In this document: piece by piece, positions 1 to 64,000 of the stretch
How positions within the stretch are numbered: the stretch's first letter is position 1
How the letters are laid out: every line of letters begins with the position of its first letter
NCBI GenBank assembly: GCA_965199995.1
Contig: OZ241328.1
Span: forward strand, 524,316 to 588,315
Reading direction: 5' to 3'
From: Dehalococcoidia bacterium
Lineage (GTDB): Bacteria > Chloroflexota > Dehalococcoidia > Lucifugimonadales > UBA3495
Length of the DNA: 64,000 nt
The notes under the pieces: generated by a model
Seen by the model: the letters and a program-made list of their open reading frames with translations, nothing else
Databases searched by the model: none
Told to the model about the DNA's origin: nothing
Translations under genes and position numbers: made by a program

Positions 1-1
1 A

Positions 2-1969
2 GACAGCGAGCCTATTCCCATGGAAGAAGTGGAACCCGCGGCGGAAATCGTCAAGCGGTTCGCCACCGGCGCGGCCTCCCTAGGCTCCATCAGCCGGGAA
101 GCCCACGAGACGATGGCAATCGCCATGAACCGGATGGGAGCGCGGAGCAACACGGGAGAAGGCGGCGAAGATTATCGCCGTTACACCCGGGATAGGAACG
201 GGGACGACCGTAGCAGCGCCATAAAGCAGGTAGCTTCCGGGCGCTTCGGGGTTACCGCCAACTACCTGATAAACTCCACCGACCTGCAAATCAAGATGGC
301 CCAAGGCTCCAAGCCGGGAGAGGGAGGCCAGCTTCCCGGCCACAAAGTGGATGAATACATCGGTTGGGTGCGGCGCACTACCCCCGGGGTGGAGCTGATT
401 TCCCCGCCACCCCATCACGACATTTACTCCATCGAGGACTTGGCGCAACTGATTCACGACCTGAAGAACATCAACCCGGACGCGCGCATCCACGTGAAGC
501 TGGTGGCCGAGGTGGGCGTCGGCACCGTGGCTGCCGGGGTCGCCAAGGGACACGGCGACGTGGTGCTGATTAGCGGGCATGACGGCGGCACGGGCGCGTC
601 TCCCGAGTCGTCCATCAAGCACGCCGGACTGCCCTGGGAGCTGGGCATCGCGGAGACGCAGCAGGTGCTGGTAGCCAACGGACTGCGAAGCCGCATCGTG
701 GTGCAGACTGACGGGCAGTTGAAGACGGGACGAGACGCCGTGATAGCCGCCATGCTGGGAGCCGAGGAATTCGGTTTCGCTACGGCGGCCTTAGTAGTGA
801 ACGGGTGCATCATGCTGCGCAAATGCCATCTCAACACCTGCTCCGTTGGCATAGCGACGCAGGACTCGGAGTTGCGAAAGCGGTTCGCCGGCCGGCCAGA
901 GCACCTGGTAAGCTACTTTACCTTCGTCGCCGAGGAAATGCGGGAGATAATGGCGGAGCTGGGTTTCCGCACCGTGGCCGAGATGGTGGGCCGCGTGGAT
1001 GCTCTCGACGCCCGCGAAGCCATAGACCATTGGAAGGCGCAGGGTATTGACCTGTCCCGCTTGCTGTATCATCAGAAGGCTCGGACTCCCGGAGAGACGG
1101 TCTATTGCTCGGAGCGGCAAGACCATGGGCTGGAGCGGGCGCTAGATCATAAGCTGATAGCCTTGGCCGAACCGGCGCTGGAGAGTCAGACACCGGTTAG
1201 CGCAGTCTTGCCCATAAGCAACTCCAACCGTACCGTGGGGGCTATGCTCAGCGGCAAAATCGCTAAGGCTTACGGCGAGGCCGGATTGCCTCCCGATACG
1301 GTGCGCATAAACTTCACCGGGTCAGCGGGACAGAGCTTTGGAGCCTTCCTTGCGCCGGGAGTCACGCTGAACCTGGAAGGTGACACCAACGATTATATGG
1401 GGAAGGGTATGGCCGGTGGACGCATCGTTGTCAAACCCCACCGCGAATCCGCCTTCGTTCCCGAAGAAAACATAATCATTGGCAACGTGGCGATGTATGG
1501 CGCGACCGGGGGCCATGCGTTCATTAATGGTATGGCCGGGGAGCGTTTCTGCGTGCGCAACAGCGGCGTGAGGGCAGTGGTCGAGGCCGTGGGTGACCAC
1601 GGCTGCGAGTATATGACGGGCGGCGTTGTGGTCGTTCTGGGGTCTACAGGACGCAACTTCGCTGCCGGAATGAGTGGCGGCATCGCCTTCGTGTACGATG
1701 CTGACGGCGACTTCTCCATTCGCTTCAACGACGGACTGGCCGATTTGGAGCCGGTGGCGGAGGATGAGGACATCGCCACCCTGAAGGGGCTGATCGAAGA
1801 CCATTACAAATACACCGGCAGCGGGCCTGCCGGCCGCATCTTAGCCGACTGGAGTTCGGCCTTGCCTAAATTCAAGAAAATAATGCCTCGGGACTACCGC
1901 CGGGTGTTGGAAGAGCGGATGAACAGAGACCTGGCGGCCCGGGAACTGGAAGCCGTAACGCATGGGTAA
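2..1969 (+). CDS. gltB: glutamate synthase large subunit, central FMN and C-terminal GXGXG domains (5' end lies outside window)
   Basis: The frame is open to the window edge. Motifs seen: [21 protein letters not shown], and C-terminal [10 protein letters not shown]...[14 protein letters not shown]. It overlaps gltD by 8 nt. Confidence 0.93.
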
Positions 1970-3422
1970 ACCCACCGGATTTATGGAGTTTGGCCGGCAG
2001 TCCCCGGAGCGCCGGCCGGTGGCCGATAGGGTCAAGGACTACGGGGAGTTTTATCATCGATGGTCTGAAAAGGCAGCCCGAGAGCAGGGTGGCCGCTGTA
2101 TGGACTGTGCCGTTCCCTTTTGCCATACCGGCTGCCCGCTGGGCAATGTGATTCCCGAATTCAACCATTTTGTCTATATGGGGGATTGGGAAAGCGCTCT
2201 GCATACCCTCCTTTCCACCAACAACTTCCCGGAATTTACCGGACGTATCTGTCCCGCTCCTTGCGAGGCCAGTTGTGTCCTAAGCATCAATGCCGATCCG
2301 GTGGCCATCGAGTACATCGAGAAGGAAATATCCGACCGGGGCTACGAGGAAGGGTGGATCAGGCCGCAGCCGCCCACAGTGCGCACAGGCAAGAGGGTGG
2401 CGGTGGTCGGCTCCGGCCCGGCCGGACTGGCTGCCGCGCAGCAACTCAATCGCGCCGGACATTGGGTGACAGTTTTCGAGCGCGCCGAGTACATCGGGGG
2501 GCTGCTGGCCTTGGGTATTCCGGACTTCAAGCTGGATAAGGAAGTGCTGCGCCGCCGTCTGGCCATAATGGAAGAGGAAGGTGTCGCTTTCCAAACCGGA
2601 GTCAACGTGGGAGTGGACCTGTCCGCCGACCAGCTTCTCAACGACTTCGACGCGATTTGTTTGGCCTGCGGCTCAACACACCCCCGGGACTTGCCGGTCC
2701 CGGGCCGGGATCTGAGCGGCGTGCATTTCGCGATGGAATATCTTACCCAGCAGAACCGGCTCAATGCGGGGCAGCAGGTTTCGGCGGAAGACCGCCTGAC
2801 TGCCGAGGGCAAGCGGGTAGTGATTCTAGGGGGCGGAGACACGGGCGCAGACTGCCTAGGCACTGCTCACCGGCAGGGGGCGGAGCTGGTTAGCCAGTAT
2901 GAACTGCTGGCCGAGCCGCCGGTGAACCGCCCTGCTGGCAACCCCTGGCCGCAGTGGCCCATGACTCTGCGTTCCTCGGCGGCCCATGAAGAGGGCGGTA
3001 TCCGGGACTACGGCATCCTCACCAAGTCATTCTCCGGAAGCAGCGGCAAAGTGGAGAAGCTGCACGCGGTGCGGGTGGAGTGGAATCAGCCAGAAAATGG
3101 CGGACGGCCAGAGATGACCGAGGTTCCCAACAGCGAGTTTGAAGTGGAAACCGACCTGGTTTTGCTGGCTATGGGGTTTCTGCACCCGGAACACGATGGA
3201 CTTTTGATGCAACTGGGAGTGGAACTGGATCAGCGCGGTAACGTCAAAATAGGGCCGAACAGGATGTCTAGCGTTCCCGGCGTCTTTGCCGCGGGCGACA
3301 CGGCGCGGGGGCAATCCTTAGTAGTCTGGGCCATTGCCGAAGGCCGCGAAACCGCCCGGGCAGTTGACCTGTTCCTGATGGGCGAAACCAGCTTGCCTGC
3401 CTCGCTTCCGACGGCGTTGTAA
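1962..3422 (+). CDS. gltD: glutamate synthase small subunit (NADPH-dependent)
   Basis: 486 aa. N-terminal Cys cluster ([10 protein letters not shown]...CP), Rossmann motif [14 protein letters not shown] and C-terminal FAAGD. Confidence 0.92.
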
Positions 3423-3505
3423 GGACGGGGGCCCTGTCGCTGGGTTAGAATTTCCGGCTGTCGGCCAGCAAAGTCCCCCATCGCCAACGCAGCTATGGGG
3501 CGGTT

Positions 3506-3823
3506 TTAGGAGCTGGACCCTGTTGCGCCGTCGCCATCAAACATTCCTGCGTTAGGGTTCTCGAGAATATACCCGATAACCAATTCGCAGGTTTCTGGAC
3601 TGCTTATAACAGCCACCCGACTTACGTCGCCTTTCATGCCGACTGTGAACTTGGGGAACTCGCACTCTTCGTCAACCCGTGTACCTTGGCCCACAACGTC
3701 GCCGACAGGTATCCCGGATTGCGCTGGCCCTCCCTCAATTTGTATCCAGGCGATGGTGTTGCCGGGAGACTCCGCAGATACGTCCGGCGAGAACAGCAGC
3801 AAGAAAATCACCGTAACAGCCAA
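3506..3823 (-). CDS. hypothetical small secreted protein
   Basis: 105-aa ORF with a signal-peptide-like N-terminus (MAVTVIFLLLFSPDVSA/ES) and an AT-rich region upstream. No family was recognised. Confidence 0.3.
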   Translation of the reverse strand: MAVTVIFLLLFSPDVSAESPGNTIAWIQIEGGPAQSGIPVGDVVGQGTRVDEECEFPKFTVGMKGDVSRVAVISSPETCELVIGYILENPNAGMFDGDGATGSSS

Positions 3824-4040
3824 GAATGCCTACCACGGGTTTACCCGTGTGAGGATTACCCAAGCATTTGGTGAATCTTTCCTTGGGATACTTCCAACCG
3901 GTACTTTGGCCTTTGAATAATTGTAATATATTGAAATAATATATATTCTATATATGCCAAGCCGGTTAATTGCTGTACGCGCCATGATGTCTGCCTGCGT
4001 GGGCGAGCTAAGGCGTGCTTTAGCGCGGCATAAACTTTTG

Positions 4041-4084
4041 CCCCTACTATTCATCATGAGCTTGTCCAGGATGAATAGTAGGGG
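4041..4084. repeat. perfect 15-bp-stem hairpin carrying the 'TCATC(C/A)TGAGCTTGTC' repeat motif, just downstream of pyk
   Basis: cccctactattcatc (4041-4055) pairs with gatgaatagtagggg (4070-4084). The loop motif recurs at 35104-35128 and 48699-48725. No clear U-tract follows. Confidence 0.6.
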
Positions 4085-4117
4085 CAGCTAAGCCCAAGGA
4101 GAGCGGCGTTCGTGTTG

Positions 4118-5578
4118 CTACTGCCGCAGGCCCACAACCTCCTCCTCGAAGCGAGGGCTGCGGACATTTTCCAAGTACTCCTGCATACTCAGCACTTGCA
4201 CGGCATTGGTGGTGCCGGAGACGCCGGTGAGGAAGCCGTGAACTATGGTAACGACGTCTTGCTCGCTGACCGCGCCCAAGTCCAGAGCCGATTGCAACAC
4301 CTGCCAGACCAGCTCAGCTACATCAGGCTGGACTGGGATGACCCCGGTGGGCTGAATACCCCAGCCGAGGCACAGCTTGCGCAGCACGGCGGGGTCGTGG
4401 GAGAAGGCTAGGATGTCGTTGGCCGGACGAAACCGGGCCAGCTCCAGCGCGGCTCTGCCGGTGCTGGTCAGGACGATGGGCTTGGAGTTGAGGGTGCGAA
4501 CCAGTCCCGCCGCCGCCGAGGTGATGGCCTGGGTGCGATCGTGGGTAATCATGTTCTTGTAGTAAGGATAGGATTCCGCCGATTCGGCCTCATTGATGGT
4601 TGAGGCGGCTACGCGCAGGGCCTCCACGGGGTATTGCCCCATGGCCGTTTCGTCGGAGAGCAGGATGGCGTCGGCCCCTTCCAGCACAGCGTTGCTCACG
4701 TCGGACACCTCGGCCCGCGTGGGCGTGGGGGAAATCACCATGCTGAGGAGCATCTGCGTGGCGATTACGACTCCTTTGCCGGCGGCATTGGCCTTGTCCA
4801 CGATGTGCCGCTGCACCCGGGGAACCCGCTCCATGGGAATCTCCACGCCCAAGTCGCCGCGGGCTACCATCACCGAGTCTACTTCGGGGAGGATGGAGTC
4901 GAGGTTGTCAATGCCTTCTCCCCGCTCCAGCTTGGCCATGACCATGGCCTTGCTGCCCGCGGCATTGAGGTGCCGCCGGGCGAAGTGAATGTCGTCGGCG
5001 GTACGAACGAAAGATACGGCTACCCAGTCCACCTGCTGCTCAACGCCGAAGAGCAGGTCGTCCCGGTCTTTTTCGGTGAATACCGGCTGGTCAATGGGAA
5101 CTCCCGGTAAGTTGACGCCCTTATAGGATGACACGACTCCGGTACTCATGGCGCGGCAGTAGACCCGGGAAGGGGTGGCTTCGGTCACCTCGAGGCGAAC
5201 ACTGCCGTCGGCGATGTAGACGAAGTTGCCCACCTGGAGATTTCTCAGAACTCCCGGTTGCGGAAAGGGCAGCACTCCGAGTTCTTGGGATCGCTCGTCG
5301 GCAGTGATGACCACTTCGTCGCCCAGGTTCACCGGACGCGCTTCTTCCAGCCGCCCTAGGCGGAGCTTGATTCCGCCCAGGTCCTGCAGGATGCCCACGG
5401 TGCGGTTGTGCTCCCTGGCGAGCCGCCGGATGCGCTCGATGACGGCGGCGTGCTGTTCGTGGGTGCCGTGGGAGAAATTGAGCCGGGCACAGTCCATCCC
5501 GTCGGCAATTAGCCGGCTTAGGGTTTCCTCGTCGTTGGATGATGGGCCGATGGTGACGATTATCTTGGTCTTGCGCAT
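4118..5578 (-). CDS. pyk: pyruvate kinase
   Basis: 486 aa. MRKTKIIVTIGPSS, ARLNFSHG and MVARGDLGVEIP motifs. Confidence 0.93.
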   Translation of the reverse strand: MRKTKIIVTIGPSSNDEETLSRLIADGMDCARLNFSHGTHEQHAAVIERIRRLAREHNRTVGILQDLGGIKLRLGRLEEARPVNLGDEVVITADERSQELGVLPFPQPGVLRNLQVGNFVYIADGSVRLEVTEATPSRVYCRAMSTGVVSSYKGVNLPGVPIDQPVFTEKDRDDLLFGVEQQVDWVAVSFVRTADDIHFARRHLNAAGSKAMVMAKLERGEGIDNLDSILPEVDSVMVARGDLGVEIPMERVPRVQRHIVDKANAAGKGVVIATQMLLSMVISPTPTRAEVSDVSNAVLEGADAILLSDETAMGQYPVEALRVAASTINEAESAESYPYYKNMITHDRTQAITSAAAGLVRTLNSKPIVLTSTGRAALELARFRPANDILAFSHDPAVLRKLCLGWGIQPTGVIPVQPDVAELVWQVLQSALDLGAVSEQDVVTIVHGFLTGVSGTTNAVQVLSMQEYLENVRSPRFEEEVVGLRQ

Positions 5579-5822
5579 TTTCGTTGGCCTCGAAATTTCG
5601 GGATGGGCACGAAATAACCGTCAGCCTGACAGGTTGCCGACCGGGGTAGCGGCGGCAATCCTGAAGTTCTATCCAAGCAGTGTAATACATTATGTTGATG
5701 GAAGGATATACCTTCCGTCTTTCTCCGCGAGCTCTCCCTCGGCAGATCCGGCGGCGGCGCTCAAAGTATTGCCGCGATGGATGACTGGGACGGCTGTGTT
5801 GAAGAAGCGGCGGCGCATCATG

Positions 5823-5849
5823 CAAAACGGGCCCGGGAAAACCGGGCCC
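5823..5849 (-). terminator. rho-independent terminator after the LLM oxidoreductase gene
   Basis: On the minus strand, stem GGGCCCGG / CCGGGCCC with loop UUUUC, followed by GUUUUG. Confidence 0.6.
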
Positions 5850-5920
5850 GCTCATTGATTCCGGCCATCCTTTGTCGGCAGGCGAATTTATGCCTGGCGG
5901 TTTCTCGCCCGCCGGCTGAG

Positions 5921-7090
5921 TTAGTTGCGGCTGCGGCCGGCGTCGTAGGTGTCGGTGGCCGCTTTCAAGCCGGCGTAGCGGTTAGCCTGCAACACTTCGA
6001 TGCGTTCTGCGGCCCACTGGTTGGATGTTTCAATGCCTATGAGAGAACCCTGGAAGTGGGGCATGACGTAGCGGGCCAGCAGTTCGTAGCTGCGGTGTAG
6101 CTTTTCGCGGGGCGCCCAGTCTTCGACGCGAATCATGAACTTGCCGAAGCCGCCGCTGATTTCTTGCAGCCGCTCGATGCCGGCGATGGCGTCGTCGGGG
6201 GTGCCGACAATCCACTGGTTGTGTTCGACCATGAAGTCCACTATCTGGTCCCGGGGAACGTCAGGCACCGAGTTGCCGAGGGTGCGGCCAAAGTATTCCG
6301 TGACCACGCGGGCGCTGCCTTCGCGGATGTCCTCGAAAGCCTGTTTCTTGCTGTCGGCCAAATGCAGGCCCATCACAATGCCCCAGTCCTCGCGGTGCAT
6401 AGTCTTGCCGTGTTCCGCCGCAGTCTCCTCGGCGATGTCCCACAGCTCCATCAGCGAGGTGCGGCGGATGGTGTCGCGGGGGACGCTGAGGGACAGCACC
6501 GAGGCGCCGTGCTTCCCGGCGGTGGTGACTCCGGCCGGGGATTCGACGGAGGCTACAGCCACCGGTATATGGGGGTACTGGTACGGGCGGAGCTGGATAA
6601 CGGCCTCGTTAAGCTCGAACCAGTCGCTCTTATAGCTGATGGGGTCGGTCTCGGTCATCAAGCGCATGATGACGCCCAGAGATTCGTCCATCATGGCGCG
6701 CTGATTCTCGGGCTTGATGCCCAGCATCAGCGCGTCGGAGGCCAAGGCGCCGGGGCCGACGCCGAGGATGACCCGGCCGCGGGTAAGGTGGTCAAGCTGC
6801 ACGAAGCGGTTGACGACCATATAGGGATGATGATAGGGCAGGCTTACCACGCCGGACCCTAGCTTGATGTTGCGGGTGCGCTCGGCGGCGGTGGCCATGA
6901 ATACTTCGGGCGAGGCGATGGTCTCCCAGCCCGCGCTATGATGCTCGCCGATGTAGGCTTCGTCGAACCCGAGAGTGTCCAGCCACTGAATCAGTTCTAG
7001 GTCGCGCTCCAGCGCCAGAGTGGGGTTCTCTCCCACCCGGTGGAACGGGGCCATAAATACGCCAAATTTCATCCTGTATGGGACAGTCAT
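5921..7090 (-). CDS. LLM-class (luciferase-like) flavin-dependent oxidoreductase
   Basis: 389 aa. N-terminus MKFGVFMAPFH...LGFDEAYIGEHHS is typical of the luciferase-like monooxygenase family. Confidence 0.8.
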   Translation of the reverse strand: MTVPYRMKFGVFMAPFHRVGENPTLALERDLELIQWLDTLGFDEAYIGEHHSAGWETIASPEVFMATAAERTRNIKLGSGVVSLPYHHPYMVVNRFVQLDHLTRGRVILGVGPGALASDALMLGIKPENQRAMMDESLGVIMRLMTETDPISYKSDWFELNEAVIQLRPYQYPHIPVAVASVESPAGVTTAGKHGASVLSLSVPRDTIRRTSLMELWDIAEETAAEHGKTMHREDWGIVMGLHLADSKKQAFEDIREGSARVVTEYFGRTLGNSVPDVPRDQIVDFMVEHNQWIVGTPDDAIAGIERLQEISGGFGKFMIRVEDWAPREKLHRSYELLARYVMPHFQGSLIGIETSNQWAAERIEVLQANRYAGLKAATDTYDAGRSRN

Positions 7091-7218
7091 CGCTTTTCCT
7101 CCCCGATAGCTGCCAGCTTATCAGTTACGATTTCCAGCCCATTCTATCACGGAGAGAAAATCCGTTGCTAAAAGGGAAGCGGATTAACGCAATGACGCTA
7201 GGAAGCGCGGAGCCGACG

Positions 7219-7275
7219 GCGGGAATCCACGAACCCAGTTAGGCAACATCATTCCAAAATCAGGCATCCTCAACG
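7219..7275. repeat. copy of the conserved ~57-nt core of the dispersed composite repeat family
   Basis: gcgggaatccacgaacccagttaggcaacatcattccaaaatcaggcatcctcaacg is near-identical to 44169-44226. A more diverged reverse-complement form lies in the 37953-38270 tandem units. Confidence 0.7.
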
Positions 7276-7444
7276 GTGTAGGATACAACTTTCCGTCGGA
7301 AAGGCCGGGGAGTATGTCAAAGGCGATGGCCCTTCCCCGTGCGGGGAATGTGGCGGGTAGGGCTTAATGTGGCGGGTACGTGGTATCTTTACGGAACCAG
7401 GAATCTGCCTATGGGGAGATAATCTGATACTGGGAGGTTGCGAG

Positions 7445-7870
7445 ATGCCCCAGATTAAGCACATCGCCATCGCCACCAACGATGCGGAAAAGACCGCCAA
7501 GTTCTATTCCGAGGTTTTTGGGCTGCGCCAAGTGGCGGCCCTGGATAGCGAGAATGCTAAGGGATTTATGCTCAGCGACGGCAACGTAAATATGGCTGTT
7601 CTGGACTTCCAGAATGACGCCGTGGCCGGAGAGCGCGGGAAAAACTGGGAAGGTATCCATCATATCGGCTTCGAAGTCGAGAGCCTGGAGGAAATCGAGG
7701 CGCGATTGTCGGCTGCCGGTTCCGCCGAGATGGAGTCGGTGAATCAGGCTCTGCACGCTGGGAATACAGGCCCGCGGCATCAGAACGTGGAGACCAAGTA
7801 CGAAGGCCCCAATGGTGAGATGATTGACGTCTCCCAGGTGGGCTGGGTCGGCACGCGAGGGTTCGACTAG
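7445..7870 (+). CDS. VOC/glyoxalase family protein
   Basis: The start was moved to the ATG at 7445, which has a GGGAGG RBS. MPQIKHIAIATNDAEKTAKFYSEVFGL matches the glyoxalase/bleomycin-resistance fold. Confidence 0.75.
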   Translation: MPQIKHIAIATNDAEKTAKFYSEVFGLRQVAALDSENAKGFMLSDGNVNMAVLDFQNDAVAGERGKNWEGIHHIGFEVESLEEIEARLSAAGSAEMESVNQALHAGNTGPRHQNVETKYEGPNGEMIDVSQVGWVGTRGFD

Positions 7871-7901
7871 GGTTCGCCGGGGAGAATCTTAGTCGCAAAG
7901 G

Positions 7902-7935
7902 AACGCCCGGCTGGCAACAGCCGGGCGTTTTTGTT
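7902..7935 (+). terminator. rho-independent terminator
   Basis: 12-bp stem aacgcccggctg / cagccgggcgtt, loop gcaa, followed by ttttgtt. Confidence 0.75.
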
Positions 7936-7950
7936 AAGGAGGATAGTTAC

Positions 7951-8466
7951 TCAGGGATTATTGATATTGCTTCGTATCCAATCCGGCAGTTCTTCTATAG
8001 GAAGCATATTGTCTGGGCGTTTGGTCAGCTTGAAGGTGACACTTTGGCCTTCGGCCATTCGGACAAGGGTGCCTGCCTTTCCTTCGGAGACTTCTCCCTT
8101 GCCCCAAGCGTTAAACATGCTACTTGCGGGACGGACGCCTAGGCAAAGCAGATAGTCGTACATTCGGTCAAGGCGGATGTGGTTGAACTGGAAACTTCCG
8201 CCCCTATCCTCTGATGCTGTTTTAACTTCAAAGCGCCTGCCGGTTATTTCCATATCGGCGCGGCTGATTCGTGAGATTTTGTCGCTGACGGAGAAACCAT
8301 GTATGGAAAGGAAACGCCGTATAAATTCTTCTCCAATGTCGCCACTATTAGTGTTGGCGACCTGACGAAAGGATTCCAAGGGCGCGTCCGTCCCAATAGT
8401 TTGAGGAGTGTTCTGCTCAATTACTTCGAGCATTAGCTCCAATGGATTTAGGCTGGGGGAGCCCAC
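7951..8466 (-). CDS. putative Type II restriction endonuclease (PD-(D/E)XK)
   Basis: 171 aa. D...EVK catalytic-like motif (RADMEITGRRFEVKTAS). It overlaps the upstream methyltransferase by 19 nt and sits in a lower-GC block. Confidence 0.55.
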   Translation of the reverse strand: MGSPSLNPLELMLEVIEQNTPQTIGTDAPLESFRQVANTNSGDIGEEFIRRFLSIHGFSVSDKISRISRADMEITGRRFEVKTASEDRGGSFQFNHIRLDRMYDYLLCLGVRPASSMFNAWGKGEVSEGKAGTLVRMAEGQSVTFKLTKRPDNMLPIEELPDWIRSNINNP

Positions 8467-9158
8467 AATCCGCCTTTCAGCCCCGGTTTCCAGAAAACTA
8501 GAAAGTAAGAGTGGTTTTTTCTGGCATGTACTTGTTTGACCACCCGGCTTACACCCGGCCGGTTGCGCCGCATCAGCACAAACAAGTCTTCGGCAATGAA
8601 TCCCATAGATTCATAGGACTGCATGACCTCGACGTGGGTGAATCTTTGGCGGTTGGAGCATACTTCATCCTGGCACTTCACGATGAAAACGCCGCGGTCG
8701 CAGAGGACTCGATAGGCTTCTTTTCCGGTTTCGGAATAGAGTTCCAATACGGCTTCGTGGTACTTGGCGGCGGTGCGATTGCCTGTTCCGTTATTGCGGT
8801 AGTATGTCTCGAAAGGTTCTTGTTCTACGTAAGCAGTTCCTCCGGGAGAATGCATATACGGAGGGTCGAACACAACGCAGTCGATTTCACCGTCAGCGTA
8901 AGGGAGGTTGCGGCAATCTACCCCGTCGGCCAAGTCGGTTGAGAGAAGGCGGTAGCGATGGGAAGGCACTTTTCGCCAGAACACTCCCTTGCCGTAGGTA
9001 ATGTCGGCAACGGTACTGCCCGGAGATACATAGAGGTTCAGGATTTTAGGGAAAAGTAACTCGTTAGAGCCTTCATACGCGCTCAGAACGAGGTCGGTTG
9101 AAGGCTCTCCGTTGGTTACGGTTCGCTTCCGTTTTTCCAAAAACAGGTCTTTCTGCAC
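8448..9158 (-). CDS. DNA methyltransferase (N6-adenine or N4-cytosine)
   Basis: 236 aa. AdoMet-binding-like DITYGKG is followed by the catalytic VVFDPPYMH (DPPY) motif. Confidence 0.8.
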   Translation of the reverse strand: MQKDLFLEKRKRTVTNGEPSTDLVLSAYEGSNELLFPKILNLYVSPGSTVADITYGKGVFWRKVPSHRYRLLSTDLADGVDCRNLPYADGEIDCVVFDPPYMHSPGGTAYVEQEPFETYYRNNGTGNRTAAKYHEAVLELYSETGKEAYRVLCDRGVFIVKCQDEVCSNRQRFTHVEVMQSYESMGFIAEDLFVLMRRNRPGVSRVVKQVHARKNHSYFLVFWKPGLKGGLWAPPA

Positions 9159-9167
9159 TCTGGTTCC

Positions 9168-9668
9168 TTACATAAACAGGGCGTAGTGGCCTACGATGAT
9201 TTCCTGTTGCAACTGGTCCCAGGCGGCGCGTTTTTCAGTAATCATCCGTTCCATAATTCCGGCGTCGCCCAGAAAGTGGTCGTTCCAGAGAGTGTCGCCG
9301 AACTGCATGGCTTCGAGGTGCAAGGTGAAGCCGTTAAGAATCATTCCGTTGAGGTTGGCCCGGTCGATGATGGAAAGGCATACGCCCTCATCGTCTCCCT
9401 GAGAGCCGTCCATCGGTTCGGCATACTCGTATACTCGCATTTCGATGCCCATGGCTTCGGGGGCATGGTTCACGAAAAAGAGATTGCCCGAGGTCCCCTC
9501 AGCGGTGGAAGTGCTTTCCATTCTCTCCCATTGGCAGTCGGCGCTTTGGAGATAGTTGTTGAGGTCGGTGGTTTCTTTTTGTTTTGTTATCCGAGTCAGC
9601 CAATAGACCGCCCCGGTAATCAGCAGGACTGCGGCGATAACCGCCACAACTACTATTGCAATTACCAT
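9168..9668 (-). CDS. hypothetical single-pass membrane protein, co-oriented with the R-M pair
   Basis: 166 aa with an N-terminal TM helix (MVIAIVVVAVIAAVLLITGAVYWL). It ends 9 nt before the methyltransferase start. Confidence 0.45.
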   Translation of the reverse strand: MVIAIVVVAVIAAVLLITGAVYWLTRITKQKETTDLNNYLQSADCQWERMESTSTAEGTSGNLFFVNHAPEAMGIEMRVYEYAEPMDGSQGDDEGVCLSIIDRANLNGMILNGFTLHLEAMQFGDTLWNDHFLGDAGIMERMITEKRAAWDQLQQEIIVGHYALFM

Positions 9669-9908
9669 ATAGTATCGCCGCCCTCCTTGTTGTGCACCTA
9701 TGTTTGAGACAAGATGGTTCGGGTTCTCGCTTTCGCGGGAATGGCGGGATAATGGGTGAATTACGGATCATTCATTAAACACGGATTGAATGGGTTCCCG
9801 ATTGCGCAGGAATGACGAATATGCCGGGAACTACGCATATGTATCGATCGGCGGGCCAGCGGGAGAATAATGCTCCTCCCGCTATTGGCCGGGTTGGGTA
9901 TGGGCACA

Positions 9909-9942
9909 CTATTGCGGAGATGACCGGTCATCTCCGCAATAG
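9909..9942. repeat. 34-bp perfect palindrome
   Basis: ctattgcggagatgacc|ggtcatctccgcaatag, located 9 nt downstream of the DUF35 gene stop. Confidence 0.7.
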
Positions 9943-9950
9943 CGAGTTAT

Positions 9951-10358
9951 TTACGCAGGGCGGAAGGCTAAGGAGGGGCGTTCCGGGTCCAAGTCTTCCA
10001 GATCCAAGGCCAGAGCCATGCCGGTCCTTATGGACTGGGGATTGGAGCCGTCTACTCCCGTTATGCGAGCGCTGATGCGCGGGCCTTCTTCCAGGGTGAC
10101 AATGCCGCTACAGTAGGGGTTGTTGCGTCCATAGCCTTTCTGCCCCCAGTAGTCAGGGACTACCGAGATGCAGGTAAAAGTGCTGAGGGTGGCTCGGCCG
10201 CTGAAAGCGTGCCAGGCCACGTCGGAGCTCCGGCAGTAGGGGCACATCGGACGGGCTTCCGGCGACAGCCTCCCACAGACGTTGCAGCGAATGCCAGTGA
10301 GCTGGCCGTCCTCGATGAGCCGCTTATAGTAGTTGGCGGCGTTGAATTCGCTGACCAT
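9951..10358 (-). CDS. Zn-ribbon OB-fold protein (DUF35 family), thiolase partner
   Basis: CNVCGRLSPEARPMCPYCRS zinc ribbon followed by an OB-fold region. The start was moved to the ATG at 10358, 5 nt after the thiolase stop. Confidence 0.8.
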   Translation of the reverse strand: MVSEFNAANYYKRLIEDGQLTGIRCNVCGRLSPEARPMCPYCRSSDVAWHAFSGRATLSTFTCISVVPDYWGQKGYGRNNPYCSGIVTLEEGPRISARITGVDGSNPQSIRTGMALALDLEDLDPERPSLAFRPA

Positions 10359-10363
10359 GGCGC

Positions 10364-11641
10364 CTACTCCATCCGGAGGACGTTGACGACGCAAGTGCCG
10401 CCGGTGCCGCCGACGTTGTGGGTCAGGCCCACCTCCAGTTTCGACTTCTTTGCCTGCCGTTCGCCGGCTTCGCCGCGGAGCTGGTGGTAGATTTCTACGA
10501 CCTGGCCCACGCCGGAGGCGCCGACGGGGTGACCTTTGGACTTGAGTCCGCCGGAGGTGTTGATGGGACGGTCGCCGTCGAGGGCGGTGCGGCCTTCATC
10601 CACAGCGCGGGGGCCTTCGCCCGGGGCGAAGAATCCCAAGTCTTCGCTGGCGACAATCTCGGCGATGGTGAAACAGTCGTGAACTTCGGCCACGTCTACG
10701 TCGCCGGCAGTTATGCCGGCCATCTCGTAAGCTTGGCGAGACGCTTCCTTCGCCGCCGACAGAGAGGTTAGCTCGTCGGCGTCATGCAGAGGCTTACCGG
10801 AGGCTTGGCCGAAGCCGGCCAGGGCTACCGGGCGGTCGGTAAAGTTATGGGCAATGGCGGCCGATACCAGCAGGATGCAGGACGCGCCGTCGGTGATGGG
10901 GGCGCAGTCGTAGAGGCGCAAGGGCCAGGCAATCCAAGGGTTGGCCTGTTCGTCGTGCAGGAAGTCCAGCTCACTCTGCCAGTCGGGAACAGGCTGGCCA
11001 CGCTGCTCGGCGCGGGCCTTGCGGCGGTCCATCATGTCCTGGATAGTGACGTTGAATTGAGCCTTGGGGTTGAGGGCGCCGTTGTTGTGATTCTTGATGC
11101 CAACCTTGAGCAGATGGTCGAGGTTGGTTTCATAGCGGTCCATATGGGCTTTGGCGATGGCTCCGAAGATGCCGGGGAAGGTGAGGCCGGCCGGGACTTC
11201 ATACAGGCCATCGGCGGCGGAGGCCAGGACGTCGGTTACGCCTTCGGTGGGGAGGTTGGTCATCTTTTCCATGCCACCGACGAGGACGATGTCGTACATA
11301 CCACTGGCGATGGCCATCACGCCCTCGCGCAGGGCGCTGCCGCTGCTGGCGCAGGCGTTCTCGATGCGAGTGATGGGGATGGGCGTCATGCCCAGCCAGT
11401 CGGCTACGATGGGCGCGGTGTGGCCTTGGGTCTCGAACAAATCCGACGAGTAGTTGCCGATATAGGCGCACTCTATGTCGTCAATGTCGAAGGGTTGATC
11501 CATGGTTTCCAGCATATCCTGGAAAGCCTCAACGAACAGGTCGCGGCTGTCCTTTTCAGGGAAGGCGCCGAACTGAGAGAGCCCGGCCCCCACGATTGCG
11601 ACTTGCCGCCCCAACTGACGCTTGCGTGTTGCCGTTGCCAT
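10364..11641 (-). CDS. thiolase-family protein (SCP-x-like acetyl-CoA acyltransferase)
   Basis: 425 aa. Active-site region ENACASSGSA and C-terminal GGLKSKGHPVGASG...NVGGTGG. Confidence 0.85.
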   Translation of the reverse strand: MATATRKRQLGRQVAIVGAGLSQFGAFPEKDSRDLFVEAFQDMLETMDQPFDIDDIECAYIGNYSSDLFETQGHTAPIVADWLGMTPIPITRIENACASSGSALREGVMAIASGMYDIVLVGGMEKMTNLPTEGVTDVLASAADGLYEVPAGLTFPGIFGAIAKAHMDRYETNLDHLLKVGIKNHNNGALNPKAQFNVTIQDMMDRRKARAEQRGQPVPDWQSELDFLHDEQANPWIAWPLRLYDCAPITDGASCILLVSAAIAHNFTDRPVALAGFGQASGKPLHDADELTSLSAAKEASRQAYEMAGITAGDVDVAEVHDCFTIAEIVASEDLGFFAPGEGPRAVDEGRTALDGDRPINTSGGLKSKGHPVGASGVGQVVEIYHQLRGEAGERQAKKSKLEVGLTHNVGGTGGTCVVNVLRME

Positions 11642-11815
11642 AGTGTCGCTCCTTTTATTGGTTGAGTTTTATCAGGGCCTATTTGAAAATTCCCCACTAC
11701 TGAGCCGGATAGTATCCCCAGCGGACGAGGTAATCGATACTGACAGGGGAATACTGAGGAATTTCCATCCATCCTGACCCTCATCCGCTAGGGGAGGAAC
11801 TGTTCCAACAGACCC

Positions 11816-12040
11816 TTAGGCGAACATTAGCCGGCGGCCTTTGGGTTCGGGGACTCGGTCGCCGTCCTCTTTAGCGGTTTCGATCCAGAGATGCATAACT
11901 TCTTGGATCATAGACAAGGTATCTTCAAGGGTTTCTCCGTCTGCCATACAACCTGGGAGTTCGGGCACTTCTGCGATGTAATGCCCGTCCTGCTCGCTCC
12001 AGTAGATGATTATTTCGTATTTCAGGCCAGCCAATCCCAA
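11816..12040 (-). CDS. hicB: HicB-family antitoxin
   Basis: 74 aa. KYEIIIYWSEQDGHYIAEVPELPGCMADGETLEDTL is typical of the HicB N-terminal domain. TTG start. Confidence 0.75.
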   Translation of the reverse strand: MGLAGLKYEIIIYWSEQDGHYIAEVPELPGCMADGETLEDTLSMIQEVMHLWIETAKEDGDRVPEPKGRRLMFA

Positions 12041-12296
12041 ATCCGTATTTGAAGAATATGGCCCTTAACTGCCGTACTTGGTACTTTTTAGCCATGCCGT
12101 GGAGCGATTGTAAGTCAATTCTCTCTTCTATCCCGCGCCTTCGGTAGATATGGTGGCTGCCTCTGATTCTTTCTTGGAAGCCCAATCGCGCCAGCAAGCG
12201 GTGCAGTTCCTCGAACCGGATATTGGCGTCTGCTGCGCCGCTTAGAATGCGCCTTAAAAGCCGGTCATTTCGTCGAGGGCGATTGCCGCTAGTCAT
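11925..12296 (-). CDS. hicA: HicA-family toxin (ORF extends ~48 codons beyond the usual end and overlaps hicB)
   Basis: LLARLGFQERIRGSHHIY...KKYQVRQLRAIFFKYGF matches the HicA/YcfA fold. The family-typical end would fall near 12070. Confidence 0.6.
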   Translation of the reverse strand: MTSGNRPRRNDRLLRRILSGAADANIRFEELHRLLARLGFQERIRGSHHIYRRRGIEERIDLQSLHGMAKKYQVRQLRAIFFKYGFGIGWPEIRNNHLLERAGRALHRRSARTPRLYGRRRNP

Positions 12297-12373
12297 TATC
12301 GTTGCCTTGTTAATGGAGCGTCAACCGGATTGCGCCCTGAGGGTATGAGCTCGTGGGATTTGGGCTGTATTGG

Positions 12374-13822
12374 TTACTCCGCCGTGGAGATGCCGCCAGA
12401 ACCCTCGTCTACGTACAGTGCGCTGCCGACACGGGAAAGAGTGATGGTCTGGGTGTAGGCTCCCTCAGGGAGGGTGCACTGGGCGCTGTGGGATGCCGTT
12501 TGCCAGTCAACTGCGTCCGGCCCGTCGCGAAGGGCCTCGTGGAGGACTCTGCCCTGCATGGACTCGCCGCCGGGAATACCCAGGAGATGCAGGACGGTGG
12601 GGGCTAGATCGGCGTTGCCGGTGGGAGTGGCTACGGCGGAGGACTGCTGGAAGCCCGGCCCCCGGGCGAAGAAGACGTTTCGGGTTTCGTGGCGGCTCAT
12701 GGAGCCGTGCTGTCCGAGGCTGGGGGCGAGGTTGGTGGAGTAGGCGTGGCCGTCGAATCCGGCGCCGTTGGGGGCGGAGTTCCAGCGGAAGGACATAGCG
12801 ATGCTCGGCGCGCGCGGGCCTTCGAGACCGATAAGGGCAGCGGGCAGGGCGCCGGGGACATCTCCGGCGGCTTCCGACGCGACAAGAGCGCCGCACCAGG
12901 GTTGCACGAAAAGCCACTGAGCCAATCGGGCAGTCGTTGTTTCGGTGTCGGAGGGGGCGTAAAACAGCACTGAGCCGCCGTTGGGGGCGACGGCGACGCC
13001 GCCCGGCTCGGTGGCGGCAGGAAATCCTGCTTGGCGCAGTTCGGCTTCGATATCTACGACTTCGGATATTGAGGAATAGCCGTGGTCGGAGACTGCGATG
13101 ACGTCCGTTTCGCCGGCTCTCCCGTTCCCGTCGAGCCATGCCAGCAGCCGCCCGAACTGGAGGTCGACCTCCGCGATGGCGCGGACGGCTTCGGCAGAGC
13201 CAACGCCGTGGGCGTGTTGAGATGAGTCAGGCTCGGAGAACCAGAGAAGGGATGCGGCCGGCCGACGCATCTCCAGAACATATTGGGTGAAGATTTCTAA
13301 TGCTCGGGATAGCTTGGCGGAGCTGGGTTCCCGGCGGTCGGGCCATAGACCGAACATGGCGGTAATTTCACCGTGCAAGGGGCGAGGAAGGCAGAAATCC
13401 GGGTGAATGGTTGCGCCGGCGCCCGAATCTGCGCCGGGATTTTGCAGATAAGCGTTGCCCGAGGTACCTGTGCCTACCGCGATGTACTCGTGGCCGTGTT
13501 GATGGAGAATGTCGCCCAGCGTAGGTTTCAGCAGGATGGGATGCCGACTGGCGACTTGCGTCAGCGTCGGCTCCAGAGCGCCGATGGCGTTGTGAGGGTC
13601 GAACTCGGGGATGACCAGCATATTCCCCGTCAGACCGTGCGCGCCGGGGTGATGGCCGGTGACAATGCTGGCCACGTTGGCGCGGGTAACGGTGGGGAAA
13701 ACGGCGTGGTGGTTGTTGCCGGCCACGCCCTCGTTGGCGAAACGGGACAGGTTGGGCATCATCCCTGGAGTTACCTGGGCGGGTTGAAGGCCGTCGAAGA
13801 CGACTATAATCACGTTTTTCAT
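12374..13822 (-). CDS. alkaline phosphatase / nucleotide pyrophosphatase-phosphodiesterase family protein
   Basis: The start was moved to MKNVIIVVFDGLQP at 13822, which overlaps the upstream stop as TGATG. TVTRANVASIVTGHHPGAHG and VSDHGY motifs. Confidence 0.8.
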   Translation of the reverse strand: MKNVIIVVFDGLQPAQVTPGMMPNLSRFANEGVAGNNHHAVFPTVTRANVASIVTGHHPGAHGLTGNMLVIPEFDPHNAIGALEPTLTQVASRHPILLKPTLGDILHQHGHEYIAVGTGTSGNAYLQNPGADSGAGATIHPDFCLPRPLHGEITAMFGLWPDRREPSSAKLSRALEIFTQYVLEMRRPAASLLWFSEPDSSQHAHGVGSAEAVRAIAEVDLQFGRLLAWLDGNGRAGETDVIAVSDHGYSSISEVVDIEAELRQAGFPAATEPGGVAVAPNGGSVLFYAPSDTETTTARLAQWLFVQPWCGALVASEAAGDVPGALPAALIGLEGPRAPSIAMSFRWNSAPNGAGFDGHAYSTNLAPSLGQHGSMSRHETRNVFFARGPGFQQSSAVATPTGNADLAPTVLHLLGIPGGESMQGRVLHEALRDGPDAVDWQTASHSAQCTLPEGAYTQTITLSRVGSALYVDEGSGGISTAE

Positions 13823-14913
13823 CAGTTGCCGTTTACGTCCATTATGGCGGCTTGGCACATCGAAGCGCCTTGCAGAACTTCGGCTATCAGCGCCGTTTCC
13901 CAAGTAGTATGGAAGGAACGGACGCCGATACCGACAGGCAAGGCGACGATTCCTCGCTCAATGAACACATTGGCGTCGGAGCCGCCGCCGGAGGCTTCCA
14001 GCACCGGGGCGAGGCCAAGAGGTTCGAGGGCCCGGCCAATGGAAGCCACAGTTTCGTGTTGCGGCTCGACTCGATAGGCTTGGTAGGTGTTGCGAATGGC
14101 GAGTTCGATGCGGGCGTCAGGGTAGCGAGCGGCGGTCTCATCGAATACTTTGCGGAATTGGCCTTCCAGCCAGGACAATTTGTCGTTGCTGCGGCTTCGG
14201 AATTCGCCATCCAGAGAGGCGCGCTCGGGGATGATGTTGCGCTTGAGGCCGCCTTCCAGCCAGCCGATGTTGGCGGTAGTCTCGGAGTCTATGCGGCCAA
14301 GGGGCAGGCGGGTGAGGATGTCGGCGGTTACCAAGAGAGCGGACAGCCCGTTTTCCGGCTCTAGGCCGGCGTGGGCGGCGCGGCCCACGATTTCGGCGGT
14401 CACGACGTTTTGGGACGGGGCCGATACAATGACGCGGTTGGGAGGGCCTTCGCCGTCGAACACGATTCCGGATTTGGCGGTCAACCGGCTGAAGTCCATA
14501 TTACGCACGCCGACTAGTCCGCCTTCCTCGTGGCGGGAAAAGGCGACTTCGACGGCGCGGTGCGTACCGCCGGACTCGGCGACGCCGGCTAGGGCCTCCA
14601 ATACGATGGCGACGCCGGCCTTGCAATCGCCGCCGAGAATGGTTGTGCCATCGGAGCGCAGGGTGTCGCCATCCAGTTGCGGCTGGATGCCCCGTCCCGG
14701 CTCAACGGTGTCGAGATGGGCGGACAGCAGCAAAGGCTGGCCCACCCCTTCAAGCCGGGCGATGATGTTGTTGTAGGAGTCATGCTCGACGGTCAGGCCG
14801 AGGGCCGATAGACGGGCGCTTACCGCCTGGTCTATGGCGTCTTCCTCCCCGCTGGGACTGTCTATCCTGATGAGGTCAATCAGCGTTTCTATAAGGCGTT
14901 GACGGTCTGGCAT
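13822..14913 (-). CDS. M20-family metallopeptidase (PepT-like)
   Basis: ATG at 14913 with an AAGGAG RBS. HLDTVEPG, GGDCKAG and HEEGG metal/catalytic motifs. Confidence 0.8.
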   Translation of the reverse strand: MPDRQRLIETLIDLIRIDSPSGEEDAIDQAVSARLSALGLTVEHDSYNNIIARLEGVGQPLLLSAHLDTVEPGRGIQPQLDGDTLRSDGTTILGGDCKAGVAIVLEALAGVAESGGTHRAVEVAFSRHEEGGLVGVRNMDFSRLTAKSGIVFDGEGPPNRVIVSAPSQNVVTAEIVGRAAHAGLEPENGLSALLVTADILTRLPLGRIDSETTANIGWLEGGLKRNIIPERASLDGEFRSRSNDKLSWLEGQFRKVFDETAARYPDARIELAIRNTYQAYRVEPQHETVASIGRALEPLGLAPVLEASGGGSDANVFIERGIVALPVGIGVRSFHTTWETALIAEVLQGASMCQAAIMDVNGN

Positions 14914-15038
14914 GGCGCTGCTCCTTGCTGTTGGATGGATTGGGTTCCCGCTCTCCGTTTTCACGGGGACAATCTTCGCGTGGAGGACTCTTTCGGGATA
15001 CCGACAAGTTCAGCCCTTGCTATTGGATTCCCGCTTTC

Positions 15039-15240
15039 GCGGGAATGACGGTGTGGTAGGCGGGAATGACGGTGTGGTAGGCGGGAATGATGGTGTGGTA
15101 GGCGGGAATGACGGTGTGGTAGGCGGGAATGACGGTGTGGTAGGCGGGAATGACGGTGTGGTAGGCGGGAATGACGGTGTGGTAGGCGGGAATGACGGTG
15201 TGGTAGGCGGGAATGACGGTGTGGTAGGCGGGAATGACGG
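15039..15240. repeat. 21-bp tandem repeat, ~9.7 copies (unit gcgggaatgacggtgtggtag)
   Basis: Nine full units starting at 15039, one with a C>T variant (15081-15101), plus a partial tenth. The array is contiguous with the REP hairpin at 15025-15050. Confidence 0.95.
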
Positions 15241-15306
15241 TGGCGGGCGGGAATCCCGTGATGGATTGGGAATGACATGGGAGAATCGGAATCACCTTTT
15301 GGCGGG

Positions 15307-18300
15307 TTATGGGCTGCGAATGCGAGCGAAACCTAGTATGTCGGTGTGCTTCCTGATGTAAGGAGTTCTGCTTTCGTCCGGGAATCCCAAGACTAAAATG
15401 GTATAGTCCGACGGTTCGCCTAGAGCCGCCGGGAAAGGAAACTCGACGGTGAAGGTCCGGGTTTCCGGGTAGTAGTTGTGCGTGGATGCTGCGGCGTCTG
15501 CCGGGTTTAGAATCCAATTGTCGCCCGGAAGGATGGAGCCGACGTACCCCCCGCCGTCCGCGGAGTATATCGTGAAATTGGAGTAATACAGCCCCTCGCT
15601 GGACGGGTTTTTGAGATTCACATCTTGGAATACCGCATCGCCCAGCAGCTTTCCTTCCAGCTTCACGGTACGTCCGTTGTATACGGGAAATTGCAGCCAT
15701 TCTACCAGACCATGATTCCGGTACGCCCCGGCATCGTCATAGGGGCGGTTCTCCGGCGCGTTCAGTCTGCCGGACCAGTGCTTATTGATGATGGCAGTCT
15801 GGCCGTGGAATGCCTGCCGTATCTCGGAGATGCCGGGGGGATCGTCTGGGTCCTCGGCTTCGAGAGACAGTTGATAAAGCTGGCGCAACCTTTGCTCGAA
15901 TTCGGCCTGGCCCATTGTTTCGAGCAGTTCCTGAAACAGCAACTGGCCCAAGTAATAATTGCAGTAGAATTGCGCGCTGTCCCTGCCAGGGTCAAGGGTT
16001 GCCAGCGTTTGCAAGTCTGGGGTTTCGCAGTCTTGCCGGTTGGCTTGCAACAGCCCGGGGCTTAATCCCGCTTCGACGCCGTAGATATGCTCGGTGACGT
16101 TGGCTAGGCCTTCGTCAATCCAGTCTGCGTTTCTTCGCCAGAAATAATGGGAGACTTCGTGGGTGACGCCCGACCGGAAGAGGTGCCTGCCGAGGGGGGT
16201 CTCATCGCTTTCCATCTCGGGAAGGTAGCTGAAGGCGAAGCCGAAGTTTACGCCGGCGGCTCCGCTGAAGACCGCGTGTTGGTTCAGCACTACAATCACG
16301 TGGCTTACGGTCAGCGGTAACTGCATCATCCCTTCGACTAATTCCACTGCGTCCCGCACGATCTTTGGGGTGCCAGGCTGAGGTTGTGTTCCGGTGCGGA
16401 CGATGCTGATTTTCAGGTCGGGGGAGCGGGTAGTTCCGGCGGAGACGGATTGGACTTTTGCGTAGCCGGGGTTGAGGAGGCGCTGGACTTCCTGGCGGTT
16501 CTTGAGGGTGCCGGCTGCCGCTACCAGGGTAGTCTGGGCGTCGGTGAATCCCATCTGCCCCTCCGGAGTATCCATCAGGGCGGACAGCAGGCCGTCATAC
16601 TCCAGGCTTTTCATAGCCTGCACCGCCAGCAGGTCATCGTATTCCAGGGATTCCAGGAAGGGCATGGCGATGATTTTTCTTACCGCATCGGGGTCATCAA
16701 GGGCGATCCAGTGCAAGTGCTTTAAAGTTTCTTCTTCCGACTCCGTGATGTCGTCTTGCACCCAGGGCAGGTTCAAGGCGTTTCTCAGATTGTCGAGGTC
16801 GTTGGCGCCTATGTAGAGCAGATCGTCTATATTCTCGCGCTCGCTTTCGGTCAGGCCGTCCGTAGCCCAGGGGAAGGACTGAATTTGCTCGTAGAGGTCG
16901 GGGTGTTGGCCTTTCAGCCATCGGGTGTTCTGAGTGTCGTATTGGGAGAACTCCATTGCGCCGGGCGCCAGTGTCGGCGCGGGCGTTGTTTCAGGCATGG
17001 CAGCGGGCGTTGCTGTCGGCATAGGCGTTGGTTCGGGCGTGGCGATGCGGGGAGTAGGCGATGGTGTAGCTGCCGGAGTAGGCGGCAATACCGGTGCTGG
17101 AGTCGGCATAGGCGAGAGCATTGCCGGGGAAGATAGAATGTCAATGGCCGAAAGGGTCTCCGAATCGCCGCACTGGTTGGCGTTACTATCCCAAACCGCC
17201 GGCGTCTCTACCGCCAGCACCAGGTTGCGGTAATTTTTCAGGCTGGGGCCATTCAGCTTGACCGTCGCCTCAAAAATTCCGTCGGCTGTCGTGCGTTGGC
17301 TGGTGACTTCCGCGAAGGTCGATTCGGTCCAGAATCTGCCGCTGGGCAACAAAGGGCTTATGAGGTCAATGTAATGGTAGCTGCCCGCGCTGTATTCATA
17401 TAGATGGAATTGGCCACAGTATCCATCCTGATAAGTTAGCCGTACAGCGCCGGGGGAAGCCTGGCCGGCAAATTGCATCGTGTCGCCGGTTATCGCAGGC
17501 GGAACAGACCACTGGATGGCGTTCAAATGATAGTGTTCGACTACTTTGAGGCCCTCCGGTATCCGGCCGGACACGACAGGAATCTCCGAGAAGGTCTCGC
17601 TGGGAAGGCAGAATCCATCCGGCCCGAGCCCGACGCGGCTTTCTAATGTCAGATGAAGGTTTCCGGCCTCCGCTAGGGACTTATGGTTGATTCGGGCGGT
17701 TATGCTGAATTGGCCCGTAGCCGGGTTAATCCGGCCATTTATGACGGCTGCCCCGGGGATTTCGTGATAATACCAGCCTACCAGCAGAGGCTCTGCAACG
17801 CCGGCTGCCCAGTCCCGTTGACCGCTGCCCCGATACAGTTGGAACTGGGAGCAGTAGGGATTGTCCTTCAGGATGAATTCCTCCAGCAGGCTAGGACTGC
17901 TGATTTCGCCGGCGAAGTGCAGGTATTCGCCGTCTATTGTGGGAGGGAAAGTCCAGGTCACGCTGCCGGATTGCCGGTCGTTTGCTACCGGCGTGGATGT
18001 TGGCGCTGGAGTGGGGGTAGCAGGGGGTGCCGGAGTCGGCTTTGAGGTTTGCGCCGGAACGGGCGGGGACGTCGGCGTCGCTACATTAGCCGCTAGCTGT
18101 GGCTTGGCGCTGGGCGTAGCGGTGTTTGCAGGAGGGGCGGGGGTGTCCTCGGGAGCCGGATTCGTTGGTGTTGCCGTGGCTACAACAGTAACGGTAACTG
18201 CCTCCGGCGGGGCGGTCGCAGCGTCATTGGCCGGTTGCGGAGCGTCGTCGGCGCAGGCGGTCAACACAGCCGCCAGACTGAATAACACCGCCAATGCCAG

Positions 18301-18318
18301 GAGGATTCGGAAAATCAT
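15307..18318 (-). CDS. secreted lipoprotein, putative zinc metallopeptidase with Pro/Thr-rich linkers and duplicated N-terminal domains
   Basis: 1003 aa. Signal peptide plus lipobox (AAVLTAC), two PT-rich linkers, an internal duplication (aa ~119-250 and ~268-395), and HEVSH (HEXXH) at aa 720-724 (nt 16147-16161). Confidence 0.65.
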   Translation of the reverse strand: MIFRILLALAVLFSLAAVLTACADDAPQPANDAATAPPEAVTVTVVATATPTNPAPEDTPAPPANTATPSAKPQLAANVATPTSPPVPAQTSKPTPAPPATPTPAPTSTPVANDRQSGSVTWTFPPTIDGEYLHFAGEISSPSLLEEFILKDNPYCSQFQLYRGSGQRDWAAGVAEPLLVGWYYHEIPGAAVINGRINPATGQFSITARINHKSLAEAGNLHLTLESRVGLGPDGFCLPSETFSEIPVVSGRIPEGLKVVEHYHLNAIQWSVPPAITGDTMQFAGQASPGAVRLTYQDGYCGQFHLYEYSAGSYHYIDLISPLLPSGRFWTESTFAEVTSQRTTADGIFEATVKLNGPSLKNYRNLVLAVETPAVWDSNANQCGDSETLSAIDILSSPAMLSPMPTPAPVLPPTPAATPSPTPRIATPEPTPMPTATPAAMPETTPAPTLAPGAMEFSQYDTQNTRWLKGQHPDLYEQIQSFPWATDGLTESERENIDDLLYIGANDLDNLRNALNLPWVQDDITESEEETLKHLHWIALDDPDAVRKIIAMPFLESLEYDDLLAVQAMKSLEYDGLLSALMDTPEGQMGFTDAQTTLVAAAGTLKNRQEVQRLLNPGYAKVQSVSAGTTRSPDLKISIVRTGTQPQPGTPKIVRDAVELVEGMMQLPLTVSHVIVVLNQHAVFSGAAGVNFGFAFSYLPEMESDETPLGRHLFRSGVTHEVSHYFWRRNADWIDEGLANVTEHIYGVEAGLSPGLLQANRQDCETPDLQTLATLDPGRDSAQFYCNYYLGQLLFQELLETMGQAEFEQRLRQLYQLSLEAEDPDDPPGISEIRQAFHGQTAIINKHWSGRLNAPENRPYDDAGAYRNHGLVEWLQFPVYNGRTVKLEGKLLGDAVFQDVNLKNPSSEGLYYSNFTIYSADGGGYVGSILPGDNWILNPADAAASTHNYYPETRTFTVEFPFPAALGEPSDYTILVLGFPDESRTPYIRKHTDILGFARIRSP

Positions 18319-18330
18319 AGAAAGGGTGTT

Positions 18331-19095
18331 CTATTCATACAGTTGCGGGGCTCCGGCGGGATTGGGAAAGGTGTCGTCGTGGCCCAAAGCCCAGTAGACC
18401 GCTTTGACCAAGGAGCGGCTGTTGTCGGCGCCGCTGAAGCGATGGTCGCAACCTGGGACAGGACGGCCGGTCAGGGAGCGGGCGGACAGGGGACCGACGC
18501 TGACCACGTAGGCCAGCATTCCTGCGGGCGGGTCCTGGCTGCCATAGGCCATAAAGATGTCGCCGGTGAAGAGAGGGATGCCATCGTAGAACGGGTCGCC
18601 AACGCTGTCGTAAGTTGACAAGAGAAGCAACTGCTTCACTTGCGGATAGCGGAAGGCCACAGCACCCACCGCGGAGCCGCCTGAGGAAAAGCCGGCCATG
18701 CAGACTTCCGGCGATTCCGCTCCGCAGAGGGCCGGGCCCCGCCGGAGCGACCAGTCGGCGACATGGTGAACGCTCTCCATAAGAATGCGGTTCCAGCTTG
18801 CTCCGCGATAGGAATAGGCCTCCCATTCCAGTTGCACCTGAAAGTCGGGGCGCGGTGCGTTGTAGGTCACGGTGGCGCACAATCCTAGTTCGCGCAGATG
18901 TTCTGCCAGCTTTCGCCAGCGGTCGTGCCTGCCGTCCTTCAGCTCGCCGGAGCCTGGCGATATCATGAGGAGCTTGCCGGAATCGCAAGGGTAGGCCGTA
19001 ACCGGGATTTCGTAATCTACCGGCTGACCTTCCGGCGTGGCAGTGCGCCGCTGGAGAACAGTGTCAATTACTTTCAAGATTTGTCCTTGCCACAA
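18331..19095 (-). CDS. alpha/beta hydrolase
   Basis: 254 aa with a nucleophile elbow GFSSGG. Confidence 0.55.
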   Translation of the reverse strand: MWQGQILKVIDTVLQRRTATPEGQPVDYEIPVTAYPCDSGKLLMISPGSGELKDGRHDRWRKLAEHLRELGLCATVTYNAPRPDFQVQLEWEAYSYRGASWNRILMESVHHVADWSLRRGPALCGAESPEVCMAGFSSGGSAVGAVAFRYPQVKQLLLLSTYDSVGDPFYDGIPLFTGDIFMAYGSQDPPAGMLAYVVSVGPLSARSLTGRPVPGCDHRFSGADNSRSLVKAVYWALGHDDTFPNPAGAPQLYE

Positions 19096-19130
19096 ACCCT
19101 GTCCGACTAAGGAGAGGGAGCCGTTCTGCG

Positions 19131-19547
19131 CTATGGCAGAGCGGCGACGGCCTTGATTTCCACCAGGAACTCTTCGCGCACCAGGCCGTCCACGACCAGC
19201 AGAGTATTGGGTGGATAGTCGCCGTCGGGGAATATGTCGGGAAAGACCTGGTTGCGCCCCTCGATGAAGCTCGCCACCGAGGCGCGTCCGACCACGTAAG
19301 TGGTGAACTCGACCACGTTGCTGAACCCGGCGCCAGCCGCCTCCAGAACGAGGCCGATGTTCTGAAGCACTTGGCGCGTTTGCGCTGCGGCGTCGCCCGG
19401 CCCCACCAGCTCGCCTGCCGGGTTCACCCCGACCTGGCCGGCGACATATACCAGCCGTCCGGCGGTTACTGTCATACCCACCGAGTAGGCGCCCAGGGGT
19501 GGGGGAGCCTTGTCACTGATTACGGCCGCTCTCTGCAAATCTGCCAT
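19131..19547 (-). CDS. RidA/YjgF family protein
   Basis: 138 aa. APPPLGAYS...VYVAGQVG...VEIKAVA is typical of RidA. Confidence 0.85.
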   Translation of the reverse strand: MADLQRAAVISDKAPPPLGAYSVGMTVTAGRLVYVAGQVGVNPAGELVGPGDAAAQTRQVLQNIGLVLEAAGAGFSNVVEFTTYVVGRASVASFIEGRNQVFPDIFPDGDYPPNTLLVVDGLVREEFLVEIKAVAALP

Positions 19548-19610
19548 TGCTGCTCTCGCCTCCGAATCAATCTGTCGAGGCCATTATAGGCTACAGAGGG
19601 CATTTCCGCT

Positions 19611-19662
19611 TCCTTGGGGCAAAGAACCCTTGGGGCAAAGAACCCTTGGGGCAAAGAACCCT
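19611..19662. repeat. 16-bp tandem repeat x ~3.2 (cccttggggcaaagaa)
   Basis: Units at 19611, 19627 and 19643 plus a partial unit, immediately upstream of an extended -10 (TGCTATACT, 19664-19672). Confidence 0.9.
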
Positions 19663-19679
19663 GTGCTATACTCGCCGGG

Positions 19680-20141
19680 ATGTCGGCAGAAGGTTCACGG
19701 CCCCTGGTGGGCGTTGGGGTAGTATTCTTCCGGGAAGGCCGGGTGTTCCTGGCGCGGCGAAAGGGAGAGCTGGGGGGCGGTACCTGGGGTTCCGCCGGCG
19801 GCCACCTGGAATTCGGCGAAACTCCGGAGGATTGCGCCCGGCGGGAGGCCAGGGAAGAATTCGGCGTTGAGGTGGGCGAGCTGAGCCATCTCTGCGTCAG
19901 CAACATCATAGGCTATGGGCGGCACTACTTGGACATTGAGTTCCTGGGCGACATTGGGGAGCAGGAGCCGCGGCTGATGGAGCCGGACTCTTTCGAGGGA
20001 TTCGGCTGGTTCCCTTTACAGGCCCTGCCGGAGCCGCTGTTCCTGGCGATGCGGTACGCGATAGATAGCCTGCTTACCGGACGGCAGTATTATTCCGGGG
20101 TTTCCGCTTTCGCGGGAAATGACGGACGGGGTCGGGGATAA
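19680..20141 (+). CDS. NUDIX hydrolase
   Basis: Nudix box GGHLEFGETPEDCARREAREEFGV. The start was moved to the ATG at 19680. The 3' end runs into a REP element. Confidence 0.8.
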   Translation: MSAEGSRPLVGVGVVFFREGRVFLARRKGELGGGTWGSAGGHLEFGETPEDCARREAREEFGVEVGELSHLCVSNIIGYGRHYLDIEFLGDIGEQEPRLMEPDSFEGFGWFPLQALPEPLFLAMRYAIDSLLTGRQYYSGVSAFAGNDGRGRG

Positions 20142-20297
20142 CGGACGGGGGGCTAGTGCGGGAACGACGAAATAGAGTAGGGAATGACGAATGGGGTCGG
20201 GAATGACAGACGGAGCCGGTACGGGGATGAAGCATGAGAGCGGGCAGGGGATGCTGAAAGCTGTCCCGAGGGGAAAACTTGGTATTGGGAGTTTGCT

Positions 20298-20969
20298 ATG
20301 ATGGCTAAGAAGGGGGATGGCCTGTTGCTGGTATACAGCGACGTAGCCCCGGAGAATGACGAAGAATACAATCGCTGGTACAACGAAGAACACATCCCGG
20401 AACGGCTTTCCATTCCGGGAGTTCTCAGCGCCGCGCGTTACCAGGCAGTGCAGGGCGAGCCGAAGTATTTAGCGGTGTACGAACTGAGCAGCCACGAAGC
20501 CTGGTATTCGGAAGAGTGGCAGAAATGGCTGCGGGATCCCACGGAGTGGTCGAAGAGGATGTCGCCCAGCGTCATAGGCACCGATTACATTCGTAACCTG
20601 TACCGCCGGGTTCACCCGGCGGACGTGCCGGCCGAGACCGCCGGGGCGGAGATGTCGCCGGTGCTACTGGTAGGTCGGATGTCCGTCCCCGAGGAGTTGG
20701 ACGCCAAGTTCAACGAGGCCTACAACAACGAGCGCCTGCCGCTGTGTCTGAGCATTCCGGGCTACATTCGCGCCCGGCGATGGGAGGCGGTGATGGGCGG
20801 GCCGAAGTATGCGACGCTACACGAGATGGAGTCGCTGGATGTGGCGGAGAGCGACGGTTGGGAGAACTGGCGCACCGCAGTTACGCCTTTGTGGACCTAC
20901 GAGGTGCGTCCCCACATGGTGCATGAAGCAGGCTCGCCGGGGGTATACCGTCGGATATTCCCAGAGTAA
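20298..20969 (+). CDS. hypothetical protein with two tandem ~100-aa domains (possibly DUF4286/EthD-like alpha/beta barrel)
   Basis: 223 aa. The halves resemble each other (YNRWYNEEHIPERLSIPGVLSAARYQAV vs FNEAYNNERLPLCLSIPGYIRARRWEAV). Confidence 0.4.
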   Translation: MMAKKGDGLLLVYSDVAPENDEEYNRWYNEEHIPERLSIPGVLSAARYQAVQGEPKYLAVYELSSHEAWYSEEWQKWLRDPTEWSKRMSPSVIGTDYIRNLYRRVHPADVPAETAGAEMSPVLLVGRMSVPEELDAKFNEAYNNERLPLCLSIPGYIRARRWEAVMGGPKYATLHEMESLDVAESDGWENWRTAVTPLWTYEVRPHMVHEAGSPGVYRRIFPE

Positions 20970-21106
20970 CCCCGAGAGTAACTACGGCCGGCGAGGGGGA
21001 GCTATCCGGCGTTGCTGGGGCGGCTTGAAGACCGCCCCTCGCTTGTTTTAGTAGCATCGGGAAAGGAGTAAAAGTCGCTTCAGGGTCAAGTCATTTAGAT
21101 ACGAAT

Positions 21107-21116
21107 GTGCTATAAT
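21107..21116 (+). promoter_or_regulatory. candidate extended -10 promoter for gyrB
   Basis: TGCTATAAT, about 90 nt upstream of the gyrB ATG. No good -35 is present. Confidence 0.35.
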
Positions 21117-21133
21117 TTTCAGAGACCGCATAG

Positions 21134-23167
<2,034 letters not shown>

Positions 23168-23215
23168 GTTCCCGCCTTCGCGGGAGGGACGGGGATGCCG
23201 GCTTTGGGCCGTTAT

Positions 23216-23244
23216 TTGGCTTTCCCCGCAGCATGGTTTATAAT
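23216..23244 (+). promoter_or_regulatory. candidate sigma-70-type promoter for rpsT
   Basis: TTGGCT-N17-TATAAT. Confidence 0.45.
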
Positions 23245-23301
23245 GATGCGCGTTCCGCCGGTGAGCGGAAAGAGAAGCGCAGTTGACTAGGAGTAGACCC
23301 T

Positions 23302-23571
23302 TTGCCCGCCAAGAAAGCAGGTCGTCAGGCAGTAAAGCGCACCCAGCGCAATCGCAGCGCCAGAACCGAAACCCGAACCATCGTGGGACGAGCTAATCGT
23401 TCGTTGGCTTCCGGTGACGCGGAAGCCGCCCGCCCGGCGGTGATGAGCGCCGTCCGGATACTGGATCGGGCCGTGCGCAAGGGCATCCTGCACAAGAACA
23501 ACGTTGCCCGCCGCAAGTCTCGAATGATGGCCAAGTTGGCGCGTCTGGAACAGCCCGTCGTCGAAGCCTAA
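23302..23571 (+). CDS. rpsT: 30S ribosomal protein S20
   Basis: 89 aa with a TTG start. KRTQRNRSARTETRT...KGILHKNNVARRKSRMMAKL. Confidence 0.9.
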   Translation: MPAKKAGRQAVKRTQRNRSARTETRTIVGRANRSLASGDAEAARPAVMSAVRILDRAVRKGILHKNNVARRKSRMMAKLARLEQPVVEA

Positions 23572-23597
23572 CAGAGCGGATACTCTAAGCTGTTCGT

Positions 23598-23627
23598 GCC
23601 GTCCTGAAATATGGACGGCTTCTTTTT
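23598..23627 (+). terminator. rho-independent terminator after rpsT
   Basis: Stem gccgtcc / ggacggc, loop tgaaatat, followed by ttcttttt. Confidence 0.8.
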
Positions 23628-23653
23628 GTTTAGCTGTTGCTGACACTTTGGCG

Positions 23654-23682
23654 TTGACACCCTGAGCAGCCTTTGGTAGCCT
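23654..23682 (+). promoter_or_regulatory. candidate lexA promoter
   Basis: TTGACA-N17-TAGCCT, directly upstream of the SOS-box-like site. Confidence 0.4.
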
Positions 23683-23688
23683 TTCGCT

Positions 23689-23702
23689 AGAACAAAAGTT
23701 TG
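23689..23702 (+). promoter_or_regulatory. LexA operator (Gram-positive-type SOS box)
   Basis: AGAACAAAAGTTTG matches GAAC-N4-GTT(C) in 7 of 8 core positions. It lies 19 nt upstream of the lexA ATG. Confidence 0.6.
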
Positions 23703-23720
23703 TGTCAACTGGAGAGGAGT

Positions 23721-24374
23721 ATGGTTAGCAGAAGGAAGATGCCGCCGCGCCGCCGCCGGATTCTAGAATTTCTACAAGAGTTCTACTCGGAAAATGGTAT
23801 CCCGCCAACAGTGCGGGACATTCAGCAGGCCTGCGACGTTAGCTCCACATCGGTAGTGGACTACAATCTCAAGCAACTGGAAGAGGCCGGATACATAAGC
23901 CGGCGCAAGGAAGTCGCCCGGGGCATTGAGTTGTTGGACCGGGAAGGCCGGCCCGTTTCCAACGCGCCCCGGGTGCAGATAGTCGGCTCCATCGCCGCCG
24001 GTCAGCCCATTCCGGTATTCTCAACGGAAGACTCCGCCGCCAGCGAGGAATTTGACACCGTGGAGATTTCTCCGGACCTGCCGCGTCGCCACGGGAAGCT
24101 CTTTGCCCTCACCGTCAATGGCACCTCGATGATAGACGCGCTGATTGATGATGGCGATGTGGTGGTGATTAAGCCGGCGCAGGAAGCTTCCAACGGCGAG
24201 ATGGTGGTGGCTTGGCTTAAGGAAGAAGAAGAAGCTACGCTCAAGAAGTTCTACCGAGAGGGAGACCGGGTGCGGCTCCAGCCGGCCAACAGCGCCATGA
24301 CGCCCATCTATTGCCCGGCGGAGAACGTGGAAGTGCGGGGGAAGGTGGTAACGGTGTTGCGAAAGTATGGCTAA
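23721..24374 (+). CDS. lexA: LexA repressor
   Basis: ATG at 23721 with a GGAGAGGAG RBS. N-terminal winged HTH (GIPPTVRDIQ), the Ala-Gly cleavage region (SIAAGQPI), and S24 peptidase motifs GTSM and KKF (catalytic Ser/Lys). Confidence 0.92.
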   Translation: MVSRRKMPPRRRRILEFLQEFYSENGIPPTVRDIQQACDVSSTSVVDYNLKQLEEAGYISRRKEVARGIELLDREGRPVSNAPRVQIVGSIAAGQPIPVFSTEDSAASEEFDTVEISPDLPRRHGKLFALTVNGTSMIDALIDDGDVVVIKPAQEASNGEMVVAWLKEEEEATLKKFYREGDRVRLQPANSAMTPIYCPAENVEVRGKVVTVLRKYG

Positions 24375-24730
24375 CGCCGGGCGGCGGTCAAAGCGCCGTA
24401 GGTTGCCACCAGGAAGGGGACGCAGTAGGTCAAAGGAATCTTCCAGTAGAGGGCATTGTTCCAGTTGCCCGATAACAGGCTGTCGCCCTGATTGAGTAAG
24501 GTCAGGATGGTGCCGACTACTACCGCCACGATGATGGAGCGCCGCAACATTGGCAAGTGGCGCGGCCCACACAGGAAGCATTTGATGGTTCCGGCCGTTG
24601 CTGGGTTGGCGCCCGGCGGGCGAAAGACGAAAGTTCGCCCGGAGCGAGGGGCGCGCCCGCAGTTCTGGCAGTTGTCAGCGTCTGGACTGCTGATCTTGAC
24701 CGCCTCTTTAGCCTGTTGCAAATTTGTCAC
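24371..24730 (-). CDS. NrtS-family putative nitrate/nitrite transporter with an N-terminal zinc-ribbon extension
   Basis: C-terminal AVVVGTILTLLNQGDSLL...KIPLTYCVPFLVATYGA resembles NrtS. The N-terminus has CQNCG...CFLCG. The 3' end overlaps lexA by 4 nt in convergent orientation. Confidence 0.5.
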   Translation of the reverse strand: MTNLQQAKEAVKISSPDADNCQNCGRAPRSGRTFVFRPPGANPATAGTIKCFLCGPRHLPMLRRSIIVAVVVGTILTLLNQGDSLLSGNWNNALYWKIPLTYCVPFLVATYGALTAARR

Positions 24731-24804
24731 CCTTGTTAGGCAAGTGCGGGCATTCTAGTCGCCGCCAAAAGCGCAAGTCAATGCGGCGAACGGGCCGCTC
24801 TCGC

Positions 24805-24833
24805 TTGTGCGGGCTTGGGGCGCATTCTATACT
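24805..24833 (+). promoter_or_regulatory. candidate promoter for the PHP gene
   Basis: TTGTGC-N17-TATACT. Confidence 0.35.
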
Positions 24834-24872
24834 AGTTCATGGAATTCAAGGCGTGGCCGTAACGGGGGAGCA

Positions 24873-25547
24873 ATGTACGATTTTCACACCCACACCTTTC
24901 TAAGCGACGGTGTACTGTCGCCCATTGAGCTGATTCGACGGGCGCAGGTGCGCGGTTATAGGGCGATGGCGATTACTGACCATGTGGGGCAGGGCAATGT
25001 GGAATACGTGGTAAAGACGCTGGCGATAGACTGCGAGATGGCCAGCAAACGATGGGATATTTTGGCGTTGCCGGGCGTTGAGATTACCCATGTGCCAAAG
25101 GAAGACATAGACCTGGTGGCCCGGACGGCCAAGGAGATGGGCGCCAAGCTGGTGGCGGTACACGGCGAGACGCCGGTGGAGCCGGTGGAGCCGGGAACGA
25201 ACGAGGCTGCGATTCGCTCGCCATGGGTGGACGTATTGGCTCACCCCGGTCTGATTACCCCCGAGGAAGCGCGGCTGGCGGCGGAGCGAGGCGTGCGGCT
25301 GGAAGTATCAGCGCGGCGAGGACACAGTTTCGCCAACGGTCATGTCGTGAAGGTGGCCCGGGAGGCCGGTGCGATCCTGGTGCTGGATTCCGATGCCCAC
25401 GCGCCGGAAGACTTGCTGACGCCGGAGATGTGTCAGAAGGTGGCAAGGGGCGCGGGCCTCGATGAAGACGAAGCGCACGCCCTGCTGGAAGAGAATCCAC
25501 GGGAATTGCTGGCGAAACTGGGATATGCCGCTCTGATAGCGGGCTGA
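24873..25547 (+). CDS. PHP-domain (histidinol-phosphatase-like) metal-dependent phosphoesterase
   Basis: The start was moved to MYDFHTHTFLSDG. An AITDH motif is also present. Confidence 0.75.
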   Translation: MYDFHTHTFLSDGVLSPIELIRRAQVRGYRAMAITDHVGQGNVEYVVKTLAIDCEMASKRWDILALPGVEITHVPKEDIDLVARTAKEMGAKLVAVHGETPVEPVEPGTNEAAIRSPWVDVLAHPGLITPEEARLAAERGVRLEVSARRGHSFANGHVVKVAREAGAILVLDSDAHAPEDLLTPEMCQKVARGAGLDEDEAHALLEENPRELLAKLGYAALIAG

Positions 25548-25583
25548 CCACCCTCAGACCGGCTAGGATCGAGTTGAGAACAG

Positions 25584-25724
25584 TTACGCCTTGCCGATTC
25601 GGAATACCTTAGTACCGCAGGTGGGGCAGTCTCCTTTAGTGGCCGGCCTGCCATTCTTTAAGGTTACCTGCTCAGAGTTGATAATCTCTCGTTTTTCCCG
25701 GCATTTCAGGCAATAAGCCTCCAT
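25584..25724 (-). CDS. DUF5679-type small zinc-ribbon protein (46 aa, below the ORF-track cutoff)
   Basis: Hand translation: MEAYCLKCREKREIINSEQVTLKNGRPATKGDCPTCGTKVFRIGKA. CxxC...CxxC, ATG at 25724, TAA at 25584-25586. Confidence 0.65.
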   Translation of the reverse strand: MEAYCLKCREKREIINSEQVTLKNGRPATKGDCPTCGTKVFRIGKA

Positions 25725-25904
25725 GATTATCCCCCTTAGTCAAATTGCCTCGATCATGGATTCGCAGGATGTCCCTGGCTTGGCTGTAACCTGTACCGCT
25801 ATTATCAAGTGTTATTGTAAAGCACGCCACAAGCTACACAGGCGCGAAATCGTTGTCAAGCACTATAGCGGGCAGGGATTGAGGATTTTCCGCGCTGATT
25901 CTGG

Positions 25905-26876
25905 TCAAGGAGCGGGCGGAGCTAACGGGGAGCGGGTGTTTGAGTTAAACACTTTCAGGGGTTTCCAGGAGTTTCCGGCGCGGTTGAAACGGACTAAAGC
26001 GAGAAATTGGCCGGCGGTGTTGTAGGCCCGGAACTGCTCCAGGTATCCGGTGTTGGCTTCGGAGCGTCCGAGACTTACGGACTGGCCGTTACGGAGGAAT
26101 TTCTCGGCGGCCGGCCCGACGGTGACCGTTTTCATGTCTCGTACCACCCAGTCCACCGGATGCAGGTGCCTTTGCCAGCCCTCCGGTTCCTGCGCATCGG
26201 TTTCCAGTTTTTCCAGAGTGATGCCGTTCTGAGAAGAGAATCCCCCGCAACTGCGCCGCTCCAAGTCGGTCACGTGGCCTCCGCAGCCCAGCGATTCACC
26301 CAGGTCATGGGCCAGGGACCTCATGTAGACCCCCCGGCCGCACTCTACGTCCAAAGTTATCAGGGGAAGCTCCATCCGTGTCAGGCGAATGCCGAGAATC
26401 TCTACGCTTCGCGCTTCGCGCTCCACCTCGATTCCGGCGCGAGCCAGTTTGTAGAGCCGCTGACCGTCAACCTTCACGGCGCTGTACATCGGCGGCACTT
26501 GGTTTACCACGCCGATGAACGGTTCAAGAGCCGATTCGATGTCCGCCCGCGTAACGCCGCCGGCGCTGCGAGTGGCGGTGATTTCCCCTTCGGAATCATA
26601 GGTGGAAGTGGACTCGCCCAGCTTCACGTCCATCACATACCGCTTGGTTCCGCCGACCACGTAGTCCATCAATCGGGTGGCTTGGCCGAAGCAGACCGGC
26701 AGGACACCGCGAGCCAGCGGGTCCATAGTCCCGCCGTGGCCCACCTTCTGGCGCTGGCCGGTGATGCGTTTCACCCGCCGGAGGGCTTCCATGGAGGTGA
26801 TGCCAGGGGGCTTGTACAGGTTGATGAATCCGTTTACCGCTGGGATGCTGTTGTTTGCCCTCTTAGCCAAAATCAC
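25905..26876 (-). CDS. truB: tRNA pseudouridine(55) synthase
   Basis: 323 aa. GFINLYKPPGITS and GHGGTMDPLARGVL (catalytic Asp). Confidence 0.92.
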   Translation of the reverse strand: MILAKRANNSIPAVNGFINLYKPPGITSMEALRRVKRITGQRQKVGHGGTMDPLARGVLPVCFGQATRLMDYVVGGTKRYVMDVKLGESTSTYDSEGEITATRSAGGVTRADIESALEPFIGVVNQVPPMYSAVKVDGQRLYKLARAGIEVEREARSVEILGIRLTRMELPLITLDVECGRGVYMRSLAHDLGESLGCGGHVTDLERRSCGGFSSQNGITLEKLETDAQEPEGWQRHLHPVDWVVRDMKTVTVGPAAEKFLRNGQSVSLGRSEANTGYLEQFRAYNTAGQFLALVRFNRAGNSWKPLKVFNSNTRSPLAPPAP

Positions 26877-27291
26877 GGCCTCTGTCGCCTTGGGGTGCGC
26901 GGATGCGTCTGCGCGGTTCGGTGCGCTCCAGGTACTCGGCGGCGAACTGTTCGGGGGCGAAGCCGTCCATCAGGCGCAACACCCGATCGCCCTCCTGAAT
27001 GGAGTCGTCCAGTTGAAAGGTCAGGTGCGGGGTATGACGCAAGTTCACGCGGTTGCGCAGTTCCCGGCGCAGAAAGGAAGCTGCGGAGCGTATGCCGTCG
27101 AGGGCTTCCTGTTGCTGCTTCTCGCGGCCCATAACGCTGACGTATACCCGCGCGCTGCGGAGGTCGCTGGAGGCGATGACCCCGGTGACGCTGATTACTC
27201 CGGCCACCCTGGGGTCTTTGATTTCCCGGGCAAGCAGGTGGCTGATTTCGGAGCGCAATAATTCGTTGACACGGTCTATGCGTCGAGGCAT
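26863..27291 (-). CDS. rbfA: ribosome-binding factor A
   Basis: The start was moved to MPRRIDRVNELLRSEISHLL at 27291. It overlaps truB by 14 nt. Confidence 0.88.
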   Translation of the reverse strand: MPRRIDRVNELLRSEISHLLAREIKDPRVAGVISVTGVIASSDLRSARVYVSVMGREKQQQEALDGIRSAASFLRRELRNRVNLRHTPHLTFQLDDSIQEGDRVLRLMDGFAPEQFAAEYLERTEPRRRIRAPQGDRGRDFG

Positions 27292-27362
27292 TGCGCACCT
27301 CCAAAGGGGATTGCCGGTTGCTTCTCTGCCTGATCGCAGCGATTGAGGCGGGAGCTGCCGGG

Positions 27363-29207
27363 TTAGCGCCGGGCCCGCTCCTGGCGGTAGACCTCCAGGA
27401 TATCGCCGGTCTGGAAGCCGTTGAACCCTTGCAGGACGATTCCGCACTCGGTGCCGGCGTTCATTTCATTCACTTCGTCGCGGAAGTGGCGCAAGCTGGC
27501 GATGGTGGTCTGGGTTATGTTCTCGCCTTCCCGCGTAACGCGGACAGAGCCATTGCGGACCATCCTGCCGTCGGTAACGCGGCAGCCGGCAATCTGGACG
27601 CCGCGCCGCCCGCCGAATATTTCTCGAATCTCGGCTCGCCCAACAATAACCTCGGTATAAACGGGTTCCAGCATTCCGTGGAGAGCAAGCTCGATGTCGT
27701 CGATTAGCTGGTAGATGATATTGTAAGGTCGGATCTCCATGCCCATACGGTCGGCCAGGCGGTCGGCGCTGGGCTCCGTGCCAATGGAGAAGCTAATGAT
27801 GATGCCCTCGGAGGCGCTGGCCAGCAGTACGTCGGACTCAGTTACCGCGCCCACTCCGGTATGAAGCACGCGCACTTTGGCGTCTTCGTCCGCCAAGCGC
27901 TCCAGAGACTGGCGGATGGCCTCCAGACTGCCCTGCACGTCGGCCTTGAGGACCAGATTCAGCTCCTTCACATCCCCCAGTCTCACTTGGTTGACCACTT
28001 CTTCCAAGCTCAGGGCACGATTCTGGGAAGAGGTGATCCTGTGGGAGCGTTCGCGGCGATTGGCGATGCCCCGCGCTTCGCGGTCGCTGGCGGCCACATT
28101 GAGCTGGTCTCCGGCCTCGGGCAGAGAACCGAATCCCAATATCTCCGCCGGAGTTCCCGGCACTACTTTCTCGATATTCTTGCCTTTATCGTCAATCAGG
28201 GCGCGGACACGCCCAAAGGCGTCGCCGGCGACGATGTAGTCTCCAACGGACAGGGTGCCGTCTATAACCAGCACGGTGGCACTGGGGCCGCGTTTGCGGT
28301 CCAGCTTGGCTTCGATGATGACGCCCGAGGCCGGTTTGTCCGGGTTAGCCCGCAGTTCGGAAATCTCGGCTACTAGCTGAAGGTTCTCCAGCAGATCTTC
28401 AATGCCTTCGCCGGTGCGGGCGGAAACGTTGACGGATATGATGTCGCCGCCCCAGTCTTCCACCAGCAGTTCGTTCTCGCTGAGCTGGCGCTTGACCCGC
28501 TCAGGGTCTGCGCCGGGCAAGTCCATCTTATTGATGGCAACTACGATGGGGACTTGGGCTGCCTTGGCGTGATTTATGGCCTCGACGGTCTGGGGCATTA
28601 TGCCGTCGTCGGCCGCGACTACCAGCACTGCGATGTCGGTGACCCGGGCGCCGCGAGCGCGAATAGCAGTGAAGGCGGCATGGCCTGGGGTATCTAGGAA
28701 GGTTATGGGGCCACCGCCGGCTTCAACTTGGTAGGCGCCCATGTGCTGGGTTATGCCGCCTATTTCGCGGTCGGCGACGCGAGAGCTCTTGATATAGTCG
28801 AGGAGGGAGGTCTTGCCGTGGTCAACGTGGCCCATCACCACTACCACGGGCGGGCGGACGGTCAGGTCTTCTTCGGCTTCTTCGCCAGTGAGTTCCGACG
28901 CTTTCACCGAGGCGGTCGCGGATTCGGGGGCCATGCTGGCGCGGACGCCGAAAGCGCTCGTGACCAGCGTGGCTACCTGGTAGTCAATGACTTGATTCAT
29001 GTTGGCCATGATGCCGTTGCGCATCAGTTGCTTGATGACGTCGATGGGCGACTGATTCAGCACCTCGGCGAGGTACTGTACTGTCATGGTGGAAGGCAAG
29101 ACGAGCGGTCGGGACTGTTGCCCGCTGCGCCGCTCTTCGCGAGATCTTCGAGATCTTTGGCTTCTGACTTGGTCGTCCCCCGAGTCCATAACCGTCGATG
29201 TAGTCAT
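27363..29207 (-). CDS. infB: translation initiation factor IF-2
   Basis: 614 aa. G-domain motifs [17 protein letters not shown] and NKMD. Confidence 0.95.
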
Positions 29208-29253
29208 CTATGCGCTCACCTTTCAGAATCGTGTAAAGGCCGCTGAATCAGAG

Positions 29254-29550
29254 TCAGGAAACTGCCTGCTCCGCAGTGGGCCGAAACACCTCCGCCTTGC
29301 CATCCTGCAAGGATTCCAAATCGCTATTGGAGAGTTGTCTGCCCAGGCTGCGGGCCAATCGTCCTCTGCCCAGGGCAGTATCCCAACAGTCTGCCCTACA
29401 GATATAGGCGCCGCGGCCCGGAGCCTTGCCGGTGACATCCACAGAAAGCTGCCCGTCTGGGGAACTGGCGATTCTCAGCAGTTCCAGCTTGGGTTTTTTG
29501 CTGCCGCAAGCTACACAGGTGCGTTCTGGTATGTGGCGCTTCCTGGGCAA
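29254..29550 (-). CDS. ylxR: YlxR/RnpM (DUF448) RNA-binding protein
   Basis: 98 aa. PERTCVACGSKKPK...GRGAYIC motif, in the canonical position between nusA and infB. Confidence 0.85.
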   Translation of the reverse strand: MPRKRHIPERTCVACGSKKPKLELLRIASSPDGQLSVDVTGKAPGRGAYICRADCWDTALGRGRLARSLGRQLSNSDLESLQDGKAEVFRPTAEQAVS

Positions 29551-29586
29551 ACTGTTCTCCTCTGCGGCGTTTGCGGCTGGGCAATC

Positions 29587-31260
29587 CTACCGCCGGCGCG
29601 AGCCTCCTCCACCGCCGCCGCGCCGGGAGCGCCCGCCGCTCCGGCGTCCGCCGCCGCGGATGTCTTCCACCAGGTCTTCGGCGAACCGGATTTTCCCGGC
29701 GTCCGGCGTAAGCACCGGCATCTCGGTAAGGTCCAAAGGCTCGGCTTCCAGATCGTCGTCTTCGTCTTCCAAGTCTAGGGCAGGCAGCTTATCCAGGGTA
29801 AAGGAATTCAGGTCTTCGACGCTAATTCCCATGGAGTCGTCGGCAGACTCAACTGCAGCATCCCCGTTTAGTTGCTGTTGTAGTTGCTCTTCCTCTTCCC
29901 TGATAAGGACTTCGAGAATACTATCCTCGTCAACGTTGGACACCACTGGTTCCGGAATGCTTTCTTCTTCCTCAGTCTTCACCGGCGTGGGGGCTTCGAT
30001 AGTTTCAGCAGTTACTGCCTCGACATCTTCCACCGCGGCGGCCTCTTCCACTATCGCCGTGGCTTCGGCGACGGCAGCTTCCATCTCGGCTTCCTGCTCT
30101 GCGGCCTCTAGTTCAGCAAGAGCGGCCCCTTCGGCGAGGGCTGCCGCTTCCTCGGCGGCTTTGGCAGCAGCTTCTGCGGCGGCCTGGGCGGCAGCCTGTA
30201 GCCTGGCCTCCCGAATTTCTTCCCACTCCGCCATTCCCTTGATGTCCAGGCGCCAGCCGGTGAGCCGGGCGGCCAGACGGGTGTTCTGGCCTTCTTTGCC
30301 GATGGCTAGGGACAACTGGCGGTCGGGAACTACTACCACGGCGGTTTGCTCCGCGCGCAGCAGTTCCACCTGCACGGGTTCCGAGGGGCTGAGGGAATTT
30401 GCAATGAATGCACGAGGGTCAGAGTCCCAGGAAACGATGTCTATCTTCTCGCCTTGGAGTTCGTTCACGATACTTTGGATGCGGTTGCCCCGGATGCCGA
30501 TGCAGGAGCCAACGGGGTCTATGCCCGGCTGATTGGCGGACACGGCGACCTTGCTACGGAACCCGGCTTCGCGGGCGATGGCCTTGATTTCGACGACGCC
30601 GTTGAATACCTCGGGAACCTCTATCTCAAAGAGGCGGCGCAGCATATTGCGGTGGCTTCGGGATACAAGGATCTCCGGTCCCTTGGAAGCGCTGCGGACA
30701 CTGAGAACGAATACCTTGACCCGCTGACCCTTGCGGTAACGCTCGGTGCTGACTTGCTCATCCTGAGGCAGAATCGCCTGGGCCCGGCCCAAGTCCAGCG
30801 TGATAGCGCGCCCGGGATCGGAGGTTTCTACGATACCGGACATAATATCGCCCTCGTGCTGGGCGAACTCCTGGAAAAGCAATTCACGTTCTGCTTCCCG
30901 CAGCCGTTGCAGAACCACCTGCTTCGCTGTTTGAGCGGCGATGCGGCTGGCGTTGTGGGGCAGCGGCTCTGCGGCGGTGATTTCGTCGCCGATAGCGGCC
31001 CCTTTCTTTATTTTCGCGGCGTCTGCTACGGTGATTTCCCGCTCCGGGTCTTCAACGGCATCCACCACCGTCTTAATAGCATAGACGCTGACTTCCCCGC
31101 TGTTGGGGTTCAGCGTGACAGTGATGTTCTGGCCCGAGGCCGGATTATCTTTCTTGAACGCAGAAGCCAAGGCAACCTCAATGGCGCCCAGCACCTGATC
31201 CATAGGCAAATGGCGCTCCGCGGCCAATTGCTTCAACGCAACCATGAAATCGCTTTTCAT
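29587..31260 (-). CDS. nusA: transcription termination/antitermination factor NusA with a long acidic, RGG-tailed C-terminal extension
   Basis: 557 aa with N-terminal, S1 and 2xKH domains (IGKEGQNTRLAARLTGW). The ~200-aa C-terminal part is Ala/Glu-rich and ends GGGRRSGGRSRRGGGGGGSRRR. Confidence 0.92.
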   Translation of the reverse strand: MKSDFMVALKQLAAERHLPMDQVLGAIEVALASAFKKDNPASGQNITVTLNPNSGEVSVYAIKTVVDAVEDPEREITVADAAKIKKGAAIGDEITAAEPLPHNASRIAAQTAKQVVLQRLREAERELLFQEFAQHEGDIMSGIVETSDPGRAITLDLGRAQAILPQDEQVSTERYRKGQRVKVFVLSVRSASKGPEILVSRSHRNMLRRLFEIEVPEVFNGVVEIKAIAREAGFRSKVAVSANQPGIDPVGSCIGIRGNRIQSIVNELQGEKIDIVSWDSDPRAFIANSLSPSEPVQVELLRAEQTAVVVVPDRQLSLAIGKEGQNTRLAARLTGWRLDIKGMAEWEEIREARLQAAAQAAAEAAAKAAEEAAALAEGAALAELEAAEQEAEMEAAVAEATAIVEEAAAVEDVEAVTAETIEAPTPVKTEEEESIPEPVVSNVDEDSILEVLIREEEEQLQQQLNGDAAVESADDSMGISVEDLNSFTLDKLPALDLEDEDDDLEAEPLDLTEMPVLTPDAGKIRFAEDLVEDIRGGGRRSGGRSRRGGGGGGSRRR

Positions 31261-31307
31261 AGTTCAGCCCCTACTCCGATTCTGGACGCAGATGGCAGGT
31301 CTCCATC

Positions 31308-31367
31308 AACAAGAAAGCGGGCTGTACCCGCTTCATAATAAGGAGGAACCATGTTGCCATAATTATA
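31308..31367 (-). promoter_or_regulatory. candidate nusA promoter (extended -10) plus leader hairpin/attenuator
   Basis: On the minus strand, TGCTATAAT at 31370-31362, then AAGCGGG-UACAG-CCCGCUU followed by UCUUGUUG (31334-31308), about 50 nt before the nusA ATG. Confidence 0.4.
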
Positions 31368-31464
31368 GCACCGCCATTGCGCCTAGGGCAACCGTTGCGC
31401 AGAGCGTCAAGAGCGCACTTTCCTTCGGATGCCCTCCCTTGAGAGGGAAGACAGCGATTAAAAA

Positions 31465-33030
31465 TCACTCTATTTCAGGCTGCTCCAACCCGGTAAGCCG
31501 GTACAACAGCTCCATGTCTAGGCTGTTGCGAACGGTCTGGGCCAGCTTGTCGTATTCGCCGTCGCGGGACAGTTGTCCGCCGGTGTCGGTGGGGGGGGGG
31601 AGTTCCGCGCCTTTCCAGCCGGCCAGTTGCTCCAGCAGGGCTCGGCGCAGGGCGTAGCTGTTGAACAGGCCGTGGACGTAGGTGCCCAGGGCGCGGCCGT
31701 TGGCGGAAATTACTCCGTCGTCCGCCGCCGGCTGACCGGCGCGGCTGATTCGGAAAGGACGCGCAGCTTCGCCGACAGGAGCGGACGAGCCCATGTGAAT
31801 CTCGTAGCCTTCCAGGGCGGCGCTCCCTGCTTGCGCCAGGAGACCGGTGTCCGAGGAAACCAAGCCGCGCACGCGATGAGTTTCCTTGACCGGCGCGAAG
31901 ACCGTATCCACGGGCAGCAAATCTAGGCCGGCGGCTTCCGGGTCCGGGGATTCCACGCCCTCCGGGTCTAGGATGCGGCGGCCCATCATCTGGTAGCCGC
32001 CGCAGATGCCGATGACCGGAGTTCCGCCATCGGCCTGCCGCTGGATTTCCGAGGCGAAGCCGCGCTCGCGGAGCCACCATAGGTCGGCCATGGTGGTCTT
32101 GGTGCCGGGAAGGATAATCAAATCCGGCTCGCCCAGGCTGTCGCGGCTCTCCACATAGCGCAGGCGGACGCCCGGCTCCCGCTGCAGGGGGTCGAAGTCG
32201 TCGAAGTTGGATATGTGGGGGAGGCCCATCACGGCTATGTCCAGCACATGGCCGGTCTGGGATTTCATATCCTGCCGACGCTCCAGAGACACGGAGTCTT
32301 CCTCGGCGATTTCGATGTCGCGGTAGTAGGGAACCACGCCCAAGACCGGCTTGCCGGTGCGTCCTTCCAGCCAGACCAATCCGGGCTCCAGCAATGAAAT
32401 GTCCCCCCGGAACTTGTTGATGATGAAGGCGCCCACCGCGTCCCGTTCCTGCGAGTCCAGTATCTCCATGGTGCCGAGCAAAGAGGCAAACACGCCGCCG
32501 CGGTCTATGTCTCCCGTGAGCAACACTGGGGCGCTGGAATGCAAGGCCACTCGCATATTGACGATTTCGTTCTGCTTGAGGTTTATTTCCGCCGGGCTGC
32601 CCGCGCCCTCGATGACTACTACGTCGTATTGCGACCGCAAAGTATCTAGGGAATTGGCGACCCTCTCCCAGAGCATGGGCTTGGCGGAGGTGAAGTAGCG
32701 GGCCGTCGCCCGGGCCGCAGGCTTGCCCAGCAAAACAACCTGGGAGCTATGGTCTGCTTCGGGTTTCAGCAGGATGGGGTTCATTTCCACTGTCGGCTCA
32801 ATTCCGCAGGCCTCGGCTTGCACCGCCTGAGCCCGGCCCAGCTCGCCGCCGGAGGGGGTTACGAAGGAATTGTTGGACATATTCTGGGCCTTGAACGGGG
32901 CAACGCGGTAGCCGTCTTGGCGGAAGATGCGGCACAGTGCGGTCACCAGCACGCTCTTGCCTACATGAGAGGCAGTGCCTTGCACCATCACCACGCGGCC
33001 TTGAGGGGCGAGAGCGGAACGAGTTTGCAA
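31465..33030 (-). CDS. cobQ: cobyric acid synthase
   Basis: 521 aa. VMVQGTASHVGKS P-loop and a C-terminal glutamine amidotransferase region (ICGGYQMMG). Confidence 0.9.
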   Translation of the reverse strand: MQTRSALAPQGRVVMVQGTASHVGKSVLVTALCRIFRQDGYRVAPFKAQNMSNNSFVTPSGGELGRAQAVQAEACGIEPTVEMNPILLKPEADHSSQVVLLGKPAARATARYFTSAKPMLWERVANSLDTLRSQYDVVVIEGAGSPAEINLKQNEIVNMRVALHSSAPVLLTGDIDRGGVFASLLGTMEILDSQERDAVGAFIINKFRGDISLLEPGLVWLEGRTGKPVLGVVPYYRDIEIAEEDSVSLERRQDMKSQTGHVLDIAVMGLPHISNFDDFDPLQREPGVRLRYVESRDSLGEPDLIILPGTKTTMADLWWLRERGFASEIQRQADGGTPVIGICGGYQMMGRRILDPEGVESPDPEAAGLDLLPVDTVFAPVKETHRVRGLVSSDTGLLAQAGSAALEGYEIHMGSSAPVGEAARPFRISRAGQPAADDGVISANGRALGTYVHGLFNSYALRRALLEQLAGWKGAELPPPTDTGGQLSRDGEYDKLAQTVRNSLDMELLYRLTGLEQPEIE

Positions 33031-33071
33031 ACCTTACCTCGGGATGCTCAGCGGCAGGGGAAGAGTAGCGC

Positions 33072-33119
33072 GGGGTTTCCGCTCCCCGTTTTTACGAGGG
33101 CAAGCTTCGCGGGAACGAC
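33072..33119. repeat. REP-family copy (long hairpin form)
   Basis: gggtttccgctccccgtttttacgagggcaagcttcgcgggaacgac is homologous to 38051-38098, 38221-38268 and, as reverse complement, 44136-44178. Confidence 0.7.
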
Positions 33120-33153
33120 ATATTTCGCGGCTATATGGCGGCGCAATTAGGGT

Positions 33154-34104
33154 TCACCACCAGATTTTGCCCTTGGATTCGTTCCGCAGTTGGTCGTAGT
33201 CCCTAGTCCAGAGAGCGGTGCTTAGATATTTCCAGCCCCCGTCGGCCAGGAGGCAGACAATGGAGCCGCGCTCCATGCGCTCGGCCTGCCGGATAGCCCC
33301 GTAGACTACCGAGCCGGAGGATACGCCGGCGAAGATGCCTTCCTCGGTCAGTAGCCGCTTGGTGGTCTGGAAAGCCTCAAAGCTGCCCACCAGCATCCGC
33401 GAGTCTAGCAGGCTGATGTCTAGAATCGGCGGGATAAAACCGTGCTCCAGGCTGCGCAGGCCAGATATGAAGTCGTCAGGGTCGGGGGCGACGGCGACGA
33501 TTTTCACGGCGGGGTTGTATTCCTTGAGCCGACGGGCGACGCCCATCAATGTGCCGCCGGTGCCTAGACCGGCGACGAACATATCAACGTCGGGGATGGC
33601 CTCGATGATTTCCGGGCCAGTGGTCTCGTAGTGGGCGCCCGGGTTGCCATCGTTGCCGTACTGATACATCATCAGGTAGTCATGAGGCTGTTTCTCAATG
33701 ATGTCTTGGGCCACCTCGATGGAGCCGTTGGTGCCTTTGGATCCGTCGGAAGAGACAATTTCCGCGCCATAGGCTTCCAGCAACTGAATCCGCTCAACGC
33801 TGACGTTTTCAGGCATCACCACGGCGACCTTGTAGCCCTTCATGCGGCCAATCATCGCCAGAGATATGCCGGTATTGCCGCTGGTTGGCTCCAGGATGGT
33901 ACGGGAGCCGCTCAGTTCGCCGCAGGCCTCGGCCTGCTCAATCATCTTGAGGGCGATGCGGTCTTTGACGCTGCCGGTGGGGTTAGCCCCCTCCAGCTTG
34001 GCGAAGATTCGCACTTCCGGCTTGGGACTCAGGTTTTGCAGCTCCACCGTCGGCGTGTTGCCAATGGTGTCCAAAATGCCTTTATAAGTCAGCTTCGCAA
34101 CCAT
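33154..34104 (-). CDS. cysteine synthase family PLP enzyme (CysM/CysK-like)
   Basis: 316 aa. NPTGSVKDRIA (PLP lysine) and GTGGT loop. Confidence 0.85.
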   Translation of the reverse strand: MVAKLTYKGILDTIGNTPTVELQNLSPKPEVRIFAKLEGANPTGSVKDRIALKMIEQAEACGELSGSRTILEPTSGNTGISLAMIGRMKGYKVAVVMPENVSVERIQLLEAYGAEIVSSDGSKGTNGSIEVAQDIIEKQPHDYLMMYQYGNDGNPGAHYETTGPEIIEAIPDVDMFVAGLGTGGTLMGVARRLKEYNPAVKIVAVAPDPDDFISGLRSLEHGFIPPILDISLLDSRMLVGSFEAFQTTKRLLTEEGIFAGVSSGSVVYGAIRQAERMERGSIVCLLADGGWKYLSTALWTRDYDQLRNESKGKIWW

Positions 34105-34128
34105 CTATGACCTGTTGCTGGTTTCAAC

Positions 34129-34201
34129 GCAGAGGATGCGGAGACCTCGCAGAAATTAACTGATGATTAGGGTTCTCTGCGAAATTTTCTGGACCCTCTG
34201 C
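34129..34201. repeat. imperfect long hairpin between cysteine synthase and moeB-like gene
   Basis: gcagagg...tcgcagaa pairs with ttctctgcga...cctctgc. Confidence 0.5.
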
Positions 34202-34238
34202 ATTGAGACGTTTATTTGCTTGGGCATTGGGGTTCGGA

Positions 34239-35087
34239 CTAATGCGCGCCGACGGCCGCCGGCTCCTCGTGGGGGGCTGCCACTCCGCAGAAGACTTCAT
34301 AGTCTATCAGCTCAGTAACGGAAGGATTGTCGCCGCACAACGGGCACTTGGGGTTCCGCTTGAGGCGCACCTCGCGGAAGCTCATATCCAGCGCGTCCAC
34401 GATGAGCAGGCGCGAGGACAGGGACTGCCCGATGCCTAGGAAGTGCTTGAGGGCCTCGGTGGCCTGAATGCTGCCCACCAGTCCGGTCATGGAGCCAAGC
34501 ACACCGGCTTCGGCGCAGTTGGGCACCATCCCCGGCGGCGGGGGCGACGGGAACAAGCAGCGGTAGCAGCCTTCGCCGGGGATGAACACCGTGGCCTGGC
34601 CGTCGAAGGTCAGGATGCTGCCGTCCACCAGCGGCTTGTCCAGCAGGTAGCAGGCGTCGTTAACCAAGTAACGGGTGGCGAAATTGTCGGCGCCGTTCAC
34701 CACCAGGTCGTACTGTTCGATGATTTCCATGGCGTTTTCGGAGTTCAGCCAAGTTTCGTGCAGGACAACGTTTACGTCGGGGTTGTAGGACTTGATGTTG
34801 TCCAAGGCCGACTGTACCTTGGGGCGTCCCACGTCGGCGGTGTGGTGCAGCACCTGGCGTTGGAGGTTGGAGAGGTCCACTACGTCCAAGTCCACGATGC
34901 CGAGGGTGCCGACGCCGGCCAGGGCGAGATAGATGGCGCTGGGAGAGCCGAGGCCGCCGGCGCCGATGATGAGAGCCTTGGACTGCATGAGGGCGCGCTG
35001 ACCCTTGGATCCGACGTCGCCCATAATGATGTGGCGGCTGTACCGTTTGACCTGTTCGGGAGTCAGGGCAATGGGTTGAGTGGCCAT
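34239..35087 (-). CDS. MoeB/ThiF-family E1-like adenylyltransferase (no rhodanese domain)
   Basis: 282 aa. RYSRHI, IIGAGGLGS, DLSNLQRQ, CYRCLFP and KCPLCG motifs. AGGAGG RBS. Confidence 0.85.
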   Translation of the reverse strand: MATQPIALTPEQVKRYSRHIIMGDVGSKGQRALMQSKALIIGAGGLGSPSAIYLALAGVGTLGIVDLDVVDLSNLQRQVLHHTADVGRPKVQSALDNIKSYNPDVNVVLHETWLNSENAMEIIEQYDLVVNGADNFATRYLVNDACYLLDKPLVDGSILTFDGQATVFIPGEGCYRCLFPSPPPPGMVPNCAEAGVLGSMTGLVGSIQATEALKHFLGIGQSLSSRLLIVDALDMSFREVRLKRNPKCPLCGDNPSVTELIDYEVFCGVAAPHEEPAAVGAH

Positions 35088-35185
35088 AGTTATGGTTCCT
35101 CCTGTTCATCCTGAGCTTGTCGAAAGGGCGTTGAATTCCGCCTTCGCTGGGAAGGGCCGCGCCGGAATTATCTTTGCAGGGGGGT

Positions 35186-35245
35186 CAAACAAAAAACCTG
35201 CTCCGGCCCTCGATGGGCGCCCCGGGCGGGGCGGGCGCAGGTTTC
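35186..35245 (-). terminator. intrinsic terminator inside the moeB-cysM leader
   Basis: On the minus strand, AACCUGC...GC-rich...GCAGGUU followed by UUUUUGUUU, about 100 nt upstream of the moeB-like ATG. Confidence 0.6.
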
Positions 35246-35336
35246 AGGCGAAAGGCAACAGAAACCGCCCCCTATGTCGGAGGACAGATGCAAGCGCAAT
35301 CGCAACGGCTGTTCGGCATGTCCATCTAGCGTTGCG

Positions 35337-35366
35337 AGTGTAGCGCGGCACAACAGCGGTTGTCAA
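35337..35366 (-). promoter_or_regulatory. candidate sigma-70-type promoter of the moeB-cysM leader
   Basis: On the minus strand, TTGACA (35366-35361)-N18-TACACT (35342-35337), 17 nt after the res stop. Confidence 0.5.
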
Positions 35367-35382
35367 TGCCGGGCTGGCGTGG

Positions 35383-37908
35383 TCAGGCTTTGTAGACCCC
35401 ATTTAGACTAGCAAGGACTTGATCAAATTTAACGCCCCCAAACACGAGGCGGAAGGTGCCTTTGGCCGGGCCGTCGTTGATGGTCATTGTGCCGGCGTTG
35501 AAGGCGCGTTCCAAAGTCTCGAATACTTTCTTTTTATACTGCGTGTCGTCGTTGCCCTTGAGATGCTCGCCTTTGGTCTCGAATACCAGAATATGCGGTT
35601 TGCCGGTGGTGTCGCCAGCCATAGCCACAAAATCAGGCCAGATGCGTTCCCGTTTCCATCCCCGCAGATAATAGTCTCCTTGCTGGCGCACGGCCACCCG
35701 GTGCCACCAGTGCAGCGCCTTTTGCTCGTCCAGATAACGGGCGAAATTCCTCTCCAGGTCGCTATCGAAATGACGGGCCAGCACTGGCTCGAACAGCGAA
35801 ATTTGTAACGGCTTTCCATAGCTCTGCAAAGCGGATTCGTCTACGCTTACGGGGATTTCATAACTTTCCCGTACTTTGAAGCTGTGGTCGTTGGACTCCA
35901 GGTCGAAGCTGATTTCTCTCTGGCTAAGTTTGTCCAGGAAAATCTTTTCTGACAGATTTTCCACCTTTTCAGACACATGATCCCGCAATGACGCTGCCAG
36001 GTTGCCGCGCTGGTCGTAGATGGCATCACCGGTCATGCCGCCCCTGCGCCGATGATCTACCAACTCTGTCGCGATGCGGGCAGCCTGCCACGGATTAGGC
36101 ACTATGTCGGCCAGACGGCGGGCGAACCAGGATATGCAGACGGTTTTGTCAATGTAAATTTCCCGCTCAGGATGATAAACCTCTTGCTGGCCCCCGACGT
36201 CCACTGTGGCCGATTGTTGCCGGGCAGCCTGGTCCAGCCCACCGTGCGTTTCGGGGATGCCAATAGAGGCCCAATTGATATGCGGCAGTATGTGTTGCTG
36301 ATAATCCAGTTCGCGCCAGCCATCCCCATCCCGGTGATTGACCCTCGGCAAAAATATCTTCTGGCCCCGGAACTTTTTTCTACGCTCTAATTTTGTGCGC
36401 TGGAAATCCCCGGATTCTGAGACAACGTCATCTCCCAATCCGGTCATCCCTTCCTGCTCCAGCCCGTTCTTGACCTGCTTTACCGCAACCCCTACATCGG
36501 TGTTCCAGCAGTAGACATAGCACTGGTCCAGGGCTTCGCGCCCGGTGCGGCGGGCATGGGGCTGCCGCATCACCCGGCCCACTAGCTGGGTGATGGCGCG
36601 CTGCGCCGAGGTGTTGTCCAGCATCACCAGAACGTAGGCAAAGGGGCAATCCCAGCCTTCCATCAGGGCGGCGCGGGTGATTATCCATCGCACCGGCGAA
36701 TACTCCGACAGCAGGTCTTTGCGGCCCAGCTCGTCGTTTTCCGCCGACTTTACCAGTACCTGCTCGGCAGGAACACCCAGGTTTAGTGTCAGATACTGGC
36801 GCACGTCCTCGGCGTGAACCCGCTCGCCGTCCCGCTGGTCTTTGCCGGTGCGCTCCACTCGCACCACAGCGATGGGGCGGATGTAGCGGCCTTCGTTCGC
36901 TTCCAGCGACATCGCTTCGGCGGCGACGCGCTCCAGTTCTTCATGCGCCTGCCCCAAGGTGTACTGCCATTCGGCGCCAGGGAAGGTAGTTACCTGCACG
37001 GGCAGCTTTATCATTTCTTCGTCTTTCAGTTCGACGCCGGTGATGTCCACCAGCAGATTGCTGATGCGATGGTTGGGCGTGGCTGACAACTCTATGACCA
37101 TTTGCGGATTCAGACGGTTGACCGACTGGACGAACTCGCTGGCGTCATTGGCCCGGCCATAGGCTTTATGCGCTTCGTCGAGCACTACCACGGGACGCAT
37201 CATCTTGAAGACATTAAACAGGCTGTGCTTGACCTGCCCGCCCTCAGATGTTCGCTCCAAGTCTGGGTGTTGCTCCAGCAGGCGGCCGTCGCCCAAAGCG
37301 TCGTCGCTATCGGGAAACAGCGTCGGGTAGCGGCCCGAATCGTGGAACATCCGCAAAAACTCCCGGCCTTTCTGCCGGTTAGCGGCGGGCAGCATCAGCA
37401 GCATCACGCACAGATAGTTGTTGACATCGCCGAGGTTGAAAGGCGTTTCCTTTTCCAGCAGTTTGACGCGCCCGCCGCTGGCCCGCTCCAGCATCTGCCG
37501 GTAAGGATGTTCCCGGTTCTTGAGGGCTTCCCAAGTCTGCTGGTAGATGGCCTTAGTGGGCGTTATCCACAGCGTGAGGCTGGTAGGCCGATTCAGCCGT
37601 TCCAGCGCCGCGGCGGCCAGCAGAGTCTTGCCCCCGCCGGTGGGAACCTTGAAGCAGACGTGGGGGATGGGGCGCCCGGCCCCGTCGGTTCGCTCCACGT
37701 AGTCTTGAGACGGATTGGCTACCTCGCCGGCCTCGGCCAGCTTCTGCCAAGCGGCGCGGGGATAGTTGCGAACCTCGGAAGGCGCATCTAATCCGGCCTG
37801 TCGCAAAGCGGCGATACCGGCTTCGCTCTGCTCCTGCGCCGTTTCCAGCGCGCTCAGCCAGCGGCCAAAGGCGTCAAGGGCCTTACGCTGATACTCTTTC
37901 AGTTCCAA
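35383..37908 (-). CDS. res: Type III restriction enzyme Res subunit (SF2 helicase plus C-terminal PD-(D/E)XK nuclease)
   Basis: 841 aa. Walker A VPTGGGKT, DEAH box (VVLDEAHK), C-terminal PDFVAM...LVFETKGEH. It lies downstream of mod on the same strand. Confidence 0.85.
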   Translation of the reverse strand: MELKEYQRKALDAFGRWLSALETAQEQSEAGIAALRQAGLDAPSEVRNYPRAAWQKLAEAGEVANPSQDYVERTDGAGRPIPHVCFKVPTGGGKTLLAAAALERLNRPTSLTLWITPTKAIYQQTWEALKNREHPYRQMLERASGGRVKLLEKETPFNLGDVNNYLCVMLLMLPAANRQKGREFLRMFHDSGRYPTLFPDSDDALGDGRLLEQHPDLERTSEGGQVKHSLFNVFKMMRPVVVLDEAHKAYGRANDASEFVQSVNRLNPQMVIELSATPNHRISNLLVDITGVELKDEEMIKLPVQVTTFPGAEWQYTLGQAHEELERVAAEAMSLEANEGRYIRPIAVVRVERTGKDQRDGERVHAEDVRQYLTLNLGVPAEQVLVKSAENDELGRKDLLSEYSPVRWIITRAALMEGWDCPFAYVLVMLDNTSAQRAITQLVGRVMRQPHARRTGREALDQCYVYCWNTDVGVAVKQVKNGLEQEGMTGLGDDVVSESGDFQRTKLERRKKFRGQKIFLPRVNHRDGDGWRELDYQQHILPHINWASIGIPETHGGLDQAARQQSATVDVGGQQEVYHPEREIYIDKTVCISWFARRLADIVPNPWQAARIATELVDHRRRGGMTGDAIYDQRGNLAASLRDHVSEKVENLSEKIFLDKLSQREISFDLESNDHSFKVRESYEIPVSVDESALQSYGKPLQISLFEPVLARHFDSDLERNFARYLDEQKALHWWHRVAVRQQGDYYLRGWKRERIWPDFVAMAGDTTGKPHILVFETKGEHLKGNDDTQYKKKVFETLERAFNAGTMTINDGPAKGTFRLVFGGVKFDQVLASLNGVYKA

Positions 37909-37952
37909 TGCCGCCCCTGGATATTCTCAAAGTGCGCCGGTAATAGGACCGC

Positions 37953-38270
37953 CGCTCTCTCCCAATCATTGTCCGCCGCTCCTCGTCATTCCCGCGAAAG
38001 CGGGAATCTACGCTACTAACCTGCGAAAGATAGTATCTGCCCAAGTTCCTGGATTCCCGCTCCTCGTTTTCAAGGGGACAAGCTTTGCGGGAATGACGGG
38101 CACGCCGTCTGTCATCCCCCGTCGCTCTCTCCCAATCATTGTCCGCCGCCCCTCGTCATTCCCGCGAAAGCGGGAATCTACGCTACTAACCTGCGAAAGA
38201 TAGTATCTGCCCAAGTTCCTGTATTCCCGCTCCCCGTTTTCAAGGGGACAAGCTTTGCGGGAATGATGGG
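37953..38270. repeat. tandem duplication (period 170 bp) of a composite REP/MITE-like element between mod and res
   Basis: Copy 1 is at 37953-38100 and copy 2 at 38123-38270, with only a few mismatches. Each contains ttcccgcgaaagcgggaa and cccgctcc(c/t)cgttttcaaggggacaagctttgcggg hairpins. Confidence 0.9.
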
Positions 38271-38280
38271 AGGCTCCCAC

Positions 38281-40166
38281 CTATCTGCTGCGGGCTGTGT
38301 GGATTTCGTAGGGCAGTTGGCAGAAGGTGATGCCCATGCTGGTAAGCTCGCGCTGGCCGATGTACTTATCAGGGGCGAACACGATGGCTCCCTTGCCCTC
38401 GGCGCGGGCCGCCTTGCTGATGCTATGGGAGCGTTCTTGGTTCAGGGTTGCCTCGTTACTCCGCAGGTAATCCAGGTCGGGTTCATAGAACAGGTGATAG
38501 TTGTTCTTGCCGCTGCTGTAAAACAATCGGTCGCTCCCCTGGGGCCTCAACTTCCCTCTGCTTACGGATATGCCAGAGACAGTATGCACCAGATAGGCGG
38601 CCAGTTGGTCAAAGGAGGGCAGGGCCTCTCCGGTCAGCATACCTTCTAAGTCGATGGGTTCGCCTAGGGTGCAATAGGTGAAGGAGCCGCCCAGTCCCTC
38701 CCGCAACGCGGGGTCGCGGGCCCCCGGCACTCCGTTGATGACGCGGCGGACGCGCTCGGCGGTGATACTATCGGCGTAGTCTTCGCACTCGACGAGGATG
38801 AACTGGCGGTTGCCGCCGTCTTCCTGGTTCAGCGCGAGGACGGCGTGGGCCGTGGTGCCGCTGCCAGCGAAAGAATCGAGGACGATGTCGTTGTGGCCTG
38901 GTGCGCCGATCCTCAATAAATCCGACATCAAAGCAACTGCTTTGGGGTAGGGGAACCTTTCGTTAGCATCGTATAATATTTGAGAAAGTGTTTGTCCTCC
39001 AGCACGGCTACTATATTCGGCCTTGTAAAAGACTGATTTAGGTTTTTCTGTAGGTAAATCGCCGAGCTGAGGGCGTTGCTTTGAATATATTGCCATGCTA
39101 CCGTCCCTGCGTTGCTGAGCGAACACGTCGCTCGGGTTTTCACGCACTCTGGCTTTGCTCCAACGCCATATCGCCCGTGCCTCTCCGTTGCGAACCCTTG
39201 GGTTCACTGTAGTGAACGGTCCCCCAATATCTGGCTCTTCGTCATCGTTCGTGATGTGGACCGCTCCATCAGGACCCACAAAAATCGGGTAGTCAAGCGA
39301 CTCTGAGTACGTCAAACTACCGCGTTGCAGTAACTCTGGTTTGTAATACCCGGTGTCATCGCGGTGCCATTCTTCAAGAGCATTCCCTTGAACGGGAAAC
39401 CGTCCTAGATTTACTTCATTACGGTTTTTGGCGTACACCAAGCAATGCTCGTGGGCGCCGGCGAAACCAAATTGGTCGCTGCTACCCGCCAGATTTGCCA
39501 CGACGGCTAGATTAGCGATGAAGCTCGCCGCCCCCCAAACGTCGTCCATCATCATGCGCAGATGGTGCTGTTCGTTATCGTCGATGGAGACGAAAATGAC
39601 GCCATCGTCAGCAAGCAACTCTTTGAGCAGTTGCAGGCGGGGCCACATCATACAGAGCCACTTGTCGTGGCGTTCTAGGTCTTCGGTGTCAACGATTTGA
39701 TTCAGCCACTCCCTCATCAGGGGGCTGTTCACCTTGTCGTTATAGGCCCAGCCTTCATTGCCGGTGTTATAGGGCGGGTCGATGTAGATGCACTTGACGC
39801 GGTTGGCGTAGCGAGGAAGGAGGGCTTTGAGGGCGTGGAGGTTGTCGCCGTGGATGATGAGGTTACCGTCGGGCAGAACGGAATTAGAACTATCGTTCAG
39901 CTCTCTCTCTCTCTCTCTCTCGACATATGTTCTAATATCGACTTATCCGGGTGGGGAATCAGCGGACGGTGAGGAATAGTGAGGTGGTGGGCGTAGACAG
40001 TCTGCTTACCTTTGAACTCCAGGGAAGGCAAAGCACATCTCTCCGGCGGGTTGATGGAGTGTATACTACACCCCTCCGCGACAATTTTCATCATTGCATA
40101 TAGAGACCCCAGCAACTGCCGGGGCCGTTGTGGTTTGCGGAGAGGCCAGGGGTTAGGTCGAGTCAT
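38281..40166 (-). pseudogene. mod: Type III R-M Mod (beta-class N6-adenine methyltransferase) split by a (GA)10 tract; phase-OFF frameshift
   Basis: The downstream frame carries IIHGDNLHALKALLPRYANRVKCIYIDPPYNTG ... DSFAGSGTT and is open up to 39942 with no start codon. The upstream 89-codon ORF (ATG 40166) ends at TGA 39899-39897, directly after the tract. Removing 2 nt fuses them into 627 aa. Confidence 0.8.
39901..39921 (-). repeat. dinucleotide simple-sequence repeat, (GA)10G on the coding strand of mod
   Basis: The plus strand reads ctctctctctctctctctctc, located at the junction of the two mod reading frames. Confidence 0.97.
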
Positions 40167-40626
40167 CCTCCGGCGGGAGCAGATCTTCGAGGGGTATGCC
40201 TGTTTGCTGGGAAATCAAGGCCATACGCGCCTTCTGCCTCTTCCGCTCTTCGGCAAGGCCCTCAGCGTGGCCTTCAGCGCGACCCTCAGCGCGACCCTCA
40301 GCATGGCCTTCGACCCGGCCCTCGGCAAAGCCCTCGACCCGGCCCACAGCGCGGCCCACAGCTCTTGCCTCGGCCTCTATTTTCGCTCGCCTTTTCTGTC
40401 TTTGTTCCAGGGCCCAAAATACCATGTCCACACCTCTCTCTGCCAGTACGGCAAACATCCCGTAGATGACAACGGCCAGATCCACGAGGCTCGCCGCCGC
40501 TTCTAGTCTCTCCCATCCGCCCCATTGGCCCGACCTCTCTAATAGCAACAAGGTGACCACGAAAACCCCGAAGGGCGCTGCTATAGCGTGAAGCCTAAGC
40601 CATTTCATTCCCAGCCACTCTCCCAT
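40153..40626 (-). CDS. hypothetical two-TM membrane protein with a C-terminal (A/V)EG(R/H)-type repeat
   Basis: The start is probably M36 (40626). TM segments are AIAAPFGVFVVTLLLL and LVDLAVVIYGMFAVLA. Repeat: VGRVEGFAEGRVEGHAEGRAEGRAEGHAEGLAE. It overlaps the mod upstream ORF by 14 nt. Confidence 0.4.
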   Translation of the reverse strand: MGEWLGMKWLRLHAIAAPFGVFVVTLLLLERSGQWGGWERLEAAASLVDLAVVIYGMFAVLAERGVDMVFWALEQRQKRRAKIEAEARAVGRAVGRVEGFAEGRVEGHAEGRAEGRAEGHAEGLAEERKRQKARMALISQQTGIPLEDLLPPEDDST

Positions 40627-40684
40627 CCTGTTTTCTATCTTATCTATAAGATATAGGCCCCGGCAACTTCTGGAGCCTCTAAGT

Positions 40685-41131
40685 TCAGGACAGGGGCTGC
40701 TGGCTGAACGCGCCGCCCCCGGTGTATTCATCGGGGAGAAAGCCCCACAGAATTTCTAGCAAGGGAACTATCTCTTCCAGCGCAATTTCTGTTGTCCTCT
40801 GGGTCATATAGATTTCGCAGAACTGAACGTGCAGTCCCTCAGCTATTATTAGCCTGCGGTAAATTCCCCGTTCCAAGTCAGGATTTTCGTCGGCTAACGC
40901 TAAGACGCACTCCCGGATAGCTACGTGGTCGTAGTGGTTCTACCCCTTCAAGGTTGCCGCGGCCTTGGTTAGCTGAGCTACGGTTCCCCACCCCTTTTCG
41001 GCGGCTTTGCATATATCCTGTTCGCGCAGGTGTTCAGAGCCTTTAGCCCAGTACTCTTTTGCTTGGGCCACCTGCTTTCGGAGGCGCTGTTCGCGGCGTT
41101 CTAGGTTTTCACGGAAGGGTCTGGGGGCATT
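40685..41131 (-). pseudogene. PaREP1-family-like gene remnant (in-frame TAG plus N-terminal frameshift)
   Basis: Hand translation: ...AKEYWAKGSEHLREQDICKAAEKGWGTVAQLTKAAATLKG*NHYDHVAIRECVLALADENPDLERGIYRRLIIAEGLHVQFCEIYM... The TAG at 40942-40940 sits where a Trp is expected. The ATG at 41131 is in another frame. Confidence 0.45.
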
Positions 41132-41180
41132 TCGGCCTCACGGGTTTGGGCGTGATGTTAGTTTACCACGAGGCGGTTCT

Positions 41181-41210
41181 AGCAATAGGCCCCGGCAAAC
41201 TGCCGGGGCC
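41181..41210 (-). terminator. candidate terminator after the amidohydrolase gene
   Basis: On the minus strand, GGCCCCGGCA-GUU-UGCCGGGGCC followed by UAUUGCU. Confidence 0.5.
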
Positions 41211-41275
41211 TGGAGGTTCACTCCCACCCTAACCATCCTCCCTATCAAGGAGGGAATTTAGAGGGAGCAGGGATT

Positions 41276-43297
41276 TTAGCCGCGCCCGTTGCGAAGCAGA
41301 CGGCCGGGATAAGCGCCGGTGGGTTCGCCGTCTTCAAAGGTGATTTGGCCGTTGACCATGGTGTAGCGGTAGCCTTTGGCCTTCTGGATGCGGCGCCATT
41401 CGCCGCCGGGGAGGTCTTCGGCTACTTCGCTGGGGAGGACTTCCAGGCGCTGGAGGTCGTAGATTACCACGTCGGCCGGGGAGCCTTCGCGGAGGGCGCC
41501 GCGGTCCTGGAAGCCGCCGAAGTGGGCGGGCAGGAAGGAGAGCTTGTAATGAGCATCCTCCAGCGTGATAACCTTCTCGTCGCGCACCAGCCAGGTAAGC
41601 ATATCCGTGGGATAAATGCCGGCGGTCAGGAACTTGACGTGGGCGCCGCCGTCGGAGACGCCGGCGACGATGTGGTTGGAGTCCAGCACCTCGGCGGTGT
41701 ACTGGGCTTGGTCGCGGCCTTGGGTGTCGGCGTAGAACTCGGTGGCGAGGTCGTCTTCGACGCACATGTCGAGGAGGGCGTCGATGACGTGCTTGCCCTG
41801 TTCGTCGGCGATCTGCTGCACCGTCTGGCCGGCCTGGGGGCTGGAGGCTTCGGTTTCGTCGGGAGCGAGGGCGATCATGCGTTCGTCTACCACGTTGACT
41901 ACGAAGGACTTCATCCGCAGTTCGGGGTTGGTGATGCAACGGCCGCCGTCGTGCTCGTACTCGTAGGCGTGGGTGTCGCAGACAAAGGCATCGCCCTCGT
42001 CGCCGATGGTGCCGCCCTGGTGGGGGCAGACCACCGACAGCAGCTTATAGCCGTCGCGGGTGTTGACCAGGAAGTAGCTGGCCCCGCCGATGTTGACCTT
42101 GGCCGGGAGACGGGGGAAGTCGGACTCGGCGCCGATGTCAATCTTGACCTTGCGGGTCATTACTTGGAGGCTGCCGACGGAGCCTTGAACTACCAAGGTG
42201 GGGCGGGTGCCTGAGTCCCACTCCTCCTTGAGCTGGCGGCGCATCTCCGGGTCTTGCATCTTGGCCTTGCGGGTGGCCTTGTCGCCTAGGGTGACTTCGC
42301 GCCACATGGGGGTGTCGTCAAACAGGTTCCAGTCCTCGAAGGTCAGCTCGAAGCCGCCGCGACGGGTGGCGCCCTGGCCGTAGACCCGCAGGCCGCGCTC
42401 GGCGCAGCTTTCCAGCCAGCGGATGCGCTCGCGGTGCTGCTCGGGGTGGACGGCGTTGGGGGCGACGGCCTGGTAGAGCACCGGGCGGCCGGAGACTTCG
42501 GCCACGCGCTCGAAGAAGTTGCGAGTCTCTTCGCCCAAGGGGCGGCCGTCTTCGCCGGTTTCTTGGTAGGCCAGCTCGATGAAGCCTTCGTCGCGGTCGC
42601 GGAGTACGTGGGCGAAGGTCAGAACCTCATGCTCGGAAAGCAGGTCGGTAATCATCGGGGTGCCGTCGTAGTCGCGCTGCACCGAGGTTTCGCCAAGGAC
42701 CTGGGCCGACCAGCCGCAGGCGCCGTGGTCCATCGCTTCGTGAATGAGCCGCACCATCTCCTGCAATTCTTCCTCGGTGGGGCGGCGAGTCTTGGCCTCG
42801 TCCCAGCCCATGACCCAGGCGTAGAGCGGGGTCAGGGGGACGTAGGTCAGGCAGTTGATGCCCTTGGGGGTGTTTTCGAGGCTGTTGATGAAGTCGGGGA
42901 AGGTGACCCAGTTCCAGGGCATTCCCGCTTTCATGGCGTCGTAGGGGATGGCTTCGTTGCGGGTCATGCTGAGCATGGCGCGGTCCTGGTCTTCGACGCG
43001 GGAGGGGGCGAAGCCGAAGCCGCAGTTGCCCAAGGCTACGGAGGTTACGCCGTGCCAGCCGGAGAGGGTGCAGTACGGATCCCAGAAAATCTGGGCGTCG
43101 TAGTGGGTGTGCAGATCAACGAAGCCGGGGGCCACGATGAGGCCCTTGGCGTCGATTTCCCGGTCAGCGTCGCCGCCGTTCAGCCCGCCGATCTTGGCGA
43201 TGCGCCCGTCCTTGATGGCGATGTCGCTGATATAGCGGGGCGCGCGCGTCCCGTCAACGATAGTGCCGCCTCGGATAATGATGTCATAGGCCGCCAT
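41276..43297 (-). CDS. N-acyl-D-amino-acid deacylase (D-aminoacylase) family amidohydrolase with an inserted Rieske-like domain
   Basis: 673 aa. N-terminus YDIIIRGGTIVDG...APGFVDLHTHYD. The insert at aa ~375-480 carries CPHQGG-x11-CDTH. Strong GGAGGA RBS. Confidence 0.8.
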   Translation of the reverse strand: MAAYDIIIRGGTIVDGTRAPRYISDIAIKDGRIAKIGGLNGGDADREIDAKGLIVAPGFVDLHTHYDAQIFWDPYCTLSGWHGVTSVALGNCGFGFAPSRVEDQDRAMLSMTRNEAIPYDAMKAGMPWNWVTFPDFINSLENTPKGINCLTYVPLTPLYAWVMGWDEAKTRRPTEEELQEMVRLIHEAMDHGACGWSAQVLGETSVQRDYDGTPMITDLLSEHEVLTFAHVLRDRDEGFIELAYQETGEDGRPLGEETRNFFERVAEVSGRPVLYQAVAPNAVHPEQHRERIRWLESCAERGLRVYGQGATRRGGFELTFEDWNLFDDTPMWREVTLGDKATRKAKMQDPEMRRQLKEEWDSGTRPTLVVQGSVGSLQVMTRKVKIDIGAESDFPRLPAKVNIGGASYFLVNTRDGYKLLSVVCPHQGGTIGDEGDAFVCDTHAYEYEHDGGRCITNPELRMKSFVVNVVDERMIALAPDETEASSPQAGQTVQQIADEQGKHVIDALLDMCVEDDLATEFYADTQGRDQAQYTAEVLDSNHIVAGVSDGGAHVKFLTAGIYPTDMLTWLVRDEKVITLEDAHYKLSFLPAHFGGFQDRGALREGSPADVVIYDLQRLEVLPSEVAEDLPGGEWRRIQKAKGYRYTMVNGQITFEDGEPTGAYPGRLLRNGRG

Positions 43298-43361
43298 TGA
43301 TTCTTCTCCTCCGGTAGAATAATGGAAGACGAGTATGGATTCGCATTAGCGCTGATCAAGA

Positions 43362-43390
43362 ATTGTAGTTATCGCTAATTGGGCTGTCAA
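43362..43390 (-). promoter_or_regulatory. candidate sigma-70-type promoter of the amidohydrolase gene
   Basis: On the minus strand, TTGACA (43390-43385)-N17-TACAAT (43367-43362). The leader is ~58 nt. Confidence 0.55.
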
Positions 43391-43432
43391 TTGAAATTTA
43401 CTCATCTGATACATTGCAGATCGCGCAAATCA

Positions 43433-43468
43433 AGTACGCATTGCGTAATTTAGTACGCATTGCGTACT
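43433..43468. promoter_or_regulatory. two copies of a palindromic motif (GTACGCA-T-TGCGTAC), candidate operator pair
   Basis: agtacgcattgcgta (43433-43447) and agtacgcattgcgtact (43452-43468), spaced 19 bp start to start, about 45-80 bp upstream of the -35. Confidence 0.45.
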
Positions 43469-43564
43469 TACTGAAGAGCCGTCTTGATGTGTAAGAGATT
43501 TGCGCGGTTGCATCTTCCCTGCCTTACTGGGCGCCGCTAGGGAAGAAACCGGGAGAGACGGCGG

Positions 43565-43993
43565 TTAGGGAGCGGCGGCGGCGAGGCTGCGCTGGCGTTC
43601 AGCGAGGTCGGCGAGGGTAATGTTGCTAAGAACTTCGCTGATGGCGTCTTCGACGGACTTCCAGACTTCCTGCTGGGCGCAGGACTCGGAGAGCGCGCAG
43701 TCGAGGGGGTTGACCAGGCAGTCGAGGGGGGAGCTGTTGGCGTCCAGCTTGGACATTACCATGCTCAGGTTGATGGAGCAGGGAAGCATCGCCAATGAGT
43801 GCCCGCCCCGGGGGCCGCGGCGGCTGACGACGAAGCCGTACCTGTTCAGGGAGGCCATTAACTGGTCAAGATAGGCGACGGGGATGCCTTGTTTCGTTGC
43901 TATTTCAGCAGTTTGAACCGGCCCGTTTCCGTATTGAATTGCCAGCTCAACCAAGGCTCGCACCCCATAATCGACGCGCATGGGGATTTTCAT
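43565..43993 (-). CDS. Rrf2-family transcriptional regulator
   Basis: The start was moved to MKIPMRVDYGVRALVELA (43993, AGGAG RBS). The wHTH region resembles the IscR/NsrR family. Confidence 0.85.
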   Translation of the reverse strand: MKIPMRVDYGVRALVELAIQYGNGPVQTAEIATKQGIPVAYLDQLMASLNRYGFVVSRRGPRGGHSLAMLPCSINLSMVMSKLDANSSPLDCLVNPLDCALSESCAQQEVWKSVEDAISEVLSNITLADLAERQRSLAAAAP

Positions 43994-44084
43994 CTCGCCG
44001 CTCCTAGGAAGCCTGAGCAGAGCAATTATACACCACAATAGCGGCGCTTCCAAACGAAAAATGAAAGGGGAATGCCCGTTCCCG

Positions 44085-44284
44085 GGGCAATCGCATATGG
44101 GCGGCTTAACCCCCATCATTCCTAAACACCCATCACTCCCGCGAAGCTTGTGCCCGTGAAAACGGGGAGCGGGAATCCACGAACCTAATTAGGCGGCATC
44201 GTTCCGAAAGTCAGGCATCCTCAACGCTCCGGACTCCAGCTTTCCGCCGGGGTGGTTGGATTGTAATTTCATATGCGATTGCCC
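44085..44284. mobile_element. MITE-like copy of the composite repeat, bracketed by a perfect 15-bp inverted repeat
   Basis: gggcaatcgcatatg (44085-44099) and catatgcgattgccc (44270-44284) flank 170 bp that contain the family hairpin and the 57-nt core (44169-44226). Confidence 0.4.
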
Positions 44285-44338
44285 TGCTGTTTCCCGCCGC
44301 CCTTGCCACGGTAGTGCCATGCTACTATGATATAGCCC

Positions 44339-44884
44339 ATGGAAGAGAAGCAGGTTAAATATGCGTTGGGTCGGCTGTCGCAGATAGAACCCGTTACTTT
44401 TGGTGAGCCGGGGCGGCGCACCTTTCGGCTGGATTTGTACTCCGGCCCGGCTGTTTGCTCGCTATGGCTGGAGAAGGAGCAACTGTTCCAGCTTGGCGTA
44501 TATCTCCGCGATTATGTGGGCAGCTTGTCTGCGGAGGAACGGGAACGGGAAAGTGCGCCGCAGGAACCCGGCTGGCTGGGCGGAGAGACCACCATAGATT
44601 TCAAGGCCGGACAGATGTTCCTGAGCCACGACAAGGAAACTAACTCCTTCTTTATGCAGGCCCACGAGCGCGAGACAGGAGAAGAAGAGGAACGGACGCC
44701 CGGAGTAGAAGCCGATTCGGTTAGTTTCTGGATGACGCTAACTCAAGCCAGAGAATTGGCGGAAGAGTCGTTGCGCATTTGCGCCGCCGGCCGCCCCACC
44801 TGTTTCCTTTGTGGGCAGCCCATCAATCCCGATGGCCATGTGTGCCCGAGGGCCAACGGTCACACTATCCTAGAAGCCGGCTAA
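44339..44884 (+). CDS. DUF3090-family protein
   Basis: 181 aa. FGEPGRRTFRL...CAAGRPTCFLCGQPINPDGHVCPRANGH is typical of DUF3090/TIGR03847. Confidence 0.75.
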   Translation: MEEKQVKYALGRLSQIEPVTFGEPGRRTFRLDLYSGPAVCSLWLEKEQLFQLGVYLRDYVGSLSAEERERESAPQEPGWLGGETTIDFKAGQMFLSHDKETNSFFMQAHERETGEEEERTPGVEADSVSFWMTLTQARELAEESLRICAAGRPTCFLCGQPINPDGHVCPRANGHTILEAG

Positions 44885-44938
44885 CGCCCAGGGAAGCCGG
44901 CTAATGCCAGGCAGCCAACAGTACCGGACAGCCCCCGC

Positions 44939-45661
44939 TTGACTTCCGATAGCAAAGTCCAAGACGTGTTGCGCAATGGCGATATCCTGTCTTGCCAGTT
45001 GACGCGCCTCGGCTCCAACTACACCTTCGTGGTTAACGTCGCGCTGGATGGGGATGAGGCACTGGGCATCTACAAGCCGCGGGACGGCGAAGCTCCGCTG
45101 TGGGACTTCCCCAACGGCACCCTCTACAAGCGCGAGTACGCTGCCTACCTGCTTAGCGACATCCTAGGCTGGAATCTGATCCCCTTCACGCTCATCCGCG
45201 ACGGGCCTTACGGCATCGGTTCGGTGCAGGAATTCATTATCCACGACCCTAAAGAGAACTATTACACCCTGGGGCGGGAATACGCCGACCAGTTGCGCGT
45301 CATCTGTTGCTTCGACTTGGTGGCTAACAGTACCGACCGGAAGCCGAACCACCTCATCACCGGCGGGGACGGCAAGCTGTGGAGCATTGATCACGGGCTG
45401 ACCTTCCACTCTGACGTGAAAATCCGTACAGTCATTTGGGATTTTGGCGGGGAGCCTATTCCGGACGCGCTGCTGGATAGCCTGACGGAGTTGCAGTCCC
45501 GTCTTATGGGCCCCGAAAAGAGTATGCCGAAGCTTTTGCGGGAGCTACTGGAACTGCTGACGCCGCCGGAAGTGGAGGCGCTGAAGGGCCGGTTGGACTG
45601 GGTGCTGACCGAGCGCGTCTTCCCCGGACTGCAACGCCCCAGGCGCCGGCGCAGGGGCTGA
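44939..45661 (+). CDS. SCO1664-family protein (PI3/4-kinase-like fold)
   Basis: 240 aa with a TTG start. GSNYTFVV...IYKPRDGEAPLWDFPNGTLYKREYAAY...DRKPNHL...IDHGLTFH. Confidence 0.7.
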   Translation: MTSDSKVQDVLRNGDILSCQLTRLGSNYTFVVNVALDGDEALGIYKPRDGEAPLWDFPNGTLYKREYAAYLLSDILGWNLIPFTLIRDGPYGIGSVQEFIIHDPKENYYTLGREYADQLRVICCFDLVANSTDRKPNHLITGGDGKLWSIDHGLTFHSDVKIRTVIWDFGGEPIPDALLDSLTELQSRLMGPEKSMPKLLRELLELLTPPEVEALKGRLDWVLTERVFPGLQRPRRRRRG

Positions 45662-45687
45662 CAAGGGCGAGGCAAGAGGGCAAGGGA

Positions 45688-46065
45688 ATGGCGGTGGAAA
45701 GAATTAGCGCGATTACCTTGGCGGTAACGGATATGGCCCGCTCGGTGGTGTTCTATCGCGATTACGTGGGATTGAACCTTTTATACGGCGGCGAACAGGC
45801 CTCCTTCACCAGCTTTCGCGTGGGCGAAGGTTTCGTCAATCTCATGCTGCGCGACGAACAGACGCGCTGGTGGGGCCGGCTGATTTTCCACGTGGACGAC
45901 GTTGACGCGCACTACCGGCGGTTAACCGGCTTCGGCCTGACTCCGTCAACCGTTCCCTCTGATGCGCCGTGGGGCGAGCGCTACTTCCACATAGACGATC
46001 CGGACGGCCACGAACTTAGCTTTGCCAAGCCTCTTCTGGCGGACAGATGCCGGGCTAGGTGTTGA
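45688..46065 (+). CDS. VOC/glyoxalase family protein
   Basis: 125 aa. ISAITLAVTDMARSVVFYRDYVGL...DPDGHELSF. Confidence 0.75.
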   Translation: MAVERISAITLAVTDMARSVVFYRDYVGLNLLYGGEQASFTSFRVGEGFVNLMLRDEQTRWWGRLIFHVDDVDAHYRRLTGFGLTPSTVPSDAPWGERYFHIDDPDGHELSFAKPLLADRCRARC

Positions 46066-47134
46066 TCAGAAAGTTGATAACGTCGCCATCTTTCACCGGG
46101 TAGGTCTTGCCTTCGGAGCGCAGTACTCCCTCTTTGCGGCCTTGGGCAATGCTGCCGCAGCGAATCAGGTCGTCGTAGTGAATCACTTCGGCGCGGATGA
46201 ACCCCCGGGTAAAGTCCGTGTGGATTGTTCCTGCGGCGTCCAGGGCGGGTATCCCGTCGGGAACGGGCCAGGCGCGGACTTCATCTTCGCCCACGGTCAG
46301 AAACGAGACCAATCCCACGGTGTCATAGCAGACCTGCTTGACTCGGTCTACGGCGGACTCGCTGATGCCGAGGGCGTCGCGGAACTCTTCTCCCTCTTCT
46401 TCGGGCATGGACGCCAAGTCTGCTTCCAGTCGGGCGCATAGCTGAACCTCCCCCAGCCCGGCGGTCATTTCCGGGGGCAACCCCAGACCAGACAACACTG
46501 GCGTTCCGGCGGACTCGCCGGTGTTGAAGGCAACGACGATGGGTTTATCCGTGAGCAACTGGTAGTCGGACATAGCCGAGCGTTCCGATGCTGATAATTC
46601 CTGGTGTCGCATACGGATGCCGGACTCGAGGAAATCCTTCACTTTACGCACTGCGTCCGCCTGAGCCTGAACTGCCGGACGCTCGGCGGGGCGGGTCTTG
46701 CGGAGGGCATCGTCAAAGCGGGTTTCTGCGCGCTCCAGAGTTTCTAGGTCTGCAAGGGTCAGTTCATTGAGCATTTCGGACAATTCGCTGGCCGGATTGG
46801 CGGGGCCTTGCAAGTCGTCCTCGAAAGCCCTTACCACCAGGAGCAGCGAGTCGGCGCCCTGGAGGATGTTGCGGTGCCGGCCTGAGAGCGTCTGATGGCG
46901 GTTAGCCCGGTCTGCGGGAGCGGGAGGCAAGTCCCAGAACTTGATTTCTGCGAGGACTGTTTTGCGGGGATGATACATCTCTTTCAGCACGGCAATCCGG
47001 CTGTCTACAACCTTGACCACTCCCACCTGCACTGGGCCGGCGCTTCCGCCGTCCGTGGTGGCGTGTCCTGAAGTAAGAGCATTGAAAGTAGCGGTCTTGC
47101 CGCTCAAGGGAAGGCCGATGATAGCGATGTCCAT
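46055..47134 (-). CDS. ychF: redox-regulated ATPase YchF
   Basis: 359 aa. IIGLPLSGKTATFNALT P-loop and C-terminal TGS/DUF933 region (IHTDFTRGFIRAEV). Confidence 0.88.
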   Translation of the reverse strand: MDIAIIGLPLSGKTATFNALTSGHATTDGGSAGPVQVGVVKVVDSRIAVLKEMYHPRKTVLAEIKFWDLPPAPADRANRHQTLSGRHRNILQGADSLLLVVRAFEDDLQGPANPASELSEMLNELTLADLETLERAETRFDDALRKTRPAERPAVQAQADAVRKVKDFLESGIRMRHQELSASERSAMSDYQLLTDKPIVVAFNTGESAGTPVLSGLGLPPEMTAGLGEVQLCARLEADLASMPEEEGEEFRDALGISESAVDRVKQVCYDTVGLVSFLTVGEDEVRAWPVPDGIPALDAAGTIHTDFTRGFIRAEVIHYDDLIRCGSIAQGRKEGVLRSEGKTYPVKDGDVINFLINT

Positions 47135-47244
47135 GCCTGGGTTGTGCTCCTGTCAATTCTGGTTCGGATCGGGTTATGCCAACATATTTCTTATTGCCCG
47201 GTAATTGGTGATTTGCCGGAGCGACGGGACGAAGGTTGAATACC

Positions 47245-47544
47245 CTATATCCTACAACAGCCCGGCAACAGCCCGGCTGCTTCGGTCTGCTGGGCGGTGT
47301 CGGCCGGCAGGGTTCCTGCAAACGTCCGTCCGCCGGTTAAAGTAATTTGCCAGCGGCTTTCTGGGCTTTTAAGGAGCTTATAAGGGAAATCAAAGGGATA
47401 GACCGTCACCTCCGCCAGCGCCAGCAATGCGGTGGGCTTTCCCGAATTGTTCGGGCCGACAAACAGGTTCACTCGCTCGTCGAACTCGAAGGTGATGTCG
47501 TCGAAAGGCCCTGCGTTAGTGATTCTGAAACTGCTTACAGGCAT
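47245..47544 (-). pseudogene. N-terminal remnant of an SMC/RecF-like AAA ATPase
   Basis: 99 aa. FRITNAGPFDDITFEFDERVNLFVGPNNSGKPTALL has a degenerate Walker A (GKP instead of GKS/T). No Walker B or signature region follows. Confidence 0.5.
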
Positions 47545-47575
47545 TCTGCGTCCCGGCGGCTCCCCTTCGGGGCCG

Positions 47576-48697
47576 CTAATAAGATTGGAAGAGGCGGCCC
47601 CATTCGGTCTTAAGGGCGGCCTCTATGCGGCGGCGGCCCTTGGTCTTGAGCCAGTAGCCGTTGTGATACAGGTTCGAGGCCAGGAAAGCCCAGCCAACTA
47701 TCGGGCTTCGCAGCAGCATATTCTCCAAGGGCTTGAGCGGTCCCCAATAGATGAGCTTCTGTCCCCGGCTGGCAAAGGTATTCTCAACGCCGGAGAACTT
47801 CCAGTTGACGTCGCTGATGTCCTCGCCCCGCACGTCAATATCAGCGATTTCGCCGCAGCCCAGGCCGCGCTCGTGAGCCAGGCGTATGAAGGGGATGCTC
47901 ATAGGGTCGAAGCCCATCATCTTTGCGGCCACAGCGTCTATCGCCACTTGGTCGGCACTGGCCAGGATGCGGTTCTTGACGTGCCAGCGCATGGCGCGGG
48001 GGCCTGGGCCGTCGCCGGCGAAGGTGCCGTCCATCACCGCGAACAGGCCTGGGTGAATTTCCTGCTGGATGGCCAGCAGGTCAACCAGGGTCTCATGGAT
48101 GACCGAGTGGGTCCAGTGGCGCTTGCGGTGCAGCAGCCCCCCGAAGGCGTTCTTCATGGCGCCGGTCATAGTAGTGAACACGTGAGTCTTCATCGTGGGG
48201 AGCTGGACGATGTTGGTTCCTGGGAAGGATTCCGGTATCTGTATGCCCTCGGGGAAAATATCGTCCAGCGCCAGCATCTCGGCGCGGGGCTTGTAGTCAA
48301 TCCAGCGATTGGGCGGGCTGTCCAGGTGGATGGCCGACAATCCGACTCGATCTTGGGCGGCCTTATGCCTATTGTTGGCTTCACCTTCGTAGGAATCTAC
48401 GACTACCGTGCCGTTGTGGGCGGCTATCAGGTCGTTATGCCCCATGGCCCTAAGCGTGTTGGCAACGCCCTCAATCTGCCAGGGAGTTGACGAGCATCCC
48501 GGATACCAGTGCTGCCAGGATATGTTCACCTTGAGCAGGGTGCGATTTCCCGGGGGCAGGAACTCGCCGGCGCCGGCCAGGGCCATAGCGCGGGCGATGT
48601 CGTCCAGCACCGTCTCTGGCGTGGCGGCAACTACGGCGACCACTGGAGCCGTGGCAGTTCGGGCCGAGGGGTGGACAGGGGCTTGTTGGGTCTGCAT
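47576..48697 (-). CDS. DUF362 domain-containing protein
   Basis: 373 aa. The LLKVNISW...TTPWQIEGV-like core resembles DUF362. Confidence 0.5.
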   Translation of the reverse strand: MQTQQAPVHPSARTATAPVVAVVAATPETVLDDIARAMALAGAGEFLPPGNRTLLKVNISWQHWYPGCSSTPWQIEGVANTLRAMGHNDLIAAHNGTVVVDSYEGEANNRHKAAQDRVGLSAIHLDSPPNRWIDYKPRAEMLALDDIFPEGIQIPESFPGTNIVQLPTMKTHVFTTMTGAMKNAFGGLLHRKRHWTHSVIHETLVDLLAIQQEIHPGLFAVMDGTFAGDGPGPRAMRWHVKNRILASADQVAIDAVAAKMMGFDPMSIPFIRLAHERGLGCGEIADIDVRGEDISDVNWKFSGVENTFASRGQKLIYWGPLKPLENMLLRSPIVGWAFLASNLYHNGYWLKTKGRRRIEAALKTEWGRLFQSY

Positions 48698-48796
48698 CTA
48701 ATTCATCCTGAGCTTATCGAGGGAGTTATACCGCATCTAGCCGACGAGATTCCCTGCGAGCTGGGCGCGCTGCTGTGCGCCCAATAACATATTATC

Positions 48797-49687
48797 CTAC
48801 CCGTTTAACAGGAGCACCACCGCCGACACCGCCAGCCAGGCAACGATGCACGCTATCAGCGGAAGGTCTCGCACCATCAACTGCTCTGGAGCCTCGGCGT
48901 GGTTGCTGGTGTTCAGAAGGTACAGGTACCGGAACAGCCCCAGCGCCACCAGCGGCAGGGTGAACAGCATGGCGTTGTTGTCGGGCAGATTTTCCGCTTC
49001 GATGGTATATAAAGTATAGCTGAGCAACGCCGCCGTTGCCGAGATGTTCAGGAGTTGGGATATGAACGGCCCGGGATAGTGGGCAAGCACCCGGCGTTGA
49101 AGGGCCGCGTTGTCCCCGGCTATACGGACTTCGGCGTACCGGCGGCCTAGGACGATGAACAACGCCCCGGCCCCGGTGGTGGTGTAGAGCCAGGGCGATG
49201 GGTCGACGTCTATGGCTAGCGCCCCAGAAACGGCGCGGATGACATAGCCGCTGGCTACCGAGAACACGTCTAGCAGCGCCACGTTCTTGCCGCCAAGGCA
49301 ATAGACCGCGTTGATGGCGAGATAGACGGCGGAGACAAGCAACAGGGGCAGTCCTACGTACCCCATGGCGGCCAGTCCGGCGATGGTCAGGAGGGCAATC
49401 AGCGCAGTGGCCGCCGGGATTCCTACTCGGCCGGAGGCGATGGGCCGGTGCCGCTTTCGGGGATGCTCGCGGTCGGCGCGGCGGTCCATCAGGTCATTGA
49501 AGATGTAAACGCCGCTGGACAAGGCGCAGAAGCCAAGGAACAGCATAGCCAGCTGCCCCAGCAGTTGGGGGATGTCTCCCAGCGCATCCACTGACCAGGC
49601 GATCTCTACGGCGAACAGGAAGGGGAGAAACACCAGACCGTTCTTGACCCATTGCAACGGTCTGAGAAGGCGGAATACGTCTGCCAT
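48797..49687 (-). CDS. UbiA-family prenyltransferase, decaprenyl-phosphate phosphoribosyltransferase-like
   Basis: 296 aa. LRPLQWVKNGLVFLPFLFA and NDLMDRRADREHPRKRHRPIASG. Confidence 0.7.
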   Translation of the reverse strand: MADVFRLLRPLQWVKNGLVFLPFLFAVEIAWSVDALGDIPQLLGQLAMLFLGFCALSSGVYIFNDLMDRRADREHPRKRHRPIASGRVGIPAATALIALLTIAGLAAMGYVGLPLLLVSAVYLAINAVYCLGGKNVALLDVFSVASGYVIRAVSGALAIDVDPSPWLYTTTGAGALFIVLGRRYAEVRIAGDNAALQRRVLAHYPGPFISQLLNISATAALLSYTLYTIEAENLPDNNAMLFTLPLVALGLFRYLYLLNTSNHAEAPEQLMVRDLPLIACIVAWLAVSAVVLLLNG

Positions 49688-49696
49688 TTACCGAAC

Positions 49697-50095
49697 CTAA
49701 CGGCGCGGGGCGCCCGCCGGCCCCGGAGGGGTCGATGGGGAGGCCCTTTCGATGCCCCGCAGCAGGGAGTACCAGGCGCCGAGAAACGACATACTGCCAT
49801 AGTAGAAAGTGGCCACCACCACTCCGCCCCACAGCAGGAACGGGTAGGCGAAATCTCCGGCCAGCGTAACTATGACAGCCGCGGCCACCGTTATGACTCC
49901 CACAACGGAGCCCAGCCACAAACCGTAAGCCAAGGCCTTCCGGCCCGGCGAACCGGGGTAATCTCTGGCCGGATTGATTCCGAAATAGCCTGCGATGAAG
50001 GGGCCGGCGGGCACTCCCACGAAATGCACAACGGGGATAATGGCTAGAAGGAGAACCACTCCTAGCCCGATGAACACGCCTTTAATCATTGCCAC
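49697..50095 (-). CDS. hypothetical integral membrane protein
   Basis: 132 aa with four predicted hydrophobic segments. GTG at 50095 or ATG at 50089. A TATAAT -10 lies on the minus strand at 50134-50129. Confidence 0.5.
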   Translation of the reverse strand: MAMIKGVFIGLGVVLLLAIIPVVHFVGVPAGPFIAGYFGINPARDYPGSPGRKALAYGLWLGSVVGVITVAAAVIVTLAGDFAYPFLLWGGVVVATFYYGSMSFLGAWYSLLRGIERASPSTPPGPAGAPRR

Positions 50096-50153
50096 AAGCC
50101 AACCGAGAGGAGTATAAACAGCGCCGGTATTATATCCGAAAAGCGTCCTCTTT

Positions 50154-50830
50154 CCCGGACGTTATTGGCCCGGACGTTATTGGCCCGGACGTTATTGGCC
50201 CGGACGTTATTGGCCCGGACGTTATTGGCCCGGACGTTATTGGCCCGGACGTTATTGGCCCGGACGTTATTGGCCCGGACGTTATTGGCCCGGACGTTAT
50301 TGGCCCGGACGTTATTGGCCCGGACGTTATTGGCCCGGACGTTATTGGCCCGGACGTTATTGGCCCGGACGTTATTGGCCCGGACGTTATTGGCCCGGAC
50401 GTTATTGGCCCGGACGTTATTGGCCCGGACGTTATTGGCCCGGACGTTATTGGCCCGGACGTTATTGGCCCGGACGTTATTGGCCCGGACGTTATTGGCC
50501 CGGACGTTATTGGCCCGGACGTTATTGGCCCGGACGTTATTGGCCCGGACGTTATTGGCCCGGACGTTATTGGCCCGGACGTTATTGGCCCGGACGTTAT
50601 TGGCCCGGACGTTATTGGCCCGGACGTTATTGGCCCGGACGTTATTGGCCCGGACGTTATTGGCCCGGACGTTATTGGCCCGGACGTTATTGGCCCGGAC
50701 GTTATTGGCCCGGACGTTATTGGCCCGGACGTTATTGGCCCGGACGTTATTGGCCCGGACGTTATTGGCCCGGACGTTATTGGCCCGGACGTTATTGGCC
50801 CGGACGTTATTGGCCCGGACGTTATTGGAC
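50154..50830. repeat. perfect 15-bp tandem array, 44 full units plus partial ends (~45 copies; unit gttattggcccggac)
   Basis: Eleven consecutive 60-nt lines (50161-50820) are identical, each holding four units. The array is intergenic between divergent genes. Confidence 0.97.
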
Positions 50831-50857
50831 AGATAGAGTAATCGAGGAGGCCCATAT

Positions 50858-51250
50858 TTGTCTGGCGGCGATAATTCCCCTTTCCTGCGTTTCGTTGGCA
50901 TTGAAGAAGGTCTGTCGGAGAAGGGCGTAGGCAGCGTTTCGATGGCAATTCAGCCCCATCACCTTCAGGCCGCCGGTCAGGTTCACGGCGGGCTGATGGC
51001 GGTTCTGGTGGATACTGCCTTTTTCCGCGCCGTCCGCTCCACACTGGCGCCGAATCAGCGTACCACCACTGTCGAGCTGAAGGTGAATTTCCTGGAGAGC
51101 GCGAGCTCCGGCTGCCTCACCGCCACTGCCAGGATAATCGGCAGCAGTAACCGCCTGACGGTTGCGGACGTTGAAGTCGTCTCGGACGATGGCCGGCTTG
51201 TAGCTCAGGGCCTCGGAACATTCCTTGTTATGAACGGGGAAAGCGGCTGA
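50858..51250 (+). CDS. PaaI-family (hotdog fold) thioesterase
   Basis: 130 aa. TTG start with a GAGGAGG RBS at 50844-50850. HHLQAAGQVHGGLMAVLVDTA motif. Confidence 0.75.
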   Translation: MSGGDNSPFLRFVGIEEGLSEKGVGSVSMAIQPHHLQAAGQVHGGLMAVLVDTAFFRAVRSTLAPNQRTTTVELKVNFLESASSGCLTATARIIGSSNRLTVADVEVVSDDGRLVAQGLGTFLVMNGESG

Positions 51251-51312
51251 AGGCGAGACGGCTCATTCCCTGCGGCATGGCTGCGTCTTAATGGTCTTGA
51301 AAGCGCAACCGG

Positions 51313-52842
51313 CTACTCGGTTACCCCCCGCGCCCGGTATTGCAGGGCTTCTGCGAGATGGGCAACGCCGATGGTATCCGCGCCGGCAAGGTCAGCGATA
51401 GTGCGCGAGACTTTCAGCACCCGGTGGAATGCCCGGGCCGATAGATTGAGGCGCTGGGCAGCGGTATGGAGCAGGCTTTTTGCCCCATCTTCCAGCGAAC
51501 AGTGTTGCGTGACTTCTGCCGGCCCCATTTCCGAGTTGCAGAGGAACCCGCCGCCCTTAAAACGCTCGCGCTGCACTTCCCGCGCCTGCTCTACTCGCTG
51601 GCGAGGGTAGCTGGAGTCTTCGGCGGGGCGGTGTTCCACCAGTTTCTCATACTCCACCGGGGGGACTTCGACGAACACGTCCACCCGGTCCATCAGCGGC
51701 CCGCTGATTTTCCTCTGGTAACGGGCAACGGAAGACGGATTGCAGGTGCATTCCTTGACCGGGTGGCTGTGAAAACCGCAAGGGCAGGGGTTCATGGCGG
51801 CCACCATCATAAAGCTGGCGGGATAGGTAACGCTGCCCGTGACGCGGCTGATGGTCACTACCTTGTCTTCCAGCGGCTGACGTAGGGACTCCAGCGCGGC
51901 ATGGTTGAACTCAGGCAACTCATCGAGGAACAGCACTCCGCGATGGCTCAGCGTGATTTCGCCGGGGCGCAGGGTGCGGCCGCCGCCCACCAGACCGGCG
52001 TTGGAGATGGTGTAGTGGGGCGAACGGAAGGGACGTTGTAGCATCAAGGGGTTCTCGCTCTGGAGGCCGCCGTTGACGCTATATATCTTGGTGACTTCCA
52101 AGGCTTCCTGTGGGGCCATGCGCGGCAGAATTGAAGGAAGGCAACGAGCAAGCAGGGTTTTGCCGCTGCCCGGAGGGCCGCTGAACAGCAGGTTGTGGAA
52201 CCCAGCGGCGGCGACTTCCAGCGCCCGCTTGGCGTGGTCTTGGCCGCGGATATGAGCCAAGTCCATCGGGTCGTTCACCCGCGGCAGATCCGAGCATCTG
52301 GTCCATCCGTCTCCCTGCATCGGTTGCAGCAGGGCGTCTCCCCGCAGGTGCCGCACCACGGAGTCCAGCGTTGCGGCGGGGTAAACTGTGATGTCTTCCA
52401 CCAGCGAGGCTTCTTCGGCGTTCATCTCTGGCACGAAAACCGAATCGTAGCCTTGGTCGCGGGCGACCGACGCCATGGCGAGAATCCCGTTGGTGTGGCG
52501 CAGGCTGCCGTCCAGCGACAGCTCGCCCAGGAAAACAGCCCCGGCGGGCGCCGATTCGAGCTGGCCGGAGCTCAGCAGGATGCCGATGGCAATGGGCAGG
52601 TCGTAGGCTGGTCCTTCCTTCTTCAAGTCTGCCGGGGCTAGGTTGACGGTGATGCGCCGCATGGGAAACTCGCAGCCGCTGTTGCGCAGGGCGGCGCGAA
52701 CCCGCTCCTTGGACTCCTGGACTGCCGTGTCCGCTAGTCCCACCATGTTGAACTTGGGAAGCCCTGGGGAAAGGTCTACCTCGACCCTGATGATGAATCC
52801 TTCCAGTCCTACCGTAGCGCAGGAATTGGTGCAGGCTAACAC
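51313..52842 (-). CDS. comM: YifB/ComM-family Mg-chelatase-like AAA ATPase
   Basis: 509 aa. N-terminal Lon-like domain, GPPGSGKT and VLFLDELPEF. Confidence 0.9.
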   Translation of the reverse strand: MLACTNSCATVGLEGFIIRVEVDLSPGLPKFNMVGLADTAVQESKERVRAALRNSGCEFPMRRITVNLAPADLKKEGPAYDLPIAIGILLSSGQLESAPAGAVFLGELSLDGSLRHTNGILAMASVARDQGYDSVFVPEMNAEEASLVEDITVYPAATLDSVVRHLRGDALLQPMQGDGWTRCSDLPRVNDPMDLAHIRGQDHAKRALEVAAAGFHNLLFSGPPGSGKTLLARCLPSILPRMAPQEALEVTKIYSVNGGLQSENPLMLQRPFRSPHYTISNAGLVGGGRTLRPGEITLSHRGVLFLDELPEFNHAALESLRQPLEDKVVTISRVTGSVTYPASFMMVAAMNPCPCGFHSHPVKECTCNPSSVARYQRKISGPLMDRVDVFVEVPPVEYEKLVEHRPAEDSSYPRQRVEQAREVQRERFKGGGFLCNSEMGPAEVTQHCSLEDGAKSLLHTAAQRLNLSARAFHRVLKVSRTIADLAGADTIGVAHLAEALQYRARGVTE

Positions 52843-53024
52843 GCGCTCCTCCCTTTGCTCTCTTGACTAGCCCCGCACTTTCGCTACCGGACAGCGGGGA
52901 GGCGAGCTGTAGGTTTGTCCGGTACTCGGCTCCCCTGAACTATATTGCGCTAGAACATATTTTCGCAAGAGGCAGTTGTCATAAATTTGGGGGGGGGTAG
53001 TTATTGCTCTTATACCAAAGGGTT

Positions 53025-53049
53025 GGGTTCCCGCTTTCGAGGGAATAAC
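53025..53049. repeat. REP hairpin copy (short form)
   Basis: gggttcccgctttcgagggaataac, followed by degenerate ggaatga-like units up to about 53100. Confidence 0.6.
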
Positions 53050-53128
53050 AAAGCAAGACAGGAATGATAGAGAAGGGAAAATGACAGAGAAGGGAGGCTT
53101 TCGGGCAGGTTTGGGGCACGGGGACAGG

Positions 53129-54877
53129 TTACTGCGTTTCGGGAGCGCTGACGCGGACGGTGATGATGTCGGTATCATGATATTGCTGGTGCTTTACCGA
53201 CGAGGCGAAGCTGCGCAGCAACAGGAGAGAAAGCTCGTTTTCTGCCGGCTCTTGAGTGTCATGTTGCTGGAGCTGGCGGACTTGGTCTTCTATATTGCCT
53301 TCTCCGCCGCCGCCAATAAACTCCAGGTCCGCTACATTGCCATCGCCAGAGGCAATGACGACCAGTTGACGCTGCTGTTCGGGATTTTCGCTGGTATCGG
53401 ACCCGTCGAGGTTCAGCGGGGCTAGGGTTAACAGGGTCTCTTCCGCTACTGCGCTCAAGCGCTCCTTCATGGCGTCGTTCCATCCCCGGCGCGCCGCAAA
53501 TCTGGAGATAAACTCATTGAGAGCCGGCAGGGTGTCTATATGGAGCTTCGAGGTGAAGCGCATCCCCCGAGGATTGGTGTACTCCAGATACAGAATCATG
53601 ACCACTATGGCCACGCCCCCGGTGGTTATTCCGCTCTTTAGTAGTGTTCCCCACACCGACCCTTCGTCGGGCAATGAGAACAGTCCGAACTGGAAAGCCG
53701 CGCCAATCCAGAAACATACCCCTGCTAGAAGGACTCTTTGTCGGTTTTGCTCACTCTGTATGACCGTCCGCGCCCCTTCAACAAACAGTCCGCCCGATAG
53801 TACTATTAGGTATCCCGCGATGACCGGGCCCGGAATAGTGCTGAGCAACCCGGAAATTTTGGGGAGAAGGGCGACCACGATTAACAGGGCGCCCATGCAA
53901 TAGCCGACTCTGCGAGAGGCTACTCCGGTGGTCTGCGTGTAAGAGACAGTGCCAGGATTGACGATGTTGGGCACTGCGCTGGCGATGCTGGCTAGAAGAT
54001 TAGTAACTCCGGTGCCGGCCAACGCCCCCTGCACCTGACGAAAGTCAACGGCCCGCTGGTCTCGCCACGCCACCCGCTGCTGGGTGATGGCTTCTCCGTT
54101 GCACTGGATGGAAATCACCACGCCGAGAAACAGGAAAGCCGGAAGCAACGTCCAGAAGGAGACGCCGAAATCCAGGCCCAGCCCGGGCCATGAGGAGGGA
54201 AAACCAAACCAGGGCGCCTTAATCACTGCTTCGGAGTCATAGAATCCGAACCCGGCGGCCACGGCGCAGCCGATAATCAAGCCTATCACCGGGCCCCACA
54301 GGCGAAGTATGGCTGAACCCCGAAGTATGAGAGCGGCAATAACGCCCAGGGTAATCAGCGCGGTGATCGGCCCTCCCACCGGTTCCTCCGGCACGTCCTG
54401 CATCAGTCGTGGAACTACCGAGGCAAGGGTAATGGACAGTATCATCAACACCGTGCCGCCCACTGTGGGCGTCACGATTCTGCGGAGGATGAACAGCCAG
54501 CGGGAGATGACCAGTTGTAGCCCTGCGGAAACGAGAACCAAGGCAGTCAGCGTAGCCGGCCCCCCGTCCACTACCGCTGAGATACAGAACGGTATGGAAA
54601 AGGCGGCAGTGAACATGGGCAGGACTGCCCCGGCGCCGATGGGGCCGATGCGCCGCACCTGGATAAAGGTGGACAGACCGCAGACCACCAAGGAGGCGAA
54701 GACCATCCATATCAGGTAGGAGTCATCCCTTCCGGATGCCTTTGCGACTACCACAGGGGTTACCAGCAAGGTAACCGAGGCCACGAGGCTGAACTGGGCC
54801 CCATAGCCGAGGGAGGCCATAAGAGGAGGGTTTTCGTGGGCCTCGTATTGGGGGTTCTGTGAAGGCGATGATGCCAA
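53129..54877 (-). CDS. NCS2/SLC23-like nucleobase permease with a ~150-aa cytoplasmic C-terminal domain
   Basis: 582 aa. About 12 hydrophobic segments are followed by a soluble domain (FISRFAARRGWNDAMKERL...). The family call is by overall resemblance only. Confidence 0.5.
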   Translation of the reverse strand: MASSPSQNPQYEAHENPPLMASLGYGAQFSLVASVTLLVTPVVVAKASGRDDSYLIWMVFASLVVCGLSTFIQVRRIGPIGAGAVLPMFTAAFSIPFCISAVVDGGPATLTALVLVSAGLQLVISRWLFILRRIVTPTVGGTVLMILSITLASVVPRLMQDVPEEPVGGPITALITLGVIAALILRGSAILRLWGPVIGLIIGCAVAAGFGFYDSEAVIKAPWFGFPSSWPGLGLDFGVSFWTLLPAFLFLGVVISIQCNGEAITQQRVAWRDQRAVDFRQVQGALAGTGVTNLLASIASAVPNIVNPGTVSYTQTTGVASRRVGYCMGALLIVVALLPKISGLLSTIPGPVIAGYLIVLSGGLFVEGARTVIQSEQNRQRVLLAGVCFWIGAAFQFGLFSLPDEGSVWGTLLKSGITTGGVAIVVMILYLEYTNPRGMRFTSKLHIDTLPALNEFISRFAARRGWNDAMKERLSAVAEETLLTLAPLNLDGSDTSENPEQQRQLVVIASGDGNVADLEFIGGGGEGNIEDQVRQLQQHDTQEPAENELSLLLLRSFASSVKHQQYHDTDIITVRVSAPETQ

Positions 54878-54990
54878 GACCGTCTCCCGGCCTCAATTGC
54901 TTGGGGATAGAAAATTGCTGCGAGTAATACTATAACAGAATTGCATTCTTTGCCTCAGCGTCGCGGCTGTCATAAGAATCGCGGCTGCCT

Positions 54991-55806
54991 TTATCCGCTA
55001 ATCGTGATGCGGTAAAGGTCGTAGGCGGCGCTGATGGGCCCGGAGTATTTCTGGGCGGCGTCATCCAGCAACGGCGTCTGGTCTATGTGGAAGGCGTTGT
55101 CTATGTGGGTCAAGACTAGTTGACCCACCGAAGCCTGCTCCCCGGAGCGGGCGGCGTCTCCCGAAGTTGAGTGGAGGCGTCCGGTCGCTCTCGCGTGGTC
55201 GGCATCGGTGGCGAGGGATTCGTGGATGAGCAGGTCGGCGCCCTGTGCTGCCTCTACCAGATTCCGGCTATAAGTGGTATCGCCAGAGAAGACTACAACT
55301 ATACCGCCGGACTCGATGCGCCAGCCGATGGAGCCGGGAATGTGGTCAACATCGAAAGACCACGCTACGGTCTCCGGCCCCAGCTCCAGCCGGTGGCCGC
55401 GGGGCGCTTCCCGCCAGCGCATCACCTCTCGCCCCGCGTGGTTGTAAGCGCTGTTCTCGCAGACTTCAGGCACTCGGCCCGCTACCGCCGTCTTGCGCAG
55501 TCCTTCCAGCCCCTGGGCGCTGCCATAGATTAGCAGAGGGGATTCCTCGAGAATTTCATGGGAACGGCGGCCCTGAATGAATGTAACGCCGGAAAGATGG
55601 TCCGGGTGGTCATGCGACAGCAGCACATGGTCGTAGTCGGATGCCCGGATTCCGGAGGCCTCGCCGTTGCGGAGCGCCGAGTTGCCGGAGCTGCCGTCCA
55701 GCAACAACGTAGAGCCGTCAGGGCAGCGGACGGCTATGGCGGTATGAGCGCGGGTGGTTGACATACCCGCGCCGGTACCGAGGAATATGACCTCCAATGT
55801 TCCCAT
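54991..55806 (-). CDS. MBL-fold metallo-hydrolase
   Basis: 271 aa. LLSHDHPDHLSG (HxHxDH). Paralogous to the adjacent gene. Confidence 0.8.
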   Translation of the reverse strand: MGTLEVIFLGTGAGMSTTRAHTAIAVRCPDGSTLLLDGSSGNSALRNGEASGIRASDYDHVLLSHDHPDHLSGVTFIQGRRSHEILEESPLLIYGSAQGLEGLRKTAVAGRVPEVCENSAYNHAGREVMRWREAPRGHRLELGPETVAWSFDVDHIPGSIGWRIESGGIVVVFSGDTTYSRNLVEAAQGADLLIHESLATDADHARATGRLHSTSGDAARSGEQASVGQLVLTHIDNAFHIDQTPLLDDAAQKYSGPISAAYDLYRITISG

Positions 55807-55833
55807 TCTTAGATGGTTCCCATTCTTAGACGC

Positions 55834-56640
55834 TCATCCCAGCGTAATCTGTTGGCAGTCTTGGGCAATAGCTATGGGGCCGGCATAACGTTGGGCTGCT
55901 TCCACGCCCAGAGGTTCGGGGCCGGCGTGATATGCGTCGGTGAGGTGGGTGAGGATGAGGCTGGCAACTCCGGCTTCATCCGCCGCTTGGCCGGCTTCAC
56001 CGGCGGTGCAATGCCCGGCAGCGGCGGCGGAGCCGACGTCCCCGACGCAGAAGGCTTCGTGGATTAACAGGTCTGCGCCCTCCGCCGCTTTCACGACATC
56101 CGGGCTATAACGGGTGTCGCCGGAGAATACGATGGCTTTGCCGTCGCACTCTACGCGCCAGCCTGAAGCTCCGGTGATGTGGTTGGCCGGGAAGCGCCAG
56201 GCTATCGTTCGAGGCCCCAGTTCTATAACTTGACCCGGCGCAACAGGCCGCCAGCTAAGAATCTCCCGCCCCTCAAGGTTGCGCCCAAAGTTACCTGAAA
56301 TGTCCCAAATGTTCAATCGGGTGGCCAGACATTGACGCTTTAGACCCTCCAGGGCCTCATAGGATGCGTGGATTCTCAATGGGCTGTTGTCGGGGGCGAA
56401 CAGAGCGCGGTCAAATTGCACGAAGTCTATCCCGGACATGTGGTCGGGATGGTCGTGAGAGAGCAGAATGTCGTCAAACTCTCGCAGGTTGATGCCCACG
56501 GCATTGGCCTGGCGCAACGCAGAGTTGCCAGAGCTTGCGTCCAGCAGCAGCTTCGTTCCGTCGGGGCATTCCAGAGTCATAGCCGTGTGCGCTCGCAGGG
56601 TTGAGCTCCCTGCCCCGGTGCCCAAGAACGTTATCTTCAT
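55834..56640 (-). CDS. MBL-fold metallo-hydrolase (tandem paralog)
   Basis: 268 aa. LLSHDHPDHMSG. Collinear similarity to 54991-55806 from the N-terminus (KITFLGTGAG vs LEVIFLGTGAG). Confidence 0.8.
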   Translation of the reverse strand: MKITFLGTGAGSSTLRAHTAMTLECPDGTKLLLDASSGNSALRQANAVGINLREFDDILLSHDHPDHMSGIDFVQFDRALFAPDNSPLRIHASYEALEGLKRQCLATRLNIWDISGNFGRNLEGREILSWRPVAPGQVIELGPRTIAWRFPANHITGASGWRVECDGKAIVFSGDTRYSPDVVKAAEGADLLIHEAFCVGDVGSAAAAGHCTAGEAGQAADEAGVASLILTHLTDAYHAGPEPLGVEAAQRYAGPIAIAQDCQQITLG

Positions 56641-56648
56641 AGCCGGCT

Positions 56649-57746
56649 CTACTGGCGCCCCTGGGGGTGAGCCTGCTCGCGCAGCAGGCTGAGGGCGCGC
56701 AGAACCGGCGCTTCGGTAAAGCTGAACAGCACCGCCGGCTCGGTATCCGAGGCGTTGGCGTGTTCATGGTAATTCCAGCCGGGGACGGCGAAGACGTCTT
56801 TGTCTTCCCATTCCAGGGCCTCGCCGTTTATTACTGAGCGGCCCTGCCCTTGAACTACATGGTATATAGCGCCGGCGGTATGGCGGTGGGCCTGGGTGGC
56901 CTCGCCGGGGCGCAGCATTTGGATATGGCAGGCAATAGTGGGCATAACCGGGCCGCCGGTATTGGGGTTGGTGTATTCCATGATGACTCCGTCGAAAGGG
57001 CTCCCGTCCACTTCCGGGGCGAGCCTTTGCAGCGTTTCCCAAGTCTGCTTCCAGGGATAATGTAGCAATGGGGAGTGAGACGCGCCGCCGTTCTCCCATG
57101 TGGGGCGGAGGGTGCCGGCGCCGTAGCGAGTGAGCGATGAGTCTGGGGGGGTGGTGACGGGCTGAACGTCTTCAGGGTAAGGCTCGTAGTAGACGGCCTC
57201 CAGCATATGAACCAGCGGAATGTCTAGCCCGTCCAGCCAGATGATGGGGTCGGCCGTGTCGTTGGCGTGGTCGTGCCAGGTCCAGTTGGGAGTCAGCACT
57301 AGGTCGCCGGGGAACATGGGTATGCGGTCGCCGTTGACCGTGGTGGAGCCGCCTTGGCTGTCGATGATGAAGCGCAAGGCTGCCGGCGTGTGCCGGTGCG
57401 CCCGCGCCGCCTCGCCCGGCATCACGATTTGCAGACCGGCGAACATGGAGTTGGTGGTTGCGATACGGTTCAGGCCGGGATTCAGCAACATAAGCACTCG
57501 GCGCTCGGCATCGGCGGTGCCGATTAGGTCACCGGCCCGCAAAGCCTGGGGCCGAAGGTCGCGCCACCGCCAGAGAAAAGGCATTGCCTTGCTCTTGGGC
57601 TCGGCCACCAGGGCCTCCTCCTGTACCAGCCAGAGGGGGGATGTACCGATTTCCCGCAGTTCGTCGTAGAAATGTTCCAGGGTTTCCCTTGTTGCTGCCG
57701 AACTCGATAGCATCCTTATGCCTCCCGTCAGGCTGGAATAGAACAC
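56649..57746 (-). CDS. bicupin dioxygenase, gentisate 1,2-dioxygenase-like
   Basis: 365 aa with two cupin motifs (PGEAARAHRHTPAALRFII and PGEATQAHRHTAGAIYHVV). Confidence 0.7.
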   Translation of the reverse strand: MFYSSLTGGIRMLSSSAATRETLEHFYDELREIGTSPLWLVQEEALVAEPKSKAMPFLWRWRDLRPQALRAGDLIGTADAERRVLMLLNPGLNRIATTNSMFAGLQIVMPGEAARAHRHTPAALRFIIDSQGGSTTVNGDRIPMFPGDLVLTPNWTWHDHANDTADPIIWLDGLDIPLVHMLEAVYYEPYPEDVQPVTTPPDSSLTRYGAGTLRPTWENGGASHSPLLHYPWKQTWETLQRLAPEVDGSPFDGVIMEYTNPNTGGPVMPTIACHIQMLRPGEATQAHRHTAGAIYHVVQGQGRSVINGEALEWEDKDVFAVPGWNYHEHANASDTEPAVLFSFTEAPVLRALSLLREQAHPQGRQ

Positions 57747-57777
57747 CGGAATATTAAGATACGTTGGGGAAAGCGGC

Positions 57778-58428
57778 TTACGCGCCGTTGCGCTGTTCCT
57801 GCCATGCCGCCAGCCGCGCCTCCAGCGCCCGTTGCCGCAGGGCGACGGTCAAGTCACCGCGGGTGCGTTCCAGAACGGCTCGCATGGCGTCGGTGGTATG
57901 GCGCAGGCCGCCGGTCACAGCCTCGGGAAAGTCTACAGTTACCAGCACGCCGTATATCTCGTCCATAACTTCCATCAGTTCTTCGCAGCGTTCCACGCTG
58001 TCTCGGCGCAAGGCGTCGAGGATGTACCGGCGCAGCTCGCCGATTACTTCCGCCATGCCGTTGAGATATGCAGGCGGGTCTATGCCCAACTCCTCGGCGG
58101 TAGGAATGTCGTTGCCGGAGATGATGGCAAAGGTAATGTTGGCCTCGGTGAATTCTTTACGGGCGTCGTTTAGGAAACCCGCATTGTAGATTAGCGGGTT
58201 GTCGGCTCTGATATGCTCTGCATCCTGCAGACGGGATTCGGCGGACTGGATTAGCCGGCGAGCTTCATCGAAATCAGAGCGGTGGACGGCACGGATGGCA
58301 TTTGCCGAGGAGCGAATCACTTCCCGGGATACCGACAGCCCTTCTTCCCGGTCGCGGTTGCGGCCTGTGAGCTGCTCGATGGCGTGATTGCCGATGCTGG
58401 AGAGATGGGCGCTGTATCGAGACGGCAT
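57778..58428 (-). CDS. translin-family protein
   Basis: 216 aa. YLNGMAEVIGELRRY and VDFPEAVTGGLRHTTDAMRAVLERTRGDL resemble translin/TRAX motifs. It overlaps the thiE stop by 1 nt. Confidence 0.55.
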   Translation of the reverse strand: MPSRYSAHLSSIGNHAIEQLTGRNRDREEGLSVSREVIRSSANAIRAVHRSDFDEARRLIQSAESRLQDAEHIRADNPLIYNAGFLNDARKEFTEANITFAIISGNDIPTAEELGIDPPAYLNGMAEVIGELRRYILDALRRDSVERCEELMEVMDEIYGVLVTVDFPEAVTGGLRHTTDAMRAVLERTRGDLTVALRQRALEARLAAWQEQRNGA

Positions 58429-59402
58429 TAGACTCGGCCCCCGGCGTCGGCGATGGCGGCGGTCATTTGGGCTGCCGCGGCTTCCGGTTCTTTGGCGGAG
58501 CCTACGGCGGCAGTAACGCAGATGGCGTCGGCGCCAGCTTCCACCACCGGGGCTACGTTGCCGAGGTTGATGCCGCCAATGGCGACTAGGGGCGTGTCTC
58601 CGGCGATGGACTTGGCCTCCCGAACCCGCTCCGGCCCCTGGGGATTGCGGGCGACGCCCTTGCTGGTGGTGGCGTAAATTGCGCCGAAAGCGAGGTGGTC
58701 CGCCCCCATTTCTTTGGACTCCGCCAGTTGCTCGAACTCGCGGTTAGAGCGTCCCAGAACCTGATGGGGCGCGAGAATCTGGCGCGCCTGGGGCACTGGC
58801 AGGTCTGTCTGGCCGACGTGCAGCCCCCCGGAGCCTACTGCCGCCGCTATATCCGCGTGGTCGTTGATTATCAGCAATGCTCCGTTGCGCTGGCATAAAT
58901 TCTGGAGCGCCGCAGCTAGAGGCAATGACTCGCCCTTGTCTCGCAGTTTATCGCGCAACTGCAACATTCGCGCCCCCCCGTTGACCGCGGCAACGGCGAT
59001 TTCCAGCGGGTCGCGGCCTCCGGTGACTTGCGGGTCTATGATGACGTACAGGCCCCGCACTTGGTCGGCGCTTTCGCGGCGGAGGGCCGCGCTAACCTCG
59101 GCCGACAACTCTTCGAGGGATTGCCGGACGCGCCCGGCTATTTCCCACGGGATGGGGCTGGAAGATTCGTTGGCCTCCAGTTGCGATAAGAGCAATTGCG
59201 CTGTGGCAATCATTGACAGAGTCTGCTCGCCTGTCTGTGGGGGAGCGTCTGCCGGGGAATCTAGAGCCAATGGAGAGGGCAGAGATGGCAGCAATTGGGC
59301 TAACCCGCGATGGGAACCGGCTGCCGAAGCCGGCGGCCCGGAAGCCAGAGCGCTCAGACAGTGGTGAATCATGGAATAGCGGCTGTGTCCGTCGTTGCTC
59401 AC
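58428..59402 (-). CDS. thiE: thiamine-phosphate synthase with a ~110-aa N-terminal extension
   Basis: The core LYVIIDPQ...MLQLRDK...HVGQTDLP...IGGI matches ThiE. The GTG start at 59402 is uncertain, and internal ATGs are possible. Confidence 0.8.
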   Translation of the reverse strand: MSNDGHSRYSMIHHCLSALASGPPASAAGSHRGLAQLLPSLPSPLALDSPADAPPQTGEQTLSMIATAQLLLSQLEANESSSPIPWEIAGRVRQSLEELSAEVSAALRRESADQVRGLYVIIDPQVTGGRDPLEIAVAAVNGGARMLQLRDKLRDKGESLPLAAALQNLCQRNGALLIINDHADIAAAVGSGGLHVGQTDLPVPQARQILAPHQVLGRSNREFEQLAESKEMGADHLAFGAIYATTSKGVARNPQGPERVREAKSIAGDTPLVAIGGINLGNVAPVVEAGADAICVTAAVGSAKEPEAAAAQMTAAIADAGGRV

Positions 59403-59740
59403 AGGTCAAGCCCCTTGGGAGTCTCGCCCGAGCGGGCGGCGTCTATGTTGTCTCGGACGGCCGGCGGCATATCCACGCCGAATTTTTGGAAAGCAGCTTC
59501 CACATTCCGTCCGATGTTGCGGGGGTCTTGGTAGTACTCCGGCGAGCGATGCCCGCTGCCGGGCGCGAACTGCTCATGGACCGAGGCCACCGTCTTGCCC
59601 ATGGCGAAAGTCGACATCCGCCGCGACATATCTCTGCTGCCGCAGTAGGAGCAGACGGCAGTAATTTCGCTGTTGATAGAGCGCACAAAGAAAGACGACA
59701 CCCGCCCGCAGTCCTGGCACCTGTATTCGTATATGGGCAT
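59399..59740 (-). CDS. FmdB-family zinc-ribbon protein
   Basis: MPIYEYRCQDCG...CSYCGS. Confidence 0.8.
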   Translation of the reverse strand: MPIYEYRCQDCGRVSSFFVRSINSEITAVCSYCGSRDMSRRMSTFAMGKTVASVHEQFAPGSGHRSPEYYQDPRNIGRNVEAAFQKFGVDMPPAVRDNIDAARSGETPKGLDL

Positions 59741-59859
59741 CAAGCCCTCCCTCCAAGAGTTGTCCCAAAATTAAAACAGTGTTTATGAAATCTAAACAAT
59801 CATATGCCGGACATCAACCGGAAATCCGCCATTGGCTGGATTCCGGACAATCCCTTATG

Positions 59860-60189
59860 CTATTGACTATCATCAGAACCGCCGGTAATCTCGCGCCGCA
59901 TCCGGTCGAAATCAGGGGTGGTTTGCCCGCCCATCTCCTGCTTGATCCTGCCCATATACCGGTCGATGCTGGCAGGGCTGTTCTCGTCCACATCTCTGGC
60001 GGTTTCGCTGCTAGGCGCCCAATTCAGGCTGTCGCCCCATGACGGACGGAAAGAGAAAGCGGACATCAGCCGCGTCATGTCCGTTCCGCCGCACTGGCGG
60101 CACTCCACAGAGTTCTCAGCCGTCCAACTATAGACGAGCTTGGAAGTAACGGCGTTGCAATCTCCGCAACGGTATTCGTATATAGGCAT
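59860..60189 (-). CDS. FmdB-family zinc-ribbon protein (paralog)
   Basis: MPIYEYRCGDCN...CRQCGG. Confidence 0.8.
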   Translation of the reverse strand: MPIYEYRCGDCNAVTSKLVYSWTAENSVECRQCGGTDMTRLMSAFSFRPSWGDSLNWAPSSETARDVDENSPASIDRYMGRIKQEMGGQTTPDFDRMRREITGGSDDSQ

Positions 60190-60232
60190 AGCAAGAGTAT
60201 TTTAGCACGGCGACGATACAGGCGCAGGGAGT

Positions 60233-60460
60233 CTACTGGTCTTGCAGGCGGCGGAGTTGTTCCCGTAGCCGCTCCACCTCTGCCAACGCCGCGTCGTGCT
60301 CGGCTTCAGAGGCCAATCGGGCGGCGCGTTCCTCGCCGACGCTGCGCAGATAGCGGCCGGTTTCGTAATACAACCGCCGGCGGTTGCGGCGCACAGGCAC
60401 AGGTCGCGGCCAATCATACCAACGACGTGCAGGAGCCGGCGGTCTGCGGCGCACAGGCAC
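60233..60460 (-). CDS. hypothetical Arg/Pro-rich protein with a C-terminal coiled coil; possibly the 3' part of a decayed longer gene
   Basis: 75 aa with a GTG start, preceded by an in-frame TGA and further copies of the PVPVRRRPPA-encoding repeat (60385-60555). Confidence 0.3.
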   Translation of the reverse strand: MPVRRRPPAPARRWYDWPRPVPVRRNRRRLYYETGRYLRSVGEERAARLASEAEHDAALAEVERLREQLRRLQDQ

Positions 60461-60572
60461 AGGTCACGGCCAATCATACCAGCCGGCGGTCTGCGGCGCA
60501 CAGGCACAGGTGCATACCAACGAGCCGGCGGTCTGCGGCGCATAGGCACAGGTCTAGGGCGGTGCTGTAACC

Positions 60573-61203
60573 TCAGACCATCCCGTCCTTTTCGGTGGTC
60601 AGTTCGACGGGCTGATACTCTCCGCCGGTCAGAATGTCTCCCGCCAGGGAGGAACCATAGCGGGCGCCGCCGGTGGGGTCGGAACGCCAGTATTCGCCGA
60701 TTCCAATTTGGGCATAGAGCGTTTGTTTGGGGCCGGTGTCTCCCCGGCGGCGGGTAGTGTGAGAAGCTGCCTCCAGGGCGAAGCCAGGGGGCTTGCCCGC
60801 CTCGTGAATTACGTATCCGTCCGCTGCCTTATGGAGCGGGTGTCCACGCCAAAACCACATAGACGCCGGGGCGAACCCGTCCACGGCGAAGGTCATCGGG
60901 ATTGCAGAAAACAAAGCTGCCCGTATCCGCCAGCGTGCTGGGCTGACTGGAGTAATAGTCCCGGAGCAGATGGCCTGATTCATCGATAGGCTCGGCTTGA
61001 AGCATATCTTCTCGCAGATATTTCGGGCCGGGGCAAATGAAACCTTCGGGCAAAATTTGCTTGTATGGCAGGAATGGAACAGAAAGGTTCGACGCTTTTG
61101 AGGTCATAGCGGGCCTCACGCCATGCGGTGGTGCGGAGTCGGGTGACTTTAGCGTAGATGATAGCAAAGGGACGGCGCCGGGAAAACTCGCCGCATACGG
61201 CAT
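60573..61203 (-). pseudogene. Uma2-family (DUF820) endonuclease, frameshifted
   Basis: The N-terminal half is in ORF 60829-61203 (...GSFVFCNPDDLRRGRVRPGVYVVL). The C-terminal half is in another frame, 60573-60983 (PGFALEAASHTTRRRGDTGPKQTLYAQIGIGEYWRSDP). Confidence 0.6.
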
Positions 61204-61405
61204 TTCTCAATTATAGTTGAGGTCTTACTAAGGCCAGGGAAAGATAGGCGATAAGCGTCCCGCCGGAAACCCGGCCCGAATTCTGGGAAGCGTTCAACCA
61301 CCGCTGGGCAAAAATCCTGGCCGAACCGGAGTAAGGGCAGGCCGGAATTTCCCACCCCTGCTGTATAATGCGGCTACCCAGCATATAGCCGCGCGAGGTG
61401 CCGCC

Positions 61406-64000
61406 ATGACCATGCCCCTCTTTCCCCAGGAGCGACAGCCGCTCTTGATGATTATGGACGGCCATGCCATGGTGCATCGCTCTTTCCGCGCCATCTCGAC
61501 TCAGCGCAACTTGACCAGCGCCACGGGCGAGGACACCACCGGCGTATACGGCTTCGCCAACGTGTTCCTGCGGGCATTGCAGGAGTGGAATCCGGCCTAC
61601 TGCGCCATCGCCTTCGATACCGCGGCGCCCACCTTTCGGCACGAGCAGTTCGTGGACTACAAGGCGCAGCGCCCGCCTACGCCGCCGGAATTGCGGCCCC
61701 AGTTCGACCGGGTGAAACAGCTTATGGCGGCCTTCGGCGTTCCGGTGTTCGAGCTGGACGGCTGGGAGGCCGATGACGTAATCGGTACGCTGACCCAGCA
61801 GGCCGAAGAGTCGGGCATCGACTCGGTGATACTTACGGGCGACCGTGACACCTTCCAACTCATCTCTCCCCATGTACGGGTGGATATGGCCTCCAGTATC
61901 CAGGAGCGGAAGGTGTATGACGAGGCGGGTCTGGCGGAACGCTACTCGGGCTTAACCGCGGCCCAACAGCCCGACTTCAAAGCGCTGGTCGGCGACAATT
62001 CCGATAATATCCCCGGAGTCCCCAAGGTGGGGGAAAAGCGCGCCGCCGCTCTGCTGGGGGAGTATGGCAGTCTGGAAGGGATCTACGAGAACTTGGATGC
62101 GGTGAAACCTCCCAGCGTCAAGGCGGCGTTGGGCGAGAACAAGGCCCGCGCTTTCGAGAACCGCGGCCTGATGACCATTGCCCGCCACGCTCCGTTGACG
62201 CTGGACTTGGAGCAATGCCGTTTCTGGCGATATGACCGCCGCGTCGTGGTGGATTTTTTGACGGAACTGCAATTCCACAGCGTAATCTATCGCGTTCCTC
62301 AGCCCGACGGTCCGGAAGTTGCCGGGAAAGCCGAAATGACTACCGACTACGCCGTTGTCCAGACGCCGGCTCAACTGGACTCGATGATTACCGCCATTGA
62401 GGAAGCGGGCAGCTTCGCTTTCGACACCGAGACTACCTCCATAGATGCTATGCGGGCCGAGCTGGTGGGGCTGTCTTTCGCCATAGCTCCGGGCCGGGCA
62501 TGGTACATCCCTGTGGGGCACCGCGAGGGCAAGCAGTTATCCATGGAGTCTGTGCTGGCCGCTGTTCGCCCGCTGTTTGAGTCTTCGGACCTCGCCAAGT
62601 GCGCCCACAACGCCAACTACGACATAACCGTGCTGGCTAATCACGGAGTCAAGTGCGCCGATGTGGACTTCGACACAATGATTGCCGCCCATGTTCTGGG
62701 TGGCAATTATAACCAGCTTGGCCTGAAGGACCTGTCCATGGAAAAGCTGGGACACGAGATGACCAACATCAAAGATCTCATAGGCACGGGGCGAAAGCAG
62801 ATTACCTTCGACCAGGTGGACATCCCTGCCGCCGCCGACTATGCCGCCGCGGACTCAGACATTACCTTTCGCCTTCGAGACTTATTCGAGCCTCAGTTGC
62901 AACAGCATAACTTGCGCGGCCTGATGGACAGCACCGAGATGGCTCTTTTGCCCGTCTTGGTGACTATGCAGCGCCATGGCATAAAGATGGACGCCGGCGT
63001 GCTTCATGAGATGTCCGCCGATTTGTACCGGCAGATGACGGAGATTGAAAACGCAATCTACCAGTCCATCGGCCACACGGTGAACATAAACTCCCCGCAA
63101 CAGTTGAGTTCCCTTTTGTTCCAGGAATTGGGGCTGACAAAGACCAAGCGCACGAGAACCGGCTACTCCACTGACGCCAATGCCCTGGAGTCCCTGAGGA
63201 GCGAGCACCCGGTGGTAGAGCAGATACTGGAATACCGCCAGGTATCCAAGCTCAAGTCCACCTATGTTGACGCCCTGCCCGAGATGATTAACCCGGTCAC
63301 TGGACGGGTTCATACGAGCTACAACCAGACAGGCTCGGCCACCGGCCGCATATCCAGCAGCGATCCCAATTTGCAGAATATCCCCATCCGCACCGAGTTG
63401 GGCCGCGAGGTGCGCCGCGCTTTTGTTGCCGAGGGCGCGCCCGACTGGCAGCTTTTCTCGGCCGACTACTCCCAGATAGAGCTGCGAGTGCTGGCCCATC
63501 TTTCGCAGGACCCCGGGCTGCTGGATGCTTTCCGGCGGGGCGAGGACATCCATTCCGCCACCGCGTCGCTGATGTTCGAGGTGCCGCTGAACGAAGTTGA
63601 CTCGGAAATGCGCCGTATTGCCAAGGTGCTGAACTTTGGCGTTATCTACGGCCTGTCGCCCCACGGAATCTCCCAGCAGACGGGCTTCAGCCGCGAGCGA
63701 GGCAAGGAGTTCATAGATACCTACTTCGCCAAATACCCCGGAATCAGCGAGTATTTGGAGGAGGTTAAGACTCAGGCTCGCGCTGACCAGTATGTGGAGA
63801 CGGTGATGGGCCGCCGCCGCTATCTGCCGGATATCAATAGCAGCAACTTCAATACCCGAAGCGCCGCCGAGCGCATGGCCATCAATATGCCGGTTCAAGG
63901 CACCGCCGCTGACATAATGAAGCTGGCTATGATTCGAGTCCAGCGCCGGCTTGACGCCGAGGGGATGCGCACCAGGATGCTGCTCCAGGTTCACGATGAA
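61406..64000 (+). CDS. polA: DNA polymerase I (3' end outside window)
   Basis: Absent from the ORF track because no stop falls inside the window. Hand translation from the ATG at 61406: MTMPLFPQERQPLLMIMDGHAMVHRSFRA... (5'-3' exonuclease domain). The frame is open for 865 codons to 64000 and ends ...RMLLQVHDE (Pol A motif). Confidence 0.9.
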   Translation, partial: MTMPLFPQERQPLLMIMDGHAMVHRSFRAISTQRNLTSATGEDTTGVYGFANVFLRALQEWNPAYCAIAFDTAAPTFRHEQFVDYKAQRPPTPPELRPQFDRVKQLMAAFGVPVFELDGWEADDVIGTLTQQAEESGIDSVILTGDRDTFQLISPHVRVDMASSIQERKVYDEAGLAERYSGLTAAQQPDFKALVGDNSDNIPGVPKVGEKRAAALLGEYGSLEGIYENLDAVKPPSVKAALGENKARAFENRGLMTIARHAPLTLDLEQCRFWRYDRRVVVDFLTELQFHSVIYRVPQPDGPEVAGKAEMTTDYAVVQTPAQLDSMITAIEEAGSFAFDTETTSIDAMRAELVGLSFAIAPGRAWYIPVGHREGKQLSMESVLAAVRPLFESSDLAKCAHNANYDITVLANHGVKCADVDFDTMIAAHVLGGNYNQLGLKDLSMEKLGHEMTNIKDLIGTGRKQITFDQVDIPAAADYAAADSDITFRLRDLFEPQLQQHNLRGLMDSTEMALLPVLVTMQRHGIKMDAGVLHEMSADLYRQMTEIENAIYQSIGHTVNINSPQQLSSLLFQELGLTKTKRTRTGYSTDANALESLRSEHPVVEQILEYRQVSKLKSTYVDALPEMINPVTGRVHTSYNQTGSATGRISSSDPNLQNIPIRTELGREVRRAFVAEGAPDWQLFSADYSQIELRVLAHLSQDPGLLDAFRRGEDIHSATASLMFEVPLNEVDSEMRRIAKVLNFGVIYGLSPHGISQQTGFSRERGKEFIDTYFAKYPGISEYLEEVKTQARADQYVETVMGRRRYLPDINSSNFNTRSAAERMAINMPVQGTAADIMKLAMIRVQRRLDAEGMRTRMLLQVHDE

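Follow-up and report, generated by a model that had tools for sequence, protein, structure and literature searches.

The leader described here is located on the minus strand of a 64,000-nt stretch of Dehalococcoidia DNA (the window), in the 295-nt gap that separates a gene of the ThiF/MoeB family from a res gene of type III restriction. The latter is followed by a cysteine synthase gene, whose product scores 352.7 bits against the NCBIfam cysKM subfamily (cut-off 344.15), and then by cobQ, nusA and infB. The gap holds a promoter, a short Open Reading Frame (ORF) with four cysteine codons, and four RNA regions that can pair in alternative ways. Coordinates are collected in Table 1.

Table 1. 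Features of the leader and its neighbouring genes, in window positions
Feature	Position	Strand	Basis or remark
Type III restriction res gene	35383-37908	minus	upstream neighbour of the leader
-35 hexamer TTGACA	35361..35366	minus	promoter scan; TTGAC kept in relatives
-10 hexamer TACACT, 18-nt spacer	35337..35342	minus	promoter scan
Leader ORF, 17 codons + TAG, encoding MDMPNSRCDCACICPPT-stop	35272..35325	minus	read from aligned upstream regions; ATG at 35325, TAG at 35274-35272
Four Cys codons: TGC 35304-35302, TGC 35298-35296, TGC 35292-35290, TGT 35286-35284	35284..35304	minus	proposed regulatory codons
Region 1, UCUGUCCUCC	35279..35288	minus	5' arm of 1:2 hairpin; within the ORF, spanning the last Cys codon and the Pro codons
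Region 2, GGGGGCGGUUUC	35261..35272	minus	its first base is the G of TAG; alternative partners are regions 1 and 3
Region 3, GAAACCUGCGCCCGCCCC	35228..35245	minus	terminator 5' arm and antiterminator 3' arm
Two small G+C-rich hairpins, GCCCC-GCCC-GGGGC and GCCC-AUCGA-GGGC	35206..35232	minus	inside the terminator stem; fold of the window sequence
Region 4, GGAGCAGGUU, and U-tract, UUUUUUGUUUG	35186..35205	minus	terminator 3' arm (35205-35195), U-tract on to 35186; expected attenuated 3' end
Shine-Dalgarno AGGAGG of the ThiF/MoeB gene	35098..35103	minus	read off the sequence
ThiF/MoeB-family adenylyltransferase, 282 aa (regulated gene 1)	34239..35087	minus	Pfam ThiF E = 1.2e-81; NCBIfam MoeB subfamily NF004281 above cut-off
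Cysteine synthase, CysK/CysM type, 316 aa (regulated gene 2)	33154..34104	minus	Pfam PALP; NCBIfam cysKM subfamily

Relatives of the locus were collected by a ThiF protein scan with one genome per species. It gave 80 loci (ThiF 81–99% identical), all from SAR202/Dehalococcoidia (Chloroflexota) metagenome-assembled genomes, and ten near-identical contigs from the same strain were also found. When the leader is compared with these relatives by blastn, the conserved block begins at the -10 box and ends with the U-tract (35348-35186); neither the sequence next to res nor the roughly 100 nt preceding the thiF Shine-Dalgarno is conserved. A covariance model built from 68 sequences has one match in the window (35188-35301, 97.5 bits), and at 75 of the 80 related loci it matches upstream of ThiF, ahead of the same ThiF-cysteine synthase pair. 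The original prediction had named a lack of conservation of the leader in related genomes as a refutation; the leader is conserved in them. The gene beyond the element varies among the relatives (type III R-M, HNH, Rrf2).

No second copies of the element were found by covariance-model search in the window or in the 4-kb flanks of the 80 loci, and the minus-strand matches of the model represent the palindromic terminator only. We also scanned metagenomes with the pattern CTGTCCNNNNACATAGGG for other genes behind the element. At least 120 stretches match, none of them a true one among the matches listed: the 80 listed loci are all chance matches or an unrelated repeat, and region 3 with the U-tract is present in none. 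The pattern is too weak for the metagenome collection.

The promoter TTGACA-N18-TACACT (35366-35337), which the original prediction had placed at the head of the leader, ranks first among the sigma-70-like matches over 5.5 kb around it (10/12), and 67 of 68 aligned relatives have a TTGACN-17/18-TAnnnT box. For thiF itself, no separate promoter is evident. In the window, the ATG of the leader ORF comes 11 nt after the -10 hexamer, which leaves no room for a Shine-Dalgarno sequence. The same short distance is found among relatives (4–16 nt; 8–12 nt in 61 of 64), and it implies a 5' UTR of about 0–6 nt. The leader transcript is thus probably leaderless or nearly so, and translation of the leader ORF would have to begin in the same manner, since there is no room for a Shine-Dalgarno.

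At the other end of the leader, an intrinsic terminator (AACCUGC...GCAGGUU followed by UUUUUUGUUUG with its U6; about 35245-35186) is predicted at -29.3 kcal/mol, with a stem closing two inner hairpins. Most relatives show the G+C-rich blocks inside it, though their length varies, and CCUGCGCCC in region 3 is nearly invariant. In the 68-sequence alignment, 83.4% of the cells of this helix (3:4) are paired, with 12 compensatory cells and a mean of -26.9 kcal/mol. The competing helix 2:3, in which GGGGGCGGUUUC pairs with the terminator 5' arm, is paired in 87.4% of cells (mean -18.9 kcal/mol), with 8 compensatory cells that include a change from G:C to A:U in 5 sequences, and the minimum-energy fold of the region 2-3 segment pairs region 2 with region 3 in all 68 sequences. 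Helix 1:2 is paired in 83.6% of cells (mean -15.9 kcal/mol; -11.2 kcal/mol in the window), and its changes are one-sided only, none compensatory. For comparison, slid registers of the three helices reach 30–56% of cells paired overall (47–56% for 1:2 and 30–54% for 2:3). The 1:2 stem was also picked up alongside the promoter.

The consensus returned by RNAalifold for the 68 sequences is the outer stem of the terminator only, which fits a competition among regions 1, 2 and 3. Because the paired regions are highly conserved, the support from covariation is modest, and the argument rests mainly on conservation, register specificity and the ORF. Folded alone, the whole 252-nt leader has a z-score of -0.35; an unremarkable value is expected for an RNA with competing folds, for which single-sequence energy is uninformative. 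The original prediction had described the terminator, its rival pairing and a mutually exclusive control of the thiF-cysteine synthase operon, under a title that also allowed an attenuator, and this structural reading was right. It had further described a 5' stem (CGCAACG...CGUUGCG), which exists in the window and was rejected as a conserved element: the 5' part of the leader has no RNAalifold consensus structure, and its mean folding z-score is +0.26.

The 5' part of the leader is occupied by the leader ORF. As the ORF listing took frames of at least 20 codons, this 17-codon ORF was absent from the list, and the first reading of the sequence had overlooked it. In 64 of the 67 relatives having a recognisable promoter, the frame that starts with the first ATG past the -10 box is open and leads to an invariant TAG. 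A Cys codon stands four codons before the stop in all 64 of these ORFs and six codons before it in 63 of 64 (synonymously TGC in 28 and TGT in 35). Additional Cys codons, 8 and 10 codons ahead of the stop, occur among relatives, as in the window, where Cys is found at positions 8, 10, 12 and 14 (4 Cys per 17 codons), alternating as C-x-C-x-C-x-C and not consecutive. Nearly all relatives have 2–4 Cys in 15–19 residues. The peptides end in C-[T/A]-C-P-x-T, and the two Cys positions nearest the stop are the sole near-invariant positions of the peptide.

The N-terminal part of the ORF has diverged (43% identical at the DNA level). ORF lengths differ by whole codons only (15, 16, 17, 19, 23 and 29 codons), and the noncoding linker (18–24 nt) and the terminator interior (13–46 nt) vary by any number of bases. 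Among eight model matches outside the seed alignment, seven retain the leader ORF with the conserved TAG at its end (MTGIISKLPGACTCPPT and MNPPIKNSKTRCTCPPT are two of the peptides); in one of the seven (L043), the last Thr codon is changed synonymously from ACA to ACC. In the eighth (L046), the stop is shifted and the TAG is lost, and in L017 a 2-nt deletion breaks the frame of the leader ORF. As read from the alignments, the conserved start and frame, the whole-codon lengths, the synonymous changes and the divergent, unstructured N-terminus are a signature of translation and not of an aptamer.

The ORF and the helices are placed in a definite geometry: the last Cys codon lies within region 1, and the stop codon abuts region 2. 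We propose that the leader is a ribosome-mediated (leader-peptide) transcription attenuator of the trp type, which senses cysteine supply via Cys-tRNA(Cys), and we put the probability of this reading at about 0.8. Transcription would begin only a few nt upstream of the ATG (35325), and a ribosome would translate the 17-codon ORF while the polymerase moves on. When cysteine is scarce, the ribosome would stall at Cys codons 8, 10, 12 and 14 of the ORF. Codon 14 (UGU) lies inside region 1, and region 2 begins 14 nt downstream of it. Counted from the first base of the codon in the A site, a bacterial ribosome covers about 12–13 nt on the downstream side. With the last Cys codon (35286-35284) in this site, a stalled ribosome would therefore cover region 1, and its leading edge would end just short of region 2. 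The freed region 2 could then pair with the emerging region 3 to form the antiterminator, so that the terminator would be blocked and transcription would read through to thiF/moeB and the cysteine synthase gene. When cysteine is plentiful, the ribosome would reach the UAG and mask region 2, whose first base is the last base of the stop codon; after its departure, the 1:2 pairing would become possible. Either way region 3 would be left free for region 4, and the 3:4 pairing would lead to termination at the U-tract near 35190.

The leader is followed by genes from the pathway of the amino acid proposed to be sensed, for a ThiF/MoeB-type enzyme and then a cysteine synthase, and the cysteine-sensing reading fits them for this reason. 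Some members of the ThiF/MoeB-type family activate sulfur-carrier proteins. A search of the window for such a carrier, as a small ORF of the ThiS/MoaD/CysO kind with Gly-Gly at its end, found no plausible candidate, so a sulfur-carrier-dependent cysteine route for the SAR202 ThiF/MoeB-like gene is put forward here as a hypothesis.

Several points count against the attenuator reading. The leader ORF has no Shine-Dalgarno, and its initiation would have to be leaderless or near-leaderless; helix 1:2 has one-sided changes only; the Cys codons alternate; and L017 and L046 are exceptions. Moreover, the ACAUAG sequence and the Pro codon are conserved beyond the need of a pure codon-counting attenuator, which hints at an extra constraint.

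Such a constraint could act at the stop codon. The leader may be a two-input sensor, that is, the first terminator-type cysteine leader-peptide attenuator on cysteine biosynthesis, leaderless and in Chloroflexota, with a TnaC-like modulation of release by a sulfur metabolite at the invariant C-x-C-P-x-T-UAG end; we consider this unlikely. A TnaC-like mechanism in a broader sense, beside or replacing stalling at Cys codons, appears quite unlikely. Here the C-x-C-P-x-T-UAG peptide end and stop context would slow release, through a small molecule or the nascent chain, and a ribosome held over region 2 would favour termination. This would explain the excess conservation of ACAUAG, as Pro, Thr and UAG are conserved besides the Cys codons, and with the stop abutting region 2 a dwell at the stop would directly favour the terminator. 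However, several relatives have Leu, Thr or Ser in place of Pro, and the TAG is missing from L046. Helix 1:2 also depends on the CC of the Pro codon and on the G that follows UA, and this pairing accounts for the conservation of these bases at the level of RNA.

The original prediction had favoured a riboswitch of unknown class, with SAM, Moco or a sulfur metabolite as ligand. None of the 4227 models of Rfam 15 reaches its gathering threshold anywhere in the 64 kb window. With the limit relaxed to E = 10, this leader and its counterparts in two relatives yield unrelated chance matches only. Membership in the SAM, Moco and T-box families is rejected by these results. The original prediction had recognised no SAM-I, SAM-IV or T-box match by eye. 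The element CCUCCGAC, which it had likened to the Moco motif, has no support from Rfam and corresponds to Pro-Pro-Thr codons of the leader ORF. SAM-I to SAM-VI, SAM-SAH, Moco/Tuco and Cys T-box leaders are likewise cis-acting leaders with terminator/antiterminator platforms upstream of sulfur-metabolism genes, but the SAR202 element has neither a multi-helix aptamer nor a specifier or T-box sequence.

A metabolite riboswitch of a new class, in which the 1:2 hairpin with its ACAUA loop and flanks binds SAM, cysteine, sulfide or a Moco precursor and stabilises an anti-antiterminator to the benefit of the terminator, is in our view very unlikely. It could account for the strongly conserved nucleotides, some of them predicted unpaired (ACAUAG), beyond the need of codon identity; the expression platform is clear, and absence from Rfam would make the class new. 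However, the candidate aptamer is a single 9-bp hairpin with a 7-nt loop, which is very small, and neither a junction nor a pseudoknot was detected in it. The 5' third of the leader has no conserved sequence or structure, and the 5' 40 nt are unconserved and unstructured, yet the start codon and frame are retained; whole-codon length changes and synonymous substitutions are unexpected for a noncoding aptamer; and near-invariant Cys codons ahead of a cysteine synthase gene are directly explained by translation. Since the Cys-codon ORF explains every conserved feature and a riboswitch is unsupported, the sensed signal is most likely charged tRNA(Cys). The observation of the original prediction is thus confirmed, and its interpretation is partly supported.

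The least probable explanation is a free-standing product with only incidental adjacency to the operon, either a trans-acting sRNA of about 140 nt or a 17-aa Cys-rich functional small protein (a metal or sulfur binder): the strong promoter and terminator of its own and the conserved peptide C-terminus would suit it, but at 75 of 80 loci the element stands directly upstream of ThiF on the same strand, with a variable gene on its other side, thiF has no evident promoter of its own, the 2:3 pairing conserved in 68 of 68 sequences would be purposeless for a simple sRNA or small-protein gene, and the peptide is unconserved over its N-terminal two thirds. An sRNA of this length, raised in the original prediction, matches the terminated by-product of attenuation, and nothing suggests that it acts in trans.

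Classical leader-peptide attenuators control trp, his, leu, thr, ilv and pheA in Proteobacteria, and trp and ilvB in Actinobacteria. The SAR202 element resembles them in the 1:2 pairing, the 2:3 antiterminator, the 3:4 terminator with its U-tract, the stop codon near region 2 and the downstream genes that make the amino acid proposed to be sensed. Unlike them, it would sense cysteine, its Cys codons alternate, its leader ORF has no Shine-Dalgarno and starts 4–16 nt past the -10 hexamer, its terminator stem encloses two extra hairpins, and its host is an uncultured marine Chloroflexota.

Leader peptides with Cys codons were first noted in mycobacteria by Seliverstov et al. 2005 (PMC1262725), and the polycysteine leaderless sORFs of mycobacteria respond to cysteine according to Canestrari et al. 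2020 (10.1101/834739), who stated that uORF attenuation for cysteine was previously undescribed. Control in mycobacteria is translational, with the Shine-Dalgarno of the next gene sequestered or exposed and no terminator (10.1101/834739). The mycobacterial sORFs and the SAR202 element have in common a Cys-rich short ORF at the extreme 5' end, a cysteine-metabolism operon downstream and a proposed sensing of cysteine by stalling. However, the Cys codons are consecutive in the former and arranged as C-x-C-x-C-x-C in the latter, the SAR202 element has a conserved terminator/antiterminator about 100 nt before the next Shine-Dalgarno in place of a sequestered one, and there is no sequence similarity between the two. 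In the window, the CCUCC of region 1 could pair with the AGGAGG of thiF. Sequestration of the Shine-Dalgarno in the mycobacterial style was rejected as a conserved mechanism, since most relatives have CCCCC or CCGCC as region 1 and the spacer is unconserved.

A second case is uORFC-8-2, located upstream of cysS in Rhodobacterales, for which a terminator-type attenuator was predicted by Brewer et al. 2021 (PMC8632094), with tandem Cys codons at uORF positions 14-15. A conserved AUG, two highly conserved Cys codons in the first stem, a 3' U run and a reading as ribosome-mediated attenuation are shared with the SAR202 element, and both are predictions only. In contrast to uORFC-8-2, which belongs in Alphaproteobacteria to cysS, the gene of the Cys-tRNA synthetase, the SAR202 element is located in Chloroflexota at thiF-cysK/M and thus at cysteine biosynthesis, its Cys codons are not in tandem and its sequence is unrelated. 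On our best reading, the mycobacterial polycysteine sORFs and uORFC-8-2 would be its closest relatives. No prior description of the SAR202 element was found in full-text literature searches.

Before this analysis, experimental evidence for cysteine-sensing leader peptides came from mycobacteria alone, with control at the level of translation, and no terminator type had been predicted other than that of cysS in Rhodobacterales. The SAR202 element would join the cysteine-biosynthesis context of the former with the terminator mechanism of the latter, with a sequence of its own and in a different phylum, and the different phylum together with the terminator type suggests a repeated origin of such attenuators. 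What appeared to be an orphan riboswitch becomes a testable and conventional mechanism.

SAR202 is a very abundant uncultured lineage of the ocean. For the annotation of its genomes, the covariance model can be used together with a simple rule: TTGACA-17/18-TAGACT, an ATG about 10 nt later, an ORF ending in ...C-x-C-P-x-T-TAG, and a terminator. In the proposed attenuator reading, the element links the SAR202 ThiF/MoeB-like gene to cysteine supply, and not to molybdopterin or thiamine.

Two of the related SAR202/Dehalococcoidia loci carry variant leaders upstream of thiF. In L017, the reading frame of the leader peptide is broken by a 2-nt deletion in the Cys codon that stands 6 codons ahead of the stop; either decay or an error in long-read assembly could account for the deletion. 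In L046, the stop codon TAG is replaced by CAG and the ORF becomes 4 codons longer, ending at a TAG near the end of region 2, the segment shared by the 1:2 hairpin and the antiterminator. The window's copy of the leader has UUUCUGUU after the 1:2 hairpin, and a simple scan marks this combination as terminator-like. By analogy with the trp leader, the hairpin may act as a transcription pause hairpin, giving the ribosome time to catch up.

The stretch from the attenuator terminator to the Shine-Dalgarno sequence of thiF contains a short repeated element, (CC)TTCGACAAGCTCAGGATGAAC. A second copy with 3 mismatches was found 13.6 kb off, the number of matches expected by chance being 0, and copies similar to the element or its reverse complement exist in the upstream regions of several related loci (L008, L010, L065 and L069). 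The element looks like an intergenic repeat of the REP/MITE type.

The pattern scan of metagenomes also matched an abundant repeat, ...AAATATAATGG(C/T)CTGTCCTATTACATAGGGCG(A/G)CCATAA..., which has no relation to the attenuator. Among the matches listed, it occurs on many contigs from a few metagenome projects, at times with 2 copies per contig; its carriers, all Ga0056xxx and Ga0209xxx metagenome contigs, include L095, L098, L105, L107, L111 and L113 among others.

In the window, 134 nt separate thiF from the cysteine synthase gene; the corresponding spacer measures about 60 nt in L056 and about 447 nt in L001. No ThiS/MoaD/CysO-like sulfur-carrier ORF with a Gly-Gly end was found in the whole window.

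Features in the window and in related loci
Feature	Locus	Position	Strand
mod, type III restriction-modification	window	38281-39732	minus
res, type III restriction-modification	window	35383-37908	minus
1:2 hairpin with UUUCUGUU	window	35265-35287	minus
(CC)TTCGACAAGCTCAGGATGAAC	window	35104-35127	minus
(CC)TTCGACAAGCTCAGGATGAAC, second copy	window	48701-48721	minus
thiF-cysteine synthase spacer	window	34105-34238	minus
thiF-cysteine synthase spacer	L001	4850-5295	
HNH endonuclease gene	L001	2604-3371	
Rrf2-family regulator	L056	3260-3712	same
Variant leader	L017	about 3790-3830	
Variant leader	L046	about 3768-3830	

Close relatives differ in the gene directly upstream of the attenuator, a position that resembles an insertion hotspot. 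The window contains a type III restriction-modification pair there (35383-39732 in all), and L009 appears to have the same pair, while the place is taken by an HNH endonuclease gene in L001. In more distant relatives, for example L056, an Rrf2-family regulator is located directly upstream of the attenuator on the same strand, and it may provide a second control of the thiF-cysteine synthase operon, at the protein level.

What the first reader, a model, noticed from the sequence alone, without database searches (positions are those of the whole stretch)
39897..40166. Type III mod gene interrupted by a (GA)10 tract: candidate phase-variable methyltransferase (phasevarion) in the OFF state
Seen directly on the minus strand: an 89-codon ORF (ATG at 40166) reads ...LEFKGKQTVYA...HMSRERERES and stops at TGA 39899-39897, immediately after a 21-nt alternating GA tract (39921-39901).

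The methyltransferase frame (…ERERERELNDSSNSVLPDGNLIIHGDNLHALKALLPRYANRVKCIYIDPPYNTG… DSFAGSGTT) is open from 39942 and runs through the same tract. It has no ATG, GTG or TTG until the internal GTG at 39732.

The two frames are offset so that losing one GA unit (or gaining two) gives a single 627-aa Mod. The upstream piece carries an LxFxGK motif at the position where, from memory, Type III Mods such as EcoP15I have LNWLGK. This supports its being the true N-terminus.

Res (35383-37908) lies downstream and needs Mod for target recognition, so the whole R-M system would switch together.

Slipped-strand mispairing at repeats inside mod is the established mechanism of phasevarions in host-adapted pathogens (Haemophilus, Neisseria, Helicobacter, Moraxella). 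I am not aware of it being described in a high-GC, environmental-type genome such as this one.
Basis: partly seen in the sequence, partly recalled or inferred. Interest (0 to 1): 0.85.

Follow-up and report, generated by a model that had tools for sequence, protein, structure and literature searches.

The report
Methylase gene split by GA repeat
A DNA-methylase gene of a restriction-modification defence system is knocked out of frame by ten GA repeats, the usual mark of a gene that bacteria switch on and off at random; a sister species has the same repeat one unit longer, so the feature is real, but this kind of switch is already well known.

Summary
A perfect (GA)10G tract (window 39901-39921, minus strand) splits a Type III mod gene. 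The upstream frame stops at TGA 39899-39897. Losing one unit or gaining two gives a single ORF.

Three points need correcting:
- The true start is TTG 40031, not ATG 40166. Homologues begin MP[ST]L[DE]FKGK, so the ON protein is 582 aa, not 627.
- The genome is probably a Dehalococcoidia relative. The nearest Mod relatives come from sponge-symbiont MAGs.
- SSR-bearing Type III mod genes, including GA[n] tracts and environmental species, are already documented (Atack 2018).

New evidence:
- The syntenic ortholog in a related 2.9-Mb genome (L182) has the same tract at the same site, with (GA)11. It is also out of frame and has a different central target-recognition region.
- Other close homologues carry (AGTC)14, C9-C14 or G9-G15 in the same length-variable linker.
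- 69 of 70 distant homologues have a minimal linker with no repeat.

Res (841 aa) and the rest of mod are intact.

Best reading: a slipped-strand contingency switch, caught OFF. Switching within a population and any regulon are untested. This is a new member of a known kind.

The parts
39901..39921 (-). (GA)10G simple-sequence repeat, read RERERE in the ON frame. It is the proposed slippage site.
   Evidence: The same tract at the same aligned position is (GA)11G in ortholog L182:4519-4541.
39897..40031 (-). True 5' part of mod: TTG start, 44 codons (MPSLEFKGKQTVYAHHLTIPHRPLIPHPDKSILEHMSRERERES), then TGA directly after the tract.
   Evidence: Homologues start MP[ST]L[DE]FKGK. The PADLOC MTase_III profiles align from residue 1 of this start. 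L182 starts at the aligned GTG.
38281..39942 (-). Main mod frame: 553 open codons holding NLIIHGDN, motif IV IYIDPPYNTG, the central target-recognition region, motif I DSFAGSGTT and the C-terminal domain. In the current frame it has no usable start before GTG 39732.
   Evidence: Pfam N6_N4_Mtase 6.9e-31. PADLOC MTase_III 1e-153. PDB Mod chains 6k0w, 7dsu and 4zcf at 1e-38 to 1e-46.
40039..40070 (-). Likely translation and transcription signals: GGAGAG (40044-40039) 7 nt before TTG, and a conserved TGTAGTATAC block (40070-40061) that resembles a -10 element.
   Evidence: Conserved in the alignment with L182. The sigma-70 consensus scan found nothing, so the promoter assignment is inference.
40032..40166 (-). 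They lie upstream of the conserved start and overlap the end of the neighbouring ORF 40153-40731.
   Evidence: No homologue extends here. Profile matches start at TTG 40031.
35383..37908 (-). res: 841 aa, TTG start, MELKEYQ..., with the helicase domain and a C-terminal PD...ETK nuclease motif. It is intact.
   Evidence: Pfam ResIII. PADLOC REase_III 4.5e-201 over residues 1-824. Homologues have the same start and the same 841-aa length.
37949..38270 (.). A 170-bp unit repeated 1.9 times, filling the mod-res spacer. It is probably an inserted REP/MITE-like element with ATTCCCGC-TTTC-GCGGGAAT hairpins.
   Evidence: TRF and sequence. The spacer is 372 nt here, against 10 nt in L182 and about 125-150 nt in L001-L003. 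The core motif is dispersed in the window.

Best explanation
This is a Type III restriction-modification operon (mod, then res). Its mod gene carries a GA repeat in a short, length-tolerant linker. The linker lies between the N-terminal LxFxGK segment and the NLIIHGDN/DPPY catalytic core.

With 10 units, the ribosome that starts at TTG 40031 meets TGA right after the tract and releases a 44-aa peptide. With 11 units it would stop at TAG three codons after the tract. No start codon serves the downstream frame before the catalytic DPPY motif, so no active Mod is made. Type III Res needs Mod to find DNA, so the whole system is silent.

Slipped-strand mispairing at replication changes the unit number. 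Nine or 12 units restore a 582- or 584-aa Mod, and with it methylation and restriction.

Shown here: the tract, the frames, the intact remainder of both genes, the homology of both halves, and the same tract with a different length in an orthologous locus.

Inferred: that the length changes at high frequency within a population, and that ON-length alleles are active.
For: 1. Anatomy.
2. The upstream piece is the genuine N-terminus. Homologues of 556-586 aa start MP[ST]L[DE]FKGKQ.IYAHHL, and a full-length MTase_III profile matches from residue 1.
3. Apart from the tract the gene is undamaged. There are 553 open codons with all motifs. res is full length, like its homologues.
4. The syntenic ortholog L182 has gene order Rrf2-mod-res-ThiF-PALP-CobQ-NusA, flanks at 72-85% nt identity and ThiF at 95% aa. 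It keeps a perfect tract at the same site with identical TTAGAACATATGTC on its 5' side, but with 11 units.
5. L182 has an unrelated central region between conserved ends, the allele pattern known from phase-variable modA.
6. Close homologues carry other repeats in the same linker:
- (AGTC)14 in L001
- C9 twice in L006
- C11 in L009
- G15 in L010
- G9, in frame, in L015
- C14, in frame, in L007, against C13TCC, out of frame, in L008; this is the same gene in another sample
7. Distant homologues lack this. Of 70 JGI loci where both motifs were found, 69 have a 102-126-nt linker, in frame, with no repeat.
8. The tract passes the published criterion of 5 or more dinucleotide units. GA[n] in Type III mod has precedent (PMC5909438; MmyCI (AG)12, PMC3498834).
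Against: - No reads were available, so variation within a population is unobserved.
- Both GA-tract genomes are OFF. No ON-length allele of this mod exists in the 15-billion-protein collection.
- Ten listed short-read contigs of the same species (nine starting at window 36856, one at 36269) stop inside res, so none carries this mod and they give no tract lengths.
- The homopolymer cases in homologues could be 1-nt under-calls by assemblers, because they all sit in the frame such an error would produce.
- Perfect conservation of 21 nt between genomes whose local flanks are about 88% identical is only mildly improbable, about 0.07 by my arithmetic.
- Slippage rates for GA tracts in Chloroflexota are unknown.
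Confidence: 0.68

Rival explanations
1. The frameshift is an assembly or consensus error. The real tract has 9 or 12 units and the gene is an ordinary intact mod.
For: Repeats are the most error-prone sequence. Nine of ten out-of-frame alleles in the family sit in the same wrong frame, which could point to a systematic artefact. For the homopolymer alleles it is exactly what a 1-nt under-call gives. No ON allele of this gene is on record.
Against: - Two independent assemblies (the window and L182) both have out-of-frame GA tracts of different length.
- For a dinucleotide tract the observed state is +1 unit or -2 units from ON, not the usual -1-unit stutter.
- (AGTC)14 in L001 is also out of frame.
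- Contig names such as ctg12665_61x_c and ctg6924c look like metaMDBG/HiFi assemblies. This rests on my own knowledge and was not verified. Such assemblies rarely miscall dinucleotide repeats.
- The rest of the window has long uninterrupted ORFs covering 86%.
Confidence: 0.1
2. The gene is a fixed pseudogene, an R-M system being lost. The repeat happened to mutate once and does not switch at a useful rate.
For: - Both GA-tract orthologs are OFF.
- Related loci show real decay: an in-frame TGA in L002, frameshifts without a long repeat in L003 and L030, and a res-less C-terminally short mod in L011.
- The res-5'/mod segment is missing from every short-read assembly of the same species examined.
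- A repeat element has been inserted between mod and res.
Against: - The mod frame has 553 codons with no stop or other lesion, and res has 841 intact codons.
- The tract is still perfect in two genomes whose flanks are 72-85% identical, with different lengths, which means slippage has occurred since they split.
- Repeats recur in the same linker across the clade.
Confidence: 0.15
3. The 'OFF' genotype is expressed by recoding. Transcriptional slippage, or a -1/+2 ribosomal slip on the repeat, makes some full-length Mod, so the tract sets a level rather than acting as a switch.
For: The window, L182 and seven of eight other out-of-frame alleles all need the same shift of -1/+2. A binomial test of 9 of 10 against 0.5 gives p of about 0.02 (my arithmetic). 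On a GA repeat a 2-nt tRNA slip re-pairs perfectly.
Against: - There is no X XXY YYZ slippery heptamer.
- The 81 nt downstream fold no better than shuffles (z = -0.9 and +1.1).
- The stop positions after the tract are not conserved between the window and L182.
- I know of no precedent for elongation slippage on dinucleotide repeats or for +2 frameshifting in bacteria.
- The frame bias has simpler explanations, namely deletion-biased slippage or under-calls.
Confidence: 0.05

Closest known systems
[quoted passage not shown] 2018, PMC5909438)
   Same: - An SSR lies inside the 5' part of the mod ORF.
- Length changes move the catalytic part in and out of frame.
- Alleles have conserved N- and C-terminal regions and a swapped central target-recognition region (window against L182).
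- One homologue even uses AGTC[n], the H. influenzae modA1 unit.
- The tract passes the survey's criterion of 5 or more dinucleotide units.
   Different: - The host is a probable Dehalococcoidia (Chloroflexota) lineage with a 60% GC genome of about 3 Mb, not a small-genome pathogen.
- res is intact here.
- Neither switching nor a regulon has been shown.
- The repeat sits in a defined linker, where several unrelated repeat units have arisen independently within one clade.
GA[n]/AG[n] tracts in Mycoplasma Type III mod genes, such as MmyCI of M. mycoides subsp. capri with (AG)12 (PMC3498834)
   Same: The repeat unit is the same, inside the coding region of a Type III mod, and it causes premature termination in the sequenced state (abstract seen; discussion in PMC5909438).
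   Different: The Mod lineage is unrelated and the organisms have low GC. The solved Mycoplasma bovis Mod 7dsu matches only at 1.4e-43 over the core.
EcoP15I, the canonical Type III R-M system (PDB 4zcf)
   Same: The gene order is mod then res. Mod is a beta-class N6_N4 methyltransferase with DPPY before FxGxG. Res is an SF2 helicase with a PD-ExK nuclease. The N-terminal L-x-W/F-x-G-K motif is shared across the family.
   Different: EcoP15I has no SSR and is not phase variable. Sequence similarity is limited to the core (8.4e-38, query residues 28-205). Res does not reach the PDB EcoP15I chain by sequence.

Membership tests
Type III restriction-modification system | Mod is an N6_N4 (beta-class) methyltransferase, with motif IV (DPPY) N-terminal to the target-recognition region and motif I (FxGxG) C-terminal to it. 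| tested here: met
   IYIDPPYNTG lies at residues 82-90 and DSFAGSGTT at 385-393 of the 582-aa restored protein (invariant columns). Pfam PF01555 scores 6.9e-31. PADLOC MTase_III scores 1e-153 and 1.1e-126, full length. PDB Type III Mods score 1e-38 to 1e-46.
Type III restriction-modification system | Res has an SF2 helicase domain and a C-terminal PD-(D/E)xK nuclease, and is encoded directly downstream of mod on the same strand. | tested here: met
   Pfam ResIII and DEAD match. PADLOC REase_III scores 4.5e-201 over residues 1-824. The sequence shows IWPDF...VFETKG near the C-terminus. Gene order is mod 40031-38281, then res 37908-35383.
Type III restriction-modification system | Hemi-methylation of an asymmetric 5-6-bp site, and ATP-dependent cleavage that requires Mod. 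| not testable with these tools
   This needs methylome or biochemical data.
Phase-variable (SSR-switched) mod gene, by the criteria of Atack et al. 2018 | An SSR lies inside the mod ORF and is long enough to slip: 9 or more for mononucleotide, 5 or more units for dinucleotide, 3 or more units for longer repeat units. | tested here: met
   (GA)10 lies within the ORF, 110 nt after the start. The criterion is quoted.
Phase-variable (SSR-switched) mod gene, by the criteria of Atack et al. 2018 | Tract length differs between isolates or relatives carrying the same gene, giving in-frame and out-of-frame states. | tested here: inconclusive
   The length differs between orthologs (10 against 11 units), but both are out of frame and they are different species. 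An ON/OFF pair was seen only for a homologue's poly-C tract (L007 against L008), which could be sequencing error. No other allele was found.
Phase-variable (SSR-switched) mod gene, by the criteria of Atack et al. 2018 | Reversible length change at high frequency within a clonal population. | not testable with these tools
   No reads or cultures are available.
Phasevarion (phase-variable regulon) | ON/OFF methylation changes the expression of a set of genes. | not testable with these tools
   This needs methylomes and transcriptomes of ON and OFF variants. The term should not yet be applied here.

The most novel reading that the evidence does not exclude
The out-of-frame alleles may not be truly off. 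Nine of the ten out-of-frame alleles in this Mod clade, including both GA-tract orthologs, sit in the one frame that a +1-nt transcript insertion or a -1/+2 ribosomal slip on the repeat would correct. On this reading the tract acts as a recoding site that gives a low, tunable level of Mod, and so protection without full restriction, rather than a binary switch.
Probability: 0.06. Interest if true: 0.7.

Novelty: new member of a known kind. Interest (0 to 1): 0.4.

Why it matters
If the tract switches, a probable Dehalococcoidia lineage turns a whole Type III defence system on and off at random. Its relatives in sponge-symbiont communities would do the same. Those communities are dense, rich in phage, and known to be enriched in R-M systems (PMC8163846).

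That would extend SSR contingency loci well beyond host-adapted pathogens. It would also give a concrete single-molecule test, because HiFi reads carry tract length and m6A state on the same molecule.

One feature is the most publishable: unrelated repeat units (GA, AGTC, poly-C, poly-G) have arisen repeatedly in one short linker of one Mod clade, while distant relatives keep a minimal linker. Mechanistically it adds nothing new to what is known for modA-type genes.

Tried and rejected
- A look-up of the window's own truncated Mod call (P0001) found no record.
- An exact-flank pattern with a variable gap, run against JGI metagenome contigs to find other tract lengths, gave 0 hits.
- The follow-up protein scan of metagenome contigs returned only relatives at 54% identity or less. 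These served as background.
- A look-up of the neighbouring ThiF found the same species in many short-read assemblies. The ten contigs read (L171-L180) stop inside res, nine of them starting exactly at window 36856 and one at 36269, so they give no tract lengths.
- A look-up of the upstream amidohydrolase gave one contig whose ends are Illumina adapters, which is uninformative.
- A search with the 65-aa N-terminus plus linker, meant to fish peptides with other RE-repeat numbers, returned only L182's 58-aa peptide and unrelated fragments.
- Cluster look-ups gave no names or organisms.
- The sigma-70 and terminator scan found nothing useful around mod or in the mod-res spacer.
- Rfam found no family in the window.
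- Folding of the sequence downstream of the tract showed no frameshift-stimulating structure.
- I rejected internal initiation as a source of active Mod, because the first start codon lies after DPPY.
- Structure prediction was not run. Sequence evidence for family membership was already decisive.

Full report
**Observation.** On the minus strand the window reads ...GAACATATGTC-GAGAGAGAGAGAGAGAGAGAG-CTGAACGAT....
- TRF reports 39901-39921, period 2, 10.5 copies, 100% matches.
- It is the only dinucleotide run of 5 or more units in 64 kb of 59.9% GC DNA.
- A 15-nt GA pattern with up to 1 mismatch is expected 0.01 times in dinucleotide-preserving shuffles.
- The frame entering from upstream reads ...EHMSRERERES and stops at TGA 39899-39897.
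- The frame carrying NLIIHGDNLHALKALLPRYANRVKCIYIDPPYNTG is open from 39942 and runs through the tract.
- That frame has no ATG, GTG or TTG until GTG 39732, which lies after the DPPY motif.
- Deleting one GA unit or adding two gives one ORF. With 11 units the upstream frame would stop at TAG three codons after the tract, by direct reading.

**What the gene is.** The restored protein hits Pfam N6_N4_Mtase (6.9e-31) and PADLOC MTase_III profiles. One profile covers residues 1-577 against positions 1-540 of 542 (1.1e-126), and another scores 1e-153. It also hits the solved Type III Mods 6k0w, 7dsu and EcoP15I 4zcf (2.4e-46 to 8.4e-38).

The downstream ORF 37908-35383 is a full-length Type III Res:
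- Pfam ResIII matches.
- PADLOC REase_III scores 4.5e-201 over residues 1-824.
- It has the same MELKEYQ start and the same 841-aa length as its homologues, with a PD...ETK motif near the C-terminus.

**The N-terminus.** A search of 5.8 billion protein clusters gave thousands of homologues. The full-length ones are 556-586 aa and begin MP[ST]L[DE]FKGKQ.IYAHHL.VPYRPL. More distant ones begin MPTLNWIGK, the EcoP15I-like form of the motif.

The gene starts at TTG 40031-40029, 7 nt after GGAGAG, and not at ATG 40166. The ortholog L182 starts at the aligned GTG after GGAGAGG, and a TGTA..ATAC block upstream is conserved. The OFF product is a 44-aa peptide. The ON protein would be 582 aa (n=9) or 584 aa (n=12).

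**Where the tract sits.** In an alignment of 36 homologues, the segment between ...KS and NLIIHGDN is the only length-variable stretch of the N-terminal region.
- Of the 120 best cluster representatives, 107 have both motifs in one frame. Of those, 91 have the minimal spacing of 38-39 aa.
- Eleven have 44-81 aa. Three of these contain GGGG, GGGGG or PPPPP.
- The remaining 13 failed the two-motif test. One of them (P0103) is intact and simply missed the motif pattern, so 12 are N-terminally truncated or frameshifted calls.

**Related loci.** I fetched DNA for the disrupted calls. All are broken in this same linker.
- L001 has (AGTC)14.
- L006 has C9 in each of two tandem mod copies.
- L009 has C11.
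- L010 has G15.
- L008 has C13TCC and is out of frame. L007, the same gene in another sample, has C14 and is in frame.
- L002 has an in-frame TGA, and L003 has a frameshift with no long repeat.
- In a scan of GTDB species representatives, most loci have a 105-126-nt linker with no repeat (one carries only an A8 run). The two notable exceptions are both labelled Dehalococcoidia MAGs: L015 (G9, in frame) and L030 (G5, out of frame).
- In 78 JGI metagenome loci at 35-54% identity, both motifs were located in 70. All 70 are in frame, and 69 have a 102-126-nt linker with no repeat.
Repeats in this linker are therefore a property of the close clade, and they have arisen with several unrelated units.

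**The ortholog.** The Res homologue P0136 (81% aa) led to L182, on a 2.9-Mb circular contig.
- L182 has the gene order Rrf2 - small ORFs - mod - res - ThiF - PALP - CobQ - NusA, as in the window.
- Its flanks are 72-85% identical at the nucleotide level, and ThiF is 95% identical at the protein level.
- Its mod has the same tract at the same aligned position, preceded by the same TTAGAACATATGTC, but with 11 units. It is also out of frame, and would be ON at 10 or 13 units.
- The central part of its mod has no nucleotide similarity to the window, while both ends do. That is the allele pattern of phase-variable modA genes.
- Its mod-res spacer is 10 nt. In the window the spacer is 372 nt, filled by a 170-bp unit repeated 1.9 times, evidently an insertion.

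**Source organism.** The window's own record was not retrieved. L011 is a GTDB representative titled 'MAG: Dehalococcoidia bacterium'. It has ThiF (95% aa) and PALP (92%) downstream of a res-less, C-terminally short mod, so the window probably comes from a related Dehalococcoidia.

The nearest named Mod relatives are MAGs of Ca. Poribacteria, Ca. Spongiisociaceae, Latescibacteria and Dehalococcoidia. From my own knowledge, these are typical sponge-symbiont taxa. R-M systems, Type III included, are reported as enriched in sponge MAGs (PMC8163846). A sponge origin for the window itself remains inference.

**Mechanism.** The best-supported reading is a slipped-strand contingency switch caught in an OFF state. 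There are four reasons.
- The only lesion is the repeat.
- 553 mod codons and 841 res codons remain open.
- The tract stays perfect but changes length between two diverged genomes.
- The clade repeatedly evolves repeats in this linker.
Type III Res depends on Mod for DNA recognition, which is established for EcoP15I-type enzymes. OFF therefore silences methylation and restriction together.

**What is missing.**
- There are no reads, so variation within a population is unobserved.
- No ON allele of this gene exists in the protein collection.
- Short-read contigs of the same species (99.5-99.9% identity) were found, and nine of the ten read start exactly at window 36856, inside res. None reaches mod. 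This is unexplained. It may reflect a strain-variable res-5'/mod cassette.

**Rivals.**
- Assembly error. This is unlikely for a dinucleotide tract seen out of frame in two independent assemblies with different lengths. It cannot be excluded for the homopolymer alleles, which all sit in the frame that a 1-nt under-call produces.
- Fixed pseudogene. This is plausible, given real decay in some relatives (L002, L003, L030, L011). It fits poorly with the intact ORFs and the perfect tract.
- Recoding. Nine of ten out-of-frame alleles share one frame, which is curious. However, there is no slippery heptamer, and the downstream RNA folds no better than shuffles.

**Comparison with what is known.** Atack et al. 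2018 found SSRs in 662 of 3805 (17.4%) Type III mod genes in REBASE. Their set included environmental species (Clostridium thermocellum, Corynebacterium casei, Thermosynechococcus) and GA[n] tracts in Mycoplasma. They estimated at least 25 independent origins (PMC5909438). MmyCI has (AG)12 causing premature termination (PMC3498834). I found no paper on phase-variable R-M in sponge symbionts in the library.

The finding is therefore a new member of a known kind. The new parts are the host lineage and the clade-wide linker hotspot. The word 'phasevarion' is not yet justified.

**Verdict.** Confidence that this is a genuine SSR-switched mod caught OFF is about 0.68. Interest is 0.4.

Noticed in passing
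window 50154-50828: A 15-bp unit is repeated 45 times with 100% identical copies. On the minus strand, inside open frame 50133-51116, it reads (PITSG)x45. This is an in-frame minisatellite that must be recent or homogenised.
   Followed up: partly
window 15039-15242: A 21-bp unit (GCGGGAATGACGGTGTGGTAG) is repeated 9.7 times at 98% identity. It reads (GNDGVVG)n in the + frame 14903-15358. It shares the GCGGGAAT hairpin core with the mod-res spacer repeat.
   Followed up: partly
window 37949-38270: A 170-bp unit repeated 1.9 times (96% identity) fills the mod-res spacer. It carries ATTCCCGC-TTTC-GCGGGAAT hairpins. The spacer is 372 nt here and 10 nt in ortholog L182, so this is probably a REP/MITE-like insertion that may uncouple res from mod. 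The 8-mer core occurs 25 times in the window.
   Followed up: partly
window 36856 (inside res); loci L171-L180: Nine of ten short-read contigs of the same species (99.5-99.9% identity) begin at exactly this base, and none continues into res-5' or mod. No other copy of this mod allele exists in the protein collection. A strain-variable cassette or an assembly-graph branch could explain this, but it is unresolved.
   Followed up: partly
family loci L001, L003, L006 (two copies), L008, L009, L010, L182 and the window, against L030: Nine of ten out-of-frame alleles have a motif-to-motif distance of 2 mod 3, meaning they all need +1 or -2 nt. This fits deletion-biased slippage, 1-nt under-calls at homopolymers, or recoding.
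   Followed up: partly
L006:4885-6600 and 6774-8521; L002:2869-4587 and 4707-6470: Two mod genes lie in tandem before one res. In L006 both copies carry C9 in the linker and both are out of frame.
   Followed up: no
L011:3989-5341, and proteins P0033 and P0037-P0043 among others: A large group of Mod relatives of 446-467 aa lacks the C-terminal 110 aa or so. In L011 the gene sits at the syntenic site with no res, so it looks like an orphan derivative.
   Followed up: no
window 31591-31600 and 52989-52997: A G10 run lies inside the cobQ-like ORF and is in frame. A G9 run lies in the gap between ORFs 51316-52866 and 53132-54892. Both are further slippage-prone tracts.
   Followed up: no
window 40153-40731 (minus strand): The ORF just upstream of mod has 12- and 36-bp repeats encoding AEGR/AEGH motifs. 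It has no Pfam or PADLOC hit and only weak FliH-like low-complexity matches. It is conserved at 61% aa at the same place in L182.
   Followed up: partly
L181 ends: This Logan contig is flanked by Illumina adapter sequence at both ends (CCCTACACGACGCTCTTCCGATCT... and ...AGATCGGAAGAGCACACGTCT), so its ends are library artefacts.
   Followed up: yes
window 19612-19662: A perfect 16-bp unit repeated 3.2 times (CCTTGGGGCAAAGAAC) lies in an intergenic gap.
   Followed up: no

Follow-up and report, generated by a model that had tools for sequence, protein, structure and literature searches.

Non-coding satellites are sparse in prokaryotic genomes, with a median of 0-3 per Mb, and most of them are short (PMC6749651). 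Tandem repeats that are perfect, of local origin, and specific to one genome have been documented, as have VNTRs in promoters (PMC9879509, PMC6749651, PMC12817950). In M. tuberculosis, VNTR3690 lies upstream of lpdA and is built of 58-bp units, four copies of which give 12.5-fold the expression of one (PMC12817950). In H. influenzae, a (TA)n tract is found between hifA and hifB, and 7-bp (TGAAAGA) arrays of 13-38 copies are located upstream of hmw1A and hmw2A (PMC2651432). The perfect tandem repeats of Borgs have been studied as well, and secondary structure was proposed as their trigger (PMC9879509).

The window analyzed here is a 64-kb (64,000 nucleotides) stretch of DNA from a Dehalococcoidia bacterium, and it contains a perfect tandem array at positions 50154-50828 (no strand). 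Tandem Repeats Finder reports 45.0 copies of the 15-bp unit CCCGGACGTTATTGG with 100% matches, 0 indels, and a score of 1350, and a pattern search of the window finds 44 full exact units of GTTATTGGCCCGGAC at 50161-50820. The units abut head-to-tail without spacers. The periodic run is exactly 675 bp long and is broken by a t at 50153 and an a at 50829. A first-pass annotation of this DNA had described a perfect array of about 45 copies of a 15-bp unit, which both searches recover. Its length of 677 bp counted one mismatch and one chance match. Because there is a mismatch on both sides, the run has neither a flanking partial repeat nor microhomology. Each unit has 2 A in 15 and 60% G+C, and holds three 4-bp palindromes (ACGT, GGCC, and CCGG). 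Five of the six reading frames are open across the array, and the frame shared with the downstream thioesterase gene is closed by a TAG at 50834-50836. A chimeric query of five repeat peptides matched none of 5.8 billion protein clusters.

By its anatomy and origin, the array is probably a young, lineage-specific minisatellite (VNTR). It shares with bacterial VNTRs and minisatellites (Subirana & Messeguer 2019, PMC6749651; MLVA loci) the head-to-tail direct repeats without spacers, a unit of 10-100 bp, the intergenic position, an origin from local sequence, and restriction to a lineage. Its 45 copies and its perfection are at the high end for this group, and whereas VNTRs are defined by strain polymorphism, the array is classed by anatomy and origin. 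The Borg repeats (PMC9879509) are likewise made of substitution-free units, local in origin, unique to their locus, absent in a close relative, and thought to be recent and fast-evolving. However, they are A-rich, usually have flanking partial repeats, and are carried by an archaeal extrachromosomal element, whereas the unit described here has few A, the run has no flanking partial, and the host is a bacterial chromosome. VNTR3690 of M. tuberculosis likewise directly precedes a gene, within a cis-regulatory region, and short reads cannot resolve it either, but the 54-58-bp units of M. tuberculosis duplicate whole promoters and additional copies raise expression. The unit of the present array is part of a -35 region and has no -10. 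The H. influenzae loci resemble it in having a repeat within a divergent promoter (hif) or a long array between promoter and gene start (hmw). They differ in their 2- and 7-bp units, their surface-structure genes, and their demonstrated phase or graded variation; the present array has a 15-bp unit, lies between metabolic genes, and is classed from sequence. The array is real, yet as a bacterial tandem-repeat expansion it is of an ordinary type. Nothing indicates a new kind of system or a dedicated function, and the array is noteworthy for its size, its perfection, and an exceptionally clear ancestral state.

That the array is present in the organism is supported by independent data. Exact-protein look-ups returned Logan contigs from many SRA runs that match the window at 99.8-99.96% identity, with 1-3 mismatches per 2-9.5 kb. 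Eight of these SRA-run contigs enter the array, four from the right (SRR33960553, SRR33991086, SRR33991087, and SRR33991078) and four from the left (SRR33960554, SRR33960552, SRR33991096, and SRR33960551), with identical junction sequences. They end inside the array, 30 nt deep in seven and 20 nt deep in one (L004). A stop at 30 nt is k-1 of a 31-mer graph, which indicates a k-mer loop in the reads and therefore more than ~3 units. In the window, the array is in the interior of a contig of >1 Mb and not at a contig end, and its 15-bp period is unrelated to any usual k. The first-pass annotation had raised the possibility of an assembly artefact. Because the same junctions occur in eight independent short-read runs, the array is not the artefact of a single assembly, and for its presence this explanation was rejected; the copy number of 45 comes from the window assembly alone, and the look-ups turned up no second long-read assembly of the species. 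It is distinctly unlikely that the array is real while assembly or polishing gave rise to its 45 copies and perfection and the actual array is materially shorter, longer, or heterogeneous. Short-read assemblies fail to cross the array, and consensus polishing can homogenize repeats, both of which would fit such an origin. The position inside a long contig and the period speak against it, as do the close relatives in the collection, which are closed long-read chromosomes and suggest like data for the window. Moreover, collapsing the repeat gives the ancestral spacer length of 108 bp exactly, so the junctions are correct. All eight samples that reach the array contain it, and it appears to be fixed in the sampled population. 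As a practical warning, all short-read assemblies of this population break at the array locus.

The array separates two divergent transcription units. On the minus strand, gene calls and a Pfam scan place a small membrane protein of no known family as the first gene of an operon (49697-50089, or 50095), followed by a UbiA-family prenyl/phosphoribosyl transferase (48797-49687) and a DUF362 protein (47576-48697). The Logan gene calls start the membrane protein at the ATG at 50089, which gives 130 aa. The best NCBIfam match of the UbiA protein is decaprenyl-phosphate phosphoribosyltransferase, just below the cut-off. On the plus strand, gene calls and domain models identify a hotdog-fold (4HBT/PaaI-like) thioesterase of 130 aa with a TTG start (50858-51250) that passes the TIGR00369 domain model and misses the PaaI equivalog cut-off. 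Its Shine-Dalgarno sequence, GAGGAGG (50844-50850, plus strand), is strong, and GGAGG is conserved at this site in the nearest clade. The membrane-protein gene, by contrast, has no Shine-Dalgarno-like sequence in the ~30 nt from the inferred start site to the ATG/GTG, either here or in relatives. The gene calls of the first-pass annotation for both units agree with the Pfam scan and the Logan calls, and the elements that it quoted (TATAAT at 50134-50129, TAGAGT at 50834-50839, the GAGGAGG, and the TTG at 50858) are all found where it placed them.

Among the ten flanking genes, the Pfam scan recognizes YchF, ComM/YifB, a glyoxalase, DUF3090 with a partner kinase-like protein, and an Rrf2 regulator 6 kb off. 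No rep, par, DNA-binding, or mobile-element genes adjoin the array in this set, no tRNA or tmRNA was found, and the cumulative GC skew has no turn at the array site. Compared with the nearest relatives, L006 and L026, the ~7-kb block from DUF3090 to the thioesterase (44274-51241), within which the array lies, has the opposite orientation. In those two relatives the thioesterase has the Rrf2 gene as its neighbor, and DUF3090 has ComM/YifB. Neither breakpoint of the inversion coincides with the array.

The ancestral state of the spacer can be read from relatives. Searching with the UbiA protein gave 80 loci. Those closest to the window belong to Dehalococcoidia MAGs, and many of these MAGs are closed chromosomes (3-5 Mb). 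Even the nearest representative genome shares only ~82% DNA identity with the window (~18% different), so the window's species has no representative there and the origin of the array falls inside the lineage. The divergent arrangement of the thioesterase against the membrane-protein/UbiA/DUF362 operon is syntenic in ~45 of the 80 loci. The two start codons are 104-123 bp apart in 27 close relatives, and in most of these the spacer measures 108-110 bp. The spacer of the window is 768 bp, or 108 + 44x15 (108 + 660), and after removal of 44 units the 108 bp that are left align end to end with the relatives. The single-copy unit aligns with an ordinary, poorly conserved stretch starting at a conserved CCCG. 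From this arithmetic and the single homologous segment in relatives, it follows that the array is an in-place amplification of one 15-bp segment.

The first-pass annotation had called for a search for the 15-mer elsewhere, and this returned nothing beyond chance in the window and nothing arrayed in relatives. The sole other match in the 64 kb, at 37144, has 2 mismatches, falls within a coding ORF, and is no more than chance would give: dinucleotide shuffling yields an expectation of 0.16 matches with ≤2 mismatches, which the 44 exact units of the array exceed by far. No relative has the unit twice, and among the fetched loci it occurs only in contigs of the same population. Searches with a 1.5-unit pattern gave no match in 185,579 species genomes (GTDB), in JGI metagenomes, or in IMG/VR. 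Judged by these comparisons, the unit is not a dispersed or mobile sequence, and the array arose after the lineage split from every sequenced relative. The locus is an unusually clean natural example of the birth of a minisatellite: the single-copy ancestor is found in dozens of syntenic relatives, the insertion point is base-exact, and the flanking promoter motifs are conserved. Other changes of the spacer occur in relatives, namely REP-like elements (L024 and L034), ~150 bp (L025 and L027), and duplications of 13-17 bp (L020 and L033), which indicates that the locus tolerates changes in length.

The promoter of the minus-strand operon is recognizable by its conservation. In an alignment of 28 sequences (alignment A1), the TATAAT at 50129-50134 on the minus strand (ATTATA on the plus strand), 19 bp from the array edge, is invariant in 28 of 28 species. 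The six invariant columns correspond to the minus-strand TATAAT, and the neighboring column, which a plus-strand hexamer would require, varies (T in 19, C in 8, and A in 1). The -10 that the first-pass annotation had assigned to this side is thus upheld, and TATAAT (50134-50129) is inferred to be the -10 box of the membrane-protein/UbiA/DUF362 operon. It is abutted by a TCCGAAA block (50135-50141, no strand), within which the commonest base of the TC(C)GAA columns (A1 columns 10-15) is found in 21-28 of 28 sequences. Next comes the motif TTTCCCGG (CCGGGAAA on the minus strand) at 50151-50158, about -29 to -36 from the TATAAT-derived start and therefore at the -35 position; the commonest base in its CCCG columns occurs in 24-27 of 28 sequences. 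CCGGGAAA is unlike TTGACA and could be an unusual -35 element or a conserved site for an activator or regulator. The core ATTATA-TC(C)GAA-N14-15-CCCG is kept across 28 Dehalococcoidia species whose proteins differ by 11-26%. A consensus promoter scan of both strands of 49950-51000 found no promoter.

The array begins at 50154, inside the TTTCCCGG motif. It had been proposed that the terminal units occupy the -35/UP positions of the two promoters, and on the minus side the first unit does overlap the -35 element. That first unit, however, is ancestral sequence out to about -46, so the expansion adds nothing new to the minus-side core promoter. Later units carry CCGGGCC, not CCGGGAA, and have no -10. 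As the unit lacks a -10, promoters are not multiplied. By this comparison, the core promoter of the operon (TATAAT, the TCCGAAA block, and the CCCG motif, to about -46) is intact.

The thioesterase side is affected differently. Relatives have ~45-75 nt from the conserved box to the thioesterase start, and in the window this start is 660 bp further from the conserved core. The structural consequence of the array is therefore asymmetric, with the operon core promoter untouched and the thioesterase displaced. Between the CCCG motif and the Shine-Dalgarno sequence, no -10-like sequence is found in the nearest clade, and a promoter scan of L006 and L026 is also empty. Upstream of the box, a thioesterase-sense TGGTCA-N17/18-TAGAAT occurs only in the L012/L016 clade. 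Taken together, these two observations indicate that the ancestral thioesterase promoter was most likely located upstream of the insertion point. The thioesterase would then be read through a ~735-nt repetitive leader or from a new, weak promoter at the array end. The -10 and -35 of the conserved promoter are not separated by the array, which is upstream of the thioesterase Shine-Dalgarno sequence; an effect on thioesterase expression is possible.

A new promoter has one candidate. TAGAGT, a -10-like hexamer at 50834-50839 on the plus strand, is 5 bp past the array and is specific to the lineage; relatives have ATCGGT, TTCGGG, or ATCGTT at this position. The first-pass annotation had paired it with the last unit as TTGGCC-N18-TAGAGT. 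This proposal is weakened, since the pair has 8/12 consensus positions, falls below the threshold of the promoter scan, and implies a start at ~50846, inside the GAGGAGG. What is left of it is that TTGGCC-N18-TAGAGT is the only candidate for a new thioesterase promoter and that TAGAGT could be a newly arisen -10. A lineage-specific TAGAGT beside the array hints at adaptation after the expansion.

These features bear on whether the array acts as an expression rheostat or contingency locus, in which frequent changes in copy number would set thioesterase expression through leader length or through a -35 (TTGGCC) for TAGAGT. This is unlikely; the mechanism would resemble that of the H. influenzae hmw1A/hmw2A 7-bp repeats or the M. 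tuberculosis promoter repeats. The setting is favorable, with the array between the conserved promoter core and the thioesterase Shine-Dalgarno sequence, an ancestral promoter that probably lay upstream of the insertion, and a TAGAGT that is new in the lineage. The array is also kept in eight samples, and there are precedents (PMC2651432, PMC12817950). However, a 15-bp unit without a -10 does not multiply promoters in the way that the 54-58-bp units of M. tuberculosis do, and transcription from the 8/12 pair would start within the Shine-Dalgarno sequence. The flanking genes are also of a housekeeping type rather than the surface or restriction genes typical of contingency loci. Such loci have units of 1-8 nt and targets in surface, restriction-modification, or host-interaction genes, and here the unit is 15 bp and the genes encode a thioesterase and UbiA/DUF362 proteins. 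If copy number is variable and affects the thioesterase, repeat-based expression tuning, so far described mainly from pathogens, would extend to uncultured Chloroflexota.

Centromeres and iterons typically contain short sites in regular arrays. The first-pass annotation had suggested such roles, and the array could in principle bind a protein as an iteron, a partition centromere, a nucleoid-protein loading site, or a decoy for a factor that reads CCCGG. Every unit does repeat the conserved CCCGG found at the operon -35 position. Nevertheless, a protein-binding array is highly improbable. No rep, parA/parB, parM/parR, or DNA-binding gene adjoins it in what is a chromosomal housekeeping context, the unit was found neither elsewhere in the window nor in relatives or public collections, and contiguous 15-bp units are out of helical phase. 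In addition, no relative has an array at the locus, although a functional one would be expected in some of the ~45 syntenic relatives. The absence of partner genes, of other copies of the unit, and of conservation in relatives counts against the iteron and centromere roles of the earlier proposal. Several known classes were rejected individually. Plasmid and phage iterons come with a rep gene or origin and 3-7 spaced sites of 17-22 bp, and the locus has no rep, 45 contiguous 15-bp units, and no GC-skew turn. A partition centromere of the parC/parS type would be accompanied by parA/parM and parB/parR, neither of which is found in the ten flanking genes. A CRISPR array has unique spacers, and here the units abut. 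A structured or cis-regulatory RNA was also rejected: Rfam has no match at the gathering score or E≤1, RNAalifold predicts no pairs, and per-sequence z values are ~0.

The formation of the array probably began with duplication of one 15-bp segment, CCCGGACGTTATTGG, within the ancestral divergent promoter spacer of ~108 bp. Growth to ~45 copies would then have proceeded by replication slippage and/or unequal sister-strand exchange. Next to the insertion point is a small hairpin (AGCGTCC, loop TCTTTCCC, GGACGTT; 50142-50163, plus strand; ViennaRNA) whose 3' arm is the start of the unit, and the 38-nt one-copy segment that holds it has a predicted folding energy of -10.8 kcal/mol. Ten units (150 nt) are predicted to fold back at -60 and -66 kcal/mol on the two strands. 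This hairpin and the GGCC, CCGG, and ACGT palindromes of the unit probably helped, as the single strand folds back on itself; hairpin, palindromes, and fold-back together would favor polymerase stalling and slipped mispairing. Once several copies were present, the growing repeat, now 675 bp and perfect, would have been ample substrate for unequal exchange. The array has no dedicated machinery and most likely no selected function of its own. A small stem near TTTCCCGG can be seen by eye in several relatives. A conserved hairpin under the array was nevertheless ruled out by RNAalifold, which predicts no pairs in the spacer, and by shuffles, against which the mean z across relatives is about -0.3 (~0) on either strand.

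The age of the array is bounded by its lack of substitutions. Flanking sequence differs between the window and the other samples by ~5e-4 per site (10 mismatches in ~18.4 kb). By simple arithmetic, if the 675-bp array dated back as far as the whole sampled population, the probability that it had stayed free of mutations would be ~0.8, and zero substitutions bound its age at ~0.4% lineage divergence. Given the low flanking divergence, perfection means that the array is recent on the scale of species, and active homogenization is not required. From the identity of the units, the first-pass annotation had offered recent expansion, homogenization, or artefact, and it is recent expansion that this bound supports.

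Some observations do not sit easily with a young minisatellite lacking a selected function. Forty-five error-free copies are at the high end for bacterial non-coding repeats, and selection for length is possible. Its apparent fixation in all eight samples would be less likely for a purely deleterious insertion. There is no junction microhomology to account for the first duplication. A combined explanation would be that hairpin-seeded repeat making is locally elevated and that the 45-copy array has been kept as a length-variable insulator or rheostat, which uncouples the thioesterase from the shared divergent promoter, with TAGAGT as a -10 that uses the last unit as its -35. This is unlikely; if true, the array would be the bacterial-chromosome counterpart of the Borg repeats with a regulatory pay-off.

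The window contains other repeats. Three non-coding arrays are found within the 64 kb, with units of 15 bp (x 45), 21 bp (x 9.7), and 16 bp (x 3.2). At thresholds of ≥3 copies, ≥95% identity, and a period of ≥7, this is three arrays in 64 kb versus a single array (15 bp x 4.2, in L017) in 580 kb from the loci of close relatives. The two counts are not directly comparable, since the sequence from relatives was all taken from around one conserved locus. The window genome may make tandem repeats at an elevated rate. The second array (15039-15242, 98%, unit GCGGGAATGACGGTGTGGTAG) is situated between an M20 peptidase gene (13822-14964, minus strand) and a 1003-aa ORF without a Pfam family (15307-18318, minus strand). 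Its start coincides exactly with the 3' arm of a perfect hairpin of the REP-like type, ATTCCCGC-TTTC-GCGGGAAT (15027-15046). The 15-bp and 21-bp arrays both start at a hairpin 3' arm, which fits hairpin-seeded slippage.

The REP-like palindrome ATTCCCGC-N4-GCGGGAAT occurs at five sites in the 64 kb (9723, 15027, 37988, 38158, and 53027) against 0.07 expected, and REP-like copies are inserted in the orthologous thioesterase/operon spacer of L024 and L034. This palindrome is not in the 15-bp unit but belongs to the separate 21-bp array at 15039, and a REP/BIME-derived array was rejected. Within a Type III restriction-modification system, the interval from res (35383-37908) to mod (38281-39732) holds a 170-bp composite element, consisting of a REP-like hairpin and a second hairpin, that is duplicated 1.9 times at 96% identity (37949-38270). 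Imperfect repeats within ORFs that have no Pfam match are present at 40257-40362 (12 bp x 8.8, 73%) and 60433-60554 (42 bp x 2.8, 85%) and may be coding repeats. The third non-coding array, CCTTGGGGCAAAGAAC, is perfect and occupies a -35 region (19612-19662). Directly downstream of it come TGCTATACT (19664-19672), which resembles an extended -10 box, and the ATG of a NUDIX gene (19680).
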